Made by a program: the position numbers and the translations under genes. The notes under the pieces were generated by a model that was not told the origin of the DNA, searched no databases, and saw only the letters and a list, made by a program, of their open reading frames with translations. A stretch of DNA of 64,000 nt, taken from NCBI GenBank assembly GCA_965140585.1, contig OZ223269.1, positions 704,001 through 768,000 of the forward strand, written 5' to 3'. Source of the stretch: Spirochaetia bacterium. GTDB taxonomy: Bacteria > Spirochaetota > Spirochaetia > UBA9216. Of this stretch, positions 1-64,000 are shown piece by piece. Positions within the stretch are counted from its first letter, which is position 1. Every line of letters begins with the position of its first letter.

Positions 1-2
1 TT

Positions 3-1556
3 ACTTCACCGGCGGTTCCCTGGCAGCACGTCAGGCCGGTGGGTGAGGATATAATCTGTTCGGAGATGATCATTCCCTCCATGCACAGGATAAGGCCTGT
101 AGATATTGGTGCTATGATAGGCGGCGGGATAACCTCTATAGAAGTTATAAAGAAACCTCTTGTCGGAATAATTCCTTCCGGTACTGAAATAATTGAAACT
201 CCTGATCAGATGACTCCCGGTGCAATTCTTGATTCCAATTCAAGGATGTTCGCAGCTATGGTTTCAGAGTACGGCGGTACTCCGGTTAAATATTCTCCTG
301 TGAAAGATGATTATAAGCTTCTGAGAGAAGCAGTTGTGAAGGCTCTTGAAAAATGTGATCTGGTGATTCTTGGTGCCGGTTCATCCGCAGGTTCAGAGGA
401 CTTCTCAAAATCCATAATCGAAGAAATAGGAACTATGCTGTTTCACGGAGTTGCTATAAAACCCGGAAAACCGGCAATTTTCGGGAAAGCCGCGGAAAAA
501 CCCCTAATCTGCATACCCGGATATCCTGTATCTGCCTGGATAGTCTTTGACAGACTTGTTCAGCCTCTTATCAGGGCTATGTCCTGTGTAAAAGCAGAAC
601 CGAAGGTCCAAAGACGCGGTATTCTTACAAGACCTCTTGTCTCATCATTGAAACATCTTGAGTATGTGAGGGTTAAATGCGGACAGATCGGAGATAAAAC
701 TATTGTGACACCGCTCAGCAGAGGCGCAGGAATAACGATGAGTCTTGTTAATGCTGATGCTATTGTTGAAGTTCCCAGAGAGTATGAAGGTTATCCTGCA
801 GGTTCGGAAGTGGAACTGTATATGCTCAAATCATGGGAGGAGATCTCTGAAAGACTTGTTTCGATCGGCAGTCATGACCTTCTTATGGATATGATAAACG
901 AGATTATGGTGATAAATGGATCAAGCGGACTCTCTTCTACTCACAGCGGCTCAATGGGCGGTGTTATGGCTGTGAAAAGGGGTGAATGTCATATTGCCCC
1001 GGTTCATGTTCTGAATCCTGAAACCGGTGTGTACAATACTCATCTGCTGAAGCAGTATCTGGCTGATAATGATGTAGTTATCGTAAAGGGTATTAAAAGA
1101 GTACAGGGGCTTATAGTTGCTGAGGGGAATCCTGAAAAGATTACTTCAATAACTGATTTGGCAGAAAGAGAACTGAGTTTTGTTAACAGGCAGCGCGGTG
1201 CAGGCACACGAATACTTTTTGATTATTTATGCGGAAAAGAAAATATACCGGCTGATTCCATAAAAGGTTATGGCCGGGAAATGAATACCCATATGTCGGT
1301 CGCTCAGGCTGTGCTTTCCGGCACCGCAGATGCCGGTATGGGGGTTGAATCCGCAGCCCGCAGCATGGGACTTCATTTTATTCCGATCGGTGAAGAAGAT
1401 TACGATTTTATTTTAAGAAAAGAGGTCCTGGATACTGAAGCAGGACAGGTTTTTATGAATGCCCTCTGTTCAAAACAGTTTAAACTTGAAGTCGAAAGAC
1501 TTGGCGGTTATATTCTTCAAGCTCCGGGCAAGATAATGAGGAAAGAAGATTGTTAG
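3..1556 (+). CDS. moeA: Molybdopterin molybdotransferase MoeA fused to C-terminal periplasmic-binding-protein-like (PBP_like) domain; 5'-truncated by window edge
   Basis: Frame is open from nt 3 (TSPAVPWQHVRPVGEDI, a MoeA motif); GTE, DSNS, IKPGKP, PGYPVS motifs; C-terminal GSHD...GSMGG...NRQRGAGTR PBP_like signature. Confidence 0.9.
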   Translation, partial: TSPAVPWQHVRPVGEDIICSEMIIPSMHRIRPVDIGAMIGGGITSIEVIKKPLVGIIPSGTEIIETPDQMTPGAILDSNSRMFAAMVSEYGGTPVKYSPVKDDYKLLREAVVKALEKCDLVILGAGSSAGSEDFSKSIIEEIGTMLFHGVAIKPGKPAIFGKAAEKPLICIPGYPVSAWIVFDRLVQPLIRAMSCVKAEPKVQRRGILTRPLVSSLKHLEYVRVKCGQIGDKTIVTPLSRGAGITMSLVNADAIVEVPREYEGYPAGSEVELYMLKSWEEISERLVSIGSHDLLMDMINEIMVINGSSGLSSTHSGSMGGVMAVKRGECHIAPVHVLNPETGVYNTHLLKQYLADNDVVIVKGIKRVQGLIVAEGNPEKITSITDLAERELSFVNRQRGAGTRILFDYLCGKENIPADSIKGYGREMNTHMSVAQAVLSGTADAGMGVESAARSMGLHFIPIGEEDYDFILRKEVLDTEAGQVFMNALCSKQFKLEVERLGGYILQAPGKIMRKEDC

Positions 1557-2512
1557 ATACTTTCAACCGGAAGATCGACTACCTTCGACTTTCAATAACT
1601 GATTTATGTAACCTCAGATGCAGATACTGTATGCCCTCAGGCGGGGTAGAAAAAAAAGAGCACTCAAAGATCCTGAGAATTGAAGAGCTGACTGAAATAG
1701 CAGAAGCTGCAGTTTCCTGCGGAATAAGTAAAATCAGACTAACCGGCGGTGAGCCTCTTGTGAGAAAGGGGCTTATAGAACTTATTAAGAATATTCGTAG
1801 AATTGAGGGGTTAAAAACGTTGACTTTGACCAGTAACGGTATTCTGCTTCCTGATATGGCATTACGACTTAAAGATGCCGGACTTGATCGTGTAAATATC
1901 AGTCTGGATACTCTTAATCGGGAGAAATTCAATTGGATAAGCCGGCTTGATAAACTGGATTCAGTTCTTAAGGGGATAGACAGCGCGATAGAAGCAGGGT
2001 TAACACCTCTAAAGATAAATTCGGTGCTTATTAAAGATTTTAATGAAGATGAAATCCTGGATTTCAAAAAGCTTGCAGAAAATCTTGATATAGAGATAAG
2101 ATTTATTGAGTTAATGCCGGTAGGAGAGGCTTCAGGCTGGACTGAAGACCGTTTTCTGCCTAATAAAACGGTTTTTGACAAGGTGCCCGGTATGATGAAA
2201 ATCGAATTTACCGAAAAAGGAAGCCCCGCTGAAGTATGGCAGCTGCCCGGAGGGAAGGGGCGGTTCGGATTTATAAATCCGATAAGTCACAAATTCTGCG
2301 GAGATTGCAACCGGCTTAGAATTACATCAGAGGGAAAGCTGCTGTCATGTCTCCATTCTAACAGGGGGATAGATATTAAAGATGCTCTGGCTGAAGGAAA
2401 AACTCTGGCAGAAGTTATTAAGGAAGGAATCAGGATGAAACCCGGTGAACATAATCTGGAATTAGCTGATTTTGAAAAAACAAATCACAGTATGCATGAA
2501 GTAGGGGGCTGA
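1550..2512 (+). CDS. moaA: GTP 3',8-cyclase (radical SAM)
   Basis: YLRLSITDLCNLRCRYCMP, RLTGGEP, FCGDCNRLR...C, C-terminal GG. Confidence 0.96.
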   Translation: MLDTFNRKIDYLRLSITDLCNLRCRYCMPSGGVEKKEHSKILRIEELTEIAEAAVSCGISKIRLTGGEPLVRKGLIELIKNIRRIEGLKTLTLTSNGILLPDMALRLKDAGLDRVNISLDTLNREKFNWISRLDKLDSVLKGIDSAIEAGLTPLKINSVLIKDFNEDEILDFKKLAENLDIEIRFIELMPVGEASGWTEDRFLPNKTVFDKVPGMMKIEFTEKGSPAEVWQLPGGKGRFGFINPISHKFCGDCNRLRITSEGKLLSCLHSNRGIDIKDALAEGKTLAEVIKEGIRMKPGEHNLELADFEKTNHSMHEVGG

Positions 2513-2513
2513 T

Positions 2514-3008
2514 ATGGAATTTACCCATTTTAACAGGGACGGCCGTCCGAAAATGGTTGATATTTCTGAAAAAGCAGAAACTGCACGTGAAGCAGTAGCG
2601 GAAGGTTCAGTTATTATGAATATTGAAACGCTTAGACTTATCCGTGATGGCGGTATGAAAAAGGGTGATGTCCTGGGAACCGCACAGTTAGCGGGTATTA
2701 CCGGTGCAAAAAAGACATCTGAGCTTATCCCCATGTGTCATAATATTTTTATCTCCGGAGTTGATATGGATTTTGAATTGATTGAAGCAGAGGATGAGGC
2801 AGGGGCTGCATATGGAAAAATAAATATCACCGCAACAGCCCGTACCTCGGGTCAGACCGGTATAGAGATGGAAGTGATGACAGCGGTGTCAACAGCAGCT
2901 TTGACTGTCTATGATATGTGCAAGGCAGTTGATCGCGGTATGGAAATAACCGGCATCAGATTGATTAGAAAATCCGGAGGAAAATCCGGTCTGTGGCAGA
3001 GAAAATAG
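2514..3008 (+). CDS. moaC: Cyclic pyranopterin monophosphate synthase
   Basis: MVDISEK, KGDVL, LIPMCH, TGIEME, YDMCKAVD, KSGGKSG. Confidence 0.96.
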   Translation: MEFTHFNRDGRPKMVDISEKAETAREAVAEGSVIMNIETLRLIRDGGMKKGDVLGTAQLAGITGAKKTSELIPMCHNIFISGVDMDFELIEAEDEAGAAYGKINITATARTSGQTGIEMEVMTAVSTAALTVYDMCKAVDRGMEITGIRLIRKSGGKSGLWQRK

Positions 3009-3021
3009 AGAAGGCTGAAAT

Positions 3022-3462
3022 ATGAAGAATAAATTTGAACTGTTATCACTGAATATCTCAACGAAAAAAGGTGATAAAAAAGTACCGGTTGATTTTTTTG
3101 AAATTAAACCTGAGCATGGCATAGAGGGAGATGCTCATGCTGGCAACTGGCACAGACAGATATCCCTTCTTGCTGATGAAGATATAGATCTTATGCGTGG
3201 AAAGGGTATTGAACTCAATTTCGGTGATTTTGCGGAGAATATTACAACCAGGGGCATTGAATTATACAGCCTTCCTATAGGGACAAGACTTTTTATTGGA
3301 GATACTGAACTTGAAGTTACTCAGATCGGAAAAGAATGCCATCACGGCTGTGCAATCAGGCAGCAGGTCGGCGACTGTATAATGCCAAGACGGGGAATAT
3401 TTGCAAAGGTCATTAAGGGCGGGAGGATTACTGTTGAAAGCAGCTGTTATTACAATATCTGA
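3022..3462 (+). CDS. MOSC domain protein
   Basis: GDAHAGNWHRQISLL, FAENITT, TQIGKECH..C, CIMPRRGIF. Confidence 0.9.
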   Translation: MKNKFELLSLNISTKKGDKKVPVDFFEIKPEHGIEGDAHAGNWHRQISLLADEDIDLMRGKGIELNFGDFAENITTRGIELYSLPIGTRLFIGDTELEVTQIGKECHHGCAIRQQVGDCIMPRRGIFAKVIKGGRITVESSCYYNI

Positions 3463-3904
3463 CAGAGCCTGCAGAGGTGTATACGAAGATTTATCCGGCC
3501 CTGCCATAGCTGAAATTTTAAGGCAGAAATTTCAGGAGGGGATTGAGATTTCCGGTACAATTGTTCCTGATGAAAAGGAAGCTATTCTTGGTGCTCTTAA
3601 CCAATACGAGTCTAATGATCTGATTTTTACAACAGGCGGAACCGGCCTGGGGCCAAGAGATATAACGCCTGAAGTTACAGCGGCCTGGTGCGAAAGGGAT
3701 GTTCCCGGTATATCAGAAGCCTTAAGAATTCATTCCTGCAGGGAAACACCGATGGCAGTACTGAGCCGGGGTTATTCAGGGCTTCATGGAAATACCCTGG
3801 TTATCAACCTGCCGGGGTCGGTTAAGGCTGTCACATCCTGTACAAATTACCTTCTCGGCATTCTTGAACATGCATTATTAATGATAAAAGGTGCGGGTCA
3901 TTAG
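3434..3904 (+). CDS. mog: Molybdopterin adenylyltransferase (MogA/MoaB family)
   Basis: ITISDR, DLSGP, TTGGTGLGPRDITPE, NLPGS; start placed at TTG 3434 behind GGAGG (3422). Confidence 0.9.
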   Translation: MKAAVITISDRACRGVYEDLSGPAIAEILRQKFQEGIEISGTIVPDEKEAILGALNQYESNDLIFTTGGTGLGPRDITPEVTAAWCERDVPGISEALRIHSCRETPMAVLSRGYSGLHGNTLVINLPGSVKAVTSCTNYLLGILEHALLMIKGAGH

Positions 3905-4016
3905 GTGGAATTCTGTCTGCCGCCATAATCCGAATATTATACAGATACTTTTTTAACGAAAACGATAGTTTAGTGCTGATTAATTATGTTTTTCAAAAGT
4001 AAACCTATACTTTCCC

Positions 4017-4045
4017 TTGACTTTCTAACAGACCCTATTTAAAAT
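4017..4045 (+). promoter_or_regulatory. Sigma70-type promoter of the ABC importer operon
   Basis: TTGACT (4017-4022), 17 bp spacer, TAAAAT (4040-4045). Confidence 0.7.
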
Positions 4046-4113
4046 TGATACTCAAACAACCGGACTGCTTTTTCGGGTGAATTTTTAAGCATTTCGGAAA
4101 AATATTTAAGGAT

Positions 4114-4875
4114 ATGTTGATGCTGTCAATTAAGGGTGTAAGTAAGCACTTTGGCGGTCTGAAGGCATTGAAGAACGTCAGTTTTGATATTCAGGACGGA
4201 CGTATTCATGGCATTATTGGACCCAACGGTTCCGGTAAAACTACTATGTTTAACTGTATAACCGGACTTTTAGAGGTGACTGCGGGTAATATCTACCTGA
4301 ATGATATTGAGATCACCGGCAAACCTGCGCATGAGATTTCCAATTTAGGTATCAGGCGGACCTTCCAGCAGGGGAAATTAGTTCCGTCTCTTAAAGTAAT
4401 AGAAAACGTAATGAGCGGCGTCTATGATTATCATAAAACTGATATCAAAGATACTTTTTTCAGAATACCGTTCAGACAGTCGAAAGTAGAAAAAGAACTT
4501 CGTAATGAAGCTTATGAGGTTCTTGAAATGCTTAATCTTTCAGAATCTGCCGATAGGTGGGCATCTGATCTTGTATGGGCTGAACGCCAGTTTGTTCAGA
4601 TTGCAAGAGCTCTTGTTTCCAAACCAAAAATTCTGCTTATGGACGAACCTGCCTCAGGTATGGGACCTAAAGAAACAGAACAGGTCGGTGAGCTTATTCA
4701 GAAAATTAAGGAAATGGGAATTACAGTGGTAGTTGTAAGCCATGATATGAAAATGCTTATGAATGTTGCTGAGACGGTCACTGTTCTTAACTTCGGAGAT
4801 AATATATTCGAAGGAACACCTTCTGAAGTACAGAAAGACCAGAGAGTACTGGAGGCATATCTTGGCACAGAATGA
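4114..4875 (+). CDS. Branched-chain-amino-acid-family (HAAT) ABC transporter ATPase, LivG-like
   Basis: GPNGSGKTT Walker A, RTFQ, LLMDEPASG, SHDM, C-terminal EAYLG. Confidence 0.92.
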   Translation: MLMLSIKGVSKHFGGLKALKNVSFDIQDGRIHGIIGPNGSGKTTMFNCITGLLEVTAGNIYLNDIEITGKPAHEISNLGIRRTFQQGKLVPSLKVIENVMSGVYDYHKTDIKDTFFRIPFRQSKVEKELRNEAYEVLEMLNLSESADRWASDLVWAERQFVQIARALVSKPKILLMDEPASGMGPKETEQVGELIQKIKEMGITVVVVSHDMKMLMNVAETVTVLNFGDNIFEGTPSEVQKDQRVLEAYLGTE

Positions 4876-5578
4876 AAATATACTGAGTATTGAAAACCTT
4901 TCTGTAAATTACGGACATGTAAAAGCACTTAAAAATATTGATCTCGAACTTAAAAAAGGTGAGATAGTAGTTCTTGTCGGTGCCAACGGGGCGGGTAAAA
5001 CTACTATAATGGAAACTGTACTTGGTGCAAATGTTCCTGAGAATGGTAAAATTACCTATAAAAGCAAAGATATCACCAATACATCTGTAGACAAGAATGT
5101 AAGAAGCGGAATGTTCCTGGTTCCTGAAGGGCGGGGAGTTTTTTCATCGATGACTGTTCTGGATAATCTCCTTCTCGGGGCTCATCACAACCTTTCTCAG
5201 TCTGATAAAAAACTTGAGCTTGTCTATGATTCTTTTCCGGTTCTCGGGAACAGGAAAAATCAGGTCGCCGGTACTTTAAGCGGCGGTGAAAGACAGATGC
5301 TTGCTATTGCAAGAGCTTTGATGTCATCACCGGATATGATTATGGTTGATGAACCGTCTATCGGGCTTGCTCCGATTATAGTAAATGATATTTTTGAGAT
5401 TCTTGTAAATCTGAATAAAGAGGGGTATACAATCCTTCTCTCTGAACAGAATGTCTATAAGGCTCTTAAAATTGCACATCGAGGTTATGTTCTTGAAACA
5501 GGAAATATAATCAAGAGCGGAACTTCTGAAGAACTGTTGAACGATCCTGCAGTTAAAGAAGCATATCTTGGAGCATAG
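4862..5578 (+). CDS. HAAT ABC transporter ATPase, LivF-like
   Basis: GANGAGKTT, VPEGR, LSGGERQMLAIARAL, DEPSIGLAP; start placed at TTG 4862 behind GGAGG (4851). Confidence 0.92.
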   Translation: MAQNENILSIENLSVNYGHVKALKNIDLELKKGEIVVLVGANGAGKTTIMETVLGANVPENGKITYKSKDITNTSVDKNVRSGMFLVPEGRGVFSSMTVLDNLLLGAHHNLSQSDKKLELVYDSFPVLGNRKNQVAGTLSGGERQMLAIARALMSSPDMIMVDEPSIGLAPIIVNDIFEILVNLNKEGYTILLSEQNVYKALKIAHRGYVLETGNIIKSGTSEELLNDPAVKEAYLGA

Positions 5579-5581
5579 AGA

Positions 5582-6472
5582 ATGGAAATATTAATAGCAC
5601 AAATATTTAACGGACTTTCGCTTGGAAGCATTTATGTTCTTTTGGTAACAGGATTTAATCTGCTTCTGCTTGTAGCGATGATTATTCACTTTTCTTTTCC
5701 CGTAGTAATTGTTTTTTCAATGTATATATCCTGGGTCGTGCTGGGATTAACAGGAAATAATATACCGCTCGGTGTTCTCGGCGGAATTGCTTCAGCGATT
5801 GCGGTTAACGCACTCACTGCACCGATGTTTCAGCATATTATGAAAAAACGCGGAAGTGTTGATATAAATGCAACCATGGTAATTTCTATGGGTATGGGAA
5901 TGATTATTACTGATATACTTTCCCACACTTTTAACCAGGGTTTTCCTATTGCTTTTCCTGATGCACTGACCGGAAATGATAAAGGAGCACTTATAAGTGT
6001 AGGTCTTATCAGTATATCAAGAGGTCAGGTTCTTACCCTGATTGTCGGCGTTCTTTTTGTAGCCTTTCTTTTCTGGCTGTTATATAAAACCAGAACCGGG
6101 CGTGCATTCAGAGCCATAGCTGAAGACCCGAACGGAGCAAAACTGGTAGGTATTCCGCTGTTGAAAACCGGATTCTTAAGTTATGCACTTACAGGGATTC
6201 TGGGCGGAGTTACTGCAGTACTTATGGCTATTCTGCTTGGTTCTGCATCTGCAGGACTTGGTGATTCTCTTGGACATAAGGTGCTTGCTGTTTCAATTAT
6301 TGCAGGTCTTGGTAATCTGACGGGAGGACTGATCATCGGATTACTTCTAGGTGTATTGGAAGCCATTATTCAGGGGTACCTTGCCGGTTCCTGGTCCAAC
6401 GCAATCGCTTTTATAATTATGCTTGTTGTTATTTTGGCTAAACCGAAAGGCGTATTCGGAAGCAAGCTATAG
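5582..6472 (+). CDS. HAAT ABC transporter permease, LivH-like
   Basis: NGLSLGSIYVL, TRTGRAFRAIAED, multiple hydrophobic segments, KPKGVFG. Confidence 0.9.
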   Translation: MEILIAQIFNGLSLGSIYVLLVTGFNLLLLVAMIIHFSFPVVIVFSMYISWVVLGLTGNNIPLGVLGGIASAIAVNALTAPMFQHIMKKRGSVDINATMVISMGMGMIITDILSHTFNQGFPIAFPDALTGNDKGALISVGLISISRGQVLTLIVGVLFVAFLFWLLYKTRTGRAFRAIAEDPNGAKLVGIPLLKTGFLSYALTGILGGVTAVLMAILLGSASAGLGDSLGHKVLAVSIIAGLGNLTGGLIIGLLLGVLEAIIQGYLAGSWSNAIAFIIMLVVILAKPKGVFGSKL

Positions 6473-6490
6473 GAAGTCAGGAGGAGTACT

Positions 6491-7369
6491 GTGTCTTTAC
6501 CTTTATATTATTTTCTGGCAATAACCGCCATCTATATACTAATGAGCTGGTCCGTCTATATCCCGTACAGGGTTGGACAGCTTCATTTTATGACAGTTGC
6601 TAATATGGCAATATCAGCATATTTTTCAGCTTTAATGGCTATCAATTTTGATTGGCCTTTCATTGTAGTTTTTATCGTAGGAACTTTGCTTGGTGCATTA
6701 ATCGGGTTTCTGGTTTCCGTAGCGATAGGAGATGCTCCCTGCTTTGCTGTTGTTATTGTAGGCTTCACTTTTATCTATCTCACAAAAACTATAATTGAAA
6801 ATGTTGAAGCATTTGGAGGTCCTCTTGGAATCTTCAGTATACCGAAGATTCTTCAGACTTCAGCATCAAATAGAACATTTCTTATTATTTTCATATATGC
6901 CATGGTTGTAATTACAGGCTTTCTAATTCACCGCTTTGATAATTCAAGACTTGGCAGAGCTGCTTCTGCAATATTTATCGACAGAGAACTTGCAGTATCC
7001 TTCGGTGTTGATGTTAAGAAGATGGGTATGTTCCTTCAGACATGGGCTAGCGCACTCGGCGGAATGTCCGGTGTTCTGTATGCTTTCATTATGAGAAGTA
7101 TTTCACCAAACCATTTTACATTCCATATCGTCGGTGTATGTATGACAATGCTTTTTGTCGGCGGGTATACCACTCAGTGGGGCGCTTTGCTTGCAGCTCC
7201 GCTTCTATGGGGATTTCCGTTAATACTTCCGGATATTGTTGAATCATGGAATATCGTAATCTATGGTATACTGCTCATAGTTGTTCTTGTTATAAAGCCT
7301 GAAGGTGTTATAACAAGGCAGATGATTGAAAAAATTGTGAATGTATTCAAAAAGCCGAAAAAAGCCTGA
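6491..7369 (+). CDS. HAAT ABC transporter permease, LivM-like
   Basis: GGPLGI, SRLGRA, ALGGMSGVLYA, VGG, KPEG; hydrophobic throughout. Confidence 0.88.
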   Translation: MSLPLYYFLAITAIYILMSWSVYIPYRVGQLHFMTVANMAISAYFSALMAINFDWPFIVVFIVGTLLGALIGFLVSVAIGDAPCFAVVIVGFTFIYLTKTIIENVEAFGGPLGIFSIPKILQTSASNRTFLIIFIYAMVVITGFLIHRFDNSRLGRAASAIFIDRELAVSFGVDVKKMGMFLQTWASALGGMSGVLYAFIMRSISPNHFTFHIVGVCMTMLFVGGYTTQWGALLAAPLLWGFPLILPDIVESWNIVIYGILLIVVLVIKPEGVITRQMIEKIVNVFKKPKKA

Positions 7370-7461
7370 GGGAATATTTTTAAACTGTTTTATATTTGAA
7401 AATATCCGACATTTATAAATTGTAATAAACGCGTATGCGTTTAGAATATTAGGAGGAAAAA

Positions 7462-8652
7462 ATGAAAAAGATTTTAACAGTCTTAGTTCTGCTGCTTCTC
7501 TCCATGTCTTTCGTTTATGCAAGCGGAAGTCAGGAAGCAGGCGCTTCTGAAAGCGGTGAGGTAGTTGTCGATGAATGGGAAATCCCTTTCCTTAACTGTC
7601 TGACCGGACCTATTGCAAGTATCGGTGAATACCTGCAGTGGGGTGCTGAATTCGCAGCAGAAGAAATCAATGCTGCAGGCGGTATTGCCGGAAAACCTGT
7701 AAAGGTTGTTGGTATTGATACTGCTATGAGCCCTGAAAAGGGAACTGTTGAAATGTCAAAGCTTGTTGACAGTGCTCTTGTAGTTATGGGTCCTGTACCC
7801 GAACCTGTAATTATGGCTGCTGTACCAATCGCAGCTGATGAGGGACTTTACAGCTTTACAGCTACAACTTCCTACGAATATGCCGCTGAGTATTTTCCAT
7901 GGGCAATTTCATGGTTTGCTCCAACAGAAGAAAGGCTTGCACCGATTATTACTGCATGGGCAAAGAAAACCGGTGCTAAAAATGTTGTTCAGTTTGTAGA
8001 AAACTACGGCGCATGGCCCGGCATGGCAAAAGCTCATGTAAAGGGAGTTAAGGACGCTGGCGCAAATATCCTTGAAGATGTAGATGTACCATCAGATGCA
8101 GTATCTTTTGGTCCGCTTATCGTTAAAGCTCTTGCACAGGAACCTGACGGTATAATTTTTGCATGTAATGCAGAAAAAGTAGCTAAAATTATCATCGAAC
8201 TCAAGAACAGAGGCTGGGAAGATATGAGTAAAATACTTGTATTCTCAAGTGCTGATGATGCTGCTCTTTACACAACAGGCGGCGATAAGATCAATGGTAT
8301 CATGATTTATAACTACAGCGATCCAAGTCTTGATACTCCAAGATGGAATACTTTCAGACAGAGTTTTAAGGACGATCATGACGGTATAGAGCCCTTCAGT
8401 CTTTCACCCAACTACTACGATGCTGTTTATATGATCAAAAGAGCAATCGAAGAAACCGGTGTGACTGGTGATCCTTCAAAACTTGCAGAAGAAAGAACTT
8501 TAATCAGAGATTACTGTAATGATATTCAGAACTTTGACGGTCTTCAGTACAGCTGGTCAAATAAGGGTGGATATCCTGCAGACAAGCCCCTTTTCCTCTT
8601 TGAAATCAAAGGCGGAGAGAAAGTACTTGTTGATAAAATTACAGCTCAGTAA
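7462..8652 (+). CDS. HAAT-family ABC substrate-binding protein (ligand unknown)
   Basis: Signal peptide ending in YASGSQE, LTGPIASIG, EEINAAGGIAGKPV, YDAVY; strong RBS AGGAGG. Confidence 0.9.
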   Translation: MKKILTVLVLLLLSMSFVYASGSQEAGASESGEVVVDEWEIPFLNCLTGPIASIGEYLQWGAEFAAEEINAAGGIAGKPVKVVGIDTAMSPEKGTVEMSKLVDSALVVMGPVPEPVIMAAVPIAADEGLYSFTATTSYEYAAEYFPWAISWFAPTEERLAPIITAWAKKTGAKNVVQFVENYGAWPGMAKAHVKGVKDAGANILEDVDVPSDAVSFGPLIVKALAQEPDGIIFACNAEKVAKIIIELKNRGWEDMSKILVFSSADDAALYTTGGDKINGIMIYNYSDPSLDTPRWNTFRQSFKDDHDGIEPFSLSPNYYDAVYMIKRAIEETGVTGDPSKLAEERTLIRDYCNDIQNFDGLQYSWSNKGGYPADKPLFLFEIKGGEKVLVDKITAQ

Positions 8653-8669
8653 ATCTTAATCAGGTTTAT

Positions 8670-8719
8670 AAAAAACCGCAGACCGAACTGACTAAAGTTC
8701 AATGTCTGCGGTTTTTTTT
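8670..8719. terminator. Bidirectional rho-independent terminator between SBP gene and panE
   Basis: AAAAAACCGCAGAC...GTCTGCGGTTTTTTTT, with inner GAACT/AGTTC pairing in the loop. Confidence 0.85.
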
Positions 8720-8786
8720 ATGCTGATTTAATATTTAAATCAATTAGGCAATTTCAAAACTAACATAGTTTTGCAAGAAGCTCAAT

Positions 8787-9704
8787 TTATCTTTTAAGGT
8801 CATAGGTTTTTACAAGGGCTCCAATTACTCGGTTAGCCGGGGTCTCAATTCCAAGCTCCTGCCCCTTCTTGACGATGGCATTATTTATAAAATCTATTTC
8901 CGTGCGGCTTCCCCTGTCAAAATCCTGAAGCATTGATGACCTGTTTGCTCCGGTCTTTTCAGAGACTGAATAAACAGTTTCAAGAGGATTCTCATAGGTA
9001 AGCTCTATTCCTGCTGCTTTTGCAACTGCCACAGCTTCGTTAACCAGCTCACTCATCAACCCCTTGGTTGTTTCGTAATCGAGCAGTTCTCCATTCTTAA
9101 GCCCGGTTAATGCAGTTAATGCATTGATACCGACATTGATTACCAACTTACTCCAGACCAGTCCTGCAATATCATCTTCAAGCATAATTTCGAATCCGGC
9201 TTTTGAAAGCTCTTTGGAAAAGGCTTCAAGCTTTGAGTTATCCCCGTTTGACATACACAGGTGGGTAGGGCCGTTTCCTGCGTGTTTGATATGTCCGGGA
9301 CCTGCAAATGTAGCACCCTGAGATGTAACTCCCGCCGCAGTGTTTGATGCTCCGAAAACCTCTCTTATAAGATCCTCATTGCCTATTCCGTTCTGGAGGG
9401 TGACTACTACTGTTGAATCTGAAGCATGCTTTTTGAAAGATTCTGCAACAGCCTTGGTTGCTGTTGATTTTACAAAAATGATCATAATATCAGAGTCTTT
9501 AACATCTTCAGGGTTATCAGAGGCTTTGACTTTGATAAACTCGCTGTCTCCGGTTGCAAGCGTCTCTATTCGTAAGCCGTTTTCATTTACTGCATTCACA
9601 TGTGCTAAATTTATGTCATATAAAACAACTTCATTTCCTACCGCTGCAAGCTTTCCCCCGAACAGCGAACCCATTGCTCCTGAACCAATAATTGATATTT
9701 TCAT
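8787..9704 (-). CDS. panE: 2-dehydropantoate 2-reductase (ketopantoate reductase)
   Basis: GSGAMG, FVKS, TLQNG, WSKLVIN, SSMLQD, RTEIDFIN. Confidence 0.93.
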   Translation of the reverse strand: MKISIIGSGAMGSLFGGKLAAVGNEVVLYDINLAHVNAVNENGLRIETLATGDSEFIKVKASDNPEDVKDSDIMIIFVKSTATKAVAESFKKHASDSTVVVTLQNGIGNEDLIREVFGASNTAAGVTSQGATFAGPGHIKHAGNGPTHLCMSNGDNSKLEAFSKELSKAGFEIMLEDDIAGLVWSKLVINVGINALTALTGLKNGELLDYETTKGLMSELVNEAVAVAKAAGIELTYENPLETVYSVSEKTGANRSSMLQDFDRGSRTEIDFINNAIVKKGQELGIETPANRVIGALVKTYDLKR

Positions 9705-9705
9705 T

Positions 9706-10662
9706 TTATTCTCCTGCTAATCCCGGTATTCCGAATATGGTTTTTGCAGCTTTTACACCTTCAATAACTGCAACTGCCATTACTTCGGCAGCCATACTGC
9801 CGATTGCGGTCAAATCTGCTTCTATATCTCCATTTGAAAGACAGAAAATACTGTCTCCGTCATGCATGGTATGTATTGGGTTTATAGTTCTAGCATAGCC
9901 GTCATGAGCCATCTGAGCAACTTTTGCAGCCTGAGGTTTAGTCAGTTTTGCGTTAGTTGCAATGACACCTATGGTTGTGTTTGATTTTATCGGATTAATA
10001 CCTGTTGATACCTGTTCTGCCAGCAGTTTTGCAGTTCCTGGAAATTCTCCGGGTTTACCCGATCTGGTTCCTGCAATTATCTGACCGGTGGTATTGTCTA
10101 TAACATCTCCAAAACAGTTTACAGCAACTATTGCACCGACAACGATATCACCAATCTTCATGCTTGCAGTTCCAAGTCCACCCTTCATGCAGAAATCGAT
10201 ACCTTTGGCTTTTCCAAGGGTTGCCCCTGTTCCTGCTCCAATGTTCCCCATTCTTGATTCATTTGAATTAGCCGCCAGACAGGCTTCATATCCCATCTTT
10301 TGATCCGGACGGGCTTTATAATCGGCTACCGGCAGATCAAAAAGGACAGCTCCGGGAACTATTGGTACCAGTCCTATTCCGATATCAAGACCTCTGTTAT
10401 TTTCTTCACTCCACTTCATGACACCGTCTGCGCCAGCGAGGCCGTAGGCACTGCCGCCGCCAAGATAGACAGCATGGACTGTCTGTATATAATTTACCGG
10501 ATTGAGGCAGTCGGTCTCTCTTGTTCCGGGCGCTCCGCCGGCAACATCAACACCGCATACTGCCTCTGTTTCAGGCAGAATAACTGTACAACCTGTCCCG
10601 CCTGTTAAATCCTGTGCATGACCGACTTTTATGCCGGGTACATCGCATATACTTCCGCTCAT
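9706..10662 (-). CDS. P1/S58-family (DmpA/NylC-like, DOM-fold) self-processing amidase
   Basis: DVPGIKVGH, TGCTV, GGAPGTRET, GGSAYGL, VPIVPGAVLFDL, GAGTGA, SN-TTIG autocleavage site, HDGYAR, DGD. Confidence 0.9.
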   Translation of the reverse strand: MSGSICDVPGIKVGHAQDLTGGTGCTVILPETEAVCGVDVAGGAPGTRETDCLNPVNYIQTVHAVYLGGGSAYGLAGADGVMKWSEENNRGLDIGIGLVPIVPGAVLFDLPVADYKARPDQKMGYEACLAANSNESRMGNIGAGTGATLGKAKGIDFCMKGGLGTASMKIGDIVVGAIVAVNCFGDVIDNTTGQIIAGTRSGKPGEFPGTAKLLAEQVSTGINPIKSNTTIGVIATNAKLTKPQAAKVAQMAHDGYARTINPIHTMHDGDSIFCLSNGDIEADLTAIGSMAAEVMAVAVIEGVKAAKTIFGIPGLAGE

Positions 10663-10675
10663 TATAACTCCATAA

Positions 10676-11878
10676 TTATTCTAAATTTTCTAATACTTCT
10701 TTAGTTTCTGATGCCATCATCCATTCTTCATTAGTGGGGATGACAAGTACTTTTACCTTTGATTGACTGCTGCTTATAACTGATTCAACACCGGCTGCTG
10801 AATCATTAAGTTCTGAATCAATTTCGATACCGAGAACTTCCAGGCCGCTGCATATTTTTTCTCTTATAACTGCAGAGTTTTCTCCAATTCCGGCAGTGAA
10901 GATAAGTGCATCCATTCTGCCATCAAGAGTACAGGCAAGCTTACCTATATATTTTCTGATAGAACGAACAAATATTTCAAGAGCAAGTACACTTCTTTCC
11001 TGTCCTTCATCTGCAGCTTTAAGAATATCACGTAAATCAGGAGAGACTCCGCTTATTCCGGCAAGACCGGATTTCTTATAAATTATATCCTTAACCTCGG
11101 CTGCCGAAAAACCAGCTTCAGTTATCAGGTGTAAAACTGCATCAGGATCCACATCCCCGGCACGTGTCCCCATTGGAACCCCGCATGCTGTGCCTAAACC
11201 GAGCGAAGTGTCCACAGCTCTGCATCCAATAGATGACGTAAGCGATACACCGCCTCCGATATGTGCGCTTACAGTATGCAGTTTCTCTTTAGGCAGCCCG
11301 AGCATTTCTGCAGCTCTTAGATTGATGTATTTATGCGAGGCTCCGTGAAATCCGAATTTCCGAAGGCCGTATTTCTCATAGTATTCATAGCCCAGTCCGA
11401 ATGAAAATGCCGCCTGGCTCATATCAGAATAATAGGCGGTATCAAAACTTGCACACTGGGGAAGCTCGGGGAGCAGGGCAGTTATGGCCTGTACTCCGAG
11501 AAGTCCCGGAGGATTATGAAGGGGTGCAAGATTGAGATTGTCTTCCACTACAGAAACAACTTCAGGAGTAATAAGCATTGGCCTGGTCAGCTTATCTCCG
11601 CCATGAACGAGCCGATGGCCGACAGCATCAATTTCAGAAATATCTTTTAGTATGCCTGTATCATCGGAGGTAAGCAGATTCAATACTGTCTCAAGTCCCT
11701 GTTTGTGATTTTCAACATTAATATTAAATTCCTTCTTAAAAACCGAAGTTTCAATCTTGATAACGCTGTTGTTTCCAACCCTGTCAACCAGCCCTTTACA
11801 GATGGTCTGCTCATTATCCATTTTGAATATCTGGAATTTTATTGAAGTGCTCCCGCTGTTAATTATAAGAATTTTCAA
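10676..11878 (-). CDS. ackA: Acetate/propionate/butyrate kinase family protein with atypical acyl-pocket residues
   Basis: INSGSTSIK, GHRLVHGG, APLHN, FDT, GFHGASH, MGTR, FTAGIGEN, TNEE; TTG start with GGAGG RBS; substrate uncertain. Confidence 0.85.
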   Translation of the reverse strand: MKILIINSGSTSIKFQIFKMDNEQTICKGLVDRVGNNSVIKIETSVFKKEFNINVENHKQGLETVLNLLTSDDTGILKDISEIDAVGHRLVHGGDKLTRPMLITPEVVSVVEDNLNLAPLHNPPGLLGVQAITALLPELPQCASFDTAYYSDMSQAAFSFGLGYEYYEKYGLRKFGFHGASHKYINLRAAEMLGLPKEKLHTVSAHIGGGVSLTSSIGCRAVDTSLGLGTACGVPMGTRAGDVDPDAVLHLITEAGFSAAEVKDIIYKKSGLAGISGVSPDLRDILKAADEGQERSVLALEIFVRSIRKYIGKLACTLDGRMDALIFTAGIGENSAVIREKICSGLEVLGIEIDSELNDSAAGVESVISSSQSKVKVLVIPTNEEWMMASETKEVLENLE

Positions 11879-12030
11879 ATAATGCCTCCTGTTTGAAAAA
11901 AACTCAAAATCACATTATAATTAAGTATTAGTTAAATTTCGTTATCTTTTCCTTGTTAAAAAATACTATTATAGGTTATATTATTATACAAGGTAAATAT
12001 AGGTTAAATTATACACTTTAGGAGTTTAAT

Positions 12031-12897
12031 ATGAGTTCACATCCGGAAGCAACAAAAAAATTGCTCGCTGCTGATCTTCAGAAGATGAAAGACGACGGCG
12101 AAAAGATATCAATGATCACTGCTTATAATTATCCACAGGCAATGGTTGTTGATGAAGCAGGAATCGACATTATCCTGGTGGGTGATTCACTGGGCATGGT
12201 TGAACTTGGCTACAAAGACACTGTTCCTGTAACCATGGATGAAATGCTGATGCATACCAAGGCTGTTATGAGGGCTGTAAATAGAGCTCACGTAGTAGGT
12301 GACCTTCCTTTTATGTCATACAATATCTCAAATGAACAGGCTGTAACCAATGCAGGTATCCTTTATAAGGATGGGCTTTGCGATTCTATCAAGTTCGAAG
12401 GCGGCCAGGATTTTGCACCTACAGCTGCCGCAATAACCAAGGCTGGTATCCCGGTTTTTGCACATATCGGACTTACTCCTCAGACAGCTGCCACAATGGG
12501 CGGTTTCAAGGTTCAGGGTAAATCACTTGATGCTGCAAAATCAGTGCTTGATGATGCTCTTGCAATGCAGGACGCAGGTGCTTTTGCAATCATTCTTGAA
12601 GCTATTCCCCAGCAGCTTGCTGCAATAATTACAGAACAGCTTACTATTCCTACAGTTGGTATCGGAGCAGGTCCTTCATGTGCAGGACAGGTTCTTGTTT
12701 ATCATGACCTTCTCGGACTCTTTAAGAGATTTACTCCGAAGTTTGTAAAGGTTTATGCTGATATGTATACACCTCAGGTTAATGCTGTTAAGGAATTTAT
12801 CGGTGAAGTTAAGGATGTAAAATTTCCTACAAACGACCACAGTTTCAACATGAAAGCCGAAGCAGTTGAAGAACTGAAAAAGGCACTGGGGCTTTAA
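12031..12897 (+). CDS. panB: 3-methyl-2-oxobutanoate hydroxymethyltransferase
   Basis: MITAY, ILVGDSLGM, DLPFMSY, KFEGG, HIGLTPQ, GIGAG..C.GQVLV.HD. Confidence 0.96.
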   Translation: MSSHPEATKKLLAADLQKMKDDGEKISMITAYNYPQAMVVDEAGIDIILVGDSLGMVELGYKDTVPVTMDEMLMHTKAVMRAVNRAHVVGDLPFMSYNISNEQAVTNAGILYKDGLCDSIKFEGGQDFAPTAAAITKAGIPVFAHIGLTPQTAATMGGFKVQGKSLDAAKSVLDDALAMQDAGAFAIILEAIPQQLAAIITEQLTIPTVGIGAGPSCAGQVLVYHDLLGLFKRFTPKFVKVYADMYTPQVNAVKEFIGEVKDVKFPTNDHSFNMKAEAVEELKKALGL

Positions 12898-12898
12898 T

Positions 12899-13804
12899 AT
12901 GTCAGCTGTATTGATTAAGGGAACAGATATACGGGAAGAGATTCTCGCTGAATTAAGGGCAGAAACTGCAGAGCTTAAAGAGAAGTACGGAAAAGTTCCG
13001 GGTCTCGTTACTATTCTTATTGGTGAAAACCCGGCTTCCATCTCCTATGTAACCCTTAAGATCAAGACAGCACAGAGTCTCGGTTATAATGAAATTCAGG
13101 ACACACGGTCTGAAGATATAACCGAGGCTGAATTACTTGAATTAATTGATAAATATAATAAGGATGAAAATATTCACGGAATCCTTGTTCAGCTACCTCT
13201 TCCAAAACATATAGATGAAAAGAAGGTTCTGAACGCTATCGATCCTGATAAGGATGTCGATGGATTTCATCCTGTAAATGTCGGACGGCTTATGATTGGC
13301 GGTGATGAGGTGAAATATCCGCCATGTACTCCTGCAGCAATTCAGGAGATGATTATCCGTTCCGGTGTTGAAACTAAAGGAGCTGAAGTTGTAGTAGTAG
13401 GGCGCTCCAATATTGTTGGAAAGCCGATAGCCAATATGATGCTGCAAAAAGGTGCAGGGGCTAATTCTACTGTGACAGTTGTGCATACCGGTACCAAGAA
13501 CCTGGCTGAACACTGCCTGAGGGCAGATATTCTGATAGTTGCAGCTGGAGTTCCTGGACTGGTTAAGCCGCAATGGATTAAAAAAGGAGCATGTGTTATT
13601 GATGTTGGAGTAAACAGAGTAGGTGAAAAAATCAGTGAAAAAACCGGAAAGAAAATAGCAGTTCTTAAGGGTGACGTTGATTTCGAAGAAGCCTCTCAGA
13701 TTGCCGGATATATTACCCCCGTACCCGGCGGTGTAGGTCCCATGACAATAACAATGCTTATGAAGAATACTTTAAAATCATTCAAATACGCATTGAGGTT
13801 ATAA
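12899..13804 (+). CDS. folD: Methylene-THF dehydrogenase / methenyl-THF cyclohydrolase
   Basis: [45 protein letters not shown]. Confidence 0.96.
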
Positions 13805-13806
13805 TT

Positions 13807-15570
13807 ATGAAACTTGATCCGACTAAGATGAAGGACTGGGAGATTGCAGAAGCAGCTGAAAAGGATATGAAGACAGTCTATCAGCTTGCTGAAGAACTGA
13901 ATCTGGATAAAATGGAGATTCTTCCGTATGGTCACTTCCTTGGTAAACTGGATTACAACGCTATTCTTGAGCGACTGAAAGATAAACCGGATGGAAAATA
14001 CATCGAAGTTACGGCAATAAATCCTACTCCGCTTGGCGAAGGAAAGACAACTACAACCATGGGACTGGTTGAAGGACTTGGAAAGATTGGTAAATCTGTC
14101 TGCGGAGCCATCAGGCAGCCTTCAGGCGGACCTACATTCAACATTAAGGGTTCAGCCGCTGGAGGCGGACTTGCACAATGTGTACCTCTTACCGAGTTTA
14201 GTCTCGGACTTACCGGCGATATAGACGCCATTACTAATGCACACAACCTGGCTATGGTTGCTCTTACCAGCCGAATTCAGCATGAATTCAACTACGGCGA
14301 TGATGTGCTTGATAAAAAGAATCTAAAAAGACTTGATATAGATCCAAGAAATCCTGCAATAGGATGGGCTATAGATTTTTCAGCCCAGGCACTCCGGGAA
14401 ATAATAATAGGACTCGGCGGAAAGATGGACGGATTTATGATGAAAAGCGGTTTTCAGATAACTGTTTCATCAGAAATTATGGCCATACTTGCTGTTGCCA
14501 AAGATCTTAAGGATATGCGGGAACGCATAGGTAAGATGATTATCGGTTACAACAAGAAAGGTGAAGCTGTTACTGCTGATGATCTTGAAGTAGGGGGAGC
14601 CATGACTGCCCTGATGGCACGGGCAATCAACCCGAACATCATGCAGACTATCGAAGGTCAGCCTGTACTTGTTCATGCAGGCCCTTTTGCAAATATTGCG
14701 ATCGGCCAGTCATCAATTATAGCTGACCGTGTGGGACTTAAACTCTGTGATTACCATGTAACAGAGAGCGGTTTCGGTGCAGATATCGGTTTTGAGAAGT
14801 TCTGGAACCTTAAATGCCGGTTCTCAGGGCTTGTTCCGAACTGTTCAGTGATTGTGTGTACAGTAAGAGCTTTAAAGATGCACGGAGGAGGTCCAAAGGT
14901 TGTTCCGGGCAAACCTCTCGATAAGGCATATACTGAAGAGAATATTGAACTGGTTGAAAAAGGACTTGAAAACCTTCTTGCCCATATTGCAACCGTCAGA
15001 AAGAGCGGTGTACCTGCAGTTGTATGTATAAACCACTTTTATACTGATACTGATAAGGAAATTGAGGTCATCAGGGAAGCCTGTAAGAAAGCCGGTGCCA
15101 GGGTTGCCTTATCAAAACACTGGGAAAAAGGCGGTGAAGGCGCGGTTGAACTTGCAAATGCAGTTGTCGAAGCCTGTGAAGAAAAGCCGGATTTTAAATT
15201 CCTTTATGAAGATTCTACTCCTCTTAAGGATAGAATTGAGCTTATTGCTACCCAGGTTTACGGCGCCGATGGTGTGAGCTACAGTGCTGAAGCTGCTGCC
15301 AAGCTGGAAAAGATTCAGAATGACAGTGCCTTGAACGGTCTGGGAACCTGTATGGTTAAGACCCATCTGTCATTGTCGCACGACCCGACTCTGAAAGGCC
15401 GCCCGAAAGGCTGGACGCTCCCGATAAGTGATATACTTGTATACCAGGGAGCAGGGTTTATTGTCCCTGTTGCCGGAGGTATTAAGCTTATGCCCGGTAC
15501 TGCCTCGGATCCTGCATTCAGGCAGATCGATGTCGATACAGATACCGGACGTGTAAAAGGCCTTTTTTAA
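13807..15570 (+). CDS. fhs: Formate--tetrahydrofolate ligase
   Basis: [48 protein letters not shown]. Confidence 0.96.
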
Positions 15571-15596
15571 TTTCTATTAAAATACATTGAATATTT

Positions 15597-15632
15597 ATCA
15601 GCCGGAGCAATGAACCGCTCCGGCTTTTTTTT
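15597..15632 (+). terminator. Rho-independent terminator after fhs; copy 1 of a 35-bp direct repeat
   Basis: ATCAGCCGGAGC-AATGAACC-GCTCCGGC followed by T8. Confidence 0.85.
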
Positions 15633-15708
15633 ATTATTTTTTAGAGCATTTTATCCGTAAATTGAATAAATACTTTCAATAAGTTGATTATAAAACGGAG
15701 ATTAAAAA

Positions 15709-17846
15709 ATGAGAAAACTTTTACTATTGCTGACAGCGATAACTTTGCTGTTCCTGTTCTACAGCTGTCCGACTGGATTGGTTGATACCCCTGAAGATGA
15801 TGATACAGAAGAAACAGTTTCACGGAATGATGTAACTATTTTATCAAGTACGTACAGTGATGAAACGGCTGTTATCTTTTACACCGAACCTTCAGATTCT
15901 GATTTCTACGCTACTGAGCTGACATTTACACCAACAGTATCTGGAATTTCGCAGCCTATTGAAATAAAAAAAGGTGAAAGTCTGCTTAGCGGTACTACAT
16001 CTTTAGGCTATCTGGCAGATTTGAGCAACGATACTGAATATACTCTTACTCTTACCGCTGTTTACAGTGATGATTCAAGTGCCGCCGGAGTTTCGGCTAA
16101 AGTTACGCCAATAGCAGATGTCTATCCTCCTGAAAATCTTACAGCAGTCAGGGGAGATCAAGAAGTTACTCTAAGCTGGGATGAACCCGCTGATAATAAC
16201 TGGTTTTATATTAACTTTGAGTTTACACCTGAAGACGGAGGCTATGAACAACCCTTTGCAATTTTTTCTTCTGAAACAGAATATACTATTGATGGTCTTA
16301 CAAACGGAACAGAATACACATTTAATGTTTATGCATCAGATTTTTTCGATCTTGAATCATCTAAGGTTGAAATCACATCAACACCATCAGCTGATCTTAA
16401 TCCTCCAGCACTTACTGCTTCATCAGTATTTCTAATAGATGTTGATATGGATGAGGGGGAACTGGCGGGCACATGTGAAATTGAAATGGCAGCCGATGAA
16501 AGTGATATTGAACGTTACAAGCTTTACTGGGGCTCTTCTGAGACAGTGAAGCTTGATGAGACTGCAATTACATCCATCGATAAAACTGGAGCTGATTTAG
16601 AGTATACGTTCTCAGAGAATACGGCCGTACCTTCAGGCGCAGCATACCTGCTTGTATATACAGAGAATGGGGATGGCGAAACAGCCGTTCCGTTTGCATA
16701 TGAGCTGAAGGATTTTATTGTAACGCAGGAACCGTATACCGGTACATTTAATTATCCTGTTGAGATATCTGGAAGTTATTATTCAACAAGATATCCGGAT
16801 TTGGGAATATTTGAATGGGATGGCACAGATTTCACAGCTATGGCAAGTCCTTCTGTAGCCTGGGCTTCTTCTCCCGAAGGATTATCGGCTTTTGGAAACG
16901 ATTTGATGTTTTGTGCGAGTGATGGCACTTCATCAAGGTTATGGAGACTGGATCCTGATGCTGGTACTGCAGGATATATATCCGGTATTGACTCAACATG
17001 TCTACCTGGAATTGATTTTGATGGCAGATATTTCTTTTCGATGGAAGATCCCACAATAGGTAAATCCTTGTACAGCTGTGACAGTTCAGGAACTGTAGAA
17101 TTGATTTATGATTGTGATGTGAGCAGCGATTCACAGAGCACATATACTTTATGTGAATTTGATTCAAAACTATTTTTATAGGTATTGATTCTACAGGTAT
17201 GGAACAACTTTATGTATGTGAGGATGATGATAATGACGGAAACTATACGATTACCCAGATAAGCTCCTTCTCAGATACAGCATTTAGAATAGATATTTAT
17301 CAATTTTTTATTAAGGATGGAGTTCTATATTTTCTGGGAGGTCCTGATAGCTGGTATAATTTATTCAGCTGGGATGGTGTTAGTATAAATCAGGAAACTT
17401 TATTTACTAATCCGAGCCGTATTGCAGAATCTGCTATAGAAGGAAGCCGGATGATTGAAAGCTATGCAAATAATATCTATTTTTCAGCCGGAAGTACATC
17501 CGATGGAGTAGAACTTTGGGTTTATGATGGTTTATCAGAGTCAATTGCCTATGATTTTTTTGATGCCGGTGAAGGTTTGTATACCTTTGGTGGTTATCCA
17601 ATGGGGTTGAAGGGGCATGATGGCTATTTATTTTTCCAGGCTTATAAGGAAGGTTCGGGTAATATGCTCTATCTTTATGATGGAATAAATACACCGGTAG
17701 GATTGATTGATACAAATGTAGATGACAATACTTCTTCAATAACTTATACAATGCCATTTACTGTAATTGATGATGATATGGTTTTTATGGATTTTACATC
17801 CGAAGATAATATTGATTTTTACCGTCTTACTATCGAGCAATTTTAA
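15709..17846 (+). pseudogene. Surface lipoprotein with fibronectin type III domains and ELWxxDGT-like beta-propeller repeats, split by a 1-nt frameshift at about 17173-17177
   Basis: Lipobox FYSC; Fn3 motifs (PPENLTA...VTLSWDEP...GLTNGTEYTFNVYA); propeller repeats (IYFSAGSTSDGVELWVYDG); ORFs 15709-17181 and 17199-17846 join as KLFFIGIDSTGMEQLY if one T is added to the T5 run. Confidence 0.72.
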
Positions 17847-17869
17847 AGTGCTTTTTCACTAAAAAACAG

Positions 17870-17904
17870 ATCAGCCGGAGCAATGAACCGCTCCGGCTTT
17901 TTTT
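17870..17904 (+). repeat. Copy 2 of the 35-bp terminator repeat
   Basis: ATCAGCCGGAGCAATGAACCGCTCCGGCTTTTTTT, identical to 15597-15631. Confidence 0.92.
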
Positions 17905-17972
17905 AACATTTATCAGCCCTGTTGACTATGAGCTGGATCGTGTGTATAGATAACGGTTAGACAGGAACATAG

Positions 17973-19517
17973 ATGAACGAAGACGCAGAATCAAATTACA
18001 CCGAAGACGAAATAAATAACTGTATAAATATATTAAAAGCCCTCTCTGAAAATGCAGATCAGTTAGTTGCTATTCCCAGAGAAACACAGATTGAACTTCT
18101 AAAAGCGGCAGGCGCATTGTCCAAACCGGATCATACAGTTCTAAAGCAGAGAAAAAAAGCAGCCGCGAGAAAAAAACGGCAGGAGACTGTCGCTGATGAA
18201 CGCGCTGCCCGTGCCGCAACCGGAATACGAAGCGCCCGTGAAAACATAGTGTTTTCGGCGCCGAGACAGCTGACCTGCGATGAAATTGTTACCGATAAAG
18301 ACCTTGTTCTAAATTCCCCCCGCAACTGCTATGTATGCAAAAAAGAATACACTCGAATGCATTTCTTTTATGATGCGATGTGTCCTGAATGCGCCGAACT
18401 TAATTACTATAAAAGGTTTCAGACTGCAGATTTACGGGGGCAGGTTGCGGTTATTACTGGTTCCAGACTTAAAATTGGATATCAGGCAACTTTGATGCTT
18501 CTTAGGGCCGGTGCTGAGGTTGTTGCCACCACACGATTTCCTGTGGATTCCGCTATTCGGTATTCGAAAGAAGCTGATTTTACTGAATGGGGTCATCGTC
18601 TGCATGTCTACGGGCTTGATCTGCGTCACACCCCCAGTGTTGAACTTTTCTGTACTCATATTGCCGACAGGTTTGGACGGCTGGATATACTTATAAACAA
18701 TGCTGCCCAGACAGTCCGGCGTCCGCCCGGCTTTTACCAGCATCTGATGGGTAATGAATTAATGCCGCGGGAGGAGCTTCCTGAAAAAGTCCGAAGCCTT
18801 CTTTTTGATTATGAATCCTGCCTTAACCGGATTGAAACATTTTCACACAGCAGTCATTCAGATGATGCTATTGTTCCGGTGTCCTGGGAGGCCAGAATTC
18901 CAGGCCTTGGGATGATTGAATCGGCCAGATTATCGCAGATCCCGTACGCGTATGAAGACAATCATGAAGTTGAAGCTGTTTTTCCTCAAGGCAAACTGGA
19001 TGTCGACTTGCAGCAGGTTGATCTGCGAACAACAAACAGCTGGCGCCTTAAGCTTGGTGAGATTCAGACCTCGGAAATGCTGGAACTCCAGCTTATCAAT
19101 GCTGTTGCCCCATTTGTACTATGCAATAGGCTTGTCCCTCTTATGAAAAAAGAAAATACCGGCTGCAAGCATATAATCAATGTTTCCGCCATGGAAGGCA
19201 AGTTTATGCGTTTTAAAAAAGGCGAGAGGCATCCGCATACCAATATGGCAAAAGCAGCGCTTAACATGCTTACGCACACATCCGCCAGCGAACTTGCTGA
19301 ACATGGAATATATATGAATGCGGTTGATACAGGCTGGGTGACTGATGAAGACCCGGCTCAGCTCGCGAAAAAGAAGCAGGAGCTGCACGATTTTCAGCCG
19401 CCTCTCGATATAGTAGACGGCGCTGCCCGTGTCTGTGATCCGCTTTTTGACGGTATAAATACAGGGCGGCACTGGTGTGGAATGTTTCTTAAAGACTACT
19501 TTCCGATTGACTGGTAA
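17973..19517 (+). CDS. Atypical SDR-family oxidoreductase with N-terminal CxxC...CxxC module
   Basis: CYVC...CPEC; TGSRLKIG Rossmann motif; LINNAAQT; INVSAMEG; [10 protein letters not shown]; VDTGWV. Confidence 0.8.
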
Positions 19518-19548
19518 ACTGACTGCCGGAACACAGCCGGCAGTCAGT
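19518..19548. terminator. Hairpin between convergent SDR and cyclase genes
   Basis: Perfect 12-bp stem ACTGACTGCCGG / CCGGCAGTCAGT with 7-nt loop. Confidence 0.75.
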
Positions 19549-19551
19549 AGA

Positions 19552-22260
19552 TTATTTTTCGGTAAGGTTGTATACACCATCCCAGTTTGCACGCGGCGGT
19601 TCCTTTATATATTTCTCACATCGATCAAGGTAATATAATGAAGGTCCGTCATCTGATGTAATTTTTAGAGCCTGTCTGAATAACTTTTCTGCTCCTGTCC
19701 AGTTTCTATCTTCAAAAGTAGTGAGTCCTTCTTCGAATATCTGAAGTAATTCCTTTTTCTCTTTTGTAAGCTGTGATTTTTCTTCAACCAGCTCATACAG
19801 CCGAACTGGAGTATTTATACCGACTACACGGACGCGGTCTAGTCTCCTTGTTGCAAACTCTTTACCGACGGCTTCATAGGTTGAATCACTTATAAGCAGC
19901 CAGGTTCCGTAGCGTTTGTTCACGCCTTCAAGTCTGGCCGCCAGATTGACAGCATTGCCCATCATAGTGTAATCCATCTTTTTGGCTGTCCCCATGTTTC
20001 CAACAACCATATCGCCAGTATTCAGTCCTATCCTGGTTAACAGCGGATTTGGACTTAAATTTTTATCCTCAATTTTTTTATTCATTATCGCTTCAGCTCT
20101 CTTCATCTCAATTGAAGCCAGGCATGCCTTATAAGCATGATCGGCAAAATCTGTAGGTGCCCCGAAGAATGAAATTATTGCATCACCTTCAAACTTATCA
20201 ATTGTTCCATGCCTGTCCATAATAATGTCCGACATCTTTGTTAGATACATATTCAGAAGGTTTACTAAATCGGTTGGATCCATTGCTTCTGAAATTGTTG
20301 AAAATCCTTTGACGTCTGTAAAAAGAGCTGTAAGATTCTTTTTTTCACCGCCAAGATTCAGCTTTTCAGGATTATCCAATAGATCGTTTATAACCTCGTT
20401 TGACAAATACTGACCGAAGGCGCTTCTAATAAAGGTTTTTTCTTTGGATGTAGAAAGGAAGTTTACTATAGTAAGTATTACAAAACTGGATGAAATAGTC
20501 ATAACAGGAGTAAGTACTGGAAAGTAATTTCCAGTTAAAGAGAAAACCAGCAGTCCGGAGAAAAATATGAAAATGATGAAACCGAAACCGGTTAGAATTG
20601 AAGGTACAGGGTTCAGCATTATCTTGATTCTATAGTAAATAAGGACAAGAATTACCGCCGCTATAATTGAAACCCATTGAGGGAGAATATCGACAAAATC
20701 ATGATTAAGAAGAGCATTCGCAATTGATGCATGTGTACCAACGTTATCATAGGTTGCATCGAATGGATTTACACCTCGATCAGTGGTCGCCGTGCCGGTC
20801 CATCCTAAATAGCATATCGCTCCATCAAGAGTCGACGAAAGAATTTCACGTGTCTTTATCAGATTGTTTAAAAGTTCGGCAGTTTCTGAAAAGCTGGTTT
20901 GGACTGATATCTTGATTTCTGAATATCGTTCTTTTTGAGCTTCCGGAACATTCGGTGAATCAAGAATCTGGTCAATTCGAGCCACTATACTATTTTCAGC
21001 ATCACCACCAAGGAAGTTAGCTGTTTCAGTAAAGAAGTAATCGCGTATGTGCTGATATTCACTGAACTCTTCAGTATCTCCTGATTCAAGCATATCGCTC
21101 TGCAATGACTGGGAGTAGTTATAAATATCAAGGATTGGCATATTCCCCTGATAGTAATTCAGATATCCGGCGTCTTTCATAATTTCAAGATTCTGAACAA
21201 GAAGGGTTTCCTGTCTTTTATGAAGTACTAAATAATAGTAGGAAAGCTGAGTAAAGCTTTCATCAAAATCCTTGCGGGGCCAGTTGATGACGAAATAACC
21301 ATCTTTATCAAGGGGAATAACGAGATCTAGGCTTTCACCATCAGGGAATACAGCATTTTTTAGTACAATCCTGTCTTTATCAGTCTCAATTTCAGGTTCG
21401 CCGAGTATCTTATATACGGCCTGAAAACTGAGCTGCGGAAAAAAAGTATTCTCATATTCCGCTATAAGATTTACTCTGCGTCTTACTCCGTCATTATCAA
21501 TATGAACATTAGGGAATCCGAGACTCGCTGCATTCATGCTTATCTGGTTTACCGCAGGCCGGATATCAATACCTCTTAAAAGTTTTGAATTTTCTTCAGC
21601 TCTAACCTTGATGCCCATATTTTCAATTATCCAGTCTTTTAAATCGGAAGAATATTCGTCCTCTTCCTGGTTGAGTATATTAATTGTAAAAAAGGAGTTT
21701 CCGAAATATGCAGCAGCCTGCCCGAAGTAGGTATCATTATCCCTTGCTACAGATTTTATTTTTTCATAAAGCTCACTTTTAGATGCTATACTCAGGTTAT
21801 TAAGCTGGGCAACGTATTCAGATGCATCAGAAAGACTTATATTTCCTGAGACTATTGCATTAAATAAACCTTCAGTATTACCTGTTATTTCTGCAAACTT
21901 TTCATCAAGCGATTTTGGAATTTCATTATATAGAAATTCACTGTTCAGACCCATTGGGCTTTCTTCAGTGTACTCAATATCAAATACTGCATACTTAGCG
22001 CCCATTTCCTTCATAAGAATGAGGCCATCTGCCATGATTGCCCGGCTCCATGGAAACATCCCCACTTTTGCAATAGCAAGATCGTCAATATTAAGAAGAA
22101 CGATGTTATCTTTCTCTTCCGGTCCTGGAGTCATTTTCATATAGAGATCCATAAAAAAATGTTCACCATCCCTGTAGAAGGTAAAAATATTCATTAAAGA
22201 GAATAAGATTACGAAGGCCACAGGAATAAGAAAGGCTTTTTGCAGATGTTTTATATTCAT
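19552..22260 (-). CDS. CHASE2-domain class III adenylate/guanylate cyclase
   Basis: N-terminal TM; CHASE2 motifs (IDD, FPWSR, FDI, DNDGVRRR); three TMs; FTDVKGFSTISE, DKFEGDAI, RIGLNTG, DYTMMGNAVNLAARLEG; TPR-like tail; Lys/Asp specificity residues indicate ATP. Confidence 0.93.
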   Translation of the reverse strand: MNIKHLQKAFLIPVAFVILFSLMNIFTFYRDGEHFFMDLYMKMTPGPEEKDNIVLLNIDDLAIAKVGMFPWSRAIMADGLILMKEMGAKYAVFDIEYTEESPMGLNSEFLYNEIPKSLDEKFAEITGNTEGLFNAIVSGNISLSDASEYVAQLNNLSIASKSELYEKIKSVARDNDTYFGQAAAYFGNSFFTINILNQEEDEYSSDLKDWIIENMGIKVRAEENSKLLRGIDIRPAVNQISMNAASLGFPNVHIDNDGVRRRVNLIAEYENTFFPQLSFQAVYKILGEPEIETDKDRIVLKNAVFPDGESLDLVIPLDKDGYFVINWPRKDFDESFTQLSYYYLVLHKRQETLLVQNLEIMKDAGYLNYYQGNMPILDIYNYSQSLQSDMLESGDTEEFSEYQHIRDYFFTETANFLGGDAENSIVARIDQILDSPNVPEAQKERYSEIKISVQTSFSETAELLNNLIKTREILSSTLDGAICYLGWTGTATTDRGVNPFDATYDNVGTHASIANALLNHDFVDILPQWVSIIAAVILVLIYYRIKIMLNPVPSILTGFGFIIFIFFSGLLVFSLTGNYFPVLTPVMTISSSFVILTIVNFLSTSKEKTFIRSAFGQYLSNEVINDLLDNPEKLNLGGEKKNLTALFTDVKGFSTISEAMDPTDLVNLLNMYLTKMSDIIMDRHGTIDKFEGDAIISFFGAPTDFADHAYKACLASIEMKRAEAIMNKKIEDKNLSPNPLLTRIGLNTGDMVVGNMGTAKKMDYTMMGNAVNLAARLEGVNKRYGTWLLISDSTYEAVGKEFATRRLDRVRVVGINTPVRLYELVEEKSQLTKEKKELLQIFEEGLTTFEDRNWTGAEKLFRQALKITSDDGPSLYYLDRCEKYIKEPPRANWDGVYNLTEK

Positions 22261-22324
22261 AAAAAAATTATAATTTTTAGGTTTTCAAATTGCAAATCAT
22301 TTTTGGTTACATACAATTAATAAT
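22261..22324. promoter_or_regulatory. Back-to-back promoters sharing a palindromic -35 (TTGCAA 22290-22295)
   Basis: Minus: TATAAT at 22272-22267 (17 bp spacer); plus: TACAAT at 22312-22317 (16 bp spacer). Confidence 0.6.
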
Positions 22325-22774
22325 ATGAACAATAGAAAAAATTTTTTACTAATATTGATGATAGCGACAGTTGGAGTTGTCTTCTCTCAATCAAATGATC
22401 TGATTGACGAAACACTTTCACAGATACAACTGAGCTGTGGTAACGGTGCATATCTTGCACTTACCGCTGCAGGTTTGATCAGCGAAAACTCAACAGATGA
22501 AGAAGCTGTGTCCTTTTTAAAACAGGAAGGCTGGATTGGAAAATCACGCAGTGCTGATGAGCCAATGACTCTTGGTGAATACTCACTGGCCTTAATGAAA
22601 AGCTTCTCAATGCCGGGAGGTATAATGTATACAATCTTCCCATCAGCACGATACGCTTCAAGAGAGTTAGGGTATCTAGGTTACATCAGCAAGGATTCCG
22701 GAGCCTATCGCAGTTTGAGTGGTAGTGAAGCAGTATCCATTCTCGGTCAGATTATAAGGAGCAGAAGCAAATGA
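22325..22774 (+). CDS. Small exported hypothetical protein
   Basis: Signal peptide (VGVVFSQ); GGIMYTIFPSARYASREL segment; function unknown. Confidence 0.75.
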   Translation: MNNRKNFLLILMIATVGVVFSQSNDLIDETLSQIQLSCGNGAYLALTAAGLISENSTDEEAVSFLKQEGWIGKSRSADEPMTLGEYSLALMKSFSMPGGIMYTIFPSARYASRELGYLGYISKDSGAYRSLSGSEAVSILGQIIRSRSK

Positions 22775-24060
22775 CGAAACGAACAATAATTTTTCTGTTA
22801 CTTATTCGTGTGACGGTAATGGGTATCAGCGCTGCCGATTTCGGGTTAACTACAGATGCTACTTCTTCACTGCCGTATACCAGCGGGACAGATATCGACT
22901 GGACTGGTCTGACTTATACAGTAAAAAGCGCGCTCTGGGCAAACGGACGGCTAAGCGATGAATTGACTGGGGAAGTTCAGGGAGGATTTACGATAACTGA
23001 AAGCCGTGTTTTCCTGTTGGAACTCGATCAGCTTCAGCTTGCCGGAAGTTTTATTTTACCGGGATCCCCTGCAGGAGCGCTTTCTTTTAAAGCCGGGCGT
23101 ATTTCTTTTTCTGAATTCTCGGGCAAGGTTTTTGTGCATACGGGGGATGGAATCAGTTTTGAATATGGACTGCCCGGTATGAGTATGTCAGCTTTCGGAG
23201 CTTATACCGGACTACTGCAGGGACCTTCATCGACCATCTTGATGAATAATTCGGATGTTGCCGCTCAGGCAGTAACCCCCTTGCCATTATGGGGTCCGCT
23301 TTCTTCTCCACGAATTGTAGAGGGTGTTTCATTTACATTTCCTGAGCTCTTTGCTCAGCAGACTCTTATTCTGACAGGTATTTTTCAGCAGGATATGAGG
23401 CCGGTTGACGAATTCGTAACCGGTGATTCAGCAATAAATACATTCTATGCAGGATTCGGGCTTATGGGGCCGATTCAGCCGGTCGCTTCACTCTTCTACA
23501 GTATATACGGATACGGTAATACCGGCTGGTATGGCAGCAATACTATCCTTTCATACATTGCTGGTGGCGGAATAAATTATCTTATGCCTAAGTTCCTTTC
23601 GTCACGGTTTGCACTTGAATTTACTTATTCAAGCGGTGATGCCGATCAGTCTGTTTTTTACGAAGGAAATACTGCAGGTTATTCAAACTCCTTCATTCCT
23701 ATAACCCCGGCTCCTGCCGGTTTGGTATTTACCGCTCAGCAGACAAATCTCTTTTATTTGAGCTGCGGCTATTCAATCAAACCGTTTTCTATGACTGGTA
23801 GTGCCGCTCTGCAGAATACAGTGGTTCTTCTGAAAGGCATTGGTTTTTTCAGGAGCACAACGGGGGCAATAAGCACTGGCGGAGTAAAAACCGGAGAAAC
23901 TGGACTGTATCTTGGTACAGAGGCAGATTTAAGTATAATGGCAAGGTTTCTGTCTGATTTAGGCTTTTCATTGTCGGGCGGAGTCTTCTTTCCGTCAGAT
24001 ATAATGGAGACTACTTCGCCTCAGATTAAAGCAACTGTAGCTGTATCATTATCGATGTAG
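22771..24060 (+). CDS. Predicted outer-membrane beta-barrel protein
   Basis: Signal peptide; alternating hydrophobic strands rich in G/F/Y; YSSGD, YLGTEADL, SGGVFFP; terminal strand ATVAVSLSM; ATGA overlap with upstream gene. Confidence 0.72.
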   Translation: MTKRTIIFLLLIRVTVMGISAADFGLTTDATSSLPYTSGTDIDWTGLTYTVKSALWANGRLSDELTGEVQGGFTITESRVFLLELDQLQLAGSFILPGSPAGALSFKAGRISFSEFSGKVFVHTGDGISFEYGLPGMSMSAFGAYTGLLQGPSSTILMNNSDVAAQAVTPLPLWGPLSSPRIVEGVSFTFPELFAQQTLILTGIFQQDMRPVDEFVTGDSAINTFYAGFGLMGPIQPVASLFYSIYGYGNTGWYGSNTILSYIAGGGINYLMPKFLSSRFALEFTYSSGDADQSVFYEGNTAGYSNSFIPITPAPAGLVFTAQQTNLFYLSCGYSIKPFSMTGSAALQNTVVLLKGIGFFRSTTGAISTGGVKTGETGLYLGTEADLSIMARFLSDLGFSLSGGVFFPSDIMETTSPQIKATVAVSLSM

Positions 24061-24082
24061 CAGAATAAACGGAGGAAAAGTA

Positions 24083-25042
24083 ATGAAAACATTCAGATTC
24101 TATTTAATAATTATATGTCTTGTTTTTATAACGAATTTTTTATATAGCACAGATTTAAAGGCCATTGTACAGGAAGCGAACGGTAAGGTTGAAGTAAAAA
24201 GAGGAGGCGCGGCATGGGAATCGGTAAAGGTTGGTGATATTTTGTCTTCCGGAGACAGTATTTCAACCGGTTTTAACTCAAAAGCCGTGCTCGTCCTGGG
24301 CGATACCTCAGTCCTTGTAGCGAAGGATCTTACAAGGCTTACGCTTGCCGAACTATATGAGAAGGAAGGAACGGTTGTGACCGATCTTTTTCTCGATATA
24401 GGAAATATTAGGGCTGAGGTTCATTCAAGCGATGAAGTTTCCAACGATTTTCAAGTTAGGAACGCCAATTCGACCGCATCGGTCAGGGGGACGGTCCTCG
24501 ATGTTGCAATACTCGGCGACGGCCGGGGGATGAAAGTAATGGCTTGGGATGGTATGGCTCTGGTTACGGACATCCGTTCTGGTAGAAAGGCTCAGGTTGG
24601 AGAAGCTAAAAAGAAGAAGGATGAAAAAGCCGGCCAGGATTCCGAAGAATCCGGAGACGGAGAAAGTGAAGATAGCGGGAGTGGAGAATCCGGTTCTGAT
24701 GATGGAACAGATTCTGAAGGCGGCGGGTCAGGTGCGGACAGCGAAACTGGAGCAGCAAATATGGGAATGCCTTCGGAACCTCCGGCGGAAATAGCTGCAG
24801 CGCCGCTTATGGCAAGCGGGAATGGTGGCGGAATGGTGTCGTCCATGGCTTCTGCAATAGCAGCATCAACCGTAACAGTAAGTACTAAACCTCCTTCACC
24901 TGCAGTTATTTCTACCGGCGGTGGTACCTCGGCATCGACTGAAACAGCAGCGGCAGCCGTAGTTGAAGAAATAATCGGAGGAACAACACTTCCTGTAATT
25001 ACAACTAGCTCTGTAAGCATTCAGGTTGTATGGCCGGAATAG
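24083..25042 (+). CDS. FecR-domain protein with long acidic Gly/Ser linker and C-terminal beta-strand
   Basis: GKVEV...GDILSSGDSISTG.NSKAVL, FQVRNANSTASVRGT FecR motifs; low-complexity second half; ends SSVSIQVVWPE. Confidence 0.85.
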   Translation: MKTFRFYLIIICLVFITNFLYSTDLKAIVQEANGKVEVKRGGAAWESVKVGDILSSGDSISTGFNSKAVLVLGDTSVLVAKDLTRLTLAELYEKEGTVVTDLFLDIGNIRAEVHSSDEVSNDFQVRNANSTASVRGTVLDVAILGDGRGMKVMAWDGMALVTDIRSGRKAQVGEAKKKKDEKAGQDSEESGDGESEDSGSGESGSDDGTDSEGGGSGADSETGAANMGMPSEPPAEIAAAPLMASGNGGGMVSSMASAIAASTVTVSTKPPSPAVISTGGGTSASTETAAAAVVEEIIGGTTLPVITTSSVSIQVVWPE

Positions 25043-25061
25043 GCTGGCAAGGTTGAACCGA

Positions 25062-26375
25062 ATGAAAACAAGACTAAATTTAATTATTTTAATAATTACA
25101 GTTATCCTGATTGGCTCCTGTAATCCGCTTATTATAGAGGAGCCTAATCTTAGCTATGTATCAATAGATACAGGGATAACACTTGGCTTTGCTGGCAGTA
25201 GGGCTTCTGTGAGTGATGTGGCATCTTTCCGACTAAAGGTTGAAGCTTCGGACATGGAAGAAATTGAGCAGACTTACACCGAAAGTATTATTAACATAAA
25301 AGTGGAAGCCGGAAGCGGACGAACTTTTACACTGACAGCTTTTGATGCAATCGGAAACAATCTGTTTTCCGGTAGCAGTAAAGTTGATCTTGTTGCAGGA
25401 CAATCTGCTGAAATAGTTATAACAATGGATTATTCCGGTTTCTACGTCATTTTCAACACTAACGGTGGAGGAACCATCTCGACAAAGTATGTTGAAAGCG
25501 GTGGAATCCTGACTACTCCAACAGTACCTGTAAAAACAGGTTATGCATTTGGAGGTTGGTATTCAGATGCTGACTTTATTGCATTATGGAACTTCAGTAC
25601 AGATACAGTTAATTCTGATGTAACTCTGTATGCCAAATGGACTGCAAACACATATTCTTTAACCTTTGATGGTAACGGTTCTTCCGGTGGAGCAATGACA
25701 AACCTTTCTGTTGATTATGATGGGACTGTTTCTCTGACATCCAACGGATATACTTTAACTGGGTATACGTTTATAGGATGGAACACTGCAAGTAATGGAT
25801 CAGGCATTTACTATGCTGATACTGCCAGCTATACACATACAACAGCAGGAAACATTACTCTATATGCTCAGTGGCAGGTTCTTCCAAGTCTGAATTTTAT
25901 CCAGACTGATGTTCTTGGTAGTACATCGCCTTATACAGGATGGAACTGGACGCGATATAATGATACTGTTAATTCAAATAGTTTTTTGATTACACCCAGC
26001 AGCTCTGCAAATTATTATACTATAGAGGTTTCTGATGGTACTGAAACTGTATTTACAAGTATTCAGCTTTATGATACCGGAAACTGGAGTACCGCTACAA
26101 TTAATTTCTATGCTTATTCTAACGGAGTTCAAACCGGTTCTGAAACTTATACAGGCGATGTTCCATATGCAACTGGGGGATATAAACATACTTTCAGTGA
26201 TACAGCTTTCAGTAATGCCGATATGATAGTTATTCAACCGTTGCAATCTGATGGAACATCCCCGACTCCTATATGTCTTGATGATATTATTACCGATTTG
26301 TTTGGTACGATAGATTTTGAAACAACAACCGGGCTAAGCGGGACTAGTACACCAACCGTGACTTATACACCTTAA
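25062..26375 (+). CDS. Lipoprotein with two InlB B-repeat (Flg_new) domains and a unique C-terminal domain
   Basis: Start placed at ATG 25062; lipobox IGSC; FNTNGG...PVKTGYAFGGWY...TLYAKW and a second repeat GYTFIGWNT...TLYAQW. Confidence 0.82.
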   Translation: MKTRLNLIILIITVILIGSCNPLIIEEPNLSYVSIDTGITLGFAGSRASVSDVASFRLKVEASDMEEIEQTYTESIINIKVEAGSGRTFTLTAFDAIGNNLFSGSSKVDLVAGQSAEIVITMDYSGFYVIFNTNGGGTISTKYVESGGILTTPTVPVKTGYAFGGWYSDADFIALWNFSTDTVNSDVTLYAKWTANTYSLTFDGNGSSGGAMTNLSVDYDGTVSLTSNGYTLTGYTFIGWNTASNGSGIYYADTASYTHTTAGNITLYAQWQVLPSLNFIQTDVLGSTSPYTGWNWTRYNDTVNSNSFLITPSSSANYYTIEVSDGTETVFTSIQLYDTGNWSTATINFYAYSNGVQTGSETYTGDVPYATGGYKHTFSDTAFSNADMIVIQPLQSDGTSPTPICLDDIITDLFGTIDFETTTGLSGTSTPTVTYTP

Positions 26376-26390
26376 TTTTAAGTATTAAAA

Positions 26391-26435
26391 TTCAAATCAG
26401 GGGATATCTGAAAATATCAGGTGTCCCCTTTTGAA
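26391..26435 (+). terminator. Stem-loop between the paralogous lipoprotein genes
   Basis: AGGGGATATCTGA / TCAGGTGTCCCCT (G-U pairs) followed by TTT. Confidence 0.6.
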
Positions 26436-26510
26436 TAATCATTATTGAATTAAAATTAATTATACGTCTGTATTTTTCTGTTATCAGTATCTTTATACAG
26501 AGGAGAGCTA

Positions 26511-27614
26511 ATGAAAACAAAACCGTTTTTAATATTTATAATAATTGTGGTTATTATAGCCGGTTCCTGTAGTCCTTTTATCATGGAGGAGATTAATCTA
26601 AGCAAAGTATCGATAGATACCGGAATAATGCTTTCATCTGCCGGCAGCAGGGCTGCAGCAGGCGATGTGGTTTTATTCCGGCTAAAAGTGGAAGCGGATG
26701 ACATGGAAACTATTGAAAAAGAATTCACAGAGAGTGAGATAAGCCTTGATGTGAAAGCCGGCGCTTCACGCACATTTACCCTGGAGGCTCTTGATGCAGA
26801 TGACAACAAACTATTCTCCGGTGGTTCTACGAAAACTTTGACTGCCGGTCAGTCTGTTTCAGTTAGTATAACGATGGATTATTCTGGTTTTTATGTCAGT
26901 TTTAATACAGACGGAGCAGGAACCATCTCGACGCAGTATGTTGCAAGCGGCGGACTTGTAACTGCACCGACAGAACCTGTAAAAACAGGATACACATTCG
27001 GCGGCTGGTATACAGATGCTGCCTTTACTACAGCTTGGAATTTGGCTTCAAGTATTGTCAATTCTGATATAACGCTTTATTTGAAATGGAATCTTCTTGC
27101 AGTCGGGAACATTGGACCAAGCGGAGGTTATGTTTTTTACGACAAGGGAGCATATTCTGACGGTTGGCGTTATATTGAAGCCTACCCAGTAGATTTATAT
27201 AATTCAATTGCCGCTGATTATTGGTTTTACTTTGCAAATGCTCAAAATGGTTATGATGTTACAACAACTACATCAGCAATTGGCTCTGGTTTGGAAAATA
27301 CTGCATTAATAGTGGCACAAAGGGAAACAGCAAATCCTTCAATTGATTCCAATACAGCAGCTCAAGTATGTGATACCGCTAACAGTTACGGTTATTCTGA
27401 TTGGTTCCTGCCCTCGTATAATGAGCTATACTTGATGTATTCAGAATTGCATTTAAACAGTTTAGGATCCTTTACTGATACATCATACTGGAGTTCAACA
27501 GATACAGAGAATGACGATTGTGCATGGGCATTAAATTTTTCAAACGGGTCAGGCGCTTCCGGTGGGAACTGGCATTCGAACGGCGGTTATGTGAGGCCTG
27601 CAAGACGATTTTGA
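26511..27614 (+). CDS. Lipoprotein paralog with one InlB B-repeat and a DUF1566/Lcl-like (C-lectin fold) C-terminal domain
   Basis: Lipobox AGSC; GPSGGYVFYDKG..SDGWRYIEA; GYSDWFLPSYNEL, YWSST, AW..NF, YVRPARRF. Confidence 0.82.
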   Translation: MKTKPFLIFIIIVVIIAGSCSPFIMEEINLSKVSIDTGIMLSSAGSRAAAGDVVLFRLKVEADDMETIEKEFTESEISLDVKAGASRTFTLEALDADDNKLFSGGSTKTLTAGQSVSVSITMDYSGFYVSFNTDGAGTISTQYVASGGLVTAPTEPVKTGYTFGGWYTDAAFTTAWNLASSIVNSDITLYLKWNLLAVGNIGPSGGYVFYDKGAYSDGWRYIEAYPVDLYNSIAADYWFYFANAQNGYDVTTTTSAIGSGLENTALIVAQRETANPSIDSNTAAQVCDTANSYGYSDWFLPSYNELYLMYSELHLNSLGSFTDTSYWSSTDTENDDCAWALNFSNGSGASGGNWHSNGGYVRPARRF

Positions 27615-27730
27615 TTCTTGATGAATAAACAGAACCGGATTGAAATAGAAGGACAGGTATCCTTTCGTAAAATGATTTCAGCAGGTTGAATACTTGCTGA
27701 AATCTGTATTTACATTTAAAAATAAAGGGA

Positions 27731-28780
27731 ATGAATATCAAGACTAAAAAAATAATTCTCGTTGTTCTTCTTATTGTTATCCTTGCTTCAATACTTTATT
27801 TTGGGCTTAAATCTCATGGAAGTTTTTTGTTTAATAATATCGAAGCAAACGGAAAAGACGGGTTGATAATTAGTAATTATTCGATAATATTTACAGAAAG
27901 CGGAATCCTGCCGAATTTCCCTGAGAAGGATTGTTTTTCGATATCAATATCTTTCAAGGCAGAAAGCTTAACTGAAAAAAGATTTCAATTTATAATGGTT
28001 GTGACGGACGGAAATCCACAAAAGCAGTTTCTTGTAGGGCAGTATCTTGATACTCTTGTAATCATGAACGGAACAGATTACGGCAACTATAAACGTGAAC
28101 CGAAAATATATCTGAAAATGGATGAGTCTGCGGAAGAGATCCTGCTGGAAATTGAATCTGCTCATAACAATATAAATATCAGCTTTAACGGAAAATCAGT
28201 GAAAAAGTCAGAGAGTATCGGTTTTTCACTACCTCTGGATACAAATAAGGCAAGGCTGATACTTGGAAACAGTCCATCAGGACGTAATCCATGGGCTGGA
28301 ACTATAAAAAATATTGAAATATTCAATTTCGGTGAGACAAATCCTGTGCTTGCATATTCTTTTAACAGTACAATAAGAAATAATCAAATATTGCCGTCTT
28401 CCGGTAATTATCCACTTGTTATTCCTGAAATGATAAAAGAATTGTATCCGGTTTATCTTCAGTTTCCGGGAGCGGAAATTTTATTTTCGAAAAATCTTCA
28501 GCGTGATGTGATAATAAATCTTATTGGGTTTATACCGCTCGGTTTAATTTTAACTCCAGGATGGTATTTATTCACTAAAAGGAAGTACGGATTCTTGATA
28601 GTTGTTTTTATATCATTTGGAACTAGCTTTTTTATAGAGATCAGTCAGGTATTGATACCTGGACGCAATTCATCATCACTCGATCTTCTTTTGAATACAG
28701 CCGGCGGATGTTTGGGTTATTTATTATTTAATACATATTCAAAAATTAGAGAGCATTTCGAAAGCCTGAAAGCTGGATAA
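27731..28780 (+). CDS. VanZ-family membrane protein with LamG-like extracytoplasmic domain
   Basis: LILGNS..G.NPWAGTI; DVIINLIGFIPLG, SFFIEISQVLIPGR.SS.LDLLLNTAGG. Confidence 0.8.
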   Translation: MNIKTKKIILVVLLIVILASILYFGLKSHGSFLFNNIEANGKDGLIISNYSIIFTESGILPNFPEKDCFSISISFKAESLTEKRFQFIMVVTDGNPQKQFLVGQYLDTLVIMNGTDYGNYKREPKIYLKMDESAEEILLEIESAHNNINISFNGKSVKKSESIGFSLPLDTNKARLILGNSPSGRNPWAGTIKNIEIFNFGETNPVLAYSFNSTIRNNQILPSSGNYPLVIPEMIKELYPVYLQFPGAEILFSKNLQRDVIINLIGFIPLGLILTPGWYLFTKRKYGFLIVVFISFGTSFFIEISQVLIPGRNSSSLDLLLNTAGGCLGYLLFNTYSKIREHFESLKAG

Positions 28781-28792
28781 AGCAGGTATGAA

Positions 28793-28817
28793 AGGGCTGA
28801 CTTTAACCGTCAGCCCT
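28793..28817. terminator. Hairpin between convergent genes
   Basis: AGGGCTGAC / GTCAGCCCT 9-bp stem. Confidence 0.65.
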
Positions 28818-28836
28818 GAATAAATAATTGGTAAAC

Positions 28837-30084
28837 TTATTTTTCGTTTGCAGTCTTGAGAATACAGTGGAGAAGTACGTTTGCACCTCTTTCACAGTCT
28901 TCATAAGGCGTATCTTCAACTTCTACATGACTGCGTCCGTTAATTGACGGAACAAAGATCATCGCGCCTCTGGTAACCTGGTTAACTTCACTCATGTCGT
29001 GACCGGCACCTGATACCATCCTCATTGATGAATAACCGAGTTCTTCTGATGTCTCAACCACTCGATCCCATAATTCCTTATCGAATGGAGCATGAGCAAC
29101 TTTCCAGGTTTCTTCGGTTCTTATAGGACAACCTCTTCGTTCAGCAATGACTTCGAACTCTTTTTTCATCATTTCCCATGCTTTGATTGCATGTTCATCA
29201 TCCCATGATCGAATATCTACGGTGAAGTGAACCTTATCCGGTATGATATTTCTTGAATTAGGATAGTTCTGAATTTCGCCTACTGTTCCAACCATATCAC
29301 CGAACTGATGAGCAACTTTATTTACCACCATATTCATTTCAGAAAATGCGAGGAGCGCGTCGTTTCTTCCTACCATCGGTGTAGGTCCAACCTGGTTGGC
29401 TGTTCCTTCTAGATAGATGTCATACCAGTGAAGACAGAGAATTCCCTTTGGAGCTCCAATCTGAATGCCTTCTTTTTCAAGCTGGGGTCCCTGTTCGATG
29501 TGAAGCTCGTATGCTGCATAGATATTCCATTCTTTGTGGGAGCATGGGTAAGTGCCCTTGTAGCCGATTCTCTCAAGCTCTTCACCGAAAACAGTGTTCC
29601 CGTCCCGGTCTTTTCTTTCATAGGCCCATTCTTTGGTATGATTACCAACCCAAACACCTGAACCCATACATGCGGGAGCAAACCAGCCGCCTTCTTCGTT
29701 GGTCCAGTCTACTATAATGAAATCTCTTTCAAGTTCGATGTTATTCTCGTTGATAACACGCATTACCTCAAGTGCTCCAAGAACACCGAGAATACCGTCA
29801 AACCTTCCGCCGGGTTTCTGTGTGTCAAAATGAGACCCGGTCATTACTGCGCCGAGTTCCGGATTCTTACCCGGACGACGGGCAAAAATGTTTCCCATTT
29901 CATCAATAGTGATTTCACAACCACATTCCTTGTACCATTTAACAAGAAGATCTCTTCCGATTTTATCTTCATCAGTTGCGGCACATCTAATCAGACCATT
30001 ATTTTCTGTTTTTCCGATTTTGGCCGATTCTTCGAGGGTGCTTTTTAGTCTGGCACCATCGATCCGTAATTCTTTTAGATCCAT
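28837..30084 (-). CDS. M20-family Zn-dependent N-carbamoyl-amino-acid amidohydrolase (beta-ureidopropionase/allantoate amidohydrolase-like)
   Basis: GSHFDT..GGRFDG, WTNEEG, ELHIEQGP, SRNIIP, SGAGHD. Confidence 0.9.
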   Translation of the reverse strand: MDLKELRIDGARLKSTLEESAKIGKTENNGLIRCAATDEDKIGRDLLVKWYKECGCEITIDEMGNIFARRPGKNPELGAVMTGSHFDTQKPGGRFDGILGVLGALEVMRVINENNIELERDFIIVDWTNEEGGWFAPACMGSGVWVGNHTKEWAYERKDRDGNTVFGEELERIGYKGTYPCSHKEWNIYAAYELHIEQGPQLEKEGIQIGAPKGILCLHWYDIYLEGTANQVGPTPMVGRNDALLAFSEMNMVVNKVAHQFGDMVGTVGEIQNYPNSRNIIPDKVHFTVDIRSWDDEHAIKAWEMMKKEFEVIAERRGCPIRTEETWKVAHAPFDKELWDRVVETSEELGYSSMRMVSGAGHDMSEVNQVTRGAMIFVPSINGRSHVEVEDTPYEDCERGANVLLHCILKTANEK

Positions 30085-30271
30085 ATGATATCGTCCTCCT
30101 GAAAAATTACAAACATTTTATTCCGGCGGGTAATCCGGATGTGTTAAAATGTTTGCCCGAACATATACATACATAATACCAGATAAGAATGAATGATGCA
30201 AACAAAATTACCTAAAAGTTATATATTGACCATAGGCAGATCATCGGCTTAAGCTGAAACGGGAGAATTAT

Positions 30272-33232
30272 ATGAATCTTGAAGAACTGAGATTTTACTA
30301 TGACAAATTTAAATACGGTGAAGATAACTTTCATAATCTGATGCAGTACCGCGTTAAAGAGATACTTCTTATTTCTACTTTCTACGATGCTTACATATTT
30401 GAGCATGATTCTCTTCTTTCAGAGCAGATAGTTGGTGAGTATCACCAGCTTAACCTGACAACTGTGCCGAGAATCACCAGCACGCCTACCGGTGCTGATG
30501 CGCTTAACCTGCTTCGTGAAAGACGTTTTGATCTTGTAATCACAACTCTGAGGACAGGTGAAGAGAGCAGTTTTGAACTATCTGCCAAGATTAAGGAAGT
30601 GCAGCCTGATGTTCCTGTAATACTGCTTTTAACGGTGCAGTCTGATATAGCCCTAGTAAACAGAAACCGGAACAGGCTTGAGCATATCGAGAATATATTT
30701 CTATGGAACGGAGATTCAAAGCTTATTCTCGCAATGATAAAGTTTATCGAGGATAAGAAAAATGCTCCCTATGATACTGAACATGGCCTGGTTAAGGTTA
30801 TACTGCTGGTTGAAGATTCAATTAACTTCATCTCGATATATCTGCCTCTGCTGTATACCGAGATCATGGAGCAGACTCAGAGGCTTATTTCCGAAGAGCT
30901 GAATGACAACCAGAAATACAACCGGATGCGTACGAGGCCTAAGGTAATAGTTACTGACAGTTACGAAAAAGGTGTGGAGCTTTATGAACAGTACCAGGAG
31001 CATATTCTTTGCGTCATGTCTGATATGGAATTTTATAAAGATAATGCGCTGGATGGAGACGCCGGAATTAAATTCCTTGGCAAGATCAGAAATGAGAATC
31101 CTGACATGCCCTGTATTCTGCAGTCGTCAGTACTGACAAACAGGAGGAGGGCTGAGCAGCTTGGCGTTAATTTCTTTCATAAACAGTCACAGTTTCTTCT
31201 GAAAGATCTGCGGAATTTCATTATCGAAAATCTGGGCTTCGGTGACCTGGTTTTCAGGGATGAAGACGGCGGTGAAATAGCGAGGGCCAGAAATCTGGGT
31301 GATTTTGAAAGAATCATTCCTGAGCTTCCCCTGGAATCACTGCTGAGTCACAGCCGGAAAAAGGATTTCTCATCATGGCTGATTGCGCATGGAGAAATGC
31401 AGCTTGCACGTATTCTGCGTCCGGTCGAAGCAGAAGATTTTAATAACTATGATACATATCGCAAGTATCTGCTTCAGCAGTTTATGAAGCTGCGTCGTAT
31501 GAGAAACCGCGGAAAGATAGTCAGCCTTAATCTCGAAAGTTTAAAGAATGACGGTGTAATCAATCGAATCGGTTCTGGCTCTCTAGGCGGAAAGGGCCGT
31601 GGACTTGCTTTTTTCAATTCATTTCTCGTAACGACCGAGTTTGAAAATAAATTTAAGGATGTTCTGGTTAAAATTCCAAGAACAACCATCATCGGAACTT
31701 CGGTGTTCAGTGATTTTGTAAATGAAAACAACCTTTTTGAACTCAGGAACAGTCCAGATGACGAAGATATCAAACATAAATTTGTAGCTGGAAAGCTCTC
31801 GCCGTTTGTTATTGAAAGACTGATGCTTTTTCTTGAAGAAGTCAGGGTTCCCCTGGCAGTACGTTCCTCGGGGCTTCTGGAAGATTCACAGTCTCAGCCC
31901 TTTGCCGGTGTTTATCAGACATACATGATTCCAAATAATGATAACAGCATTGAGCAGCGCCTGAAACAGCTTACAAATGCTATAAAACTCGTTTATTCAT
32001 CCGTATTTTTAAATAACACCCGGAAGTACATTGAAAATCTTAACTACCTCATTGAGGAAGAGCGAATGGCCGTAGTAATACAGGAAGTCGTAGGGCGTAC
32101 ATATGACAGCTATTATTACCCGCATGTTTCCGGTGTAGGGCAGTCGTTTAATTACTATCCACTGGGAAATATGAAAAATACTGATGGAGTTGCTTCGATT
32201 GCCGTGGGTCTTGGGCAGGCTGTCGTTGACGGTGAGAAGAACTATAGATTCTGTCCGGAATATCCTACTGTTTCGTATCTTTCCGATGAGGAGATTGTAA
32301 AGTCTACGCAGACTCATTTCTATGCGATAGATCTGGATAAAAAAGATACTGACATCCTGAAGGGCGAATATGAAACACTCTCCAGGCTGCGCGTGAATGT
32401 TGCCGAAAAGCACCGGAATCTTTATCACATGGCATCAGTCTGGGATTCTCAAAACCAGAGGATGGTGGATGGTATCAGTTCGCCCGGGCCCAGAGTAATT
32501 AATTTTGCAAATATTCTGAAATACAATGTATTCCCCCTCTCAGATATTGTTAAAGAAGTTCTTGAGATGGCACAGGCTGCACTTGGAGTTCCTGTTGAAA
32601 TTGAATTTGCTGTTGATTTAACTAAAACTACTGATGAACTGCCGTCCTTTTATCTGCTTCAGGTTCGTCCTATGACAGTTAATCTTGATGAGGCTTGTAT
32701 CGATTTTAAAAGTCTTGATAAGGATGATTTGATTCTCTATACAGAGGAAGGGCTTGGAAACGGGCTCATCGATGATATCAGGGATATAATTTTCATAGCC
32801 CCGGAGGATTTTGATAATACAAAGACTATGGAAATGCAGCTGGAAATTGAAATGCTCAACGATAAGATGAAAGAAGCGGGTAGGGAATACATCCTTATTG
32901 CTCCCGGACGCTGGGGTTCACGTGACAGATTTCTCGGAATTCCTGTTTTGTGGTCTCAAATAAGCAAAGCCAGGGTAATTGTTGAGGTTGGACTTGAAAA
33001 TTTTGATATTGAACCCTCACAGGGTACTCATTTTTTTCATAATGTCGTTGCAATGAATATTGGCTATTTTAATGTTCCTCATAAGAAGAAAAAAAGGTCA
33101 AATATTGATTGGAATCACATAAAAAGCTTTAAAGGTGCTGTAAAGTATCAATATTTCACGCATATTGTGAATGATACACCATTTAAAGTTATCATGGATG
33201 GTAAAAACTCTATGTCTATCATACAAAAGTAA
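30272..33232 (+). CDS. Receiver-like domains fused to a PEP/pyruvate-binding (PPDK_N, ATP-grasp) domain
   Basis: ILLVED receiver-like segment; GSLGGKGRGLAF, LAVRSSGLLEDS, FAGVY, MAVVIQ, GLGQAVV, EIEFA, LQVRP; C-terminal PGRWGS, SQGTHFFHN. Confidence 0.85.
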   Translation: MNLEELRFYYDKFKYGEDNFHNLMQYRVKEILLISTFYDAYIFEHDSLLSEQIVGEYHQLNLTTVPRITSTPTGADALNLLRERRFDLVITTLRTGEESSFELSAKIKEVQPDVPVILLLTVQSDIALVNRNRNRLEHIENIFLWNGDSKLILAMIKFIEDKKNAPYDTEHGLVKVILLVEDSINFISIYLPLLYTEIMEQTQRLISEELNDNQKYNRMRTRPKVIVTDSYEKGVELYEQYQEHILCVMSDMEFYKDNALDGDAGIKFLGKIRNENPDMPCILQSSVLTNRRRAEQLGVNFFHKQSQFLLKDLRNFIIENLGFGDLVFRDEDGGEIARARNLGDFERIIPELPLESLLSHSRKKDFSSWLIAHGEMQLARILRPVEAEDFNNYDTYRKYLLQQFMKLRRMRNRGKIVSLNLESLKNDGVINRIGSGSLGGKGRGLAFFNSFLVTTEFENKFKDVLVKIPRTTIIGTSVFSDFVNENNLFELRNSPDDEDIKHKFVAGKLSPFVIERLMLFLEEVRVPLAVRSSGLLEDSQSQPFAGVYQTYMIPNNDNSIEQRLKQLTNAIKLVYSSVFLNNTRKYIENLNYLIEEERMAVVIQEVVGRTYDSYYYPHVSGVGQSFNYYPLGNMKNTDGVASIAVGLGQAVVDGEKNYRFCPEYPTVSYLSDEEIVKSTQTHFYAIDLDKKDTDILKGEYETLSRLRVNVAEKHRNLYHMASVWDSQNQRMVDGISSPGPRVINFANILKYNVFPLSDIVKEVLEMAQAALGVPVEIEFAVDLTKTTDELPSFYLLQVRPMTVNLDEACIDFKSLDKDDLILYTEEGLGNGLIDDIRDIIFIAPEDFDNTKTMEMQLEIEMLNDKMKEAGREYILIAPGRWGSRDRFLGIPVLWSQISKARVIVEVGLENFDIEPSQGTHFFHNVVAMNIGYFNVPHKKKKRSNIDWNHIKSFKGAVKYQYFTHIVNDTPFKVIMDGKNSMSIIQK

Positions 33233-33276
33233 GAGATATAACAGAGATTTATGTGAAAAAAATGAAGTAAAATTTC

Positions 33277-34695
<1,419 letters not shown>

Positions 34696-34735
34696 TCAGG
34701 TTAAAAATTTAATCACTTTTTCCAACTAATATTTT

Positions 34736-34770
34736 GAGCTGTCCGTAGTGTTACTTCGGACAGCTCTTTT
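34736..34770. terminator. Terminator between gdhA and ygeW
   Basis: GAGCTGTCCG / CGGACAGCTC stem followed by TTTT. Confidence 0.8.
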
Positions 34771-34785
34771 AATTTAAAACAATTT

Positions 34786-35985
34786 CTATATTAAAGATCT
34801 TAAAGATGACTTTTTAATAAGATCATGAATTCCTGAAACAGGATTCCTGACCTTGCTTAAAAAGATCATGGCAGCAATTATATAGGGTTTATACCCTGCT
34901 TCTATATAAGTTGTTTTTCTATACCTGTCAAATACAGATGCTGCTACCTCTCCATGTTCACAGCTTACACCGCTTATGTCTGCAGGCAGGCAGTGCATAT
35001 AAACAGCCTTTCCATCTTTTGTCTTTCTCATCAGTTCTTCACTGCATTCCCATGACATATAATCTTTGTTCTGTTCTAGACAGTTTTTCTCTAACTGAAC
35101 CAGACCTTCCCGATCATTTTCACGAAACAGCTTGGTGCGTTTTTCCATTACGCTGAAAGGCGCCCAGCTTTTCGGGTACACAATATCAGCCCCTTCAAAG
35201 GCTTCTTCCATTGAGTTTGTGACATTAAAGCTTCCGCCGCTTTTGGTAGAAAATCCTTTTGCAATTTCAACGGTTTCATCTATTAGGTTATACCCCGGCG
35301 GATAAGCAAGACTCACATCCATTCCAAAACGGCTCATTAACCCGATTACGCCCTGCGGAACAGAAAGAGGTTTTCCGTAGGATGGGGAGTAAGCCCAGGT
35401 CATTGCAACTTTTTTCCCCTTTAGCTGGTCAACACCGCCGAAGGTATTTATTAGGTGAAGTGTATCAGCCATAGCCTGGGTTGGATGGTCAAGATCGCAC
35501 TGAAGGTTAACAAGTGCAGGTTTTGAAGGTATAATACCGTCCTTAAAATCTTCACTTAGAGATTTTGCAACCTCTGTCATGTAGGTATGTCCTTCACCTA
35601 TGAAGATATCGTCTCTTATTCCGATTGCTTCTGTTAGAAAACTAATCATACAAGCGGTCTCTCTGACTGTTTCACCGTGTGCTATCTGAGATTTCTGTTC
35701 ATCAAGATCCTGTACCGTAAGACCCAGAAGGTTTGCAGCGCTGGCAAATGAAAACCTTGTTCGAGTGGAATTATCCCTGAAGATTGAAACAGCAAGACCG
35801 GAATCAAATATTCTTGGAGATATATTGCTTTTACGCAGCAGCCTGAGCAGTTCAGCAGTTTTAAAAACAGCATCAATTTCTTCGAATGTTTTATCCCAGG
35901 TGAGAAGAAAATCTCCTCCAAACATTTTAGACCAGTCAAGGCCGTTAAGTTCAGTCAGTAATTTTTTTATTTCCTTGTTCTCCAT
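34786..35985 (-). CDS. ygeW: Knotted carbamoyltransferase YgeW
   Basis: DFLLTW, FRDNSTRTRFS, HGETVRET, QCDLDHPTQ, WAYSPSYGKPLSVPQG, YPKSW, HCLPAD. Confidence 0.93.
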   Translation of the reverse strand: MENKEIKKLLTELNGLDWSKMFGGDFLLTWDKTFEEIDAVFKTAELLRLLRKSNISPRIFDSGLAVSIFRDNSTRTRFSFASAANLLGLTVQDLDEQKSQIAHGETVRETACMISFLTEAIGIRDDIFIGEGHTYMTEVAKSLSEDFKDGIIPSKPALVNLQCDLDHPTQAMADTLHLINTFGGVDQLKGKKVAMTWAYSPSYGKPLSVPQGVIGLMSRFGMDVSLAYPPGYNLIDETVEIAKGFSTKSGGSFNVTNSMEEAFEGADIVYPKSWAPFSVMEKRTKLFRENDREGLVQLEKNCLEQNKDYMSWECSEELMRKTKDGKAVYMHCLPADISGVSCEHGEVAASVFDRYRKTTYIEAGYKPYIIAAMIFLSKVRNPVSGIHDLIKKSSLRSLI

Positions 35986-36015
35986 CTTTATCCTCTCTTT
36001 CAGAAAATTCGTCTT

Positions 36016-37377
36016 TTAAAATTTATTAAGAAGTGCTGAAGAAATTTCCCTTGTTTTGAATGAAAGTTCATCTTCATCAAATCCTGTAAGTTCTCCTTTG
36101 CAGACGGTAATCTTTCCGTTAACTATTGTATATTTAGTTGTATGATTATGACCGCAGAAAATAAGTGATGCGAGCGGGTCGGACTCTGAGCCTGCGTATT
36201 CCAGTCCTGAAATATCAAAAACTGCAACATCTGCAGCATAGCCCTGTTTAATATATCCGATAGTATCGTAATTAAGTGTTTTGGCTCCACCTGCAGAAGC
36301 GATACCGAAAGCCTCTTTGACTGTCAAACCGGATGCTCCGTATTTGATTCTCTGCAGCATCAGAGCAGTTCTTATCTCACCCAGCATGTCGCAGCTGTCA
36401 TTTGAAGCTGAACCGTCAACAGCAAGACTGACATTTATTCCACGGTCAATCATCTCTCTGACTCGCGCTATTCCTGAGCCAAGACGCATGTTCGATGAAG
36501 GGCAATGACATATACTGCATCCGGAATCTTTGAGGTAAGAAAGTTCTTCATCATTGAAATGTATTCCATGGGCAAAAGAAACATCATGACCGGTAAAATC
36601 ACAGCTTTTCATCAGCTCCAGTGGCCTTATTCCATGTTTATTGATACAGAAATCATTCTCATCGTGGGTTTCGGCCAGATGAGTATGCAAAAGTACATTC
36701 TTCTCACGAGCAAGTAAGGCTGTTTCTTTCATTAGTTCTGTTGTCACTGAAAAAGGGCTGCATGGGGCCAGTATAATTCTCTGCATTGAATATTTATCAG
36801 CATCATGGAAATCTTTTATTACCCGTTCACTGTCTTTGATTATTTCTGCACCTGTCTGTACCACTGAATCAGGAGGCAGGCCTCCATCCTTTCTGCTGAG
36901 CGACATGGAGCCTCTTGTGGGTGAAAAACGTAATCCCAGCTTTCCAGCTGCTTCAAACTGAAGCCCCATAATATCTCCGCTAAAGCCGGAAGGATAAAGA
37001 TAATGGTGATCTGTTGAACATGTACATCCGGTTTTCATCAATTCAGCAGCAGCGCAAAGTGAGGAATAATATACAGCATCAGAGTCAATATTCTTCCATT
37101 TTTCATAGAGAAAAACCAGCCATTCAAACAGTTCGGCATTCTGAACTTCCGGAAGGTTGCGAGTAAGGACCTGGTAGAAATGATGATGTGTATTCACAAA
37201 CCCTGGAACCGCTATACAGCCGCTGCAGTCTATTATTTCATGAGAAGGATAATGGGAAAAGTCCATGTCAGCTGTACTTATAACGGCCTCAATGGTATTT
37301 CCATTGATAATAAGGTTCACATCAGAATAAAGCTGTGATCCGTTGTATAAAGATTTAAGATTTTTCAGTATCAGCAT
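36016..37377 (-). CDS. 8-oxoguanine deaminase-like amidohydrolase
   Basis: NTHHHFYQ.LTR, TRGSMSL..KDGGLPPD, APCSPFSV, HTHLAET, CPSSNMRL, DGSASND. Confidence 0.85.
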   Translation of the reverse strand: MLILKNLKSLYNGSQLYSDVNLIINGNTIEAVISTADMDFSHYPSHEIIDCSGCIAVPGFVNTHHHFYQVLTRNLPEVQNAELFEWLVFLYEKWKNIDSDAVYYSSLCAAAELMKTGCTCSTDHHYLYPSGFSGDIMGLQFEAAGKLGLRFSPTRGSMSLSRKDGGLPPDSVVQTGAEIIKDSERVIKDFHDADKYSMQRIILAPCSPFSVTTELMKETALLAREKNVLLHTHLAETHDENDFCINKHGIRPLELMKSCDFTGHDVSFAHGIHFNDEELSYLKDSGCSICHCPSSNMRLGSGIARVREMIDRGINVSLAVDGSASNDSCDMLGEIRTALMLQRIKYGASGLTVKEAFGIASAGGAKTLNYDTIGYIKQGYAADVAVFDISGLEYAGSESDPLASLIFCGHNHTTKYTIVNGKITVCKGELTGFDEDELSFKTREISSALLNKF

Positions 37378-38278
37378 TTTTATCTCCGGTGGAAATGATA
37401 ATCTCTTTTATCAGCCGAAGTGCAGTATTAAATCTGTACCTTGCGGTACTGCGCTGATCGTTAATGGGTTTTAAAAGGCTGGAATAAATTTCAACTGCAC
37501 TGTCAATTTTTTTATGGTCTTCTGCAGGATTTATACCAATCAGCAGATCTTCAGCTTCCTCACTTCTTATTATCTGCGGACCGCATGCCCCGACTGCTAT
37601 TCTTATATCTTCCAGAGATCCCTCAACCAGCTTCCATGCTGCTGCAATGTTCAGTTTGGATAATGCATTAGCAGCCCTTGTTCCGATTTTGATAAATCTC
37701 GTCTGTAATTCTGAATCATATGTCATGCTGATGCCGCGAAGAAGTTCACCTGCTTTAAGGTCGGTAGAACCCGGTCCTGTGATAAAATCATCTATCGCAA
37801 TTTTCCTTATTGCTGTCCCGGCTTCACTGTTTTTTGTATTTACTAATGAGATACATTCAATTTCAGTATCAAGTATATATAAAACAGGTAAGGAATCGGC
37901 GGCCGGACTTGCGTTGCATATATTGCCCGCAAGAGTCGCGGTATTTCGGATTCCCGGAGAGGCAATGTGCTTTAATGCTTCTACAAGAGGCGGAGGGGTA
38001 TCACTGTGTTCAATCAGGTCGGACAGAACAACAGAAGCCCCGGCATAAAACAGCGAGCAGTCTTTTTCAATCACATCAAAATCTTTAATTCGTCCGGTAT
38101 AGAAAATTTCAGAAAAATCTTGAATATTATTTTTTGAAGGAAATGAAGAAGACTGATTGAATATGGCATGACGTCTGACCATCAAATCTGTACCGCCTGA
38201 TACAGGCACAAAACCTTTTTCGAGCAGAAGCAGTGCATCTTCTACATTTTTGGGTGAGAGATTCATTATTTCCGCCAT
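37355..38278 (-). CDS. Xanthine-dehydrogenase-family FAD-binding subunit
   Basis: SGGTDL, IASPGIRNTATLAGNICNASPAAD, PINDQRSTA.YR. Confidence 0.9.
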   Translation of the reverse strand: MAEIMNLSPKNVEDALLLLEKGFVPVSGGTDLMVRRHAIFNQSSSFPSKNNIQDFSEIFYTGRIKDFDVIEKDCSLFYAGASVVLSDLIEHSDTPPPLVEALKHIASPGIRNTATLAGNICNASPAADSLPVLYILDTEIECISLVNTKNSEAGTAIRKIAIDDFITGPGSTDLKAGELLRGISMTYDSELQTRFIKIGTRAANALSKLNIAAAWKLVEGSLEDIRIAVGACGPQIIRSEEAEDLLIGINPAEDHKKIDSAVEIYSSLLKPINDQRSTARYRFNTALRLIKEIIISTGDKNADTEKS

Positions 38279-38760
38279 ATGTGAGCTCCGTTTTCAGAGG
38301 CCTTTTTTACAGCTTCTATAATCATACTGTATCCAGTGCAGCGGCAGAGATTACCTGAAAGGCCTTCTTTTATTTGTTCACCGTCAGGAACCGGATTTTT
38401 TCTAAGCAGAGCAGCAGTTGCCAGAATAAAACCGGGAGTACAGAATCCGCACTGCACAGCGCCGCATTGAGCATATGCTTCTGAAATTATCCGGAATTCC
38501 TCGGTTTTGCTGAATCCTTCGATAGTTATTATTTCATCGCCATCTACTGCTGCCGCAGGAACGGTGCAGGAATTAACAAGCCTGCCGTTTCTGAAAACAC
38601 TGCAGGCTCCGCATTCTCCCTCACCGCAGCCTTCCTTTACGCCCGTAAGTTGAAAATTATTCCGCAGAATATCAAGCAGCCGATCAGAAGGGCCGGCGGT
38701 TATTTCAATGTCTTTTCCGTTAAGATTAAATTTCAGGTTAATTTTTACCTTGCTGTTCAT
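38266..38760 (-). CDS. Xanthine-dehydrogenase-family 2x[2Fe-2S] subunit
   Basis: GCGEGECGAC, NSC, QCGFCTPG, GNLCRCTGY. Confidence 0.94.
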   Translation of the reverse strand: MNSKVKINLKFNLNGKDIEITAGPSDRLLDILRNNFQLTGVKEGCGEGECGACSVFRNGRLVNSCTVPAAAVDGDEIITIEGFSKTEEFRIISEAYAQCGAVQCGFCTPGFILATAALLRKNPVPDGEQIKEGLSGNLCRCTGYSMIIEAVKKASENGAHIWRK

Positions 38761-40895
38761 GACTGTTCCTCGAGCATTTCCGGTGTTACAGGTATGCTGT
38801 ACTGTATTTTTCCCACGGCCTGTGATACAGCTGCTGCTACAGCGGCAGCAGGACCTTCGTTTGGAAGTTCACCTGCAGCCTTGGCCCCAAAGGGGCCGCG
38901 GGGGTATGGGTTATCCATAAAATGGCATTCTGTCTCAGGAAAATCCATTGTCGTCGGGATGGTATAGTCTGTGAAAGAGGCCTGAGCGAATTGCCCTTTA
39001 TGAAGTACCATGTTCTCTATTGTTGAATACCCGAAAGCCTGGGCTGTTCCTCCATGCATCTGGCCCTTCAGTATGTTTATGTCGATCGGTGTTCCTACAT
39101 CATAAACCGCCCAGGAACCCTTTATTTCAATCTGCCTGGTTAAACTGTCAATTTCGACTTCTACAACATTTACTGACCAGCTATACCCCGGATAAGCATC
39201 ACCGCTGAATGTCTTTTCATCCCAAACAAGTTCTGCTGGATGCATATACCGCTTTTCTACGGTAATTTCATCTGAATAATTTCTTACAGAATCTTTGAGT
39301 TTTAATGATAGTTCAGCTGCAGCATCAGCGAGAAGCTTGCCGACAATCATTACCGTGCGGGAAGCTACCGTCGGCCCAGAATCAGGAACCTCAGCAGTAT
39401 CAGGCTGCTGAAAAACAATGTTACAAAGCGGGATATTCATTGTTTCAGCAACGATCTTTCTAAGAGTGGTTGATGCTCCCTGACCCATTTCAACATTTGA
39501 AACCAGCACTGTTATTACGGGTTTCTCAGGGTCGGAATCGGCCGGAGAAGCTTTCAGCCTTACGAGACTTTTTATGATTTCCTGTTCACCGCTTCCGGTA
39601 AAGGCGCCTCCGTGTGCAGCATATGAAATACCTATGCCGCGTATCTTATGGCTTTGCAAATTTTCCGGCTTTGAATAACGTTCATATTTTTCTGTATATC
39701 CGGATACTTTATTAACCTTCTCAAACATCTGTTTAAGAAGTATATCATCGCGGAAAAGCCCTCCGGTAACCGACAGGTCTCCTTTTTTAAGCAAATGATT
39801 TAATTTAAACTCGGATGGATCCTGTTTAAGTGCCTTTGCGACTGCATACATATTCATCTCTGCGGCAAACAAAGCCTGCGGGCCTCCAAACCCTCTGAAC
39901 GCTCCTGAAGGCACATGATTTGTTTTCATGGTTCTGCCGCGGACATTCAGATTCTCTATATTGTAAGCTCCGCTGCAGATAAAAACTGCTCGTTCAAGAA
40001 CTACCCCCGATAGAGTCTGAAATGCCCCGGCGTCAATTTTTGTATCAATATCAAGTGCTGTAATCCGGTTATCTTTATCTACCGCTGTACGGATACGTAT
40101 GACTGAAGGATGGCGTTTTGGAGTGACGGTCATGTCATACCTGCGGTCAAGTACTATTCTAACAGGCGAACCGGATTTTATTGCTGCGGCTGCCGCCTGT
40201 GATGCCAGTATGGAAGGATAATCCTCCTTGCCTCCAAAGGCTCCTCCCGTGACAGACTGGATAATCCGTATCTTCTCGGGGGCAATTTTGAAACTGGCCG
40301 CAAGTGAGTTTTTTACGTAGTAGGGACATTGCAGGGAGCCGTAGATCATCAGGGAGCCGTCATTATAGACTGCAGTCATTGCCTGGGGTTCCATATATGC
40401 CTGTTCCTGAATACCTGTACTGAATTCATTAACAAATATTTTCCATGCCGAACTGAAGCTTTTTTCAGGATCACCTTTTTTGATATGATAGTCATTGAAC
40501 CACTCTACAGCTTCACTGATTCCGGAAATAGCGTCTGTCCGGATATAATCAATTTTAATATCCGAAGCCAGTTGCCTGCATATGTTCCGGTCAGGTCCTG
40601 ATACAACACATAAGGTCTGGCCGTAGAAGGAAATTTCCTTTGCAGCAAAAATCGGCCAGTCCTGTGCAACAATGCTTGCTCTGTTCAGGCCGTCTATATC
40701 ATCTGCTCCAGTTATGAAATAACCTTCAGGCAGTTCGGGGTAATGGATAGATTCAATAGTTCCGCATTGAATGGAGGAGGCTACCGGTATGCCCCAGGTA
40801 AGTCCTTCAAAATCGAGATCCGCGGTGTACTTCGCTTTTCCTGATGCTTTAGAAGCGGCATCTGTTCTGATTACCGGATTACTGATTTTGTGCAT
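38757..40895 (-). CDS. Xanthine-dehydrogenase-family molybdopterin-binding subunit (PucD-like)
   Basis: QEQAYMEP, GGAFGGKE, AFRGFGGPQ, EMGQG, SGPTVASR, GAKAAGELP. Confidence 0.92.
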   Translation of the reverse strand: MHKISNPVIRTDAASKASGKAKYTADLDFEGLTWGIPVASSIQCGTIESIHYPELPEGYFITGADDIDGLNRASIVAQDWPIFAAKEISFYGQTLCVVSGPDRNICRQLASDIKIDYIRTDAISGISEAVEWFNDYHIKKGDPEKSFSSAWKIFVNEFSTGIQEQAYMEPQAMTAVYNDGSLMIYGSLQCPYYVKNSLAASFKIAPEKIRIIQSVTGGAFGGKEDYPSILASQAAAAAIKSGSPVRIVLDRRYDMTVTPKRHPSVIRIRTAVDKDNRITALDIDTKIDAGAFQTLSGVVLERAVFICSGAYNIENLNVRGRTMKTNHVPSGAFRGFGGPQALFAAEMNMYAVAKALKQDPSEFKLNHLLKKGDLSVTGGLFRDDILLKQMFEKVNKVSGYTEKYERYSKPENLQSHKIRGIGISYAAHGGAFTGSGEQEIIKSLVRLKASPADSDPEKPVITVLVSNVEMGQGASTTLRKIVAETMNIPLCNIVFQQPDTAEVPDSGPTVASRTVMIVGKLLADAAAELSLKLKDSVRNYSDEITVEKRYMHPAELVWDEKTFSGDAYPGYSWSVNVVEVEIDSLTRQIEIKGSWAVYDVGTPIDINILKGQMHGGTAQAFGYSTIENMVLHKGQFAQASFTDYTIPTTMDFPETECHFMDNPYPRGPFGAKAAGELPNEGPAAAVAAAVSQAVGKIQYSIPVTPEMLEEQS

Positions 40896-40896
40896 A

Positions 40897-42063
40897 TTAA
40901 ACTCCGTCTAATTCAAGCCCTTTCATCGCTCCGTCAATATCTTTTAAGCCGCTGCCTGTTACAAGAAGAACCACAGTGGCCCTGTCAGATATATGTTTTC
41001 TGACAGAAAGAAGTCCGGCGAGTACAGAGGCTGATGATGGCTCTGCAAATAATCCTGTGGATGATGCTAGTTTTTTCTGAGCTTTCAGAATTTCAGCGTC
41101 TGAAACATCTATCCCGACTCCGGAATGCTGTATCAGTTTTTTCATGGCAAGATAACCGTTTCGGGGGATATCAACTGAAATTGAATCAGCAATCGTGGCG
41201 GATGAAACAGGGTCTGAAAAATCTCCGTTTTTTAAAGCTCTGTTTATGGCATTTGAACCCTCGGCCTGAACACTGTGAATAACCGGAATTTTTTCTGAAA
41301 GCCCCAGACGGATTAGATCTTCAAAACCTCTGTACAGTCCGCCAAGAATTACTCCGTCTCCTACCGGAACAAAGATATAGTCAGGAACCTTTCCGAGCTG
41401 AAGAAATATTTCAAGCGCTGCTGTTTTTTTACCTGCGAGTGTGAGGGGATTAAAAGCAGTATTCCTGTTCAGACCTCCGTTTTTCCTCGTGTAAGCGATT
41501 GACTGATCAAAGGCCAGATCATAAGTGCCGTCAACAAGAGTTACTTCTGCTCCATACTGAAGGGACTGAACCATTTTTGCTTTAGGTGCAGATTTAGGTA
41601 TAAAGATTTTTATTTTCTGTCCTGCTGATGCTCCGATTCCGGACATTGAGGATGCCGCATTTCCTGTCGAAGCAACCGTTATTTCATTTATCCTGTATTT
41701 TTTAGCAAATGCCGAAACAAGGTAGGACGCACGATCTTTAAGGCTTCCGGTAGGATTCAGTGTATCGTCTTTGATAAACAGTTCTTCAAGATTAAGTTCT
41801 TTGCGTAGATTTTCCGGTTTCCATAGCGGAGTGCTGCCCACCGGAGCGGGAGGGAAATATTTTTTTTCTACAGGCAGAAGTCTGTGAATGAAACCCTGGC
41901 GGTCCTTTGTATTTGTATCTGTTTTTCCTTCAAAGGTGGTTTCAAGAACTCCTTTAAGCGGTCTGTTTTCAGGCTGCCTTGAAGTGCATGAAGGACATAG
42001 ATATACATCAGGCTTAATGTCATAGGTTTTACCGCAGTCAGTGCATCTGTAATAGAATTTCAA
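40897..42063 (-). CDS. Threonine-synthase-like fold-type-II PLP enzyme
   Basis: N-terminal CTDC/CPSC, GSTPL, NPTGSLKDR, ASTGNAA, VPVGDG, EPSS, TGSGLKD; located inside the purine-catabolic cluster. Confidence 0.85.
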   Translation of the reverse strand: MKFYYRCTDCGKTYDIKPDVYLCPSCTSRQPENRPLKGVLETTFEGKTDTNTKDRQGFIHRLLPVEKKYFPPAPVGSTPLWKPENLRKELNLEELFIKDDTLNPTGSLKDRASYLVSAFAKKYRINEITVASTGNAASSMSGIGASAGQKIKIFIPKSAPKAKMVQSLQYGAEVTLVDGTYDLAFDQSIAYTRKNGGLNRNTAFNPLTLAGKKTAALEIFLQLGKVPDYIFVPVGDGVILGGLYRGFEDLIRLGLSEKIPVIHSVQAEGSNAINRALKNGDFSDPVSSATIADSISVDIPRNGYLAMKKLIQHSGVGIDVSDAEILKAQKKLASSTGLFAEPSSASVLAGLLSVRKHISDRATVVLLVTGSGLKDIDGAMKGLELDGV

Positions 42064-43280
42064 TTTTCGTTTCCTTCAAGCTGCGCATCAAGCGAGTAGA
42101 CAAGAGCGGTGTAGAAGGCACTGCACAGCATGAGATCATCAATCCTGTTAACTTCATTCGGTGCGTGAGCCTGATTTTCATCACCGGGCCCGAATCCTAT
42201 TGAAGGAATTCCGTGACGGCCGCAGACTGAAACAGCATTGGTAGAGAAGGTCCACTTATCGACCTTTACATCCCTGTTAAACAGGCTTTTATATGCAGCT
42301 TCGCCTGATGTGACAAGTTTATGATCACGTCCTATCTTCCATGTAGGAAAATAAAGCGGCTGACTGTATTTAGTTCCTTTCCAGCTGATTTTATCGTAGT
42401 AGGGCACTGTAACTGATTCAGCATCAGGCATGATTTTTTTGATTTGCTCTACAGCAAGTTCTTCGGTTTCTCCCCATGTCAGTCTTCGATCAAGGTAGAG
42501 TTTTGCCTGATCGGGTACCGCACATTGAGACGGTCCGTGGGCTTCCATAACAGAAACAACAACTGTTCCCTTTCCGAGAAAATTATCCTCATCAGGTTCC
42601 AGTTCTTCATTGAGTTTTTCTGCTGCTAATGCTCCTTTCGCAGCCTTATATGCAGCACTTACTCCGCGTTCAGGAGCACTTCCGTGACAGGAGATTCCCT
42701 TGAAAATTACTTCCATTTCCATTCGGCCGCGGTGGCCGCGGTACAGATTGCAGGATGAGGGCTCGGTACTTACAAAGTAATCTGGTACAAGCTTTTCTTC
42801 TTCAATAATGAATTTCCAGCACATGCCGTCACAGTCTTCTTCCATGACTGTAAATGTGAAAAACACTGAGAACTTTCCGTCATAGCCTAGTTCTTTCAGC
42901 ATACGGCCGGCTGTAATCATGGATGCGGCGCCGCCTTTCTGATCTGCTGTTCCCCGGCCTTTTACCAGCTCATCTGTTATTTGCCCGGAGAAGGGCGGAG
43001 TTGTCCATTGTTTTTCATCACCGACGGTGACTGTATCAATATGCGCATCGAAGGCAATTTTCATCGGACCGTTTCCTACACGTCCAATCAGATTTCCGAG
43101 TCCGTCAATATAGACATCATCAAAACCGGCATCTGCACATAGCGTCTGAAGTCTTTTGATAACATCCTCCTCCTGACCGCTGAAACTCGGTATCTGAACA
43201 ATCTTCGACAGATTGTCTGCTGTGTAGTCCCTGTATTTTTGGGAAAGGTCTTCTATGAGGCTGTAAATTTCGGATGTCAT
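42060..43280 (-). CDS. ygeY: YgeY-family M20 hydrolase
   Basis: DAHIDTV, GRGTADQKGG, TVMEEDCDG, RGHRGR, CHGSAPERG, DRRLTWGE, KWTFSTN, AHAPNE. Confidence 0.92.
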   Translation of the reverse strand: MTSEIYSLIEDLSQKYRDYTADNLSKIVQIPSFSGQEEDVIKRLQTLCADAGFDDVYIDGLGNLIGRVGNGPMKIAFDAHIDTVTVGDEKQWTTPPFSGQITDELVKGRGTADQKGGAASMITAGRMLKELGYDGKFSVFFTFTVMEEDCDGMCWKFIIEEEKLVPDYFVSTEPSSCNLYRGHRGRMEMEVIFKGISCHGSAPERGVSAAYKAAKGALAAEKLNEELEPDEDNFLGKGTVVVSVMEAHGPSQCAVPDQAKLYLDRRLTWGETEELAVEQIKKIMPDAESVTVPYYDKISWKGTKYSQPLYFPTWKIGRDHKLVTSGEAAYKSLFNRDVKVDKWTFSTNAVSVCGRHGIPSIGFGPGDENQAHAPNEVNRIDDLMLCSAFYTALVYSLDAQLEGNEN

Positions 43281-43297
43281 TCTAAAAACTCCTGATA

Positions 43298-44188
43298 TTA
43301 ATTTTTTCTATAAAGTCCGATTATTTCCTTTATTTCTGAATAATTATTGGCATCAAGCCAGGTGTTTATTTCATCAGCAATCCTTCCGTATACTGATGGT
43401 CCCTCATGTATGGCCGCTGTACAGACCTGAACTGCGGAGGCTCCCGCCATAAGAAACTTAACCGCATCTTCACCTGTGGTGATTCCTCCGACGCCTATAA
43501 TCGGTTTTTTAACCGCCATAGACAGTCTGTGAACAACAGCCAGGGCAATCGGCATCAGCGGAGGTCCGGACATCCAGCCCTGACCCCATTCAGATCCTAA
43601 AGCAGGTCTGCATTTTACAGGATCAAAATCCAGTGCAGGGCCGAGTGAATTAACCGCAACAAAGGCGTCAACAAAAGGTTCTGCTGCAAGTACAAGTTTT
43701 TCAATGTCAGGAAAGCCCGGAGAAATTTTCATCCATACCGGAGCCTTAATACTGTTACGCAGTGATTCTGCTACGTCAACCAGCGGTTCAACATTATGGC
43801 CTGTATAATGTGTTGAGAATTCAACTGCATCGGGTTTTATTTCTCTTTCAAGAAGACTTCCAAGGAAATTTACATCCTCTGCGCTGTATCCAATGGAAAC
43901 AATGAGCGGAATATTGTTTTCCTTAACTTTATGCAGTTCATCAATGAAATTGCTGTAGCTGTCTTCAAGCCAGGTTTCACAGTTCAGAAGTCCTCCGTCT
44001 CTGATTTTTTTCATCGTCGGTCTGGGATCTGATGCTGGTTTTACCGAAAAGGTTTTTGAAACTATTGCCCCCGCTCCAAGCTGCGCTGCCCTCGTCATTA
44101 GAACGGCCGTTTTGACATTAGGTCCTGCAGCCGGCATTACAGGATTTAAAAAGTCTATTCCATTAATACTTACTGATAAATCAGCCAT
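43298..44188 (-). CDS. Dihydroorotate/dihydropyrimidine dehydrogenase-like FMN protein
   Basis: NPVMPAAGP, VSKT, KISP, VNS, SGP, IGVGGI, AGASAVQVCTA; start placed at ATG 44188 behind GGAGG. Confidence 0.85.
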   Translation of the reverse strand: MADLSVSINGIDFLNPVMPAAGPNVKTAVLMTRAAQLGAGAIVSKTFSVKPASDPRPTMKKIRDGGLLNCETWLEDSYSNFIDELHKVKENNIPLIVSIGYSAEDVNFLGSLLEREIKPDAVEFSTHYTGHNVEPLVDVAESLRNSIKAPVWMKISPGFPDIEKLVLAAEPFVDAFVAVNSLGPALDFDPVKCRPALGSEWGQGWMSGPPLMPIALAVVHRLSMAVKKPIIGVGGITTGEDAVKFLMAGASAVQVCTAAIHEGPSVYGRIADEINTWLDANNYSEIKEIIGLYRKN

Positions 44189-45488
44189 AGTACCTCCGGT
44201 GAAGATCCGCAGCGGCTTTCCTGATTTCTGTCCGGAGACTGCTTTCATAAGTAAAATTGATGTTTCCGCTGCTGTACAGTATATTTCCACGTGCAATGGT
44301 CATATATGTGTTTCCGCCCTTTGAACCAAAAATTAAATGTCCAATCAGATTATCCGCGTTTATTTCAGTCTGTGGAATATAATCCAGTACGGCAATATCT
44401 GCATCTTTCCCCTCTTCAAGTGTCCCTGAAGAAGGAAAATAATCCTGAACAAGTTTTGCTGTTTCTCCAAAAAAAGTGTCATGAAGCTTTTTCATGTCTT
44501 CGGTATATCCTCTGCCGAGCAGATACATTGAACGAAGCGATGCAATCATATCAAAACTCATACCGTCAGTTCCCAGTGTGAAAAAAGGAAGAACGGAACG
44601 ATCCATTTTTCCTACACGGTTGTTAGCATTTGATTCGGGGTTGGTAACGATATGGGGTTTAACCTCATGCAGTATTTCATAGTCTTTATGAGAAAGGTGA
44701 ACACAATGTGCCAGAATTGACTTTGAATTAATCAGTCTGTAACGGTTAAGCCGGTCTACAGGGCCGTAATATCCGCTTTCCAGGCAGAAATCAAGATCGG
44801 CCTTGTCTTCGCCGCAGTGAATGTGTATAGGAATTTCGCCCAGGTATTTTGAGATCACTTCTGCTGTCTCGGCAAGTGCAGAATTGCTGAGAGTAAAGTT
44901 TGCATGAAAACCAAGCATTCCCTTGATGTGAGAGTCATGTGTGTGACGCTGAAGAAAATCAAGATTCTCCTCTACATGTGAAGGAACCTTATCCATACCG
45001 TAACGTCCGCTTGTTTCATAGCACAGTACTGCCTTTATACCGGCTAGTTTTACAGCTTTTTTAATTACATCAAGGCTGCCTTTTACAAAACTCATCGAAG
45101 CATGATGATCGAAAATACAGGTGACTCCATGTTTGACAGCATCAAGTATTCCGGCCACGGCACTGTAGTAGACAGACTGCTCATCATGAACCTTATCCAG
45201 AGGCCACCAGTAATTTGAAAGTATTTCCGAGAAATTCCTCGGTGTACTTAGTGGCGACAGGCCTGTAGCAAGCGATGAATAAAGGTGAGTATGCGGATTT
45301 GTCAGACCGGGGAGAAGCAGGCGTCCCTGCAGGTCGAAAATGTCGGTTTCATTAACATCAGGTTTGATAGAATCGGAGTCTGCAGAAATTTTACTGATGC
45401 TTCCGTCTTCAATCAGCAATGATCCGTTCTTTATGAATAACGTTCTATCTGCGATGACGCAGTTTTTAAGTAGTATCTTCTTTTTCAT
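44181..45488 (-). CDS. ssnA: SsnA-like amidohydrolase
   Basis: NPHTHLYS, WWPLD, DHHAS, LCYETS.R, HANFTLS, HIHCGE, NPESN.NN.VG, LGTDG. Confidence 0.8.
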   Translation of the reverse strand: MKKKILLKNCVIADRTLFIKNGSLLIEDGSISKISADSDSIKPDVNETDIFDLQGRLLLPGLTNPHTHLYSSLATGLSPLSTPRNFSEILSNYWWPLDKVHDEQSVYYSAVAGILDAVKHGVTCIFDHHASMSFVKGSLDVIKKAVKLAGIKAVLCYETSGRYGMDKVPSHVEENLDFLQRHTHDSHIKGMLGFHANFTLSNSALAETAEVISKYLGEIPIHIHCGEDKADLDFCLESGYYGPVDRLNRYRLINSKSILAHCVHLSHKDYEILHEVKPHIVTNPESNANNRVGKMDRSVLPFFTLGTDGMSFDMIASLRSMYLLGRGYTEDMKKLHDTFFGETAKLVQDYFPSSGTLEEGKDADIAVLDYIPQTEINADNLIGHLIFGSKGGNTYMTIARGNILYSSGNINFTYESSLRTEIRKAAADLHRRYYG

Positions 45489-45489
45489 C

Positions 45490-47808
45490 TTAAACCCTGT
45501 TAAGTTTTTTCCATACCTTTTCCGCAGTAAACGGGGTCTGGGTAAGTCTTATTCCAACAGCGTCAAATACAGCATTTGCAATTGCCGGTGCCGGACCGTT
45601 AAGAGCAATCTCCCCGACGCTTTTTGCACCGAGGGGCCCGGTTTCTTCAAAACTGTCCGCAATAATTGTAACCATCTCCGGGGCATCTGCTGCATTGAAG
45701 ATTTTATAGGCTCCGAAGTTCGGATTAGTCATACGGCCTTTTTTATTGAACAGATATTCTTCTGTAAGAGCATATGAAATACCGTTCATTACGGCTCCTT
45801 CTATCTGACCTTCTGCAAGCATCGGGTTCAGTGCTGTTCCGCAGTCCATGCCTGTTACAAATTTAACAACTTTAATTTCACCGGTTTCCGTGTCAACAGT
45901 TACTTCAGCAAACTGTGCGGTGAAAGGGGGCGGTGATTCACTGCCGACATATGATTCGGTTGCCTGAATCTGGAACTGACCTGATGTGTAAAGTCTGTAG
46001 GCGCAGATTTCGCCGTAGGTTATACTTTTCTTTCCGTTATCTGCTGTTACTATTCCTGATTCCGCCTTGAGTTTATCGACCGGTATTCCAAGCATTTCAG
46101 AGGCTGCCTGCATAATCTGACTTAAAACAGATTGAGCGCATTTTTTAACAGCATTCCCGGTTACATATGTAGTCGATGACGCATAGGCTCCGGTATCAAA
46201 GGGAGTCGTGTCGGTATCTGATGAGAGGACGATAAACTCTGCTGTTTCAGTGTGCAGTACTTCAGCGGCAATCTGAGCAAGGATGGTATCAGAACCCTGA
46301 CCGATATCAGTTGCGCCGGTCTGCAGGTTGAAGGAACCGTCCTCATTCATCTTGATATAGCAGCTTGCCATATCAATCTCGGGAATTCCGGACCCCTGCA
46401 TGCTTACCGAGGCACCGACGCCGCTTACAAGGCTTCCGTTTTTTATTTTCTTTCCGCGTTTGTTTTTCCAGTCTATTTCAGATGCGCCCTTTTTAATGCA
46501 CTCCTCAAGTGCGCAGGAGCGAATGTACTGACTGACACCTTCTTTTCCCTCGCCGAGGGCTTCAAAAACCTTTGATGTTTCACCTGATTTAATATGCCAT
46601 TTCATTACATAGTCGAGAAAATCTATGCCGCAGCGTCTTGATATCTCATCTATATGCTGATTCAGGGCAAAATAGCCCTGGGTGGCTCCGTAGCCGCGGT
46701 ATGCGCCGCCGACGGGAAGGTTAGTATATACAGACCTTCCCGTGAACGCCATATTTTCAATTTTATTGTAGAGCGGCAGTACCTTTGCGCCTGCGTTTGA
46801 AAGAACAGTAAGAGCATGCGGTCCGTAGGCTCCCGCGTTCATCAGATCGTCGATTTCCAGAGCGGTTATTTTACCGGATTTCTTAAAACCGATTTTCACA
46901 CGGCTCCGCATTGGATGTCTTGTTCTGCTGCTTATGAAAACTTCTTTTCTTGAAAGAATAATACGAACGGATCTTTTAAGATCCCAGGATATCCAGGCAG
47001 CTACAGGTTCAAGAAAAACTTCCTGCTTTCCGCCGAAACCTCCACCGACACGCGGTTTAATAACCCGTATCTGTTTCAGTTCGCGGCCGCAGACTCTTCC
47101 GGTAATGCGTCTTACATGATAGGGAACCTGTGTGGCTGAAACTATTACCAGCCTGCCGCGGCTGTCAAAATATGTGATTACAGAGTGGGGTTCCATGGCG
47201 CAGTGGGATGCATACTGCATACTGTAGCTGTCTTCGAGTATTTCATCAGCAGAGTCGAATCCCTTTTCCATATCACCGAAACCGATAATAACTTCAGCAG
47301 CAAGGTTGCTTTCAGGCTTATAAGTTACCGGAATGGCAGGGTATTCGTCATCAAAATGAAGCCTGGGTGCATCGGCTTCCATCGCTGATTCAATATCAAA
47401 AAGCGGGGCTTTTTCCTGTAATTCAACATTAATCAGGTTAACAGCTTTTTCGGCAGTTTCAGGATCATCGGCTGCGACAGCAGCTATACGATCGCCGCAG
47501 AATCGGACATAACGATCAAACATCCTGCAGTCATACGGGGATGGTTCAGGAAAACCCTGACCTGCTGTCGTGTACAGTGTGGAAGGGGTATTTCCATAAT
47601 GATATATCCCCTGTACACCATCAGCTTTTTCAGCTTCAGAAGTGTCTATTGATATGATTTCACCGAAGGCTATTTTGGAATAAAGAAAGGCAACATAAAC
47701 AGGATTATCAGTCTTATAGTCATCCGTGTAGTGTTCTGTCCCGCAAGCAAGTGAAAGTGCATCATATTTAGGGTGAGATACAGAGGCTTCTTTAAAACTA
47801 TGCTTCAT
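45490..47808 (-). CDS. XdhD-like molybdopterin-binding oxidoreductase subunit
   Basis: YTTAGQGFPEPSPYD, VGGGFGGKQ, GAYRGYGATQ, DIGQG, YASSTT, GAKSVGE. Confidence 0.88.
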   Translation of the reverse strand: MKHSFKEASVSHPKYDALSLACGTEHYTDDYKTDNPVYVAFLYSKIAFGEIISIDTSEAEKADGVQGIYHYGNTPSTLYTTAGQGFPEPSPYDCRMFDRYVRFCGDRIAAVAADDPETAEKAVNLINVELQEKAPLFDIESAMEADAPRLHFDDEYPAIPVTYKPESNLAAEVIIGFGDMEKGFDSADEILEDSYSMQYASHCAMEPHSVITYFDSRGRLVIVSATQVPYHVRRITGRVCGRELKQIRVIKPRVGGGFGGKQEVFLEPVAAWISWDLKRSVRIILSRKEVFISSRTRHPMRSRVKIGFKKSGKITALEIDDLMNAGAYGPHALTVLSNAGAKVLPLYNKIENMAFTGRSVYTNLPVGGAYRGYGATQGYFALNQHIDEISRRCGIDFLDYVMKWHIKSGETSKVFEALGEGKEGVSQYIRSCALEECIKKGASEIDWKNKRGKKIKNGSLVSGVGASVSMQGSGIPEIDMASCYIKMNEDGSFNLQTGATDIGQGSDTILAQIAAEVLHTETAEFIVLSSDTDTTPFDTGAYASSTTYVTGNAVKKCAQSVLSQIMQAASEMLGIPVDKLKAESGIVTADNGKKSITYGEICAYRLYTSGQFQIQATESYVGSESPPPFTAQFAEVTVDTETGEIKVVKFVTGMDCGTALNPMLAEGQIEGAVMNGISYALTEEYLFNKKGRMTNPNFGAYKIFNAADAPEMVTIIADSFEETGPLGAKSVGEIALNGPAPAIANAVFDAVGIRLTQTPFTAEKVWKKLNRV

Positions 47809-48286
47809 TATCAGCCTCCTTCATTCTTGCTGCAGACAACTGAACCGCCTCAATTATTTTTTTATAGCCAGTGCATCTGCATAAGTTGCCGTCGAGAGCT
47901 TTTTTAATTTCACTTATTCCGGGCTCTGGATTATGCATCAAAAGCGCGTATGTACTCATTATTTGTCCGGGTGTACAGAAACCGCACTGAATTGCTCCTG
48001 CCTCTGCAAAGGCTGTCTGTATGGGATGCGGATGGTGAACGCTTCCGATCCCCTTAACCGTGATTATTTCACGTTCCGAAGCAGTGGCGGCAAATACAGC
48101 ACAGGAATTAACCGTTCTGCCATCCATGATTACGACACAGGCTCCGCAGTCGCCGCTTTCACAGCCGTTATGGACTTCGGTATGTCCGTTATCACGCAGA
48201 ACCTTAAGCAGCGTTTCGCCGGGCTTGAAACTGTACGATTCTTTTTTGCCGTTGATTATAAAATCCATTTCGATAAAATCAGACAT
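47798..48286 (-). CDS. 2x[2Fe-2S] subunit of the XdhD-like enzyme
   Basis: GCESGDCGAC, NSC, QCGFCTPG, GNLCRCTGY; start placed at ATG 48286 behind GGAGG. Confidence 0.92.
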   Translation of the reverse strand: MSDFIEMDFIINGKKESYSFKPGETLLKVLRDNGHTEVHNGCESGDCGACVVIMDGRTVNSCAVFAATASEREIITVKGIGSVHHPHPIQTAFAEAGAIQCGFCTPGQIMSTYALLMHNPEPGISEIKKALDGNLCRCTGYKKIIEAVQLSAARMKEADNEA

Positions 48287-49046
48287 TGCTGCTACCTCCG
48301 GCATTTGCGAGAGTCCTTTTAAGTTCAACCATAAGACGGTGTTTAAGATATTCTGCTCCGGTGCCTCTTTCATCGCTGAATCCGGCCTGTGAGTCAATCT
48401 GTTCAATAATTTCTTCAGGTTTACCGCTGCAGAATAAATTGCCGCCGGAAATGCCGGTTACTGCCGCGTTCAATTTTCCATCTGATGCTGCTCCAGCAGA
48501 GACTGTAAAGAAGGGGTAATCGAAATCGGTCCGGATATATCTGAAATAGCTGCCCTTTAAGTTTTTACGGCTTACAAGTATTTCGCTTATAATTCCTGAT
48601 TTTCTAAGTTCACTGCTTCTGTAATAGTCTTTTGCTGAAACAGGAAATTCAGAACCGCTGATTCGGAATCCGGCATCTGAAACAAGAAGCGGGCCGGTGA
48701 TATCGGACCACTTCGGAGAGGCATAGATACTTCCGCCAGCTGTTATCCGGTTGCGAAGCGGAGTAGCCGCAGCATTGCCGACAGAAGCTGTGAAAATATT
48801 TTCCGCCTCTATTTCTGACATAAACTTTGAAATATCAGTATAGGTGCTGTTGGCACCGATTCTGATAATGTCATCAGTAATTTCAATTGTATTCATCTGT
48901 GTGATATGTTTTAAATCAATCAGACCGGGAGTGTTGAGTGGAGATTTGAAAAGAAAGGTGCCCCCGCCATGAAGTTTGTAACCAGCGGAAAATAGTTCAA
49001 CTGCAGCTGAAAGATTATCCGGAAAATACCATTTGAGATCTTTCAT
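48279..49046 (-). CDS. FAD-binding subunit (YgfM-like)
   Basis: GGGT.L, LIDL, IGAN, PLRNRITAGGS, DERGT.AEY. Confidence 0.82.
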   Translation of the reverse strand: MKDLKWYFPDNLSAAVELFSAGYKLHGGGTFLFKSPLNTPGLIDLKHITQMNTIEITDDIIRIGANSTYTDISKFMSEIEAENIFTASVGNAAATPLRNRITAGGSIYASPKWSDITGPLLVSDAGFRISGSEFPVSAKDYYRSSELRKSGIISEILVSRKNLKGSYFRYIRTDFDYPFFTVSAGAASDGKLNAAVTGISGGNLFCSGKPEEIIEQIDSQAGFSDERGTGAEYLKHRLMVELKRTLANAGGSSNV

Positions 49047-49053
49047 AATATTT

Positions 49054-49174
49054 ATTGTAAAGGCAAAAAAGAAATAAAAGCAAGTAAAAACCTTTATCAG
49101 TGCAAATTGTCAAATTAAAAATAATAACATCAAAAAATAACATCGTTGACAAAGCGTTAAAGCGCCGGTAGGAT
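49054..49174. promoter_or_regulatory. Divergent promoters for the purine cluster (minus) and the hypothetical gene (plus)
   Basis: Minus: TTGCTT (49083-49078), 18 bp, TACAAT (49059-49054); plus: TTGACA (49146-49151), 17 bp, TAGGAT (49169-49174). Confidence 0.62.
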
Positions 49175-49182
49175 TACTGTTA

Positions 49183-51111
49183 ATGGCCGCAACCAATATT
49201 CTGACAAGAATCATAAATGCTTATTCCAAAAGAAAAAATATCTGGGAATTTGACTACGACAGCCTGCTGGAATTTATTCATCAGCTTATTTTAAACGACG
49301 AAAATGACCGGTATTCAGTTTTTGAGACTAATACCGATGATATTCTGACTGCAATGCTTATTGACCTTGAAAAATCAGGTGACTGTAAGCTCGTTTATGA
49401 GGGCAGCCGGATATCATTGATTCAGAACACCAGTTTTCAGGCCACGGCAATTGAAGCGGAATTTGCCAAAGTTGAAGCAAATTCGGACTATCCCTTTCCT
49501 ACCGAAAACAGTATTAACATCAGAATACCTGAAGACAGTCTCTTTAACCTGAACATGCCTGATGAAATGACAATAGTCCTCAATTCTTCAAAGGATAATC
49601 AGCTGTACCGGCTTAAGTTCAGCAACGGTATTAATAACATAATTGCTCCGGGCGCACAGATTAAAAACCGGCTTCTTTCACTTGCGGTTAACAAGATGCG
49701 AAATTATCTGGTTCATAAGAATAATTCCAATTATATCTACCACAAGATGATTCCCCTGTTTAAGCAGAATACAAGGGCTCTGGGAGAACTTATCAAGATG
49801 ATCCAGGGAAACCCCGGCAGAGCGGTAACCAATATCCGTAAGCCTGATGAGTTTATTTTCACATTCTGGACCCAGCTTTCTGCCTTTATCAGGAAAGAAC
49901 TTGCAGACAAAGAAAATAAAACGAGTCAGGATGAGGGTATTCTTCATTCTTCCATCCTTGTTCACGGTTATCTCCTTTATTACAAGGGCATAGTTCAGCG
50001 GCAGAAACTGAAGGAAAGTGCCCTTAAAAGTGTAGGGGATCAGCTCAAGAAGGAACCCTTTTATTACTCAATCAGCGATATTTATGATTTTAAAGATAAA
50101 TCAGGTCCCTACCTTAACAGCAAATTCTCAAAAAAAGACCTTCATGATTTTATTGAAGGTAAGCTTAAGATTAAGGAAGATGAAATACTTCCTGAGCTTG
50201 TTAAGATTAAAACTGTAGACAAGAAGATATATTACATTCATAAGTCTTCAATTCTGACTCTTGCACACCGGAAGGTTGCGAATGCTCATGATTTTTACCG
50301 TAAGAAAATCCTTGATAACTGGATTGATGTGATGAATGAATACAGAATGCTTCCTGCCATGACGAGTGATGACGTATATCATGCAGAACTTGTGAAGGAC
50401 ATAAAAAAGGAAGACCCCCTTCTTTTTGCTCTTTTAAGTTACGAACTTCTATATCTTGCAATGCAGGAATCCAAGAATATCAAACTGAAGGCGGTAGTCC
50501 AGGGCTGGATGGAGGAAAAGGCCGTTCATATGAAGCCGATTTCTGTTATTCTGGATCTCCGTAGAAAAGATCTGTATTCAGTAGCCAGAAGTTCCATGCC
50601 GTTCTGGATGAGTTTTTCTTTTCTCAGAAAGCTTGTATTCATGTTTCGAGGTAACCGCAAGCGTAAGGTTAAAAAGTCGGCTTCTGAAATTAATGAATCT
50701 AAAATTACTATTTCAGATTCAAAACATGTACCAAGGTCTACAGCCTCAGGTTCTGTCAAAAAGGTTCCCTCTCAGGATTATAAAAAGGGTGTTGAACTGC
50801 TGAAGCTGAGATATAACTATACAAGCTTTACAATTGAAAATACCCTTACCGAACTTCAGGAGGAATGGAATCCTCTTCTCGATTATGAGGCACGAAATAA
50901 CCTGGTTAAGGATGTTAAAAATATGGTCCGCGACTATATGAGAAAAATTCTCAGGGAAACAGCCTTTGCAGTCCCTGATCCGGAGCGTGTTGAGAATATT
51001 GCTGAGCTGCTTTCAAGAAACAGTGCCTTCAATGTTATAAAAAAGAAGGAAAAATTCAGGCAGTATCTGTCATTGTATATAATAAAAGTTCTCAACGATA
51101 CAAAACCCTGA
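49183..51111 (+). CDS. Hypothetical cytoplasmic protein (lysine-rich, helical)
   Basis: 642-codon ORF with its own promoter; no recognisable catalytic motif. Confidence 0.75.
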   Translation: MAATNILTRIINAYSKRKNIWEFDYDSLLEFIHQLILNDENDRYSVFETNTDDILTAMLIDLEKSGDCKLVYEGSRISLIQNTSFQATAIEAEFAKVEANSDYPFPTENSINIRIPEDSLFNLNMPDEMTIVLNSSKDNQLYRLKFSNGINNIIAPGAQIKNRLLSLAVNKMRNYLVHKNNSNYIYHKMIPLFKQNTRALGELIKMIQGNPGRAVTNIRKPDEFIFTFWTQLSAFIRKELADKENKTSQDEGILHSSILVHGYLLYYKGIVQRQKLKESALKSVGDQLKKEPFYYSISDIYDFKDKSGPYLNSKFSKKDLHDFIEGKLKIKEDEILPELVKIKTVDKKIYYIHKSSILTLAHRKVANAHDFYRKKILDNWIDVMNEYRMLPAMTSDDVYHAELVKDIKKEDPLLFALLSYELLYLAMQESKNIKLKAVVQGWMEEKAVHMKPISVILDLRRKDLYSVARSSMPFWMSFSFLRKLVFMFRGNRKRKVKKSASEINESKITISDSKHVPRSTASGSVKKVPSQDYKKGVELLKLRYNYTSFTIENTLTELQEEWNPLLDYEARNNLVKDVKNMVRDYMRKILRETAFAVPDPERVENIAELLSRNSAFNVIKKKEKFRQYLSLYIIKVLNDTKP

Positions 51112-51129
51112 ATATAAAACAATTTCAGG

Positions 51130-51158
51130 TTGCCTGATTAATATATAGGTATTAGAAT
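51130..51158 (+). promoter_or_regulatory. Sigma70-type promoter of hydA
   Basis: TTGCCT (51130-51135), 17 bp spacer, TAGAAT (51153-51158). Confidence 0.6.
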
Positions 51159-51207
51159 GTAATTGTTCACGCTAACATCGTGAATGTAATTTTTCGGAGG
51201 TAATACA

Positions 51208-52611
51208 ATGAAGACCCTTATTAAAAACGGTACAATTGTAACCGCCAGTGACACCTATAAGGCTGATGTCCTGATTGACGGCGAGAAGATTGCCATGATC
51301 GGTACAAACCTTCCTTCAGAAGGCGCTGAAGTTATTGATGCTTCAGGAAAATACCTTATACCCGGTGGCATTGATGCGCATACCCACCTGGATATGCCAT
51401 TCGGCGGTACAATAACAGCTGACGATTTCTACACAGGACAGTCAGCAGCTGCATTCGGCGGCACTACTACCCACATTGACTTCGCTTTACAGCAGAAAGG
51501 TCAGACCCTGAAACAGGGTGTTGAAATGTGGCAGGAAAAGGCTAAAGGCAATACCATAATCGATTATGGTTTCCATATTGCAATAACCGATCCTACAGAA
51601 GAATCTATCAATGAAATTTCCACCCTCAATGATATCGGTGTTTGTTCTCTGAAGGTTTTTCAGGCTTACAAAGGCGCTTTTATGGTAGATGATACTGCGC
51701 TTTATAAGGCAATGGAGAAAACTGCAGAGGCTGATATAATGCTAATGACACACTCCGAGAACGGAGATGCCATTGCGCTGCTTACTGAAAAGCTTGTTGC
51801 TGAAGGTAAACTGGAGCCAAAGTATCATCTTGTTGCTCACCCGCGTGAAATTGAAGGCGAAGCTACTGCAAGAGCGATTGCCATGGCTGCAATAACAGGC
51901 GCAAAACTCTACGTTGTACACATGTCCTGCAGTGATTCTATCGAACAGATGGCTATCGGACGTTCAAAGGGTTACAAGGTAATGGGTGAAACATGTACTC
52001 AGTATATGTTCAAGTTTGAAGACGATATGCGTGTTCCCGGTTTTGAAGGTGCCAAATGGGCATGCGGTCCGCCCGTAAGAACTCCGGAAGATGCAAAATA
52101 CATCTGGGAAGCCCTCAGAAACACAACACTTCAGTGTGTTTCTACTGATCACTGCTCTTTCAACTATGAAGGCGGAGTTGACGGTAAGAAAGCAGGAAAG
52201 GAACTGGGTAAGCCGGGCTGGCATATGATTCCTAACGGAATTCCCGGCATTGAAGACAGAATGATGGTTATGTACCATAACGGTGTTAATTCCGGTAAAA
52301 TCGATCTTAACCGTTTTGTTGCAATTACATCAACAAATACAGCAAAGGCTATGGGCCTCTATCCAAGAAAGGGTACAATTTCAGTCGGTTCAGATGCTGA
52401 TATTGTATTATGGGATCCTGAGAAGACCCATACAATCTCTGCCAAAACACATCATATGAATGTTGACTACAACGCATACGAAGGCATGGAAATCAAAGGA
52501 ATGCCTGTGAGAACAATCATCCGCGGAACTACCGTTACCGACGGAGATAAACTCTGTGTTGAGAAGGGCTTTGGACAGTACCTCATGAGAAAAGGTCCGC
52601 AGATAGTTTAA
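51208..52611 (+). CDS. hydA: Dihydropyrimidinase / D-hydantoinase (HyuA-like)
   Basis: PGGIDAHTH, AAAFGGTTT, SLKVFQAYK, HSENG, YVVH, GETCTQY, STDHCSF, IPNGIPGIE. Confidence 0.93.
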   Translation: MKTLIKNGTIVTASDTYKADVLIDGEKIAMIGTNLPSEGAEVIDASGKYLIPGGIDAHTHLDMPFGGTITADDFYTGQSAAAFGGTTTHIDFALQQKGQTLKQGVEMWQEKAKGNTIIDYGFHIAITDPTEESINEISTLNDIGVCSLKVFQAYKGAFMVDDTALYKAMEKTAEADIMLMTHSENGDAIALLTEKLVAEGKLEPKYHLVAHPREIEGEATARAIAMAAITGAKLYVVHMSCSDSIEQMAIGRSKGYKVMGETCTQYMFKFEDDMRVPGFEGAKWACGPPVRTPEDAKYIWEALRNTTLQCVSTDHCSFNYEGGVDGKKAGKELGKPGWHMIPNGIPGIEDRMMVMYHNGVNSGKIDLNRFVAITSTNTAKAMGLYPRKGTISVGSDADIVLWDPEKTHTISAKTHHMNVDYNAYEGMEIKGMPVRTIIRGTTVTDGDKLCVEKGFGQYLMRKGPQIV

Positions 52612-52625
52612 CAGATTTATAGAAT

Positions 52626-52657
52626 AAAAAAGCAGCCTGTATCGGCTGCTTTTTTTT
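52626..52657. terminator. Bidirectional terminator between hydA and lipA
   Basis: AAAAAAGCAGCC-TGTATC-GGCTGCTTTTTTTT. Confidence 0.85.
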
Positions 52658-52671
52658 GACTTATGTAAAAA

Positions 52672-53538
52672 TCAGGATTTAATATTTTTCATTGCTTCAT
52701 CTGCAAGATATGAACTGCGGACCAGCGGTGCGGATGAAACATGTAGAAATCCTAGTTTCATCGCTTTTTCCGCGTACATGTCAAACTGTTCCGGTGTAGT
52801 GTATTCGATTATCGGGTGATGTTTATCTGAAGGTGAAAGATACTGTCCGACTGTAAGAAAATCACAGCCGGCCTTTCTGAGATCACTGAAAACCTCAATA
52901 ACTTCATCGGTTTTTTCACCGAGTCCGGTCATCAGCCCTGATTTAGTGTAGATTTTATCAGAAAAAGTTTTTACTTTTTCAAGAAGTTCAAGTGACTGCC
53001 GGTAGTCGGCCATCGGACGCACTTCATCATAAAGCCGCGGTACAGTTTCAATGTTGTGATTTATAATATGAGGACCGGCATATATAACTTTTTTCAGGTC
53101 ATCGGTAACGCCCTGGAAATCAGGTATAAGAACCTCGATAATTACATCTGAATATGCTTTTTTTATTGCGGTAATTACATTCGCGAAATGATCGGAGCCG
53201 CCGTCGGGGAGATCGTCTCTTGTAACCGATGTTATAACGACATGTTTCAGCTTTAATTCTTTGACAGCCTGCGCAATATTCTCCGGTTCAGAAGATAATA
53301 CATCTTCAGGAGTTCCGCCTGATACGTTGCAGAAGGTACAGTTTCTCGTGCATACCTTTCCCAGAATCATAAAAGTAGCTGTTTTTCTGTTAAAGCATTC
53401 ACCCTTGTTCGGGCAGGCAGCTTCTTCGCAGACAGTATTAAGATTAAGAGACTCAAGAAGGTTTTCAACAAAGGAAAAATCAGCTCCCGCACGGTATCTT
53501 ACTTTAAGCCATTCCGGCCTGCCTGAATTAGATTTCAA
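52672..53538 (-). CDS. lipA: Lipoyl synthase
   Basis: [43 protein letters not shown]. Confidence 0.96.
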
Positions 53539-54205
53539 GTATTTCTCCTATGCTTTTCTCAGCAATGTCTACTCTGAAGACCTTCGAAAAATGTTTAAGT
53601 GTCAGTTGTTTTACCAGTTCAAAGTCGACTGCTTTCCGAAGTTCTTTCTCAAGAGACGTTACGCTGCGATCAGCCAGTCCGCAGGGAATTATCCAGTCAA
53701 AATGCCTCAGGTTGGTCTTTACATTAAATGCAAAGCCGTGAAAACTTATCCACTTCCGTACAGCTATCCCGATTGCTGTTATTTTTCTCGATCCGATATA
53801 TACGCCTGTGTATTTACCCTTGTCCGATGTTGTTTCAATTCCGTATTCTTCTTTAAGCAGATTCTCAATTACACTCTCAAGCATGCTGACATAAAGATGA
53901 AGATCCTTTCCGAATTCTTCAAGCCTCAGTATCGGGTATCCAACTAGCTGGCCGGGACCGTGATAGGTTACATCGCCTCCGCGTTCAACATCAAAGAGTT
54001 CAACGCCTTCATCTTTTAGCATATCGTCTGTGGCAAGAATGTTTTTTCTTTCGGTTCGCCGCCCCATAGTTAATACCGGGTTGTGCTCAACAAAGAAAAG
54101 GGTGTTTGAAAGTTTGTTCTGCTGAATGAGGGATACAGCCTTATGCTGTATCTCCAGGGCTTCACCGTAATTCATTCTGCCTAAATCAACAAAATTCAAA
54201 ATCAT
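53528..54205 (-). CDS. lipB: Octanoyltransferase
   Basis: [42 protein letters not shown]; start placed at ATG 54205. Confidence 0.94.
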
Positions 54206-54331
54206 AAACAGGAGTATACTTAAAAACAGCAATTTTTAATAGAGAGGAAAATATTCTGAATTATTAACCAAATGTTGGTTTGCGAAAATTCGAAACTTCA
54301 TTATATAATATCCATATATGAGGAGAGGAAT

Positions 54332-55615
54332 ATGGACAGAGTGATTATCATTATTTTGGGCGGCGGAAAGGGTACCAGGCTTTATCCTCTTACAAAGGAA
54401 CGTGCAAAACCAGCAGTTTCTTTCGGCGGAAAATACAGACTTATTGACATCGCCATATCAAACAGTATTAATTCCGGTTTCAGACAGATTTATATTCTTA
54501 CCCAGTTTGAATCGGCATCGCTTAACCTTCATGTCAACAGGGCATATCAGTTTGATGTATTTTCAAAGGGCTTTGTTGAAATCCTTGCAGCCTCACAGAC
54601 TCATTCAAGCAGCGGATGGTATGAGGGCACAGCTGATGCTGTAAGAAAAAACCTTCAGCGTTTTGCAGATAACCAGCCCACGCATTATATGATTTTATCC
54701 GGAGACCAGCTGTATAAGATGGATTTAAAAGATTTCCTGAACAAGCACAAGGAACGGGCTGCCGAAATTTCTATTGCATCCACCCCTGTTACAAGGACAG
54801 ATGCTAATGAACTTGGAATACTTCAGACGGATAATAAAAATACAATCGACATGTTTCTTGAAAAGCCGGGTCCCAGCCTGGATATAAATGATTATAAAAT
54901 TCCCCAGGAAGTTGCCGAACGTAACTCGATACGACCGGAATCCGGAAAAGACTATCTGGCTTCTATGGGTATCTATCTTTTTAATGCTGATGTTATGCAC
55001 AGATGTCTGGAATCTGACTTCACCGATTTCGGCAAGGAGATTATTCCGGAGGCTATAAAAAGTCTTAATGTTAAATCATATGTATACAACGGCTATTGGG
55101 AGGATATCGGAACGATTAAAAACTTCTATGAGGCTAACATCAACCTTGCTTCAATAGAGCCGAACTTCAATCTGTATGATGAAGAAAACCCTGTATATAA
55201 CTATAGAAGGCATCTTCCTCCCTCAAAAATCAATTCCTGTACTTTCAAACAGTCTCTTGCAGCTGAAGGCTCAATTATAACTGATGCATCAATCTCATAT
55301 TCAATTGTCGGTGCAAGAACCATAATTTCAGATGGAGCTACACTTGACGGCGTATACTGTATGGGTGCCGACTTTTATGAAACACCCGAGCAGATAGAAG
55401 ATAACAGAAAGAAGAATATTCCGAATGTGGGCATAGGCCGCGGCGCTATCATAAAAAGGGCAATAATCGATAAAAACGCCAGAATAGGCGCTCACTGTCG
55501 TATAGGAATAGATAATTTTGAGCGCAGGGACGGAGATTACGGCAATTATCATATAGTTGACGGAGTTCTGATTATTCATAAAAATGCAATTCTTCAGGAT
55601 GGAACTGCAATCTGA
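54332..55615 (+). CDS. glgC: Glucose-1-phosphate adenylyltransferase
   Basis: GGGKGTRLYPLT..RAKPAV.FGGKYRLID, GTADAV, LSGDQLY, EKP, ASMGIY, DFGKEIIP, YWEDIGT; ATG 54332 behind GAGGAG. Confidence 0.96.
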   Translation: MDRVIIIILGGGKGTRLYPLTKERAKPAVSFGGKYRLIDIAISNSINSGFRQIYILTQFESASLNLHVNRAYQFDVFSKGFVEILAASQTHSSSGWYEGTADAVRKNLQRFADNQPTHYMILSGDQLYKMDLKDFLNKHKERAAEISIASTPVTRTDANELGILQTDNKNTIDMFLEKPGPSLDINDYKIPQEVAERNSIRPESGKDYLASMGIYLFNADVMHRCLESDFTDFGKEIIPEAIKSLNVKSYVYNGYWEDIGTIKNFYEANINLASIEPNFNLYDEENPVYNYRRHLPPSKINSCTFKQSLAAEGSIITDASISYSIVGARTIISDGATLDGVYCMGADFYETPEQIEDNRKKNIPNVGIGRGAIIKRAIIDKNARIGAHCRIGIDNFERRDGDYGNYHIVDGVLIIHKNAILQDGTAI

Positions 55616-57612
55616 AAAACAATAAACCTTTTAACCAGCTGATTCAGGAAGATTCCTATCTCTCGCCCTATGCCGGAAATCTTCAGAGACGAATAGATCT
55701 GTATAACTACAGGAAGCATCACCTGCTTGAAAGTATCGAAGGTTTCGGCAGGTCATTTGAATATTACGGAGTTCATAAACAGGGCAAAAACACCTGTATA
55801 CGCGAATGGGCTCCTAACGCTGATGAAATGTATCTGCTATCGGACCGGACCTCATGGCTCTGTTCGGATGATTACCGGTTCAGCCGTCTGAATGAACACG
55901 GGGACTGGGAAATTATACTGCCTGAAGGTGTGCTGGAACATGGAGATTATTTCAGGCTTTATCTGAAGTGGAAGGGCGGTGAAGGTGACCGTATTCCTGC
56001 ATATGCCACAAGGGTTGAGCAGGACAGTCAGACATACATTTACTGCTCACGAATGTGGAACCCGGCGCAGGAATATAAATGGTCTGTAAAAGATTTTACC
56101 CCATCCAGGGAACCGGTTATTTACGAAGCCCACATTGGAATGGCGGCGGAACATTATGGTATAGGGACATTCAATGAATTTCGTGAGAATGTCCTGCCGA
56201 GAATAATCTCTGCGGGCTTTAATACCGTTCAGTTTATGGCCCTCATGGAACATCCTTATTACGGGTCCTTCGGTTATCAGGTTGCTAATTTCTTTGCATT
56301 AAGTTCCAAATACGGGACACCCGATGAATTCAAGTTTCTGGTAGATGAATGTCACCGCAACGGTGTAGCTGTAATTATGGATCTTGTTCACAGCCATGCG
56401 GTTAAAAATGAACTTGAGGGCTTAAGTAATTTCGATGGAACCCCCTATCTGTATTTTCATGAGGGGCCCCGCGGATATCATCCGGCATGGGATTCAAGAT
56501 GCTTTGACTATTCCAACAGCAATGTGATTAATTTTCTGCTTTCAAACTGTGTCTACTGGATTGAAGAATACCATATTGATGGCTACCGTTTTGACGGTGT
56601 GACAAGTATGCTCTATCATGATCACGGTCTGGGAGCTTCCTTTGATAACTATGACAAGTATTTCGGCGCCAATACTGATGAAGATGCCGTATGCTACCTT
56701 TCTCTTGCAAATCATCTGATACACAGCATTAAACCTGATTTTATTACTATTGCCGAAGATATGAGCGGTATGCCGGGAATGGCAAGGGAGGCAGAAGCGG
56801 GGGGCTGCGGCTTTGATTACCGCTTGGCAATGGGTATACCTGATTTCTGGATAAAGTTGCTTAAGGAAAAGAGCGATGAACAGTGGAGTCCCGGCGAAAT
56901 ATGGGGAGTGCTTAATAACCGCAGATTTACTGAAAAGCATATAGCATATTCTGAAAGTCATGACCAGGCGCTGGTTGGCGATAAAACCCTTATATTCCGC
57001 ATGCTTGATTCTGCTATGTATACAGATATGTCTATCGGTACCCAATCGTTAACAGTCAGCCGGGGAATTGCCCTTATAAAGATAATAAATATGCTTACAT
57101 TCTCCCTGGGCGGAGACGGTTATATGTGTTTTATGGGGAATGAATTCGGCCATCCGGAATGGATTGATTTTCCAAGGGAGGGAAACGGCTGGAGCTATCA
57201 TTATGCAAGGCGTCAATGGTCTCTCAGCAGCAACAGGGATTTGAGGTACGGAAGAATACTGGAATTTACTGGTGATATGCTTCATCTGTGCAGTGATGTT
57301 CTTAAGAGCAGTCATCCGGGCCTTCTTTGTCTTCACGAAGATGATCAAGTTCTTGCCTATAGCCGGGGAGAGCTGTATTTTATAGTCAATATGAGCGGAA
57401 CTAAGTCATACCGTGACTACAGAATAAATGTTCCTGCGGGAAGTTATCATCTTCTTCTTGATTCTGATTCAGAAAAGTACGATGGTAGTGGAAGGATCCC
57501 CGGTAATCTTGTACTTAAAGCTGCAGATTACAAAAGCGATTCCGGTTGGATTACTCCATACCTTCCGACAAGGACAGTCCTTGTCTTCAGAAGGACAAGT
57601 CCCGGAGGATAA
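55612..57612 (+). CDS. glgB: 1,4-alpha-glucan branching enzyme (GH13, eukaryote/Bacteroidota-like type)
   Basis: YEAHIGM, HPYYGSFGYQV, DLVHSH, DGYRFDGVTSM, AEDMSGMP, ESHDQALVGDKT, FGHPEWIDFPR; homology (DSYLSPY...YYGVH...REWAPNA) extends upstream of ATG 55828 to a probable CTG start at 55612. Confidence 0.92.
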   Translation: MKNNKPFNQLIQEDSYLSPYAGNLQRRIDLYNYRKHHLLESIEGFGRSFEYYGVHKQGKNTCIREWAPNADEMYLLSDRTSWLCSDDYRFSRLNEHGDWEIILPEGVLEHGDYFRLYLKWKGGEGDRIPAYATRVEQDSQTYIYCSRMWNPAQEYKWSVKDFTPSREPVIYEAHIGMAAEHYGIGTFNEFRENVLPRIISAGFNTVQFMALMEHPYYGSFGYQVANFFALSSKYGTPDEFKFLVDECHRNGVAVIMDLVHSHAVKNELEGLSNFDGTPYLYFHEGPRGYHPAWDSRCFDYSNSNVINFLLSNCVYWIEEYHIDGYRFDGVTSMLYHDHGLGASFDNYDKYFGANTDEDAVCYLSLANHLIHSIKPDFITIAEDMSGMPGMAREAEAGGCGFDYRLAMGIPDFWIKLLKEKSDEQWSPGEIWGVLNNRRFTEKHIAYSESHDQALVGDKTLIFRMLDSAMYTDMSIGTQSLTVSRGIALIKIINMLTFSLGGDGYMCFMGNEFGHPEWIDFPREGNGWSYHYARRQWSLSSNRDLRYGRILEFTGDMLHLCSDVLKSSHPGLLCLHEDDQVLAYSRGELYFIVNMSGTKSYRDYRINVPAGSYHLLLDSDSEKYDGSGRIPGNLVLKAADYKSDSGWITPYLPTRTVLVFRRTSPGG

Positions 57613-57613
57613 G

Positions 57614-59587
57614 ATGACTCCATTAGACAGAATCAAAAGTATAGTAACTGACACCTTTGAAGGACTGACATCCGAATGGCTGATAACTAATTCAAAGGGC
57701 GGATTTTCATCATCTACTGCCATAGGCTGCCATACAAGGAAATATCACGGACTGCTTGTTACCACTCTTCCGGAAAGAGAGGGGCGCATTCATTTTCTCT
57801 CATCCATAGAAGAAAATATTAATAGCTCCAGTCAAATCAGGCTTGGGAATAATATATACCCCGGAGTGATGTATCCGGAGGGATATGGATATATCAGGGA
57901 ATTCGGTACTCTTCCGGTTCCGACATGGATTTACAGTTTCGGTGATATTCTTTTGAAGAAAGAGATACTGATGCGTGATGAAGAGGCTTCAGTATTAATT
58001 GTATATACCCTTATGGAAGGTGAGGAAACTCTTCCCGTTGAACTGAGGCTGCTTTTTACCTTTCGCGACAGCCACACAACAACCAGAGAAAATATAGATT
58101 TAAAAAAAGATATCAGCTTCAGTCAGGATGGGTATAGTATTCAGCCTTATTCAATGCTGCCTCCGGCCTATGTTTCATTCAGCGGAGACTGGGCGCATTT
58201 TGGTGATTTTTACTGGGATCATAATGTCATATATGAAATTGAACGGGAGAGAGGTCTGGATTTTGAAGAGGATCGCTTTGTTCCCGGACATGAAAAAATC
58301 ACACTGAATAAGGGGCAGCCATTCGTTGTAAAAGTTTCAGCAGGTGCAGAAAACAGATCTGACGGAGATACTGTTGAAGAATACGGTAAAATCCTGGCTA
58401 AAAAGATAAGTTTTACAGAAAACATTAAAACAGATAAGGATCTGCTTTCACTGGGAGCAAATGATTTTCTTGTCAGCAGTTTTTCCGGTCTGAAATCGGT
58501 TAATGCCGGTTATCCGTGGTTCGGAGAGTGGGGTCGGGATACCATGATAGCGCTTCCGGGGCTTACCTGGTGCAACGGCAATCTTGCCTGGGGGCTTGAT
58601 GTTTTAAAAGATTATGCTGGTATGATTAAAAACGGCATGCTGCCTAATACTATCGGTGAGTCACAGGGCTTTACGTCCTACAATTCAATTGATGCAGGTC
58701 TGCTTTACTGCAGGGCGGTTATGAAACTCTTAGAGTACGGCTACGGAAATAAGTCCGGTGAAGTGGATTTTATACGTTCTGTTTTGTTTCCGGCAGTCAC
58801 GAGCATCGTGGAAGCCTTTTTGAATAATATCGTCCCTGAAACAAGACTTGATTCCAGCGGGCTGATATCCACCGGAAATGAAAATACTCAGCTCACCTGG
58901 ATGGATGCTACTTCCAAAGGGAAGCCTGTAACATCAAGGCACGGCTATGCAGTAGAGCTTAATGCAATGTGGTATGACAGCTTTATCCTCATTAAAAAGC
59001 TCTGCGCAATGATAAAAACAGACGTACCGGCCTATGCGGATGAGTATATCAATAAATTACCTGCAGCTTTTAAAGAGGCTTTCTGGAATGTGGAAGATGG
59101 CTTTTTAAGCGATACCTGTGTGAACGGTGCGGCGGATCATAAGCTGAGGCCTAATCTTCTGTTTGCAACCTCAGCTTCAGATGGTCTTATTGATCGTGAT
59201 ATAAGAAGAGCATCAATAAATATGGTAAAAGAGAAACTTCTTACACCAATGGGATTAAGAACCTTGTCTCCGGATCATTCCGATTTCCGGGGAGAATATA
59301 CAGGCGGTTCTGATGAAAGGGATGCAAAATACCACCAGGGAACTGTATGGCCCTGGCTGATTGGTGTCATGGTTGAATCAAGTCTTCTATATTGCGAAGA
59401 TAAGAAAAAAGAATTAAAATTCTGGGGTGATTATCTGGATAATCTTCTTGATAATCATTTATACAGGCAGGGTGTGGGTTATATTTCCGAAATCTTCGAC
59501 GGGGCAATGCCGGAGAACGGAAAGGGATGCTTCGCACAGGCCTGGAGTACCGGTGAATTATTAAGGGCATACTCTCTGCTGAAATAA
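57614..59587 (+). CDS. Amylo-alpha-1,6-glucosidase (GDE_N + GDE_C; glycogen debranching)
   Basis: EWLITN..GG, TRKYHGLL, AGYPWFGEWGRDTMI, LTWMDA, RPN, GLRTL, YHQGTVWPW, QAWS; ATG 57614 behind GGAGG. Confidence 0.92.
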   Translation: MTPLDRIKSIVTDTFEGLTSEWLITNSKGGFSSSTAIGCHTRKYHGLLVTTLPEREGRIHFLSSIEENINSSSQIRLGNNIYPGVMYPEGYGYIREFGTLPVPTWIYSFGDILLKKEILMRDEEASVLIVYTLMEGEETLPVELRLLFTFRDSHTTTRENIDLKKDISFSQDGYSIQPYSMLPPAYVSFSGDWAHFGDFYWDHNVIYEIERERGLDFEEDRFVPGHEKITLNKGQPFVVKVSAGAENRSDGDTVEEYGKILAKKISFTENIKTDKDLLSLGANDFLVSSFSGLKSVNAGYPWFGEWGRDTMIALPGLTWCNGNLAWGLDVLKDYAGMIKNGMLPNTIGESQGFTSYNSIDAGLLYCRAVMKLLEYGYGNKSGEVDFIRSVLFPAVTSIVEAFLNNIVPETRLDSSGLISTGNENTQLTWMDATSKGKPVTSRHGYAVELNAMWYDSFILIKKLCAMIKTDVPAYADEYINKLPAAFKEAFWNVEDGFLSDTCVNGAADHKLRPNLLFATSASDGLIDRDIRRASINMVKEKLLTPMGLRTLSPDHSDFRGEYTGGSDERDAKYHQGTVWPWLIGVMVESSLLYCEDKKKELKFWGDYLDNLLDNHLYRQGVGYISEIFDGAMPENGKGCFAQAWSTGELLRAYSLLK

Positions 59588-59597
59588 AGGAGAGTCC

Positions 59598-62060
59598 TTG
59601 CCGCAAGGAGCGGTTATGCAGAATACCTATGGGTTACCTGAAAAAGGTATAAGTACCGAAGAAATCAAACAGGGATTTCTTGAACATCTTAAATACAGCC
59701 TTGCTGTGAAGCTTGAGAACAGCCACAGTACAGACAAGTATATTGCCCTTGCTTTTATGGTAAGGGATCGAATAATTGACCGGTGGTTTGCCTCCAAAAA
59801 AACACACGAAGAGCAGAAATTAAAATTCATTAACTATTTCTCTTTTGAATTCCTTATGGGCAGATCAATGTCAAATAACATGATCAACCTCGGGATAAAG
59901 AATGAAGTAGATGCAATGCTTGAGGAAGTAGGTGTTGAATGGGAGGATATAAGCGCTGCGATGGTTGACAGCGGCCTTGGGAACGGCGGCCTTGGAAGAC
60001 TTGCCGCCTGCTTTCTTGATTCGCTGGCTACTCTGGAGTTTCCTGCCTACGGGTACGGGCTGCGGTATAAGTATGGTTTTTTCAAGCAGACCATAGTCAA
60101 CGGCTACCAGGTTGAGGAGGCTGATGACTGGCTTCGTTTCAAGAATCCATGGGAGATAAGGCGGAATGATATTCCGGTTACCGTACAGTTCGGCGGCCGT
60201 GTAGCGAGAAACAAGAAAGGCCGCTGCTTCTGGGTTGATACAAACGATATTATCGGTGTTCCGTATGATACGCCTATAGTCGGTTATGGAGGAAACACTG
60301 TTAATACCCTGCGACTCTGGGATTCCAAAAGTTCGGAACAGTTTGATTTTCAGGCGTTTAATCAGGGGGATTACTATAACACTGTTGATGAAGAGGTTCT
60401 TGCTGAAACATTAACACAGGTTCTGTATCCGAACGACGCAATTTATTCAGGCAAGGAATTGAGGTTCAAGCAGCAGTTTTTCTTTGTCAGTGCTTCTTTG
60501 CAGGATATATTCAGAAGATTCAAACGCCTGAATGAGCCTATAGAGAATCTCAGTAATTATATGGCTATTCAGCTCAATGATACCCATCCTGCAATTGCAG
60601 TCCCGGAACTTATGCGTATTCTTGTGGATATTGAAGAAATTGACTGGGATACAGCCTGGGATGTAACAAGAGCATGTCTGGGATATACGAACCACACATT
60701 GATGCCTGAAGCCCTTGAAACATGGCCTGTAAGCATGTTTGAACGCTTTCTGCCGCGTCATCTTGAGATAATCTACCAGATTAACCATTTCTTCCTACAG
60801 AAGGTCACAGGGATGTATCCGGGTGATATGGGAAAACTTTCCCGGCTTTCGCTTATAGAAGAGCATGGTGAAAAAAGGATAAGAATGGCACCTCTTGCAA
60901 TTCTTGGTTCACATTCTGTAAACGGGGTTGCTGAAATCCATTCAAAACTGATTAAAGAACGGCTTGTTCCCGATTTCTATGAAATATTCCCGGAGCGTTT
61001 TAATAACAAAACAAATGGGATAACTCAGCGAAGATGGCTTCGCAAGGCAAATAAACCGCTTTCCGAGCTGATCACCTCGAGTATCGGGGATGGATGGATT
61101 ACAAATCTCTCGGAACTCAAGGGTCTTAAAAAGCACGTTGATGACAGTTCCTTCCTTGAAAAACTAGATCAGGTTAAAAAGCAGGGCAAGATTGATCTTG
61201 CAGCGCACTGTAAGAAAGAATTCGGTTTCATAATGGATCCGGAATCCATTTTTGATATTCATGTTAAACGTATACATGAATATAAAAGACAGCTGCTTAA
61301 TGTCCTGCATATTATAGTTTTATACAACAGGATAAGATCCGGGGAGAGAATATACCCCAGAACTTTTATATTCAGCGGTAAAGCTGCTCCGGGCTATGAT
61401 ATGGCCAAAATGATAATTAAGCTTATAAATAATGTAAGCCATGTTATTAACGGCGATCGAAAAGTAAGTGAGATGCTGAAGGTCTTTTTCCTTCCCAATT
61501 ACAGCGTTTCTCTTGCTGAGAAGATTTTTCCGGCTGCAGAGATTTCTGAACAGATATCCACCGCCGGCACAGAGGCTTCAGGTACGAGCAATATGAAATT
61601 CATGCTTAACGGAGCTCTTACAATGGGAACGCTGGACGGAGCGAATATTGAGATTGTTGAGGAAGCCGGTGAAGAAAATATGTTCATCTTCGGAATGAAA
61701 ACAGAAGAAGTCACTGAAAAAAGAAACGGTTATAAACCGGTAGACTATCTTCTCAATTACCCGGAGATAGCTGAAATCTTCAAACTTATGAACAGCGGCT
61801 TTTTCAATATCAGCGAACCGGGGATTTTTGATCAGCTTATAAAGAATCTTATGGATTATGATTACTATATGAATCTTGCTGATCTTCCGGCATACATCGA
61901 TGCACAGAAACTTGTTGAAACCAGATACAGGGACAGGGAGTCCTGGCTGAAATCTTCACTGATTAACATTGCAAGCGCAGGGAAATTTTCTTCAGACAGG
62001 ACTATAAATGAGTATGCTAAAGACATATGGGACCTGAAGCCCTGCCATGTTAAAAAATAA
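59598..62060 (+). CDS. glgP: Glycogen/starch phosphorylase
   Basis: GNGGLGRLAACF, NDTHP, YTNHT, TNGIT.RRW, KRIHEYKRQ, EASGTSNMK, GTLDGAN; alternative start ATG 59616. Confidence 0.96.
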   Translation: MPQGAVMQNTYGLPEKGISTEEIKQGFLEHLKYSLAVKLENSHSTDKYIALAFMVRDRIIDRWFASKKTHEEQKLKFINYFSFEFLMGRSMSNNMINLGIKNEVDAMLEEVGVEWEDISAAMVDSGLGNGGLGRLAACFLDSLATLEFPAYGYGLRYKYGFFKQTIVNGYQVEEADDWLRFKNPWEIRRNDIPVTVQFGGRVARNKKGRCFWVDTNDIIGVPYDTPIVGYGGNTVNTLRLWDSKSSEQFDFQAFNQGDYYNTVDEEVLAETLTQVLYPNDAIYSGKELRFKQQFFFVSASLQDIFRRFKRLNEPIENLSNYMAIQLNDTHPAIAVPELMRILVDIEEIDWDTAWDVTRACLGYTNHTLMPEALETWPVSMFERFLPRHLEIIYQINHFFLQKVTGMYPGDMGKLSRLSLIEEHGEKRIRMAPLAILGSHSVNGVAEIHSKLIKERLVPDFYEIFPERFNNKTNGITQRRWLRKANKPLSELITSSIGDGWITNLSELKGLKKHVDDSSFLEKLDQVKKQGKIDLAAHCKKEFGFIMDPESIFDIHVKRIHEYKRQLLNVLHIIVLYNRIRSGERIYPRTFIFSGKAAPGYDMAKMIIKLINNVSHVINGDRKVSEMLKVFFLPNYSVSLAEKIFPAAEISEQISTAGTEASGTSNMKFMLNGALTMGTLDGANIEIVEEAGEENMFIFGMKTEEVTEKRNGYKPVDYLLNYPEIAEIFKLMNSGFFNISEPGIFDQLIKNLMDYDYYMNLADLPAYIDAQKLVETRYRDRESWLKSSLINIASAGKFSSDRTINEYAKDIWDLKPCHVKK

Positions 62061-63675
62061 CTGTGTTCTAACCAGTGTAAAAAACTGGAAGTTTGAAATA
62101 TCCGATATAGACGGAATCCTGAACCCTGTTAAAGATTTTAACAGGGTAACAGGTTCTTCAGAACTGATACTGCGCCTTGTATTTGAACAGCCTCCTGATT
62201 CGGATGAGTTTTATATACACACAGATCTCCCTGAAACTCAATGGGGCAGGATTAAATTTAAAAACAATGAAGATTCCTGTATCTTCACGCTTTCCATAGA
62301 TCTCCCGAAAGGCGGCTTTTTCAGTTTCCGCTTTTTTATGGTACAGGGTCATGATGCCTTCTGGGAGCCCGGCGGCTATCACCGTCTGCTTGTTGATCCT
62401 GAGTTTATGCATAACCTGCGAATGTATACGCTTATTCCTACTGTATCAGGTACTATAGCGGACTGGATTGAGAAACTGGATGAAATCTCTGATCTTGGTT
62501 TTAATGCGGTTCATATACTTCCGTTCACAGCCATGGGGCCTTCTCAAAGTCCTTACGCTGCAGCGGATCTTTTTAAACTCGATTCGAGGTACAGTGGTGA
62601 TGAAACTGATTTTGAACTGTTTGCTCAAAAGGCTGCGGATAAAGGCATCAGGATATGCTTTGACATAGTATTAAACCATTTGAGTGATAAAAATGAACTA
62701 ACAAGAACCAATGGACACTGGTTTATTTCCGACAAGGATCGTAATGACGGACTGAAAAGAGCCGGCTGCTGGCATATGAACAGCTGGATTTCCTGGGAAG
62801 ACCTGGTGCTGATAAACTATGACCATCCTGCAGAAAAAATCAGACATGATATCTATGAATATATGCTTTCATATGTGCTTTTCTGGGTTAAGAAGGTTGA
62901 GAAATGCGGTGCAATAATCCGGCTTGATAATCTGCATTCATCCAATATGGACTTTATAAAGTGGTTTATTCACCGCTTACGGAAGTTCGCACCTGGAATT
63001 ATTATTCTTTCTGAATTTTTTGGTTCAGAAGAAGATCTTATTAAAGGTGTCTCATCACTTGGTCTAAATCTTCTGACGGCAAATACCTGGGAACAGCCCT
63101 TTGCTCCGAGACTTCAGCAATATCTTCAGTTTATCCATGACAGCAAGGATACTCTCCGATACATGATTCAGCCTACTTCACATGACACCGGCGCTGCTGC
63201 ACAGCTTTTCGGAACAGCAATATCTTCAATACCAAGGTATTTCTGCTGTGCTCTTATGGGTACCGGGCAGTCCGGAGCCGTTCAGGGCTTTGAGGCGGGA
63301 TATCCAAGAAAGGTAGAGTTTATCGGTTATCAGGGAAAGGTCGATTTAGGCGGTAACCTTGATTTAACAGATTTTATAAGATCTGTTAACAGCATTCTTT
63401 CAGCTGAGGCGCTGCTGAGAAAGGGCGGAAATATCAAGTTTATTGAAACCGGTAACGACAGCCTGATAGTCTGTGCGCGTACAGACAGTAAGAGCGGCAG
63501 AAAACTGCTTCTTGCCGCAAATTTTAACACTAATGCAGGCGAAAGTTTTTCAGCAGGACATATACCTGATTTTAAGTTAATATATGCTCTGGATGCACAT
63601 ACCGAATATGTAAATGAGCATCTTATTGTTAATTTTGAAAAATGCGGGGTCGCTGCATTACTTATAAAAGAATGA
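62047..63675 (+). CDS. GH13 alpha-amylase-family protein resembling the 4-alpha-glucanotransferase domain of eukaryotic debranching enzyme
   Basis: GFNAVHILPF...G.SQSPY, DIVLNH, RLDNLHS, LSEFF, TSHD. Confidence 0.75.
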   Translation: MLKNNCVLTSVKNWKFEISDIDGILNPVKDFNRVTGSSELILRLVFEQPPDSDEFYIHTDLPETQWGRIKFKNNEDSCIFTLSIDLPKGGFFSFRFFMVQGHDAFWEPGGYHRLLVDPEFMHNLRMYTLIPTVSGTIADWIEKLDEISDLGFNAVHILPFTAMGPSQSPYAAADLFKLDSRYSGDETDFELFAQKAADKGIRICFDIVLNHLSDKNELTRTNGHWFISDKDRNDGLKRAGCWHMNSWISWEDLVLINYDHPAEKIRHDIYEYMLSYVLFWVKKVEKCGAIIRLDNLHSSNMDFIKWFIHRLRKFAPGIIILSEFFGSEEDLIKGVSSLGLNLLTANTWEQPFAPRLQQYLQFIHDSKDTLRYMIQPTSHDTGAAAQLFGTAISSIPRYFCCALMGTGQSGAVQGFEAGYPRKVEFIGYQGKVDLGGNLDLTDFIRSVNSILSAEALLRKGGNIKFIETGNDSLIVCARTDSKSGRKLLLAANFNTNAGESFSAGHIPDFKLIYALDAHTEYVNEHLIVNFEKCGVAALLIKE

Positions 63676-63689
63676 TACCGGAGCTGTAA

Positions 63690-64000
63690 GTGAAAGAAGT
63701 AAAGAAAATACTCATGGTTTCAAGTGAAGCTGTACCATTTGCAAAAACAGGCGGTCTTGCAGAGGTAGTTACAGAGCTCTCACTTCAGTTAAAAAGACTG
63801 GGGTATGATGTAAGAATAATAATGCCGAGATATTATCATATTGATCGTTCAGAACTTAAAAAGCATGATGAAGCCCTGGGAATATGGCTTGGACATGGTG
63901 AAGAATGGACAGCCGTATATGAAACAGTTCTGCCTGATTCTGAAGTTCCGGTTTATTTTCTAGATCATGAGCGTTTTTATGGACGGGACGGTATATATGG
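63690..64000 (+). CDS. glgA: Glycogen synthase, 3'-truncated by window edge (absent from the ORF track)
   Basis: GTG 63690 reads MKEVKKILMVSSEAVPFAKTGGLAEV...GYDVRIIMPRY; frame open to window end. Confidence 0.9.
   Translation, partial: MKEVKKILMVSSEAVPFAKTGGLAEVVTELSLQLKRLGYDVRIIMPRYYHIDRSELKKHDEALGIWLGHGEEWTAVYETVLPDSEVPVYFLDHERFYGRDGIY

Follow-up and report, generated by a model that had tools for sequence, protein, structure and literature searches.

A ThnT-like amidase gene linked to panE and panB in three bacterial phyla and a proposed route for pantetheine or pantothenate breakdown

Here, we describe a gene cluster in a 64,000-nt stretch of DNA from a Spirochaetia genome (the window), for which import and breakdown of pantetheine or pantothenate to 2-ketoisovalerate and a C1 unit is a somewhat better than even explanation. 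Which genes are present, how they are arranged across genomes, what they are homologous to and in which taxa they occur are direct observations; we infer from them which substrates are used, in which direction PanE and PanB run and on what the kinase acts. In the proposed route, an ABC importer would take up a CoA-derived pantoyl amide (pantetheine and/or pantothenate), and an S58 amidase would cut an amide bond, in most relatives converting pantetheine to pantothenate and cysteamine. An M20 deacylase of the relatives would cleave pantothenate to pantoate and beta-alanine; in the lineage of the window, which has lost the M20 gene, the S58 enzyme would have to free pantoate. PanE would oxidise pantoate to ketopantoate, PanB would split the latter into 2-ketoisovalerate and methylene-tetrahydrofolate, and FolD and Fhs could convert the C1 unit to formate, forming ATP. 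Ketoisovalerate could be converted to isobutyryl-CoA by a 2-oxoacid:ferredoxin oxidoreductase (encoded in the Atribacterota cluster and on contig C4 here), and a divergent AckA-type kinase might, as a weaker supposition, gain ATP from a later acyl phosphate. If this is true, the vitamin-making enzymes PanE and PanB run backwards in anaerobes to burn the pantoate of a CoA fragment; such a route was not found described in the literature searched. A preliminary description of this DNA had proposed a catabolic pathway, and this reading is supported in part: the conservation of the cluster and the absence of panC and panD speak for it, the assigned amidase type is revised, and folD and fhs, as single-copy housekeeping genes, do not settle the direction of flux.

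The eleven genes lie where they were first noted, with open reading frames and family matches in agreement, and form three tight units: a Liv-type ABC importer of five genes (4114-8652, + strand), ackA-like/S58/panE (8787-11878, - strand) and panB/folD/fhs (12031-15570, + strand). The gaps amount to 1 nt between panE and S58, 13 nt between S58 and ackA, 1 nt between panB and folD and 2 nt between folD and fhs, and the GC content is even along the whole cluster region (0.39-0.44). The divergent ackA and panB genes, and thus the second and third units, are separated by a control region of 152 nt (11879-12030), which contains promoter-like hexamers on both strands, the whole scan being no richer than shuffled sequences, and matched no family in an Rfam search. 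A short TATAACC-like word is found repeatedly, in seven related intergenic regions. A strong terminator-like hairpin at 15600-15625 (+ strand; a stem of 9 pairs, 7 of them GC, with a run of T after it) may close the panB-folD-fhs unit.

The importer, encoded entirely on the + strand, comprises a LivG-like ATPase (4114-4875; PF00005 and BCA_ABC_TP_C, with LivG as top NCBIfam match below its cut-off), a LivF-like ATPase (4763-5578; PF00005), a LivH-like and a LivM-like permease (5582-6472 and 6491-7369; PF02653, BPD_transp_2, 104 and 73 bits) and an exported substrate-binding protein of the HAAT type with an N-terminal signal peptide (7462-8652; PF13458, Peripla_BP_6, 150 bits). Because homology of the LivF-like reading frame begins only at residue 38, its real start probably lies downstream of 4763. 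Both Spirochaetota and Atribacterota carry orthologs of the LivG-like ATPase beside the cluster (those of Atribacterota with 49-53% identity), and the binding protein shows the highest conservation among the shared proteins, with 61-65% identity to its Atribacterota counterpart. Pantetheine or pantothenate is proposed as candidate ligand, against which stands that the solved relatives, distant as they are (E 1e-13), bind amino acids or urea. The kind of importer differs among cluster versions (HAAT ABC, Dpp-type ABC, OPT, PanT), with S58 as the constant element.

The S58/P1 self-processing amidase (9706-10662, - strand; PF03576, Peptidase_S58, 165 bits) matches ThnT with 39-40% identity (E 1e-52), its residues N228/T229 being aligned with the ThnT processing site. 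Foldseek searches with an AlphaFold model (pLDDT 83.7) returned Nyl50 as best structural match (TM 0.83, 40% identity), ThnT with TM 0.77 and 39-40% identity, NylC with 29% and DmpA/BapA with 18-20% identity. The closest relative with a known natural function is ThnT, in place of the NylC/DmpA type assigned initially. ThnT is a pantetheine hydrolase according to the available parts of PMC6097109 and PMC13725253 and, likewise, to the title of PDB entry 3TM1. From this likeness, pantetheine, a breakdown product of CoA, is no less likely to be a substrate than the pantothenate originally favoured, and the enzyme is proposed as a candidate hydrolase of pantetheine and/or pantothenate. One clostridial S58 clade (Clostridium) provides an independent tie to vitamin B5: all 4 of its loci have an ECF S-component gene directly upstream of S58, and the product of this gene matches the structures 4RFS (E 4e-21) and 6ZG3 (6e-12), as compared with 0.015 for ThiT. 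Both structures are ECF-PanT, as given in the available part of PMC11521937. In Vibrio, a HAD phosphatase gene is found upstream of S58. The S58 tree tracks taxonomy, and the linkage to pan genes is therefore old or has arisen repeatedly.

Synteny was surveyed in 80 loci holding S58 orthologs. The S58 gene lies beside panE and/or panB in 30 of them (24 from the spirochete clade, 5 Atribacterota, 1 Calditrichales), an arrangement beyond chance that extends over the phyla Spirochaetota, Atribacterota and Calditrichota; the gene-neighbourhood search proposed for this cluster thus returned a conserved unit. panE is located immediately downstream of S58 in 23 loci, and panB adjoins it in 19. An ortholog of an ArgE/DapE-type M20 deacylase, also present in 19 loci, is part of most cluster versions and would be a better candidate than S58 for the pantothenate-cleaving step (pantothenase). 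Neither the genome of the window nor those of its nearest relatives yielded such an ortholog, their best matches reaching 28-33% identity as compared with 46-66% among true orthologs. The gene is lost from this lineage, so the step from pantothenate to pantoate would fall to S58 or have no enzyme. A four-subunit 2-oxoacid:ferredoxin oxidoreductase, which had been expected to be encoded elsewhere, adjoins the cluster in Atribacterota and in loci L072 and L019 and is a neighbour of S58 in L073 and L079, and its ortholog in the window's genome is located at C4:119312-122600. Genes for a HAD phosphatase and a phosphoesterase occur in L044 and L026, and these accessory genes together agree with the proposed breakdown. 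The NUDIX gene (ADP-ribose-pyrophosphatase-like) that follows panB in Atribacterota may be incidental, since dnaG-rpoD come next.

PanE, a 2-dehydropantoate 2-reductase (8787-9704, - strand; TIGR00745, 285 bits, cut-off 141), aligns with the solved reductase 3HWR at 192 bits and is proposed to work here as a pantoate dehydrogenase. The equilibrium of PanE lies on the side of reduction, which counts against the oxidative direction. PanB, the ketopantoate hydroxymethyltransferase (12031-12897, + strand; TIGR00222 equivalog, 312 bits, cut-off 208), has one copy in the window's genome and is proposed to act in the cleavage direction. It is followed on the same strand by FolD (12899-13804; NF010765 equivalog, 560 bits, cut-off 501) and the formate-tetrahydrofolate ligase Fhs (13807-15570; PF01268, 777 bits). 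The panB-folD adjacency is found in L001, L002, L004, L010, L011, L012 and L041. The fhs gene shares this orientation only in the window and L001 and lies nearby on the opposite strand in other spirochetes; past the closest relative, the adjacency of panB and folD is the only conserved part of the unit. A second, housekeeping set of folD and fhs had been suggested as a check, and each turned out to be a single-copy housekeeping gene. Their presence by itself does not settle the direction of flux; they could equally feed methylene-THF to synthesis by PanB, which counts against the preferred reading.

The absence of panC and panD, claimed first for the window, extends to the whole genome (98.5% complete), in which archaeal PPS and CoaB were not found either; the same searches in 14 reference genomes detected panC in 9, panD in 8, archaeal PPS in 4 and CoaB in 14. 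Pantoate is therefore without known anabolic use in this genome. Among the 30 cluster genomes, panC occurs in 2 and CoaB in 7, namely in all 5 from Atribacterota, in the one from Calditrichales and, as a weak match, in one spirochete, leaving 23 of 24 spirochete cluster genomes without CoaB. PPS gave no convincing match in the 5 Atribacterota cluster genomes, the one hit being a 25-residue fragment at a contig end (30 bits). As a point against the preferred reading, panB also comes without panC outside the cluster: among 201 sampled Spirochaetota genomes, 129 are panB-positive, and 10 of these lack panC. No S58 ortholog was found in the 9 of these other than the window's genome; archaeal-type PPS accounts for 4 of them, and 5 are not accounted for. 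These cluster-bearing spirochetes retain CoaX, a Fumble-type kinase and CoaE despite the absence of CoaB and probably need imported pantetheine for CoA, so that its breakdown looks paradoxical, which speaks against the preferred reading.

This auxotrophy by known routes, together with the retained panB, panE and CoaX, is the basis of the most serious alternative, to which we assign a low probability: importer and S58 would salvage pantothenate, beta-alanine or cysteamine for use in the CoA of the cell itself, and PanB and PanE would make pantoate, joined by an unrecognised ligation independent of PanC and CoaBC. Methylene-THF could then come from formate via folD and fhs. In one conceivable form of this, the AckA-like kinase would make an acyl phosphate and S58 would act as an acyl transferase, as does ArgJ, which has the same fold (available part of PMC13725253). 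The kinase gene, 13 nt upstream of S58, is found in spirochetes only, nearly all without CoaB. Its product (10676-11878, - strand; TIGR00016, 419 bits, cut-off 293; 382 bits against T. maritima AckA) is, like AckA and TdcD (acetate and propionate kinases), a full-length family match with catalytic motifs kept, but differs from AckA in its carboxylate pocket: in each of the 11 cluster-linked kinases other residues stand in place of the canonical T-P-L-E-G-L stretch preceding MGTR, a stretch that all 3 paralogs from the same genome retain. This marks it, by its sequence, as a distinct, non-canonical kinase other than the housekeeping AckA, a point in favour of the catabolic reading. Against the alternative, the kinase gene is confined to 11 of the 30 cluster loci and missing from all Atribacterota and Calditrichales versions, whereas the parts conserved through all versions are hydrolases and importers only, with no ATP-dependent ligase. 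Amide formation by hydrolases without activation is, moreover, thermodynamically poor. Within the phylum sample, family f2 lacks CoaB in 16 of 19 genomes and has panB in 0 of 19, so the cluster is no general substitute for CoaBC.

More doubtful still is an amidase cluster for amino acids or peptides in general, in which the Liv-type importer would take up amino acids or small amides, S58 would be a D- or beta-aminopeptidase, PanE a broad 2-hydroxyacid dehydrogenase and panB a neighbour without a shared pathway. The best named relatives of the importer are Liv and Urt (all below cut-off), the S58 family includes aminopeptidases, the genes around S58 orthologs are unrelated ones in Tepidanaerobacter and in many Atribacterota, and in L073 and L079 S58 adjoins a 2-oxoacid oxidoreductase with pan genes missing. 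Against this stand the PanB equivalog score, the PanE score over its family cut-off, the repeated linkage of S58, panE and panB in three phyla, the greater identity of the amidase to ThnT than to DmpA/BapA and the PanT adjacency in Clostridium. Ordinary pantothenate biosynthesis, the likely verdict of an automatic annotator, is very improbable: the sequences of panB and panE are those of genuine family members and panB-folD-fhs could link C1 supply to ketopantoate synthesis, but panC, panD, PPS and CoaB are all missing at this completeness, 28 of the 30 cluster genomes have no panC, and PPS was found beside panB and coaBC in spirochetes that make the vitamin without PanC, hence is detectable where present.

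The breakdown of pantetheine or pantothenate proposed here can be compared with several known systems. The S58 protein shares the self-processing fold of NylC/Nyl50 and DmpA/BapA, but nylon hydrolysis is no natural role and none of these enzymes is linked to pan genes. With canonical pantothenate biosynthesis (PanB, PanE, PanD, PanC) the cluster shares PanB and PanE, both over curated cut-offs; it differs in that PanC, PanD and the downstream CoaB are missing, and amidases and importers are linked instead. Aerobic pantothenate degradation in Pseudomonas, known from biochemistry of the 1960s, proceeds by pantothenase, pantoate 4-dehydrogenase and the dimethylmalate route, in which C4 of pantoate is oxidised and CO2 released. 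The pantothenase protein was still without identity in 2023, according to the available part of PMC10393543. In contrast to that route, C2 would here be oxidised by PanE and the hydroxymethyl group removed as methylene-THF by PanB, with no oxygen-dependent logic. In the thienamycin cluster of Streptomyces cattleya, ThnR, ThnH and ThnT cut CoA stepwise to pantetheine and cysteamine, the pantetheinyl amide being hydrolysed by ThnT (available part of PMC6097109), and a 2026 review, in its available part, names ThnT as the sole source of known microbial pantetheine hydrolases (PMC13602198). ThnT and the S58 protein are homologs with a common fold and processing site, and HAD phosphatases and a phosphoesterase lie near S58 in some relatives, as ThnH does with ThnT. 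ThnT, however, serves antibiotic biosynthesis, whereas the enzyme described here occurs with importers, PanE and PanB in what would be the primary metabolism of anaerobes.

The eleven genes of the cluster, and the tight units into which the preliminary description had placed them, were borne out in their positions by open reading frames and family matches. Five genes on the forward strand (4114-8652) encode a HAAT-type ABC importer that is complete for its type, with two ATPases, two permeases and one exported binding protein, the last encoded by the final gene. Converging with it on the reverse strand (11878-8787), a second unit with gaps of 13 and 1 nt carries the genes for an AckA-family kinase (10676-11878), an S58 self-processing amidase (9706-10662) and PanE, and 152 nt separate it from the divergent panB-folD-fhs unit (12031-15570, forward strand; gaps of 1 and 2 nt), which ends in a strong terminator-like hairpin. 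We lean towards reading this cluster as a conserved pathway for the import and breakdown of pantetheine and pantothenate via reversed PanE and PanB, for which we infer flux direction, importer ligand and induction alike.

The GC content is even across the cluster region. No riboswitch or other RNA element was matched by Rfam in window 1-24000, a promoter scan returned 30 sites compared with 28.7 in shuffled sequences, i.e. no enrichment, and the terminator after fhs was the sole striking element of the promoter and terminator scan. Unrelated genes follow 3′ of the cluster and molybdenum-cofactor genes precede it, those for cofactor synthesis lying at the window start (1-3904). Three flanking genes show no visible link to it and encode a fibronectin-III/DUF4959 protein (15709-17181, forward), a protein with two short-chain dehydrogenase halves (17973-19517, forward) and a CHASE2-adenylate/guanylate cyclase (19552-22260, reverse). 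Elsewhere in the window (34786-49046, reverse), a gene set resembling anaerobic purine or pyrimidine degradation comprises two xanthine-dehydrogenase-family molybdoenzymes, a 2Fe-2S subunit, two amidohydrolases, an M20 hydrolase, a PLP enzyme, a carbamoyltransferase-like gene and a dihydroorotate-dehydrogenase-like gene.

For the comparison across genomes, 23 S58 orthologs were aligned and a scan of one genome per species turned up 453 relatives; the best 80 loci were retained, searched with the proteins of the window and clustered by all their ORFs. Linkage of the kind that the preliminary description had proposed to look for was found in three phyla: S58 is accompanied by panE and/or panB in 30 of these best 80 loci (24 from the spirochete clade, five Atribacterota and one Calditrichales), many of the remaining 50 being short contigs or other contexts. 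Most versions of the cluster also contain an ArgE/DapE-type deacylase of the M20 family. The order in Atribacterota is a four-subunit 2-oxoacid:ferredoxin oxidoreductase, livGFHM, binding protein, M20, S58, panE and panB; in Calditrichales it is panB, M20, panE, an OPT transporter, S58 and an IclR regulator. Several spirochetes show S58-panE-M20 followed by a HAD phosphatase, a Dpp-type ABC system and a phosphoesterase. The importer binding protein is the best-conserved protein shared between phyla (61-65%), and the S58 tree agrees with taxonomy, so that the linkage does not stem from one recent transfer. S58 genes of Vibrio, Marinomonas and Psychromonas (L005-L009) fall inside the spirochete clade, a placement suggestive of transfer; they lie beside an amidase-signature enzyme and a Dpp-type ABC system, at two Vibrio loci behind a Cof-type HAD phosphatase. 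The NUDIX protein of Atribacterota was rejected as a CoA pyrophosphatase and dropped as support for the pathway because it resembles NudE/YffH and its gene precedes dnaG-rpoD.

The absence of panC and panD, first noted for the window, extends to the whole genome (4.85 Mb, 98.5% complete); among public genomes, a Spirochaetia MAG (L001) is the nearest to it. PanC, PanD, the archaeal phosphopantothenate synthetase (PPS), the DFP domain protein CoaB and a type I pantothenate kinase were not found in the genome of the window, although the same searches matched PanC in 9, PanD in 8, PPS in 4 and CoaB in all 14 of 14 reference genomes. The genome thus lacks the combination of PanC or PPS with PanD and CoaB that defines canonical pantothenate/CoA synthesis and, without PanC, PPS and CoaB, no known route leads from pantoate to CoA. 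The genome does encode CoaX, CoaE and a kinase of the Fumble type, and type II pantothenate kinases accept pantetheine as well. Imported pantetheine probably sustains the organism. For B. subtilis, a passage of PMC11487621 reports that pantetheine is phosphorylated by CoaA and not by CoaX.

The main rival explanation is a role of the cluster in salvage or in an unorthodox synthesis, which we regard as unlikely. Among the cluster-bearing genomes, panC was found in 2 of 30 and CoaB in 7 of 30, compared with 5 and 19, respectively, of the 19 scored S58 genomes without the cluster. The CoaB-positive cluster genomes are the five Atribacterota, for which no convincing PPS match was obtained, the Calditrichales genome and one of 24 spirochetes with a weak match. 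The lack of panC, PPS and CoaB in the presence of amidases and importers argues for the reverse direction. In a background sample of 201 Spirochaetota genomes, each at least 90% complete, CoaB was present in 165, panB in 129 and panC in 140, and the tables list 10 genomes with panB but without panC. None of the nine other than the genome of the window has an S58 ortholog (E<=1e-40); in four of them panB lies near coaC-coaB and/or an archaeal-type PPS, a biosynthetic context, and the other five (L088-L092) have neither PPS nor an S58 ortholog. The notion that panB without panC always marks the cluster was therefore rejected, and a missing panC is not diagnostic by itself.

In two other spirochete families, f3 and f7, panB lies by coaC-coaB and/or an archaeal-type PPS (L085, G079:C1:260000-279999; L087, G180:C40); the PPS (PF02006) scores 229-243 bits and panC is missing, an archaeal-style pantothenate route in bacteria. 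Three of the five loci with neither PPS nor an S58 ortholog (L088, L089 and L090, family f16) come from genomes that have no CoaB either. CoaB, present in 14/14 controls, is also missing, apart from the one weak match, from a group of free-living Spirochaetia (the genome of the window and 24 behind L001-L077) that keep CoaX, the Fumble-type kinase and CoaE, which suggests an obligate dependence on pantetheine. Borrelia was considered as a further spirochete without CoaBC, but a passage of PMC12774342 contradicts this.

Arrangements that could represent salvage occur outside the linked loci. In Clostridium and Garciella (L052, L061, L069 and L075; about 9270-10970), an ECF S-component directly upstream of S58 matches two PanT structures (E 4e-21 and 6e-12), and the two genes could form a pantetheine/pantothenate salvage unit; part of PMC11521937 identifies these structures (4RFS, 6ZG3) as ECF-PanT. 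This neighbourhood ties S58 to vitamin B5 independently of the linkage with panE and panB. An Atribacterota locus (L023, 1015-3834) with binding protein, S58 and NUDIX genes, but without M20, panE and panB, may represent a version of the cluster that serves salvage alone. A cultured Caldatribacterium requires pantothenate, according to a published account.

The catabolic reading proposed in the preliminary description thus gains from the linkage across phyla and from the lack of panC, PPS and CoaB, but it is weakened by the loss of M20 from the subclade of the window and by the housekeeping nature of folD and fhs. PanB is a TIGR00222 equivalog (312 bits, cut-off 208); PanE matches TIGR00745 (285 bits, cut-off 141) without reaching an equivalog cut-off, scores 192 bits against the solved reductase 3HWR and has two paralogs in the genome, both distant. 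The genome holds one copy each of panB, folD and fhs, so that the latter two are housekeeping genes and not duplicates dedicated to the pathway; of the second copies of folD, fhs and ackA for which a check had been proposed, only those of ackA exist, as three canonical paralogs. Coupling of panB, folD and fhs holds in the window, but among relatives only panB-folD adjacency is kept and fhs is co-oriented just in the window and L001.

The kinase is homologous to AckA over its full length (382 bits against T. maritima AckA), with intact nucleotide and catalytic motifs. The stretch T-P-L-E-G-L before MGTR, which we take to line the acetate pocket, occurs in both solved AckAs and in 3/3 paralogs of the genome and is replaced in 11/11 cluster-linked kinases, setting the cluster kinase apart from canonical AckA in its carboxylate-pocket stretch. 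Among the best 80 of 453 loci, the kinase is confined to one spirochete subclade and always lies directly upstream of S58. Phosphotransacylases had been expected outside the cluster together with an oxidoreductase; several of them, along with ptb-buk-like pairs, exist elsewhere in the genome, but the oxidoreductase is encoded within the cluster in Atribacterota. The kinase could therefore act on isobutyryl phosphate, but such a role is not required. Two phosphotransacylase-family genes flank the window, about 4 kb before it (G000:C6:699020-699850) and just after it (C6:770921-771919); one encodes a 304-residue, Ptb-sized protein, and either could serve the kinase.

We give little credence to an alternative in which the kinase and the ThnT-like enzyme are an ATP-driven amide-forming pair, acting through an acyl phosphate and subsequent acyl transfer, that would build pantetheine or 4′-phosphopantetheine with PanB and PanE in spirochetes without PanC and CoaBC, bypassing these universal steps. 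The idea that the cluster replaces CoaBC is weakened by family f2 of the Spirochaetota sample, in which CoaB is absent from 16/19 genomes and yet panB occurs in 0/19. A role of the kinase in amide phosphorolysis was rejected by thermodynamic reasoning alone.

If breakdown via reversed PanE and PanB is true, enzymes always annotated as biosynthetic would be shown to act in catabolism, with the first gene assignments for bacterial vitamin B5 and pantetheine breakdown. Auxotrophy predictions would change for Spirochaetota, Atribacterota and relatives, panB plus panE no longer implying synthesis, and fermenters of sediment and subsurface would gain a route from coenzyme A of dead cells to ATP, formate and branched-chain acids. 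The analysis also brings to light that a set of free-living spirochetes lacks CoaB and is presumably pantetheine-dependent. We found no paper describing the cluster or an anaerobic pantoate route in a search of the main texts of mostly open-access journals.

If that reading holds, the M20 protein (TIGR01910, above cut-off; identities of 60-66% among spirochetes and 46-48% between phyla) would offer a candidate for pantothenase, long an orphan activity. In the lineage of the window, either S58 itself cleaves pantothenate, as first proposed, or the pathway is truncated; none of the M20 paralogs of the genome, among them the one at window 42060-43280, is orthologous to the cluster M20. To our knowledge, no sequences are assigned to the Pseudomonas-type pantoate 4-dehydrogenase or to dimethylmalate dehydrogenase. 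A passage of a 2023 paper (PMC10393543) describes the pantothenase protein as unidentified.

The amidase had been called NylC/DmpA-type; its family (PF03576, 165 bits, cut-off 23.9), fold and processing site agree, but it is closer to ThnT (182 bits, E 1e-52) than to NylC (97 bits), with DmpA and BapA below threshold. The predicted self-cleavage site N228-T229-T230 is invariant across the 23 aligned orthologs, and N228/T229 aligns with the N-T-T processing site of ThnT, which is altered in the T282A and T282C structures. With an AlphaFold2 model (pLDDT 83.7, pTM 0.87), Foldseek gave probability 1.00 to Nyl50, ThnT and NylC, TM values of 0.83 for Nyl50 and 0.77 for ThnT, both at 39-40% identity, and identities of 29% to NylC and 18-20% to DmpA/BapA. 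Among solved structures, the highest sequence scores go to a nylon-66 hydrolase whose natural role is unknown (229 bits) and an ‘L-aminopeptidase/D-esterase’ (187 bits), with ThnT next. The S58 lineage of the window subclade forms a long stem branch in the tree, and one 45% identical paralog lies on contig C7 in an uninformative neighbourhood. The identity to ThnT and the gene context make S58 a candidate ThnT-type hydrolase of the pantothenoyl-cysteamine amide. ThnT is a pantetheine hydrolase that truncates CoA together with ThnR and ThnH, as stated in parts of PMC6097109 and PMC13725253, and the relevant part of a 2026 review (PMC13602198) knows no other microbial pantetheine hydrolase; beside it, S58 would be the first such microbial enzyme of primary metabolism.
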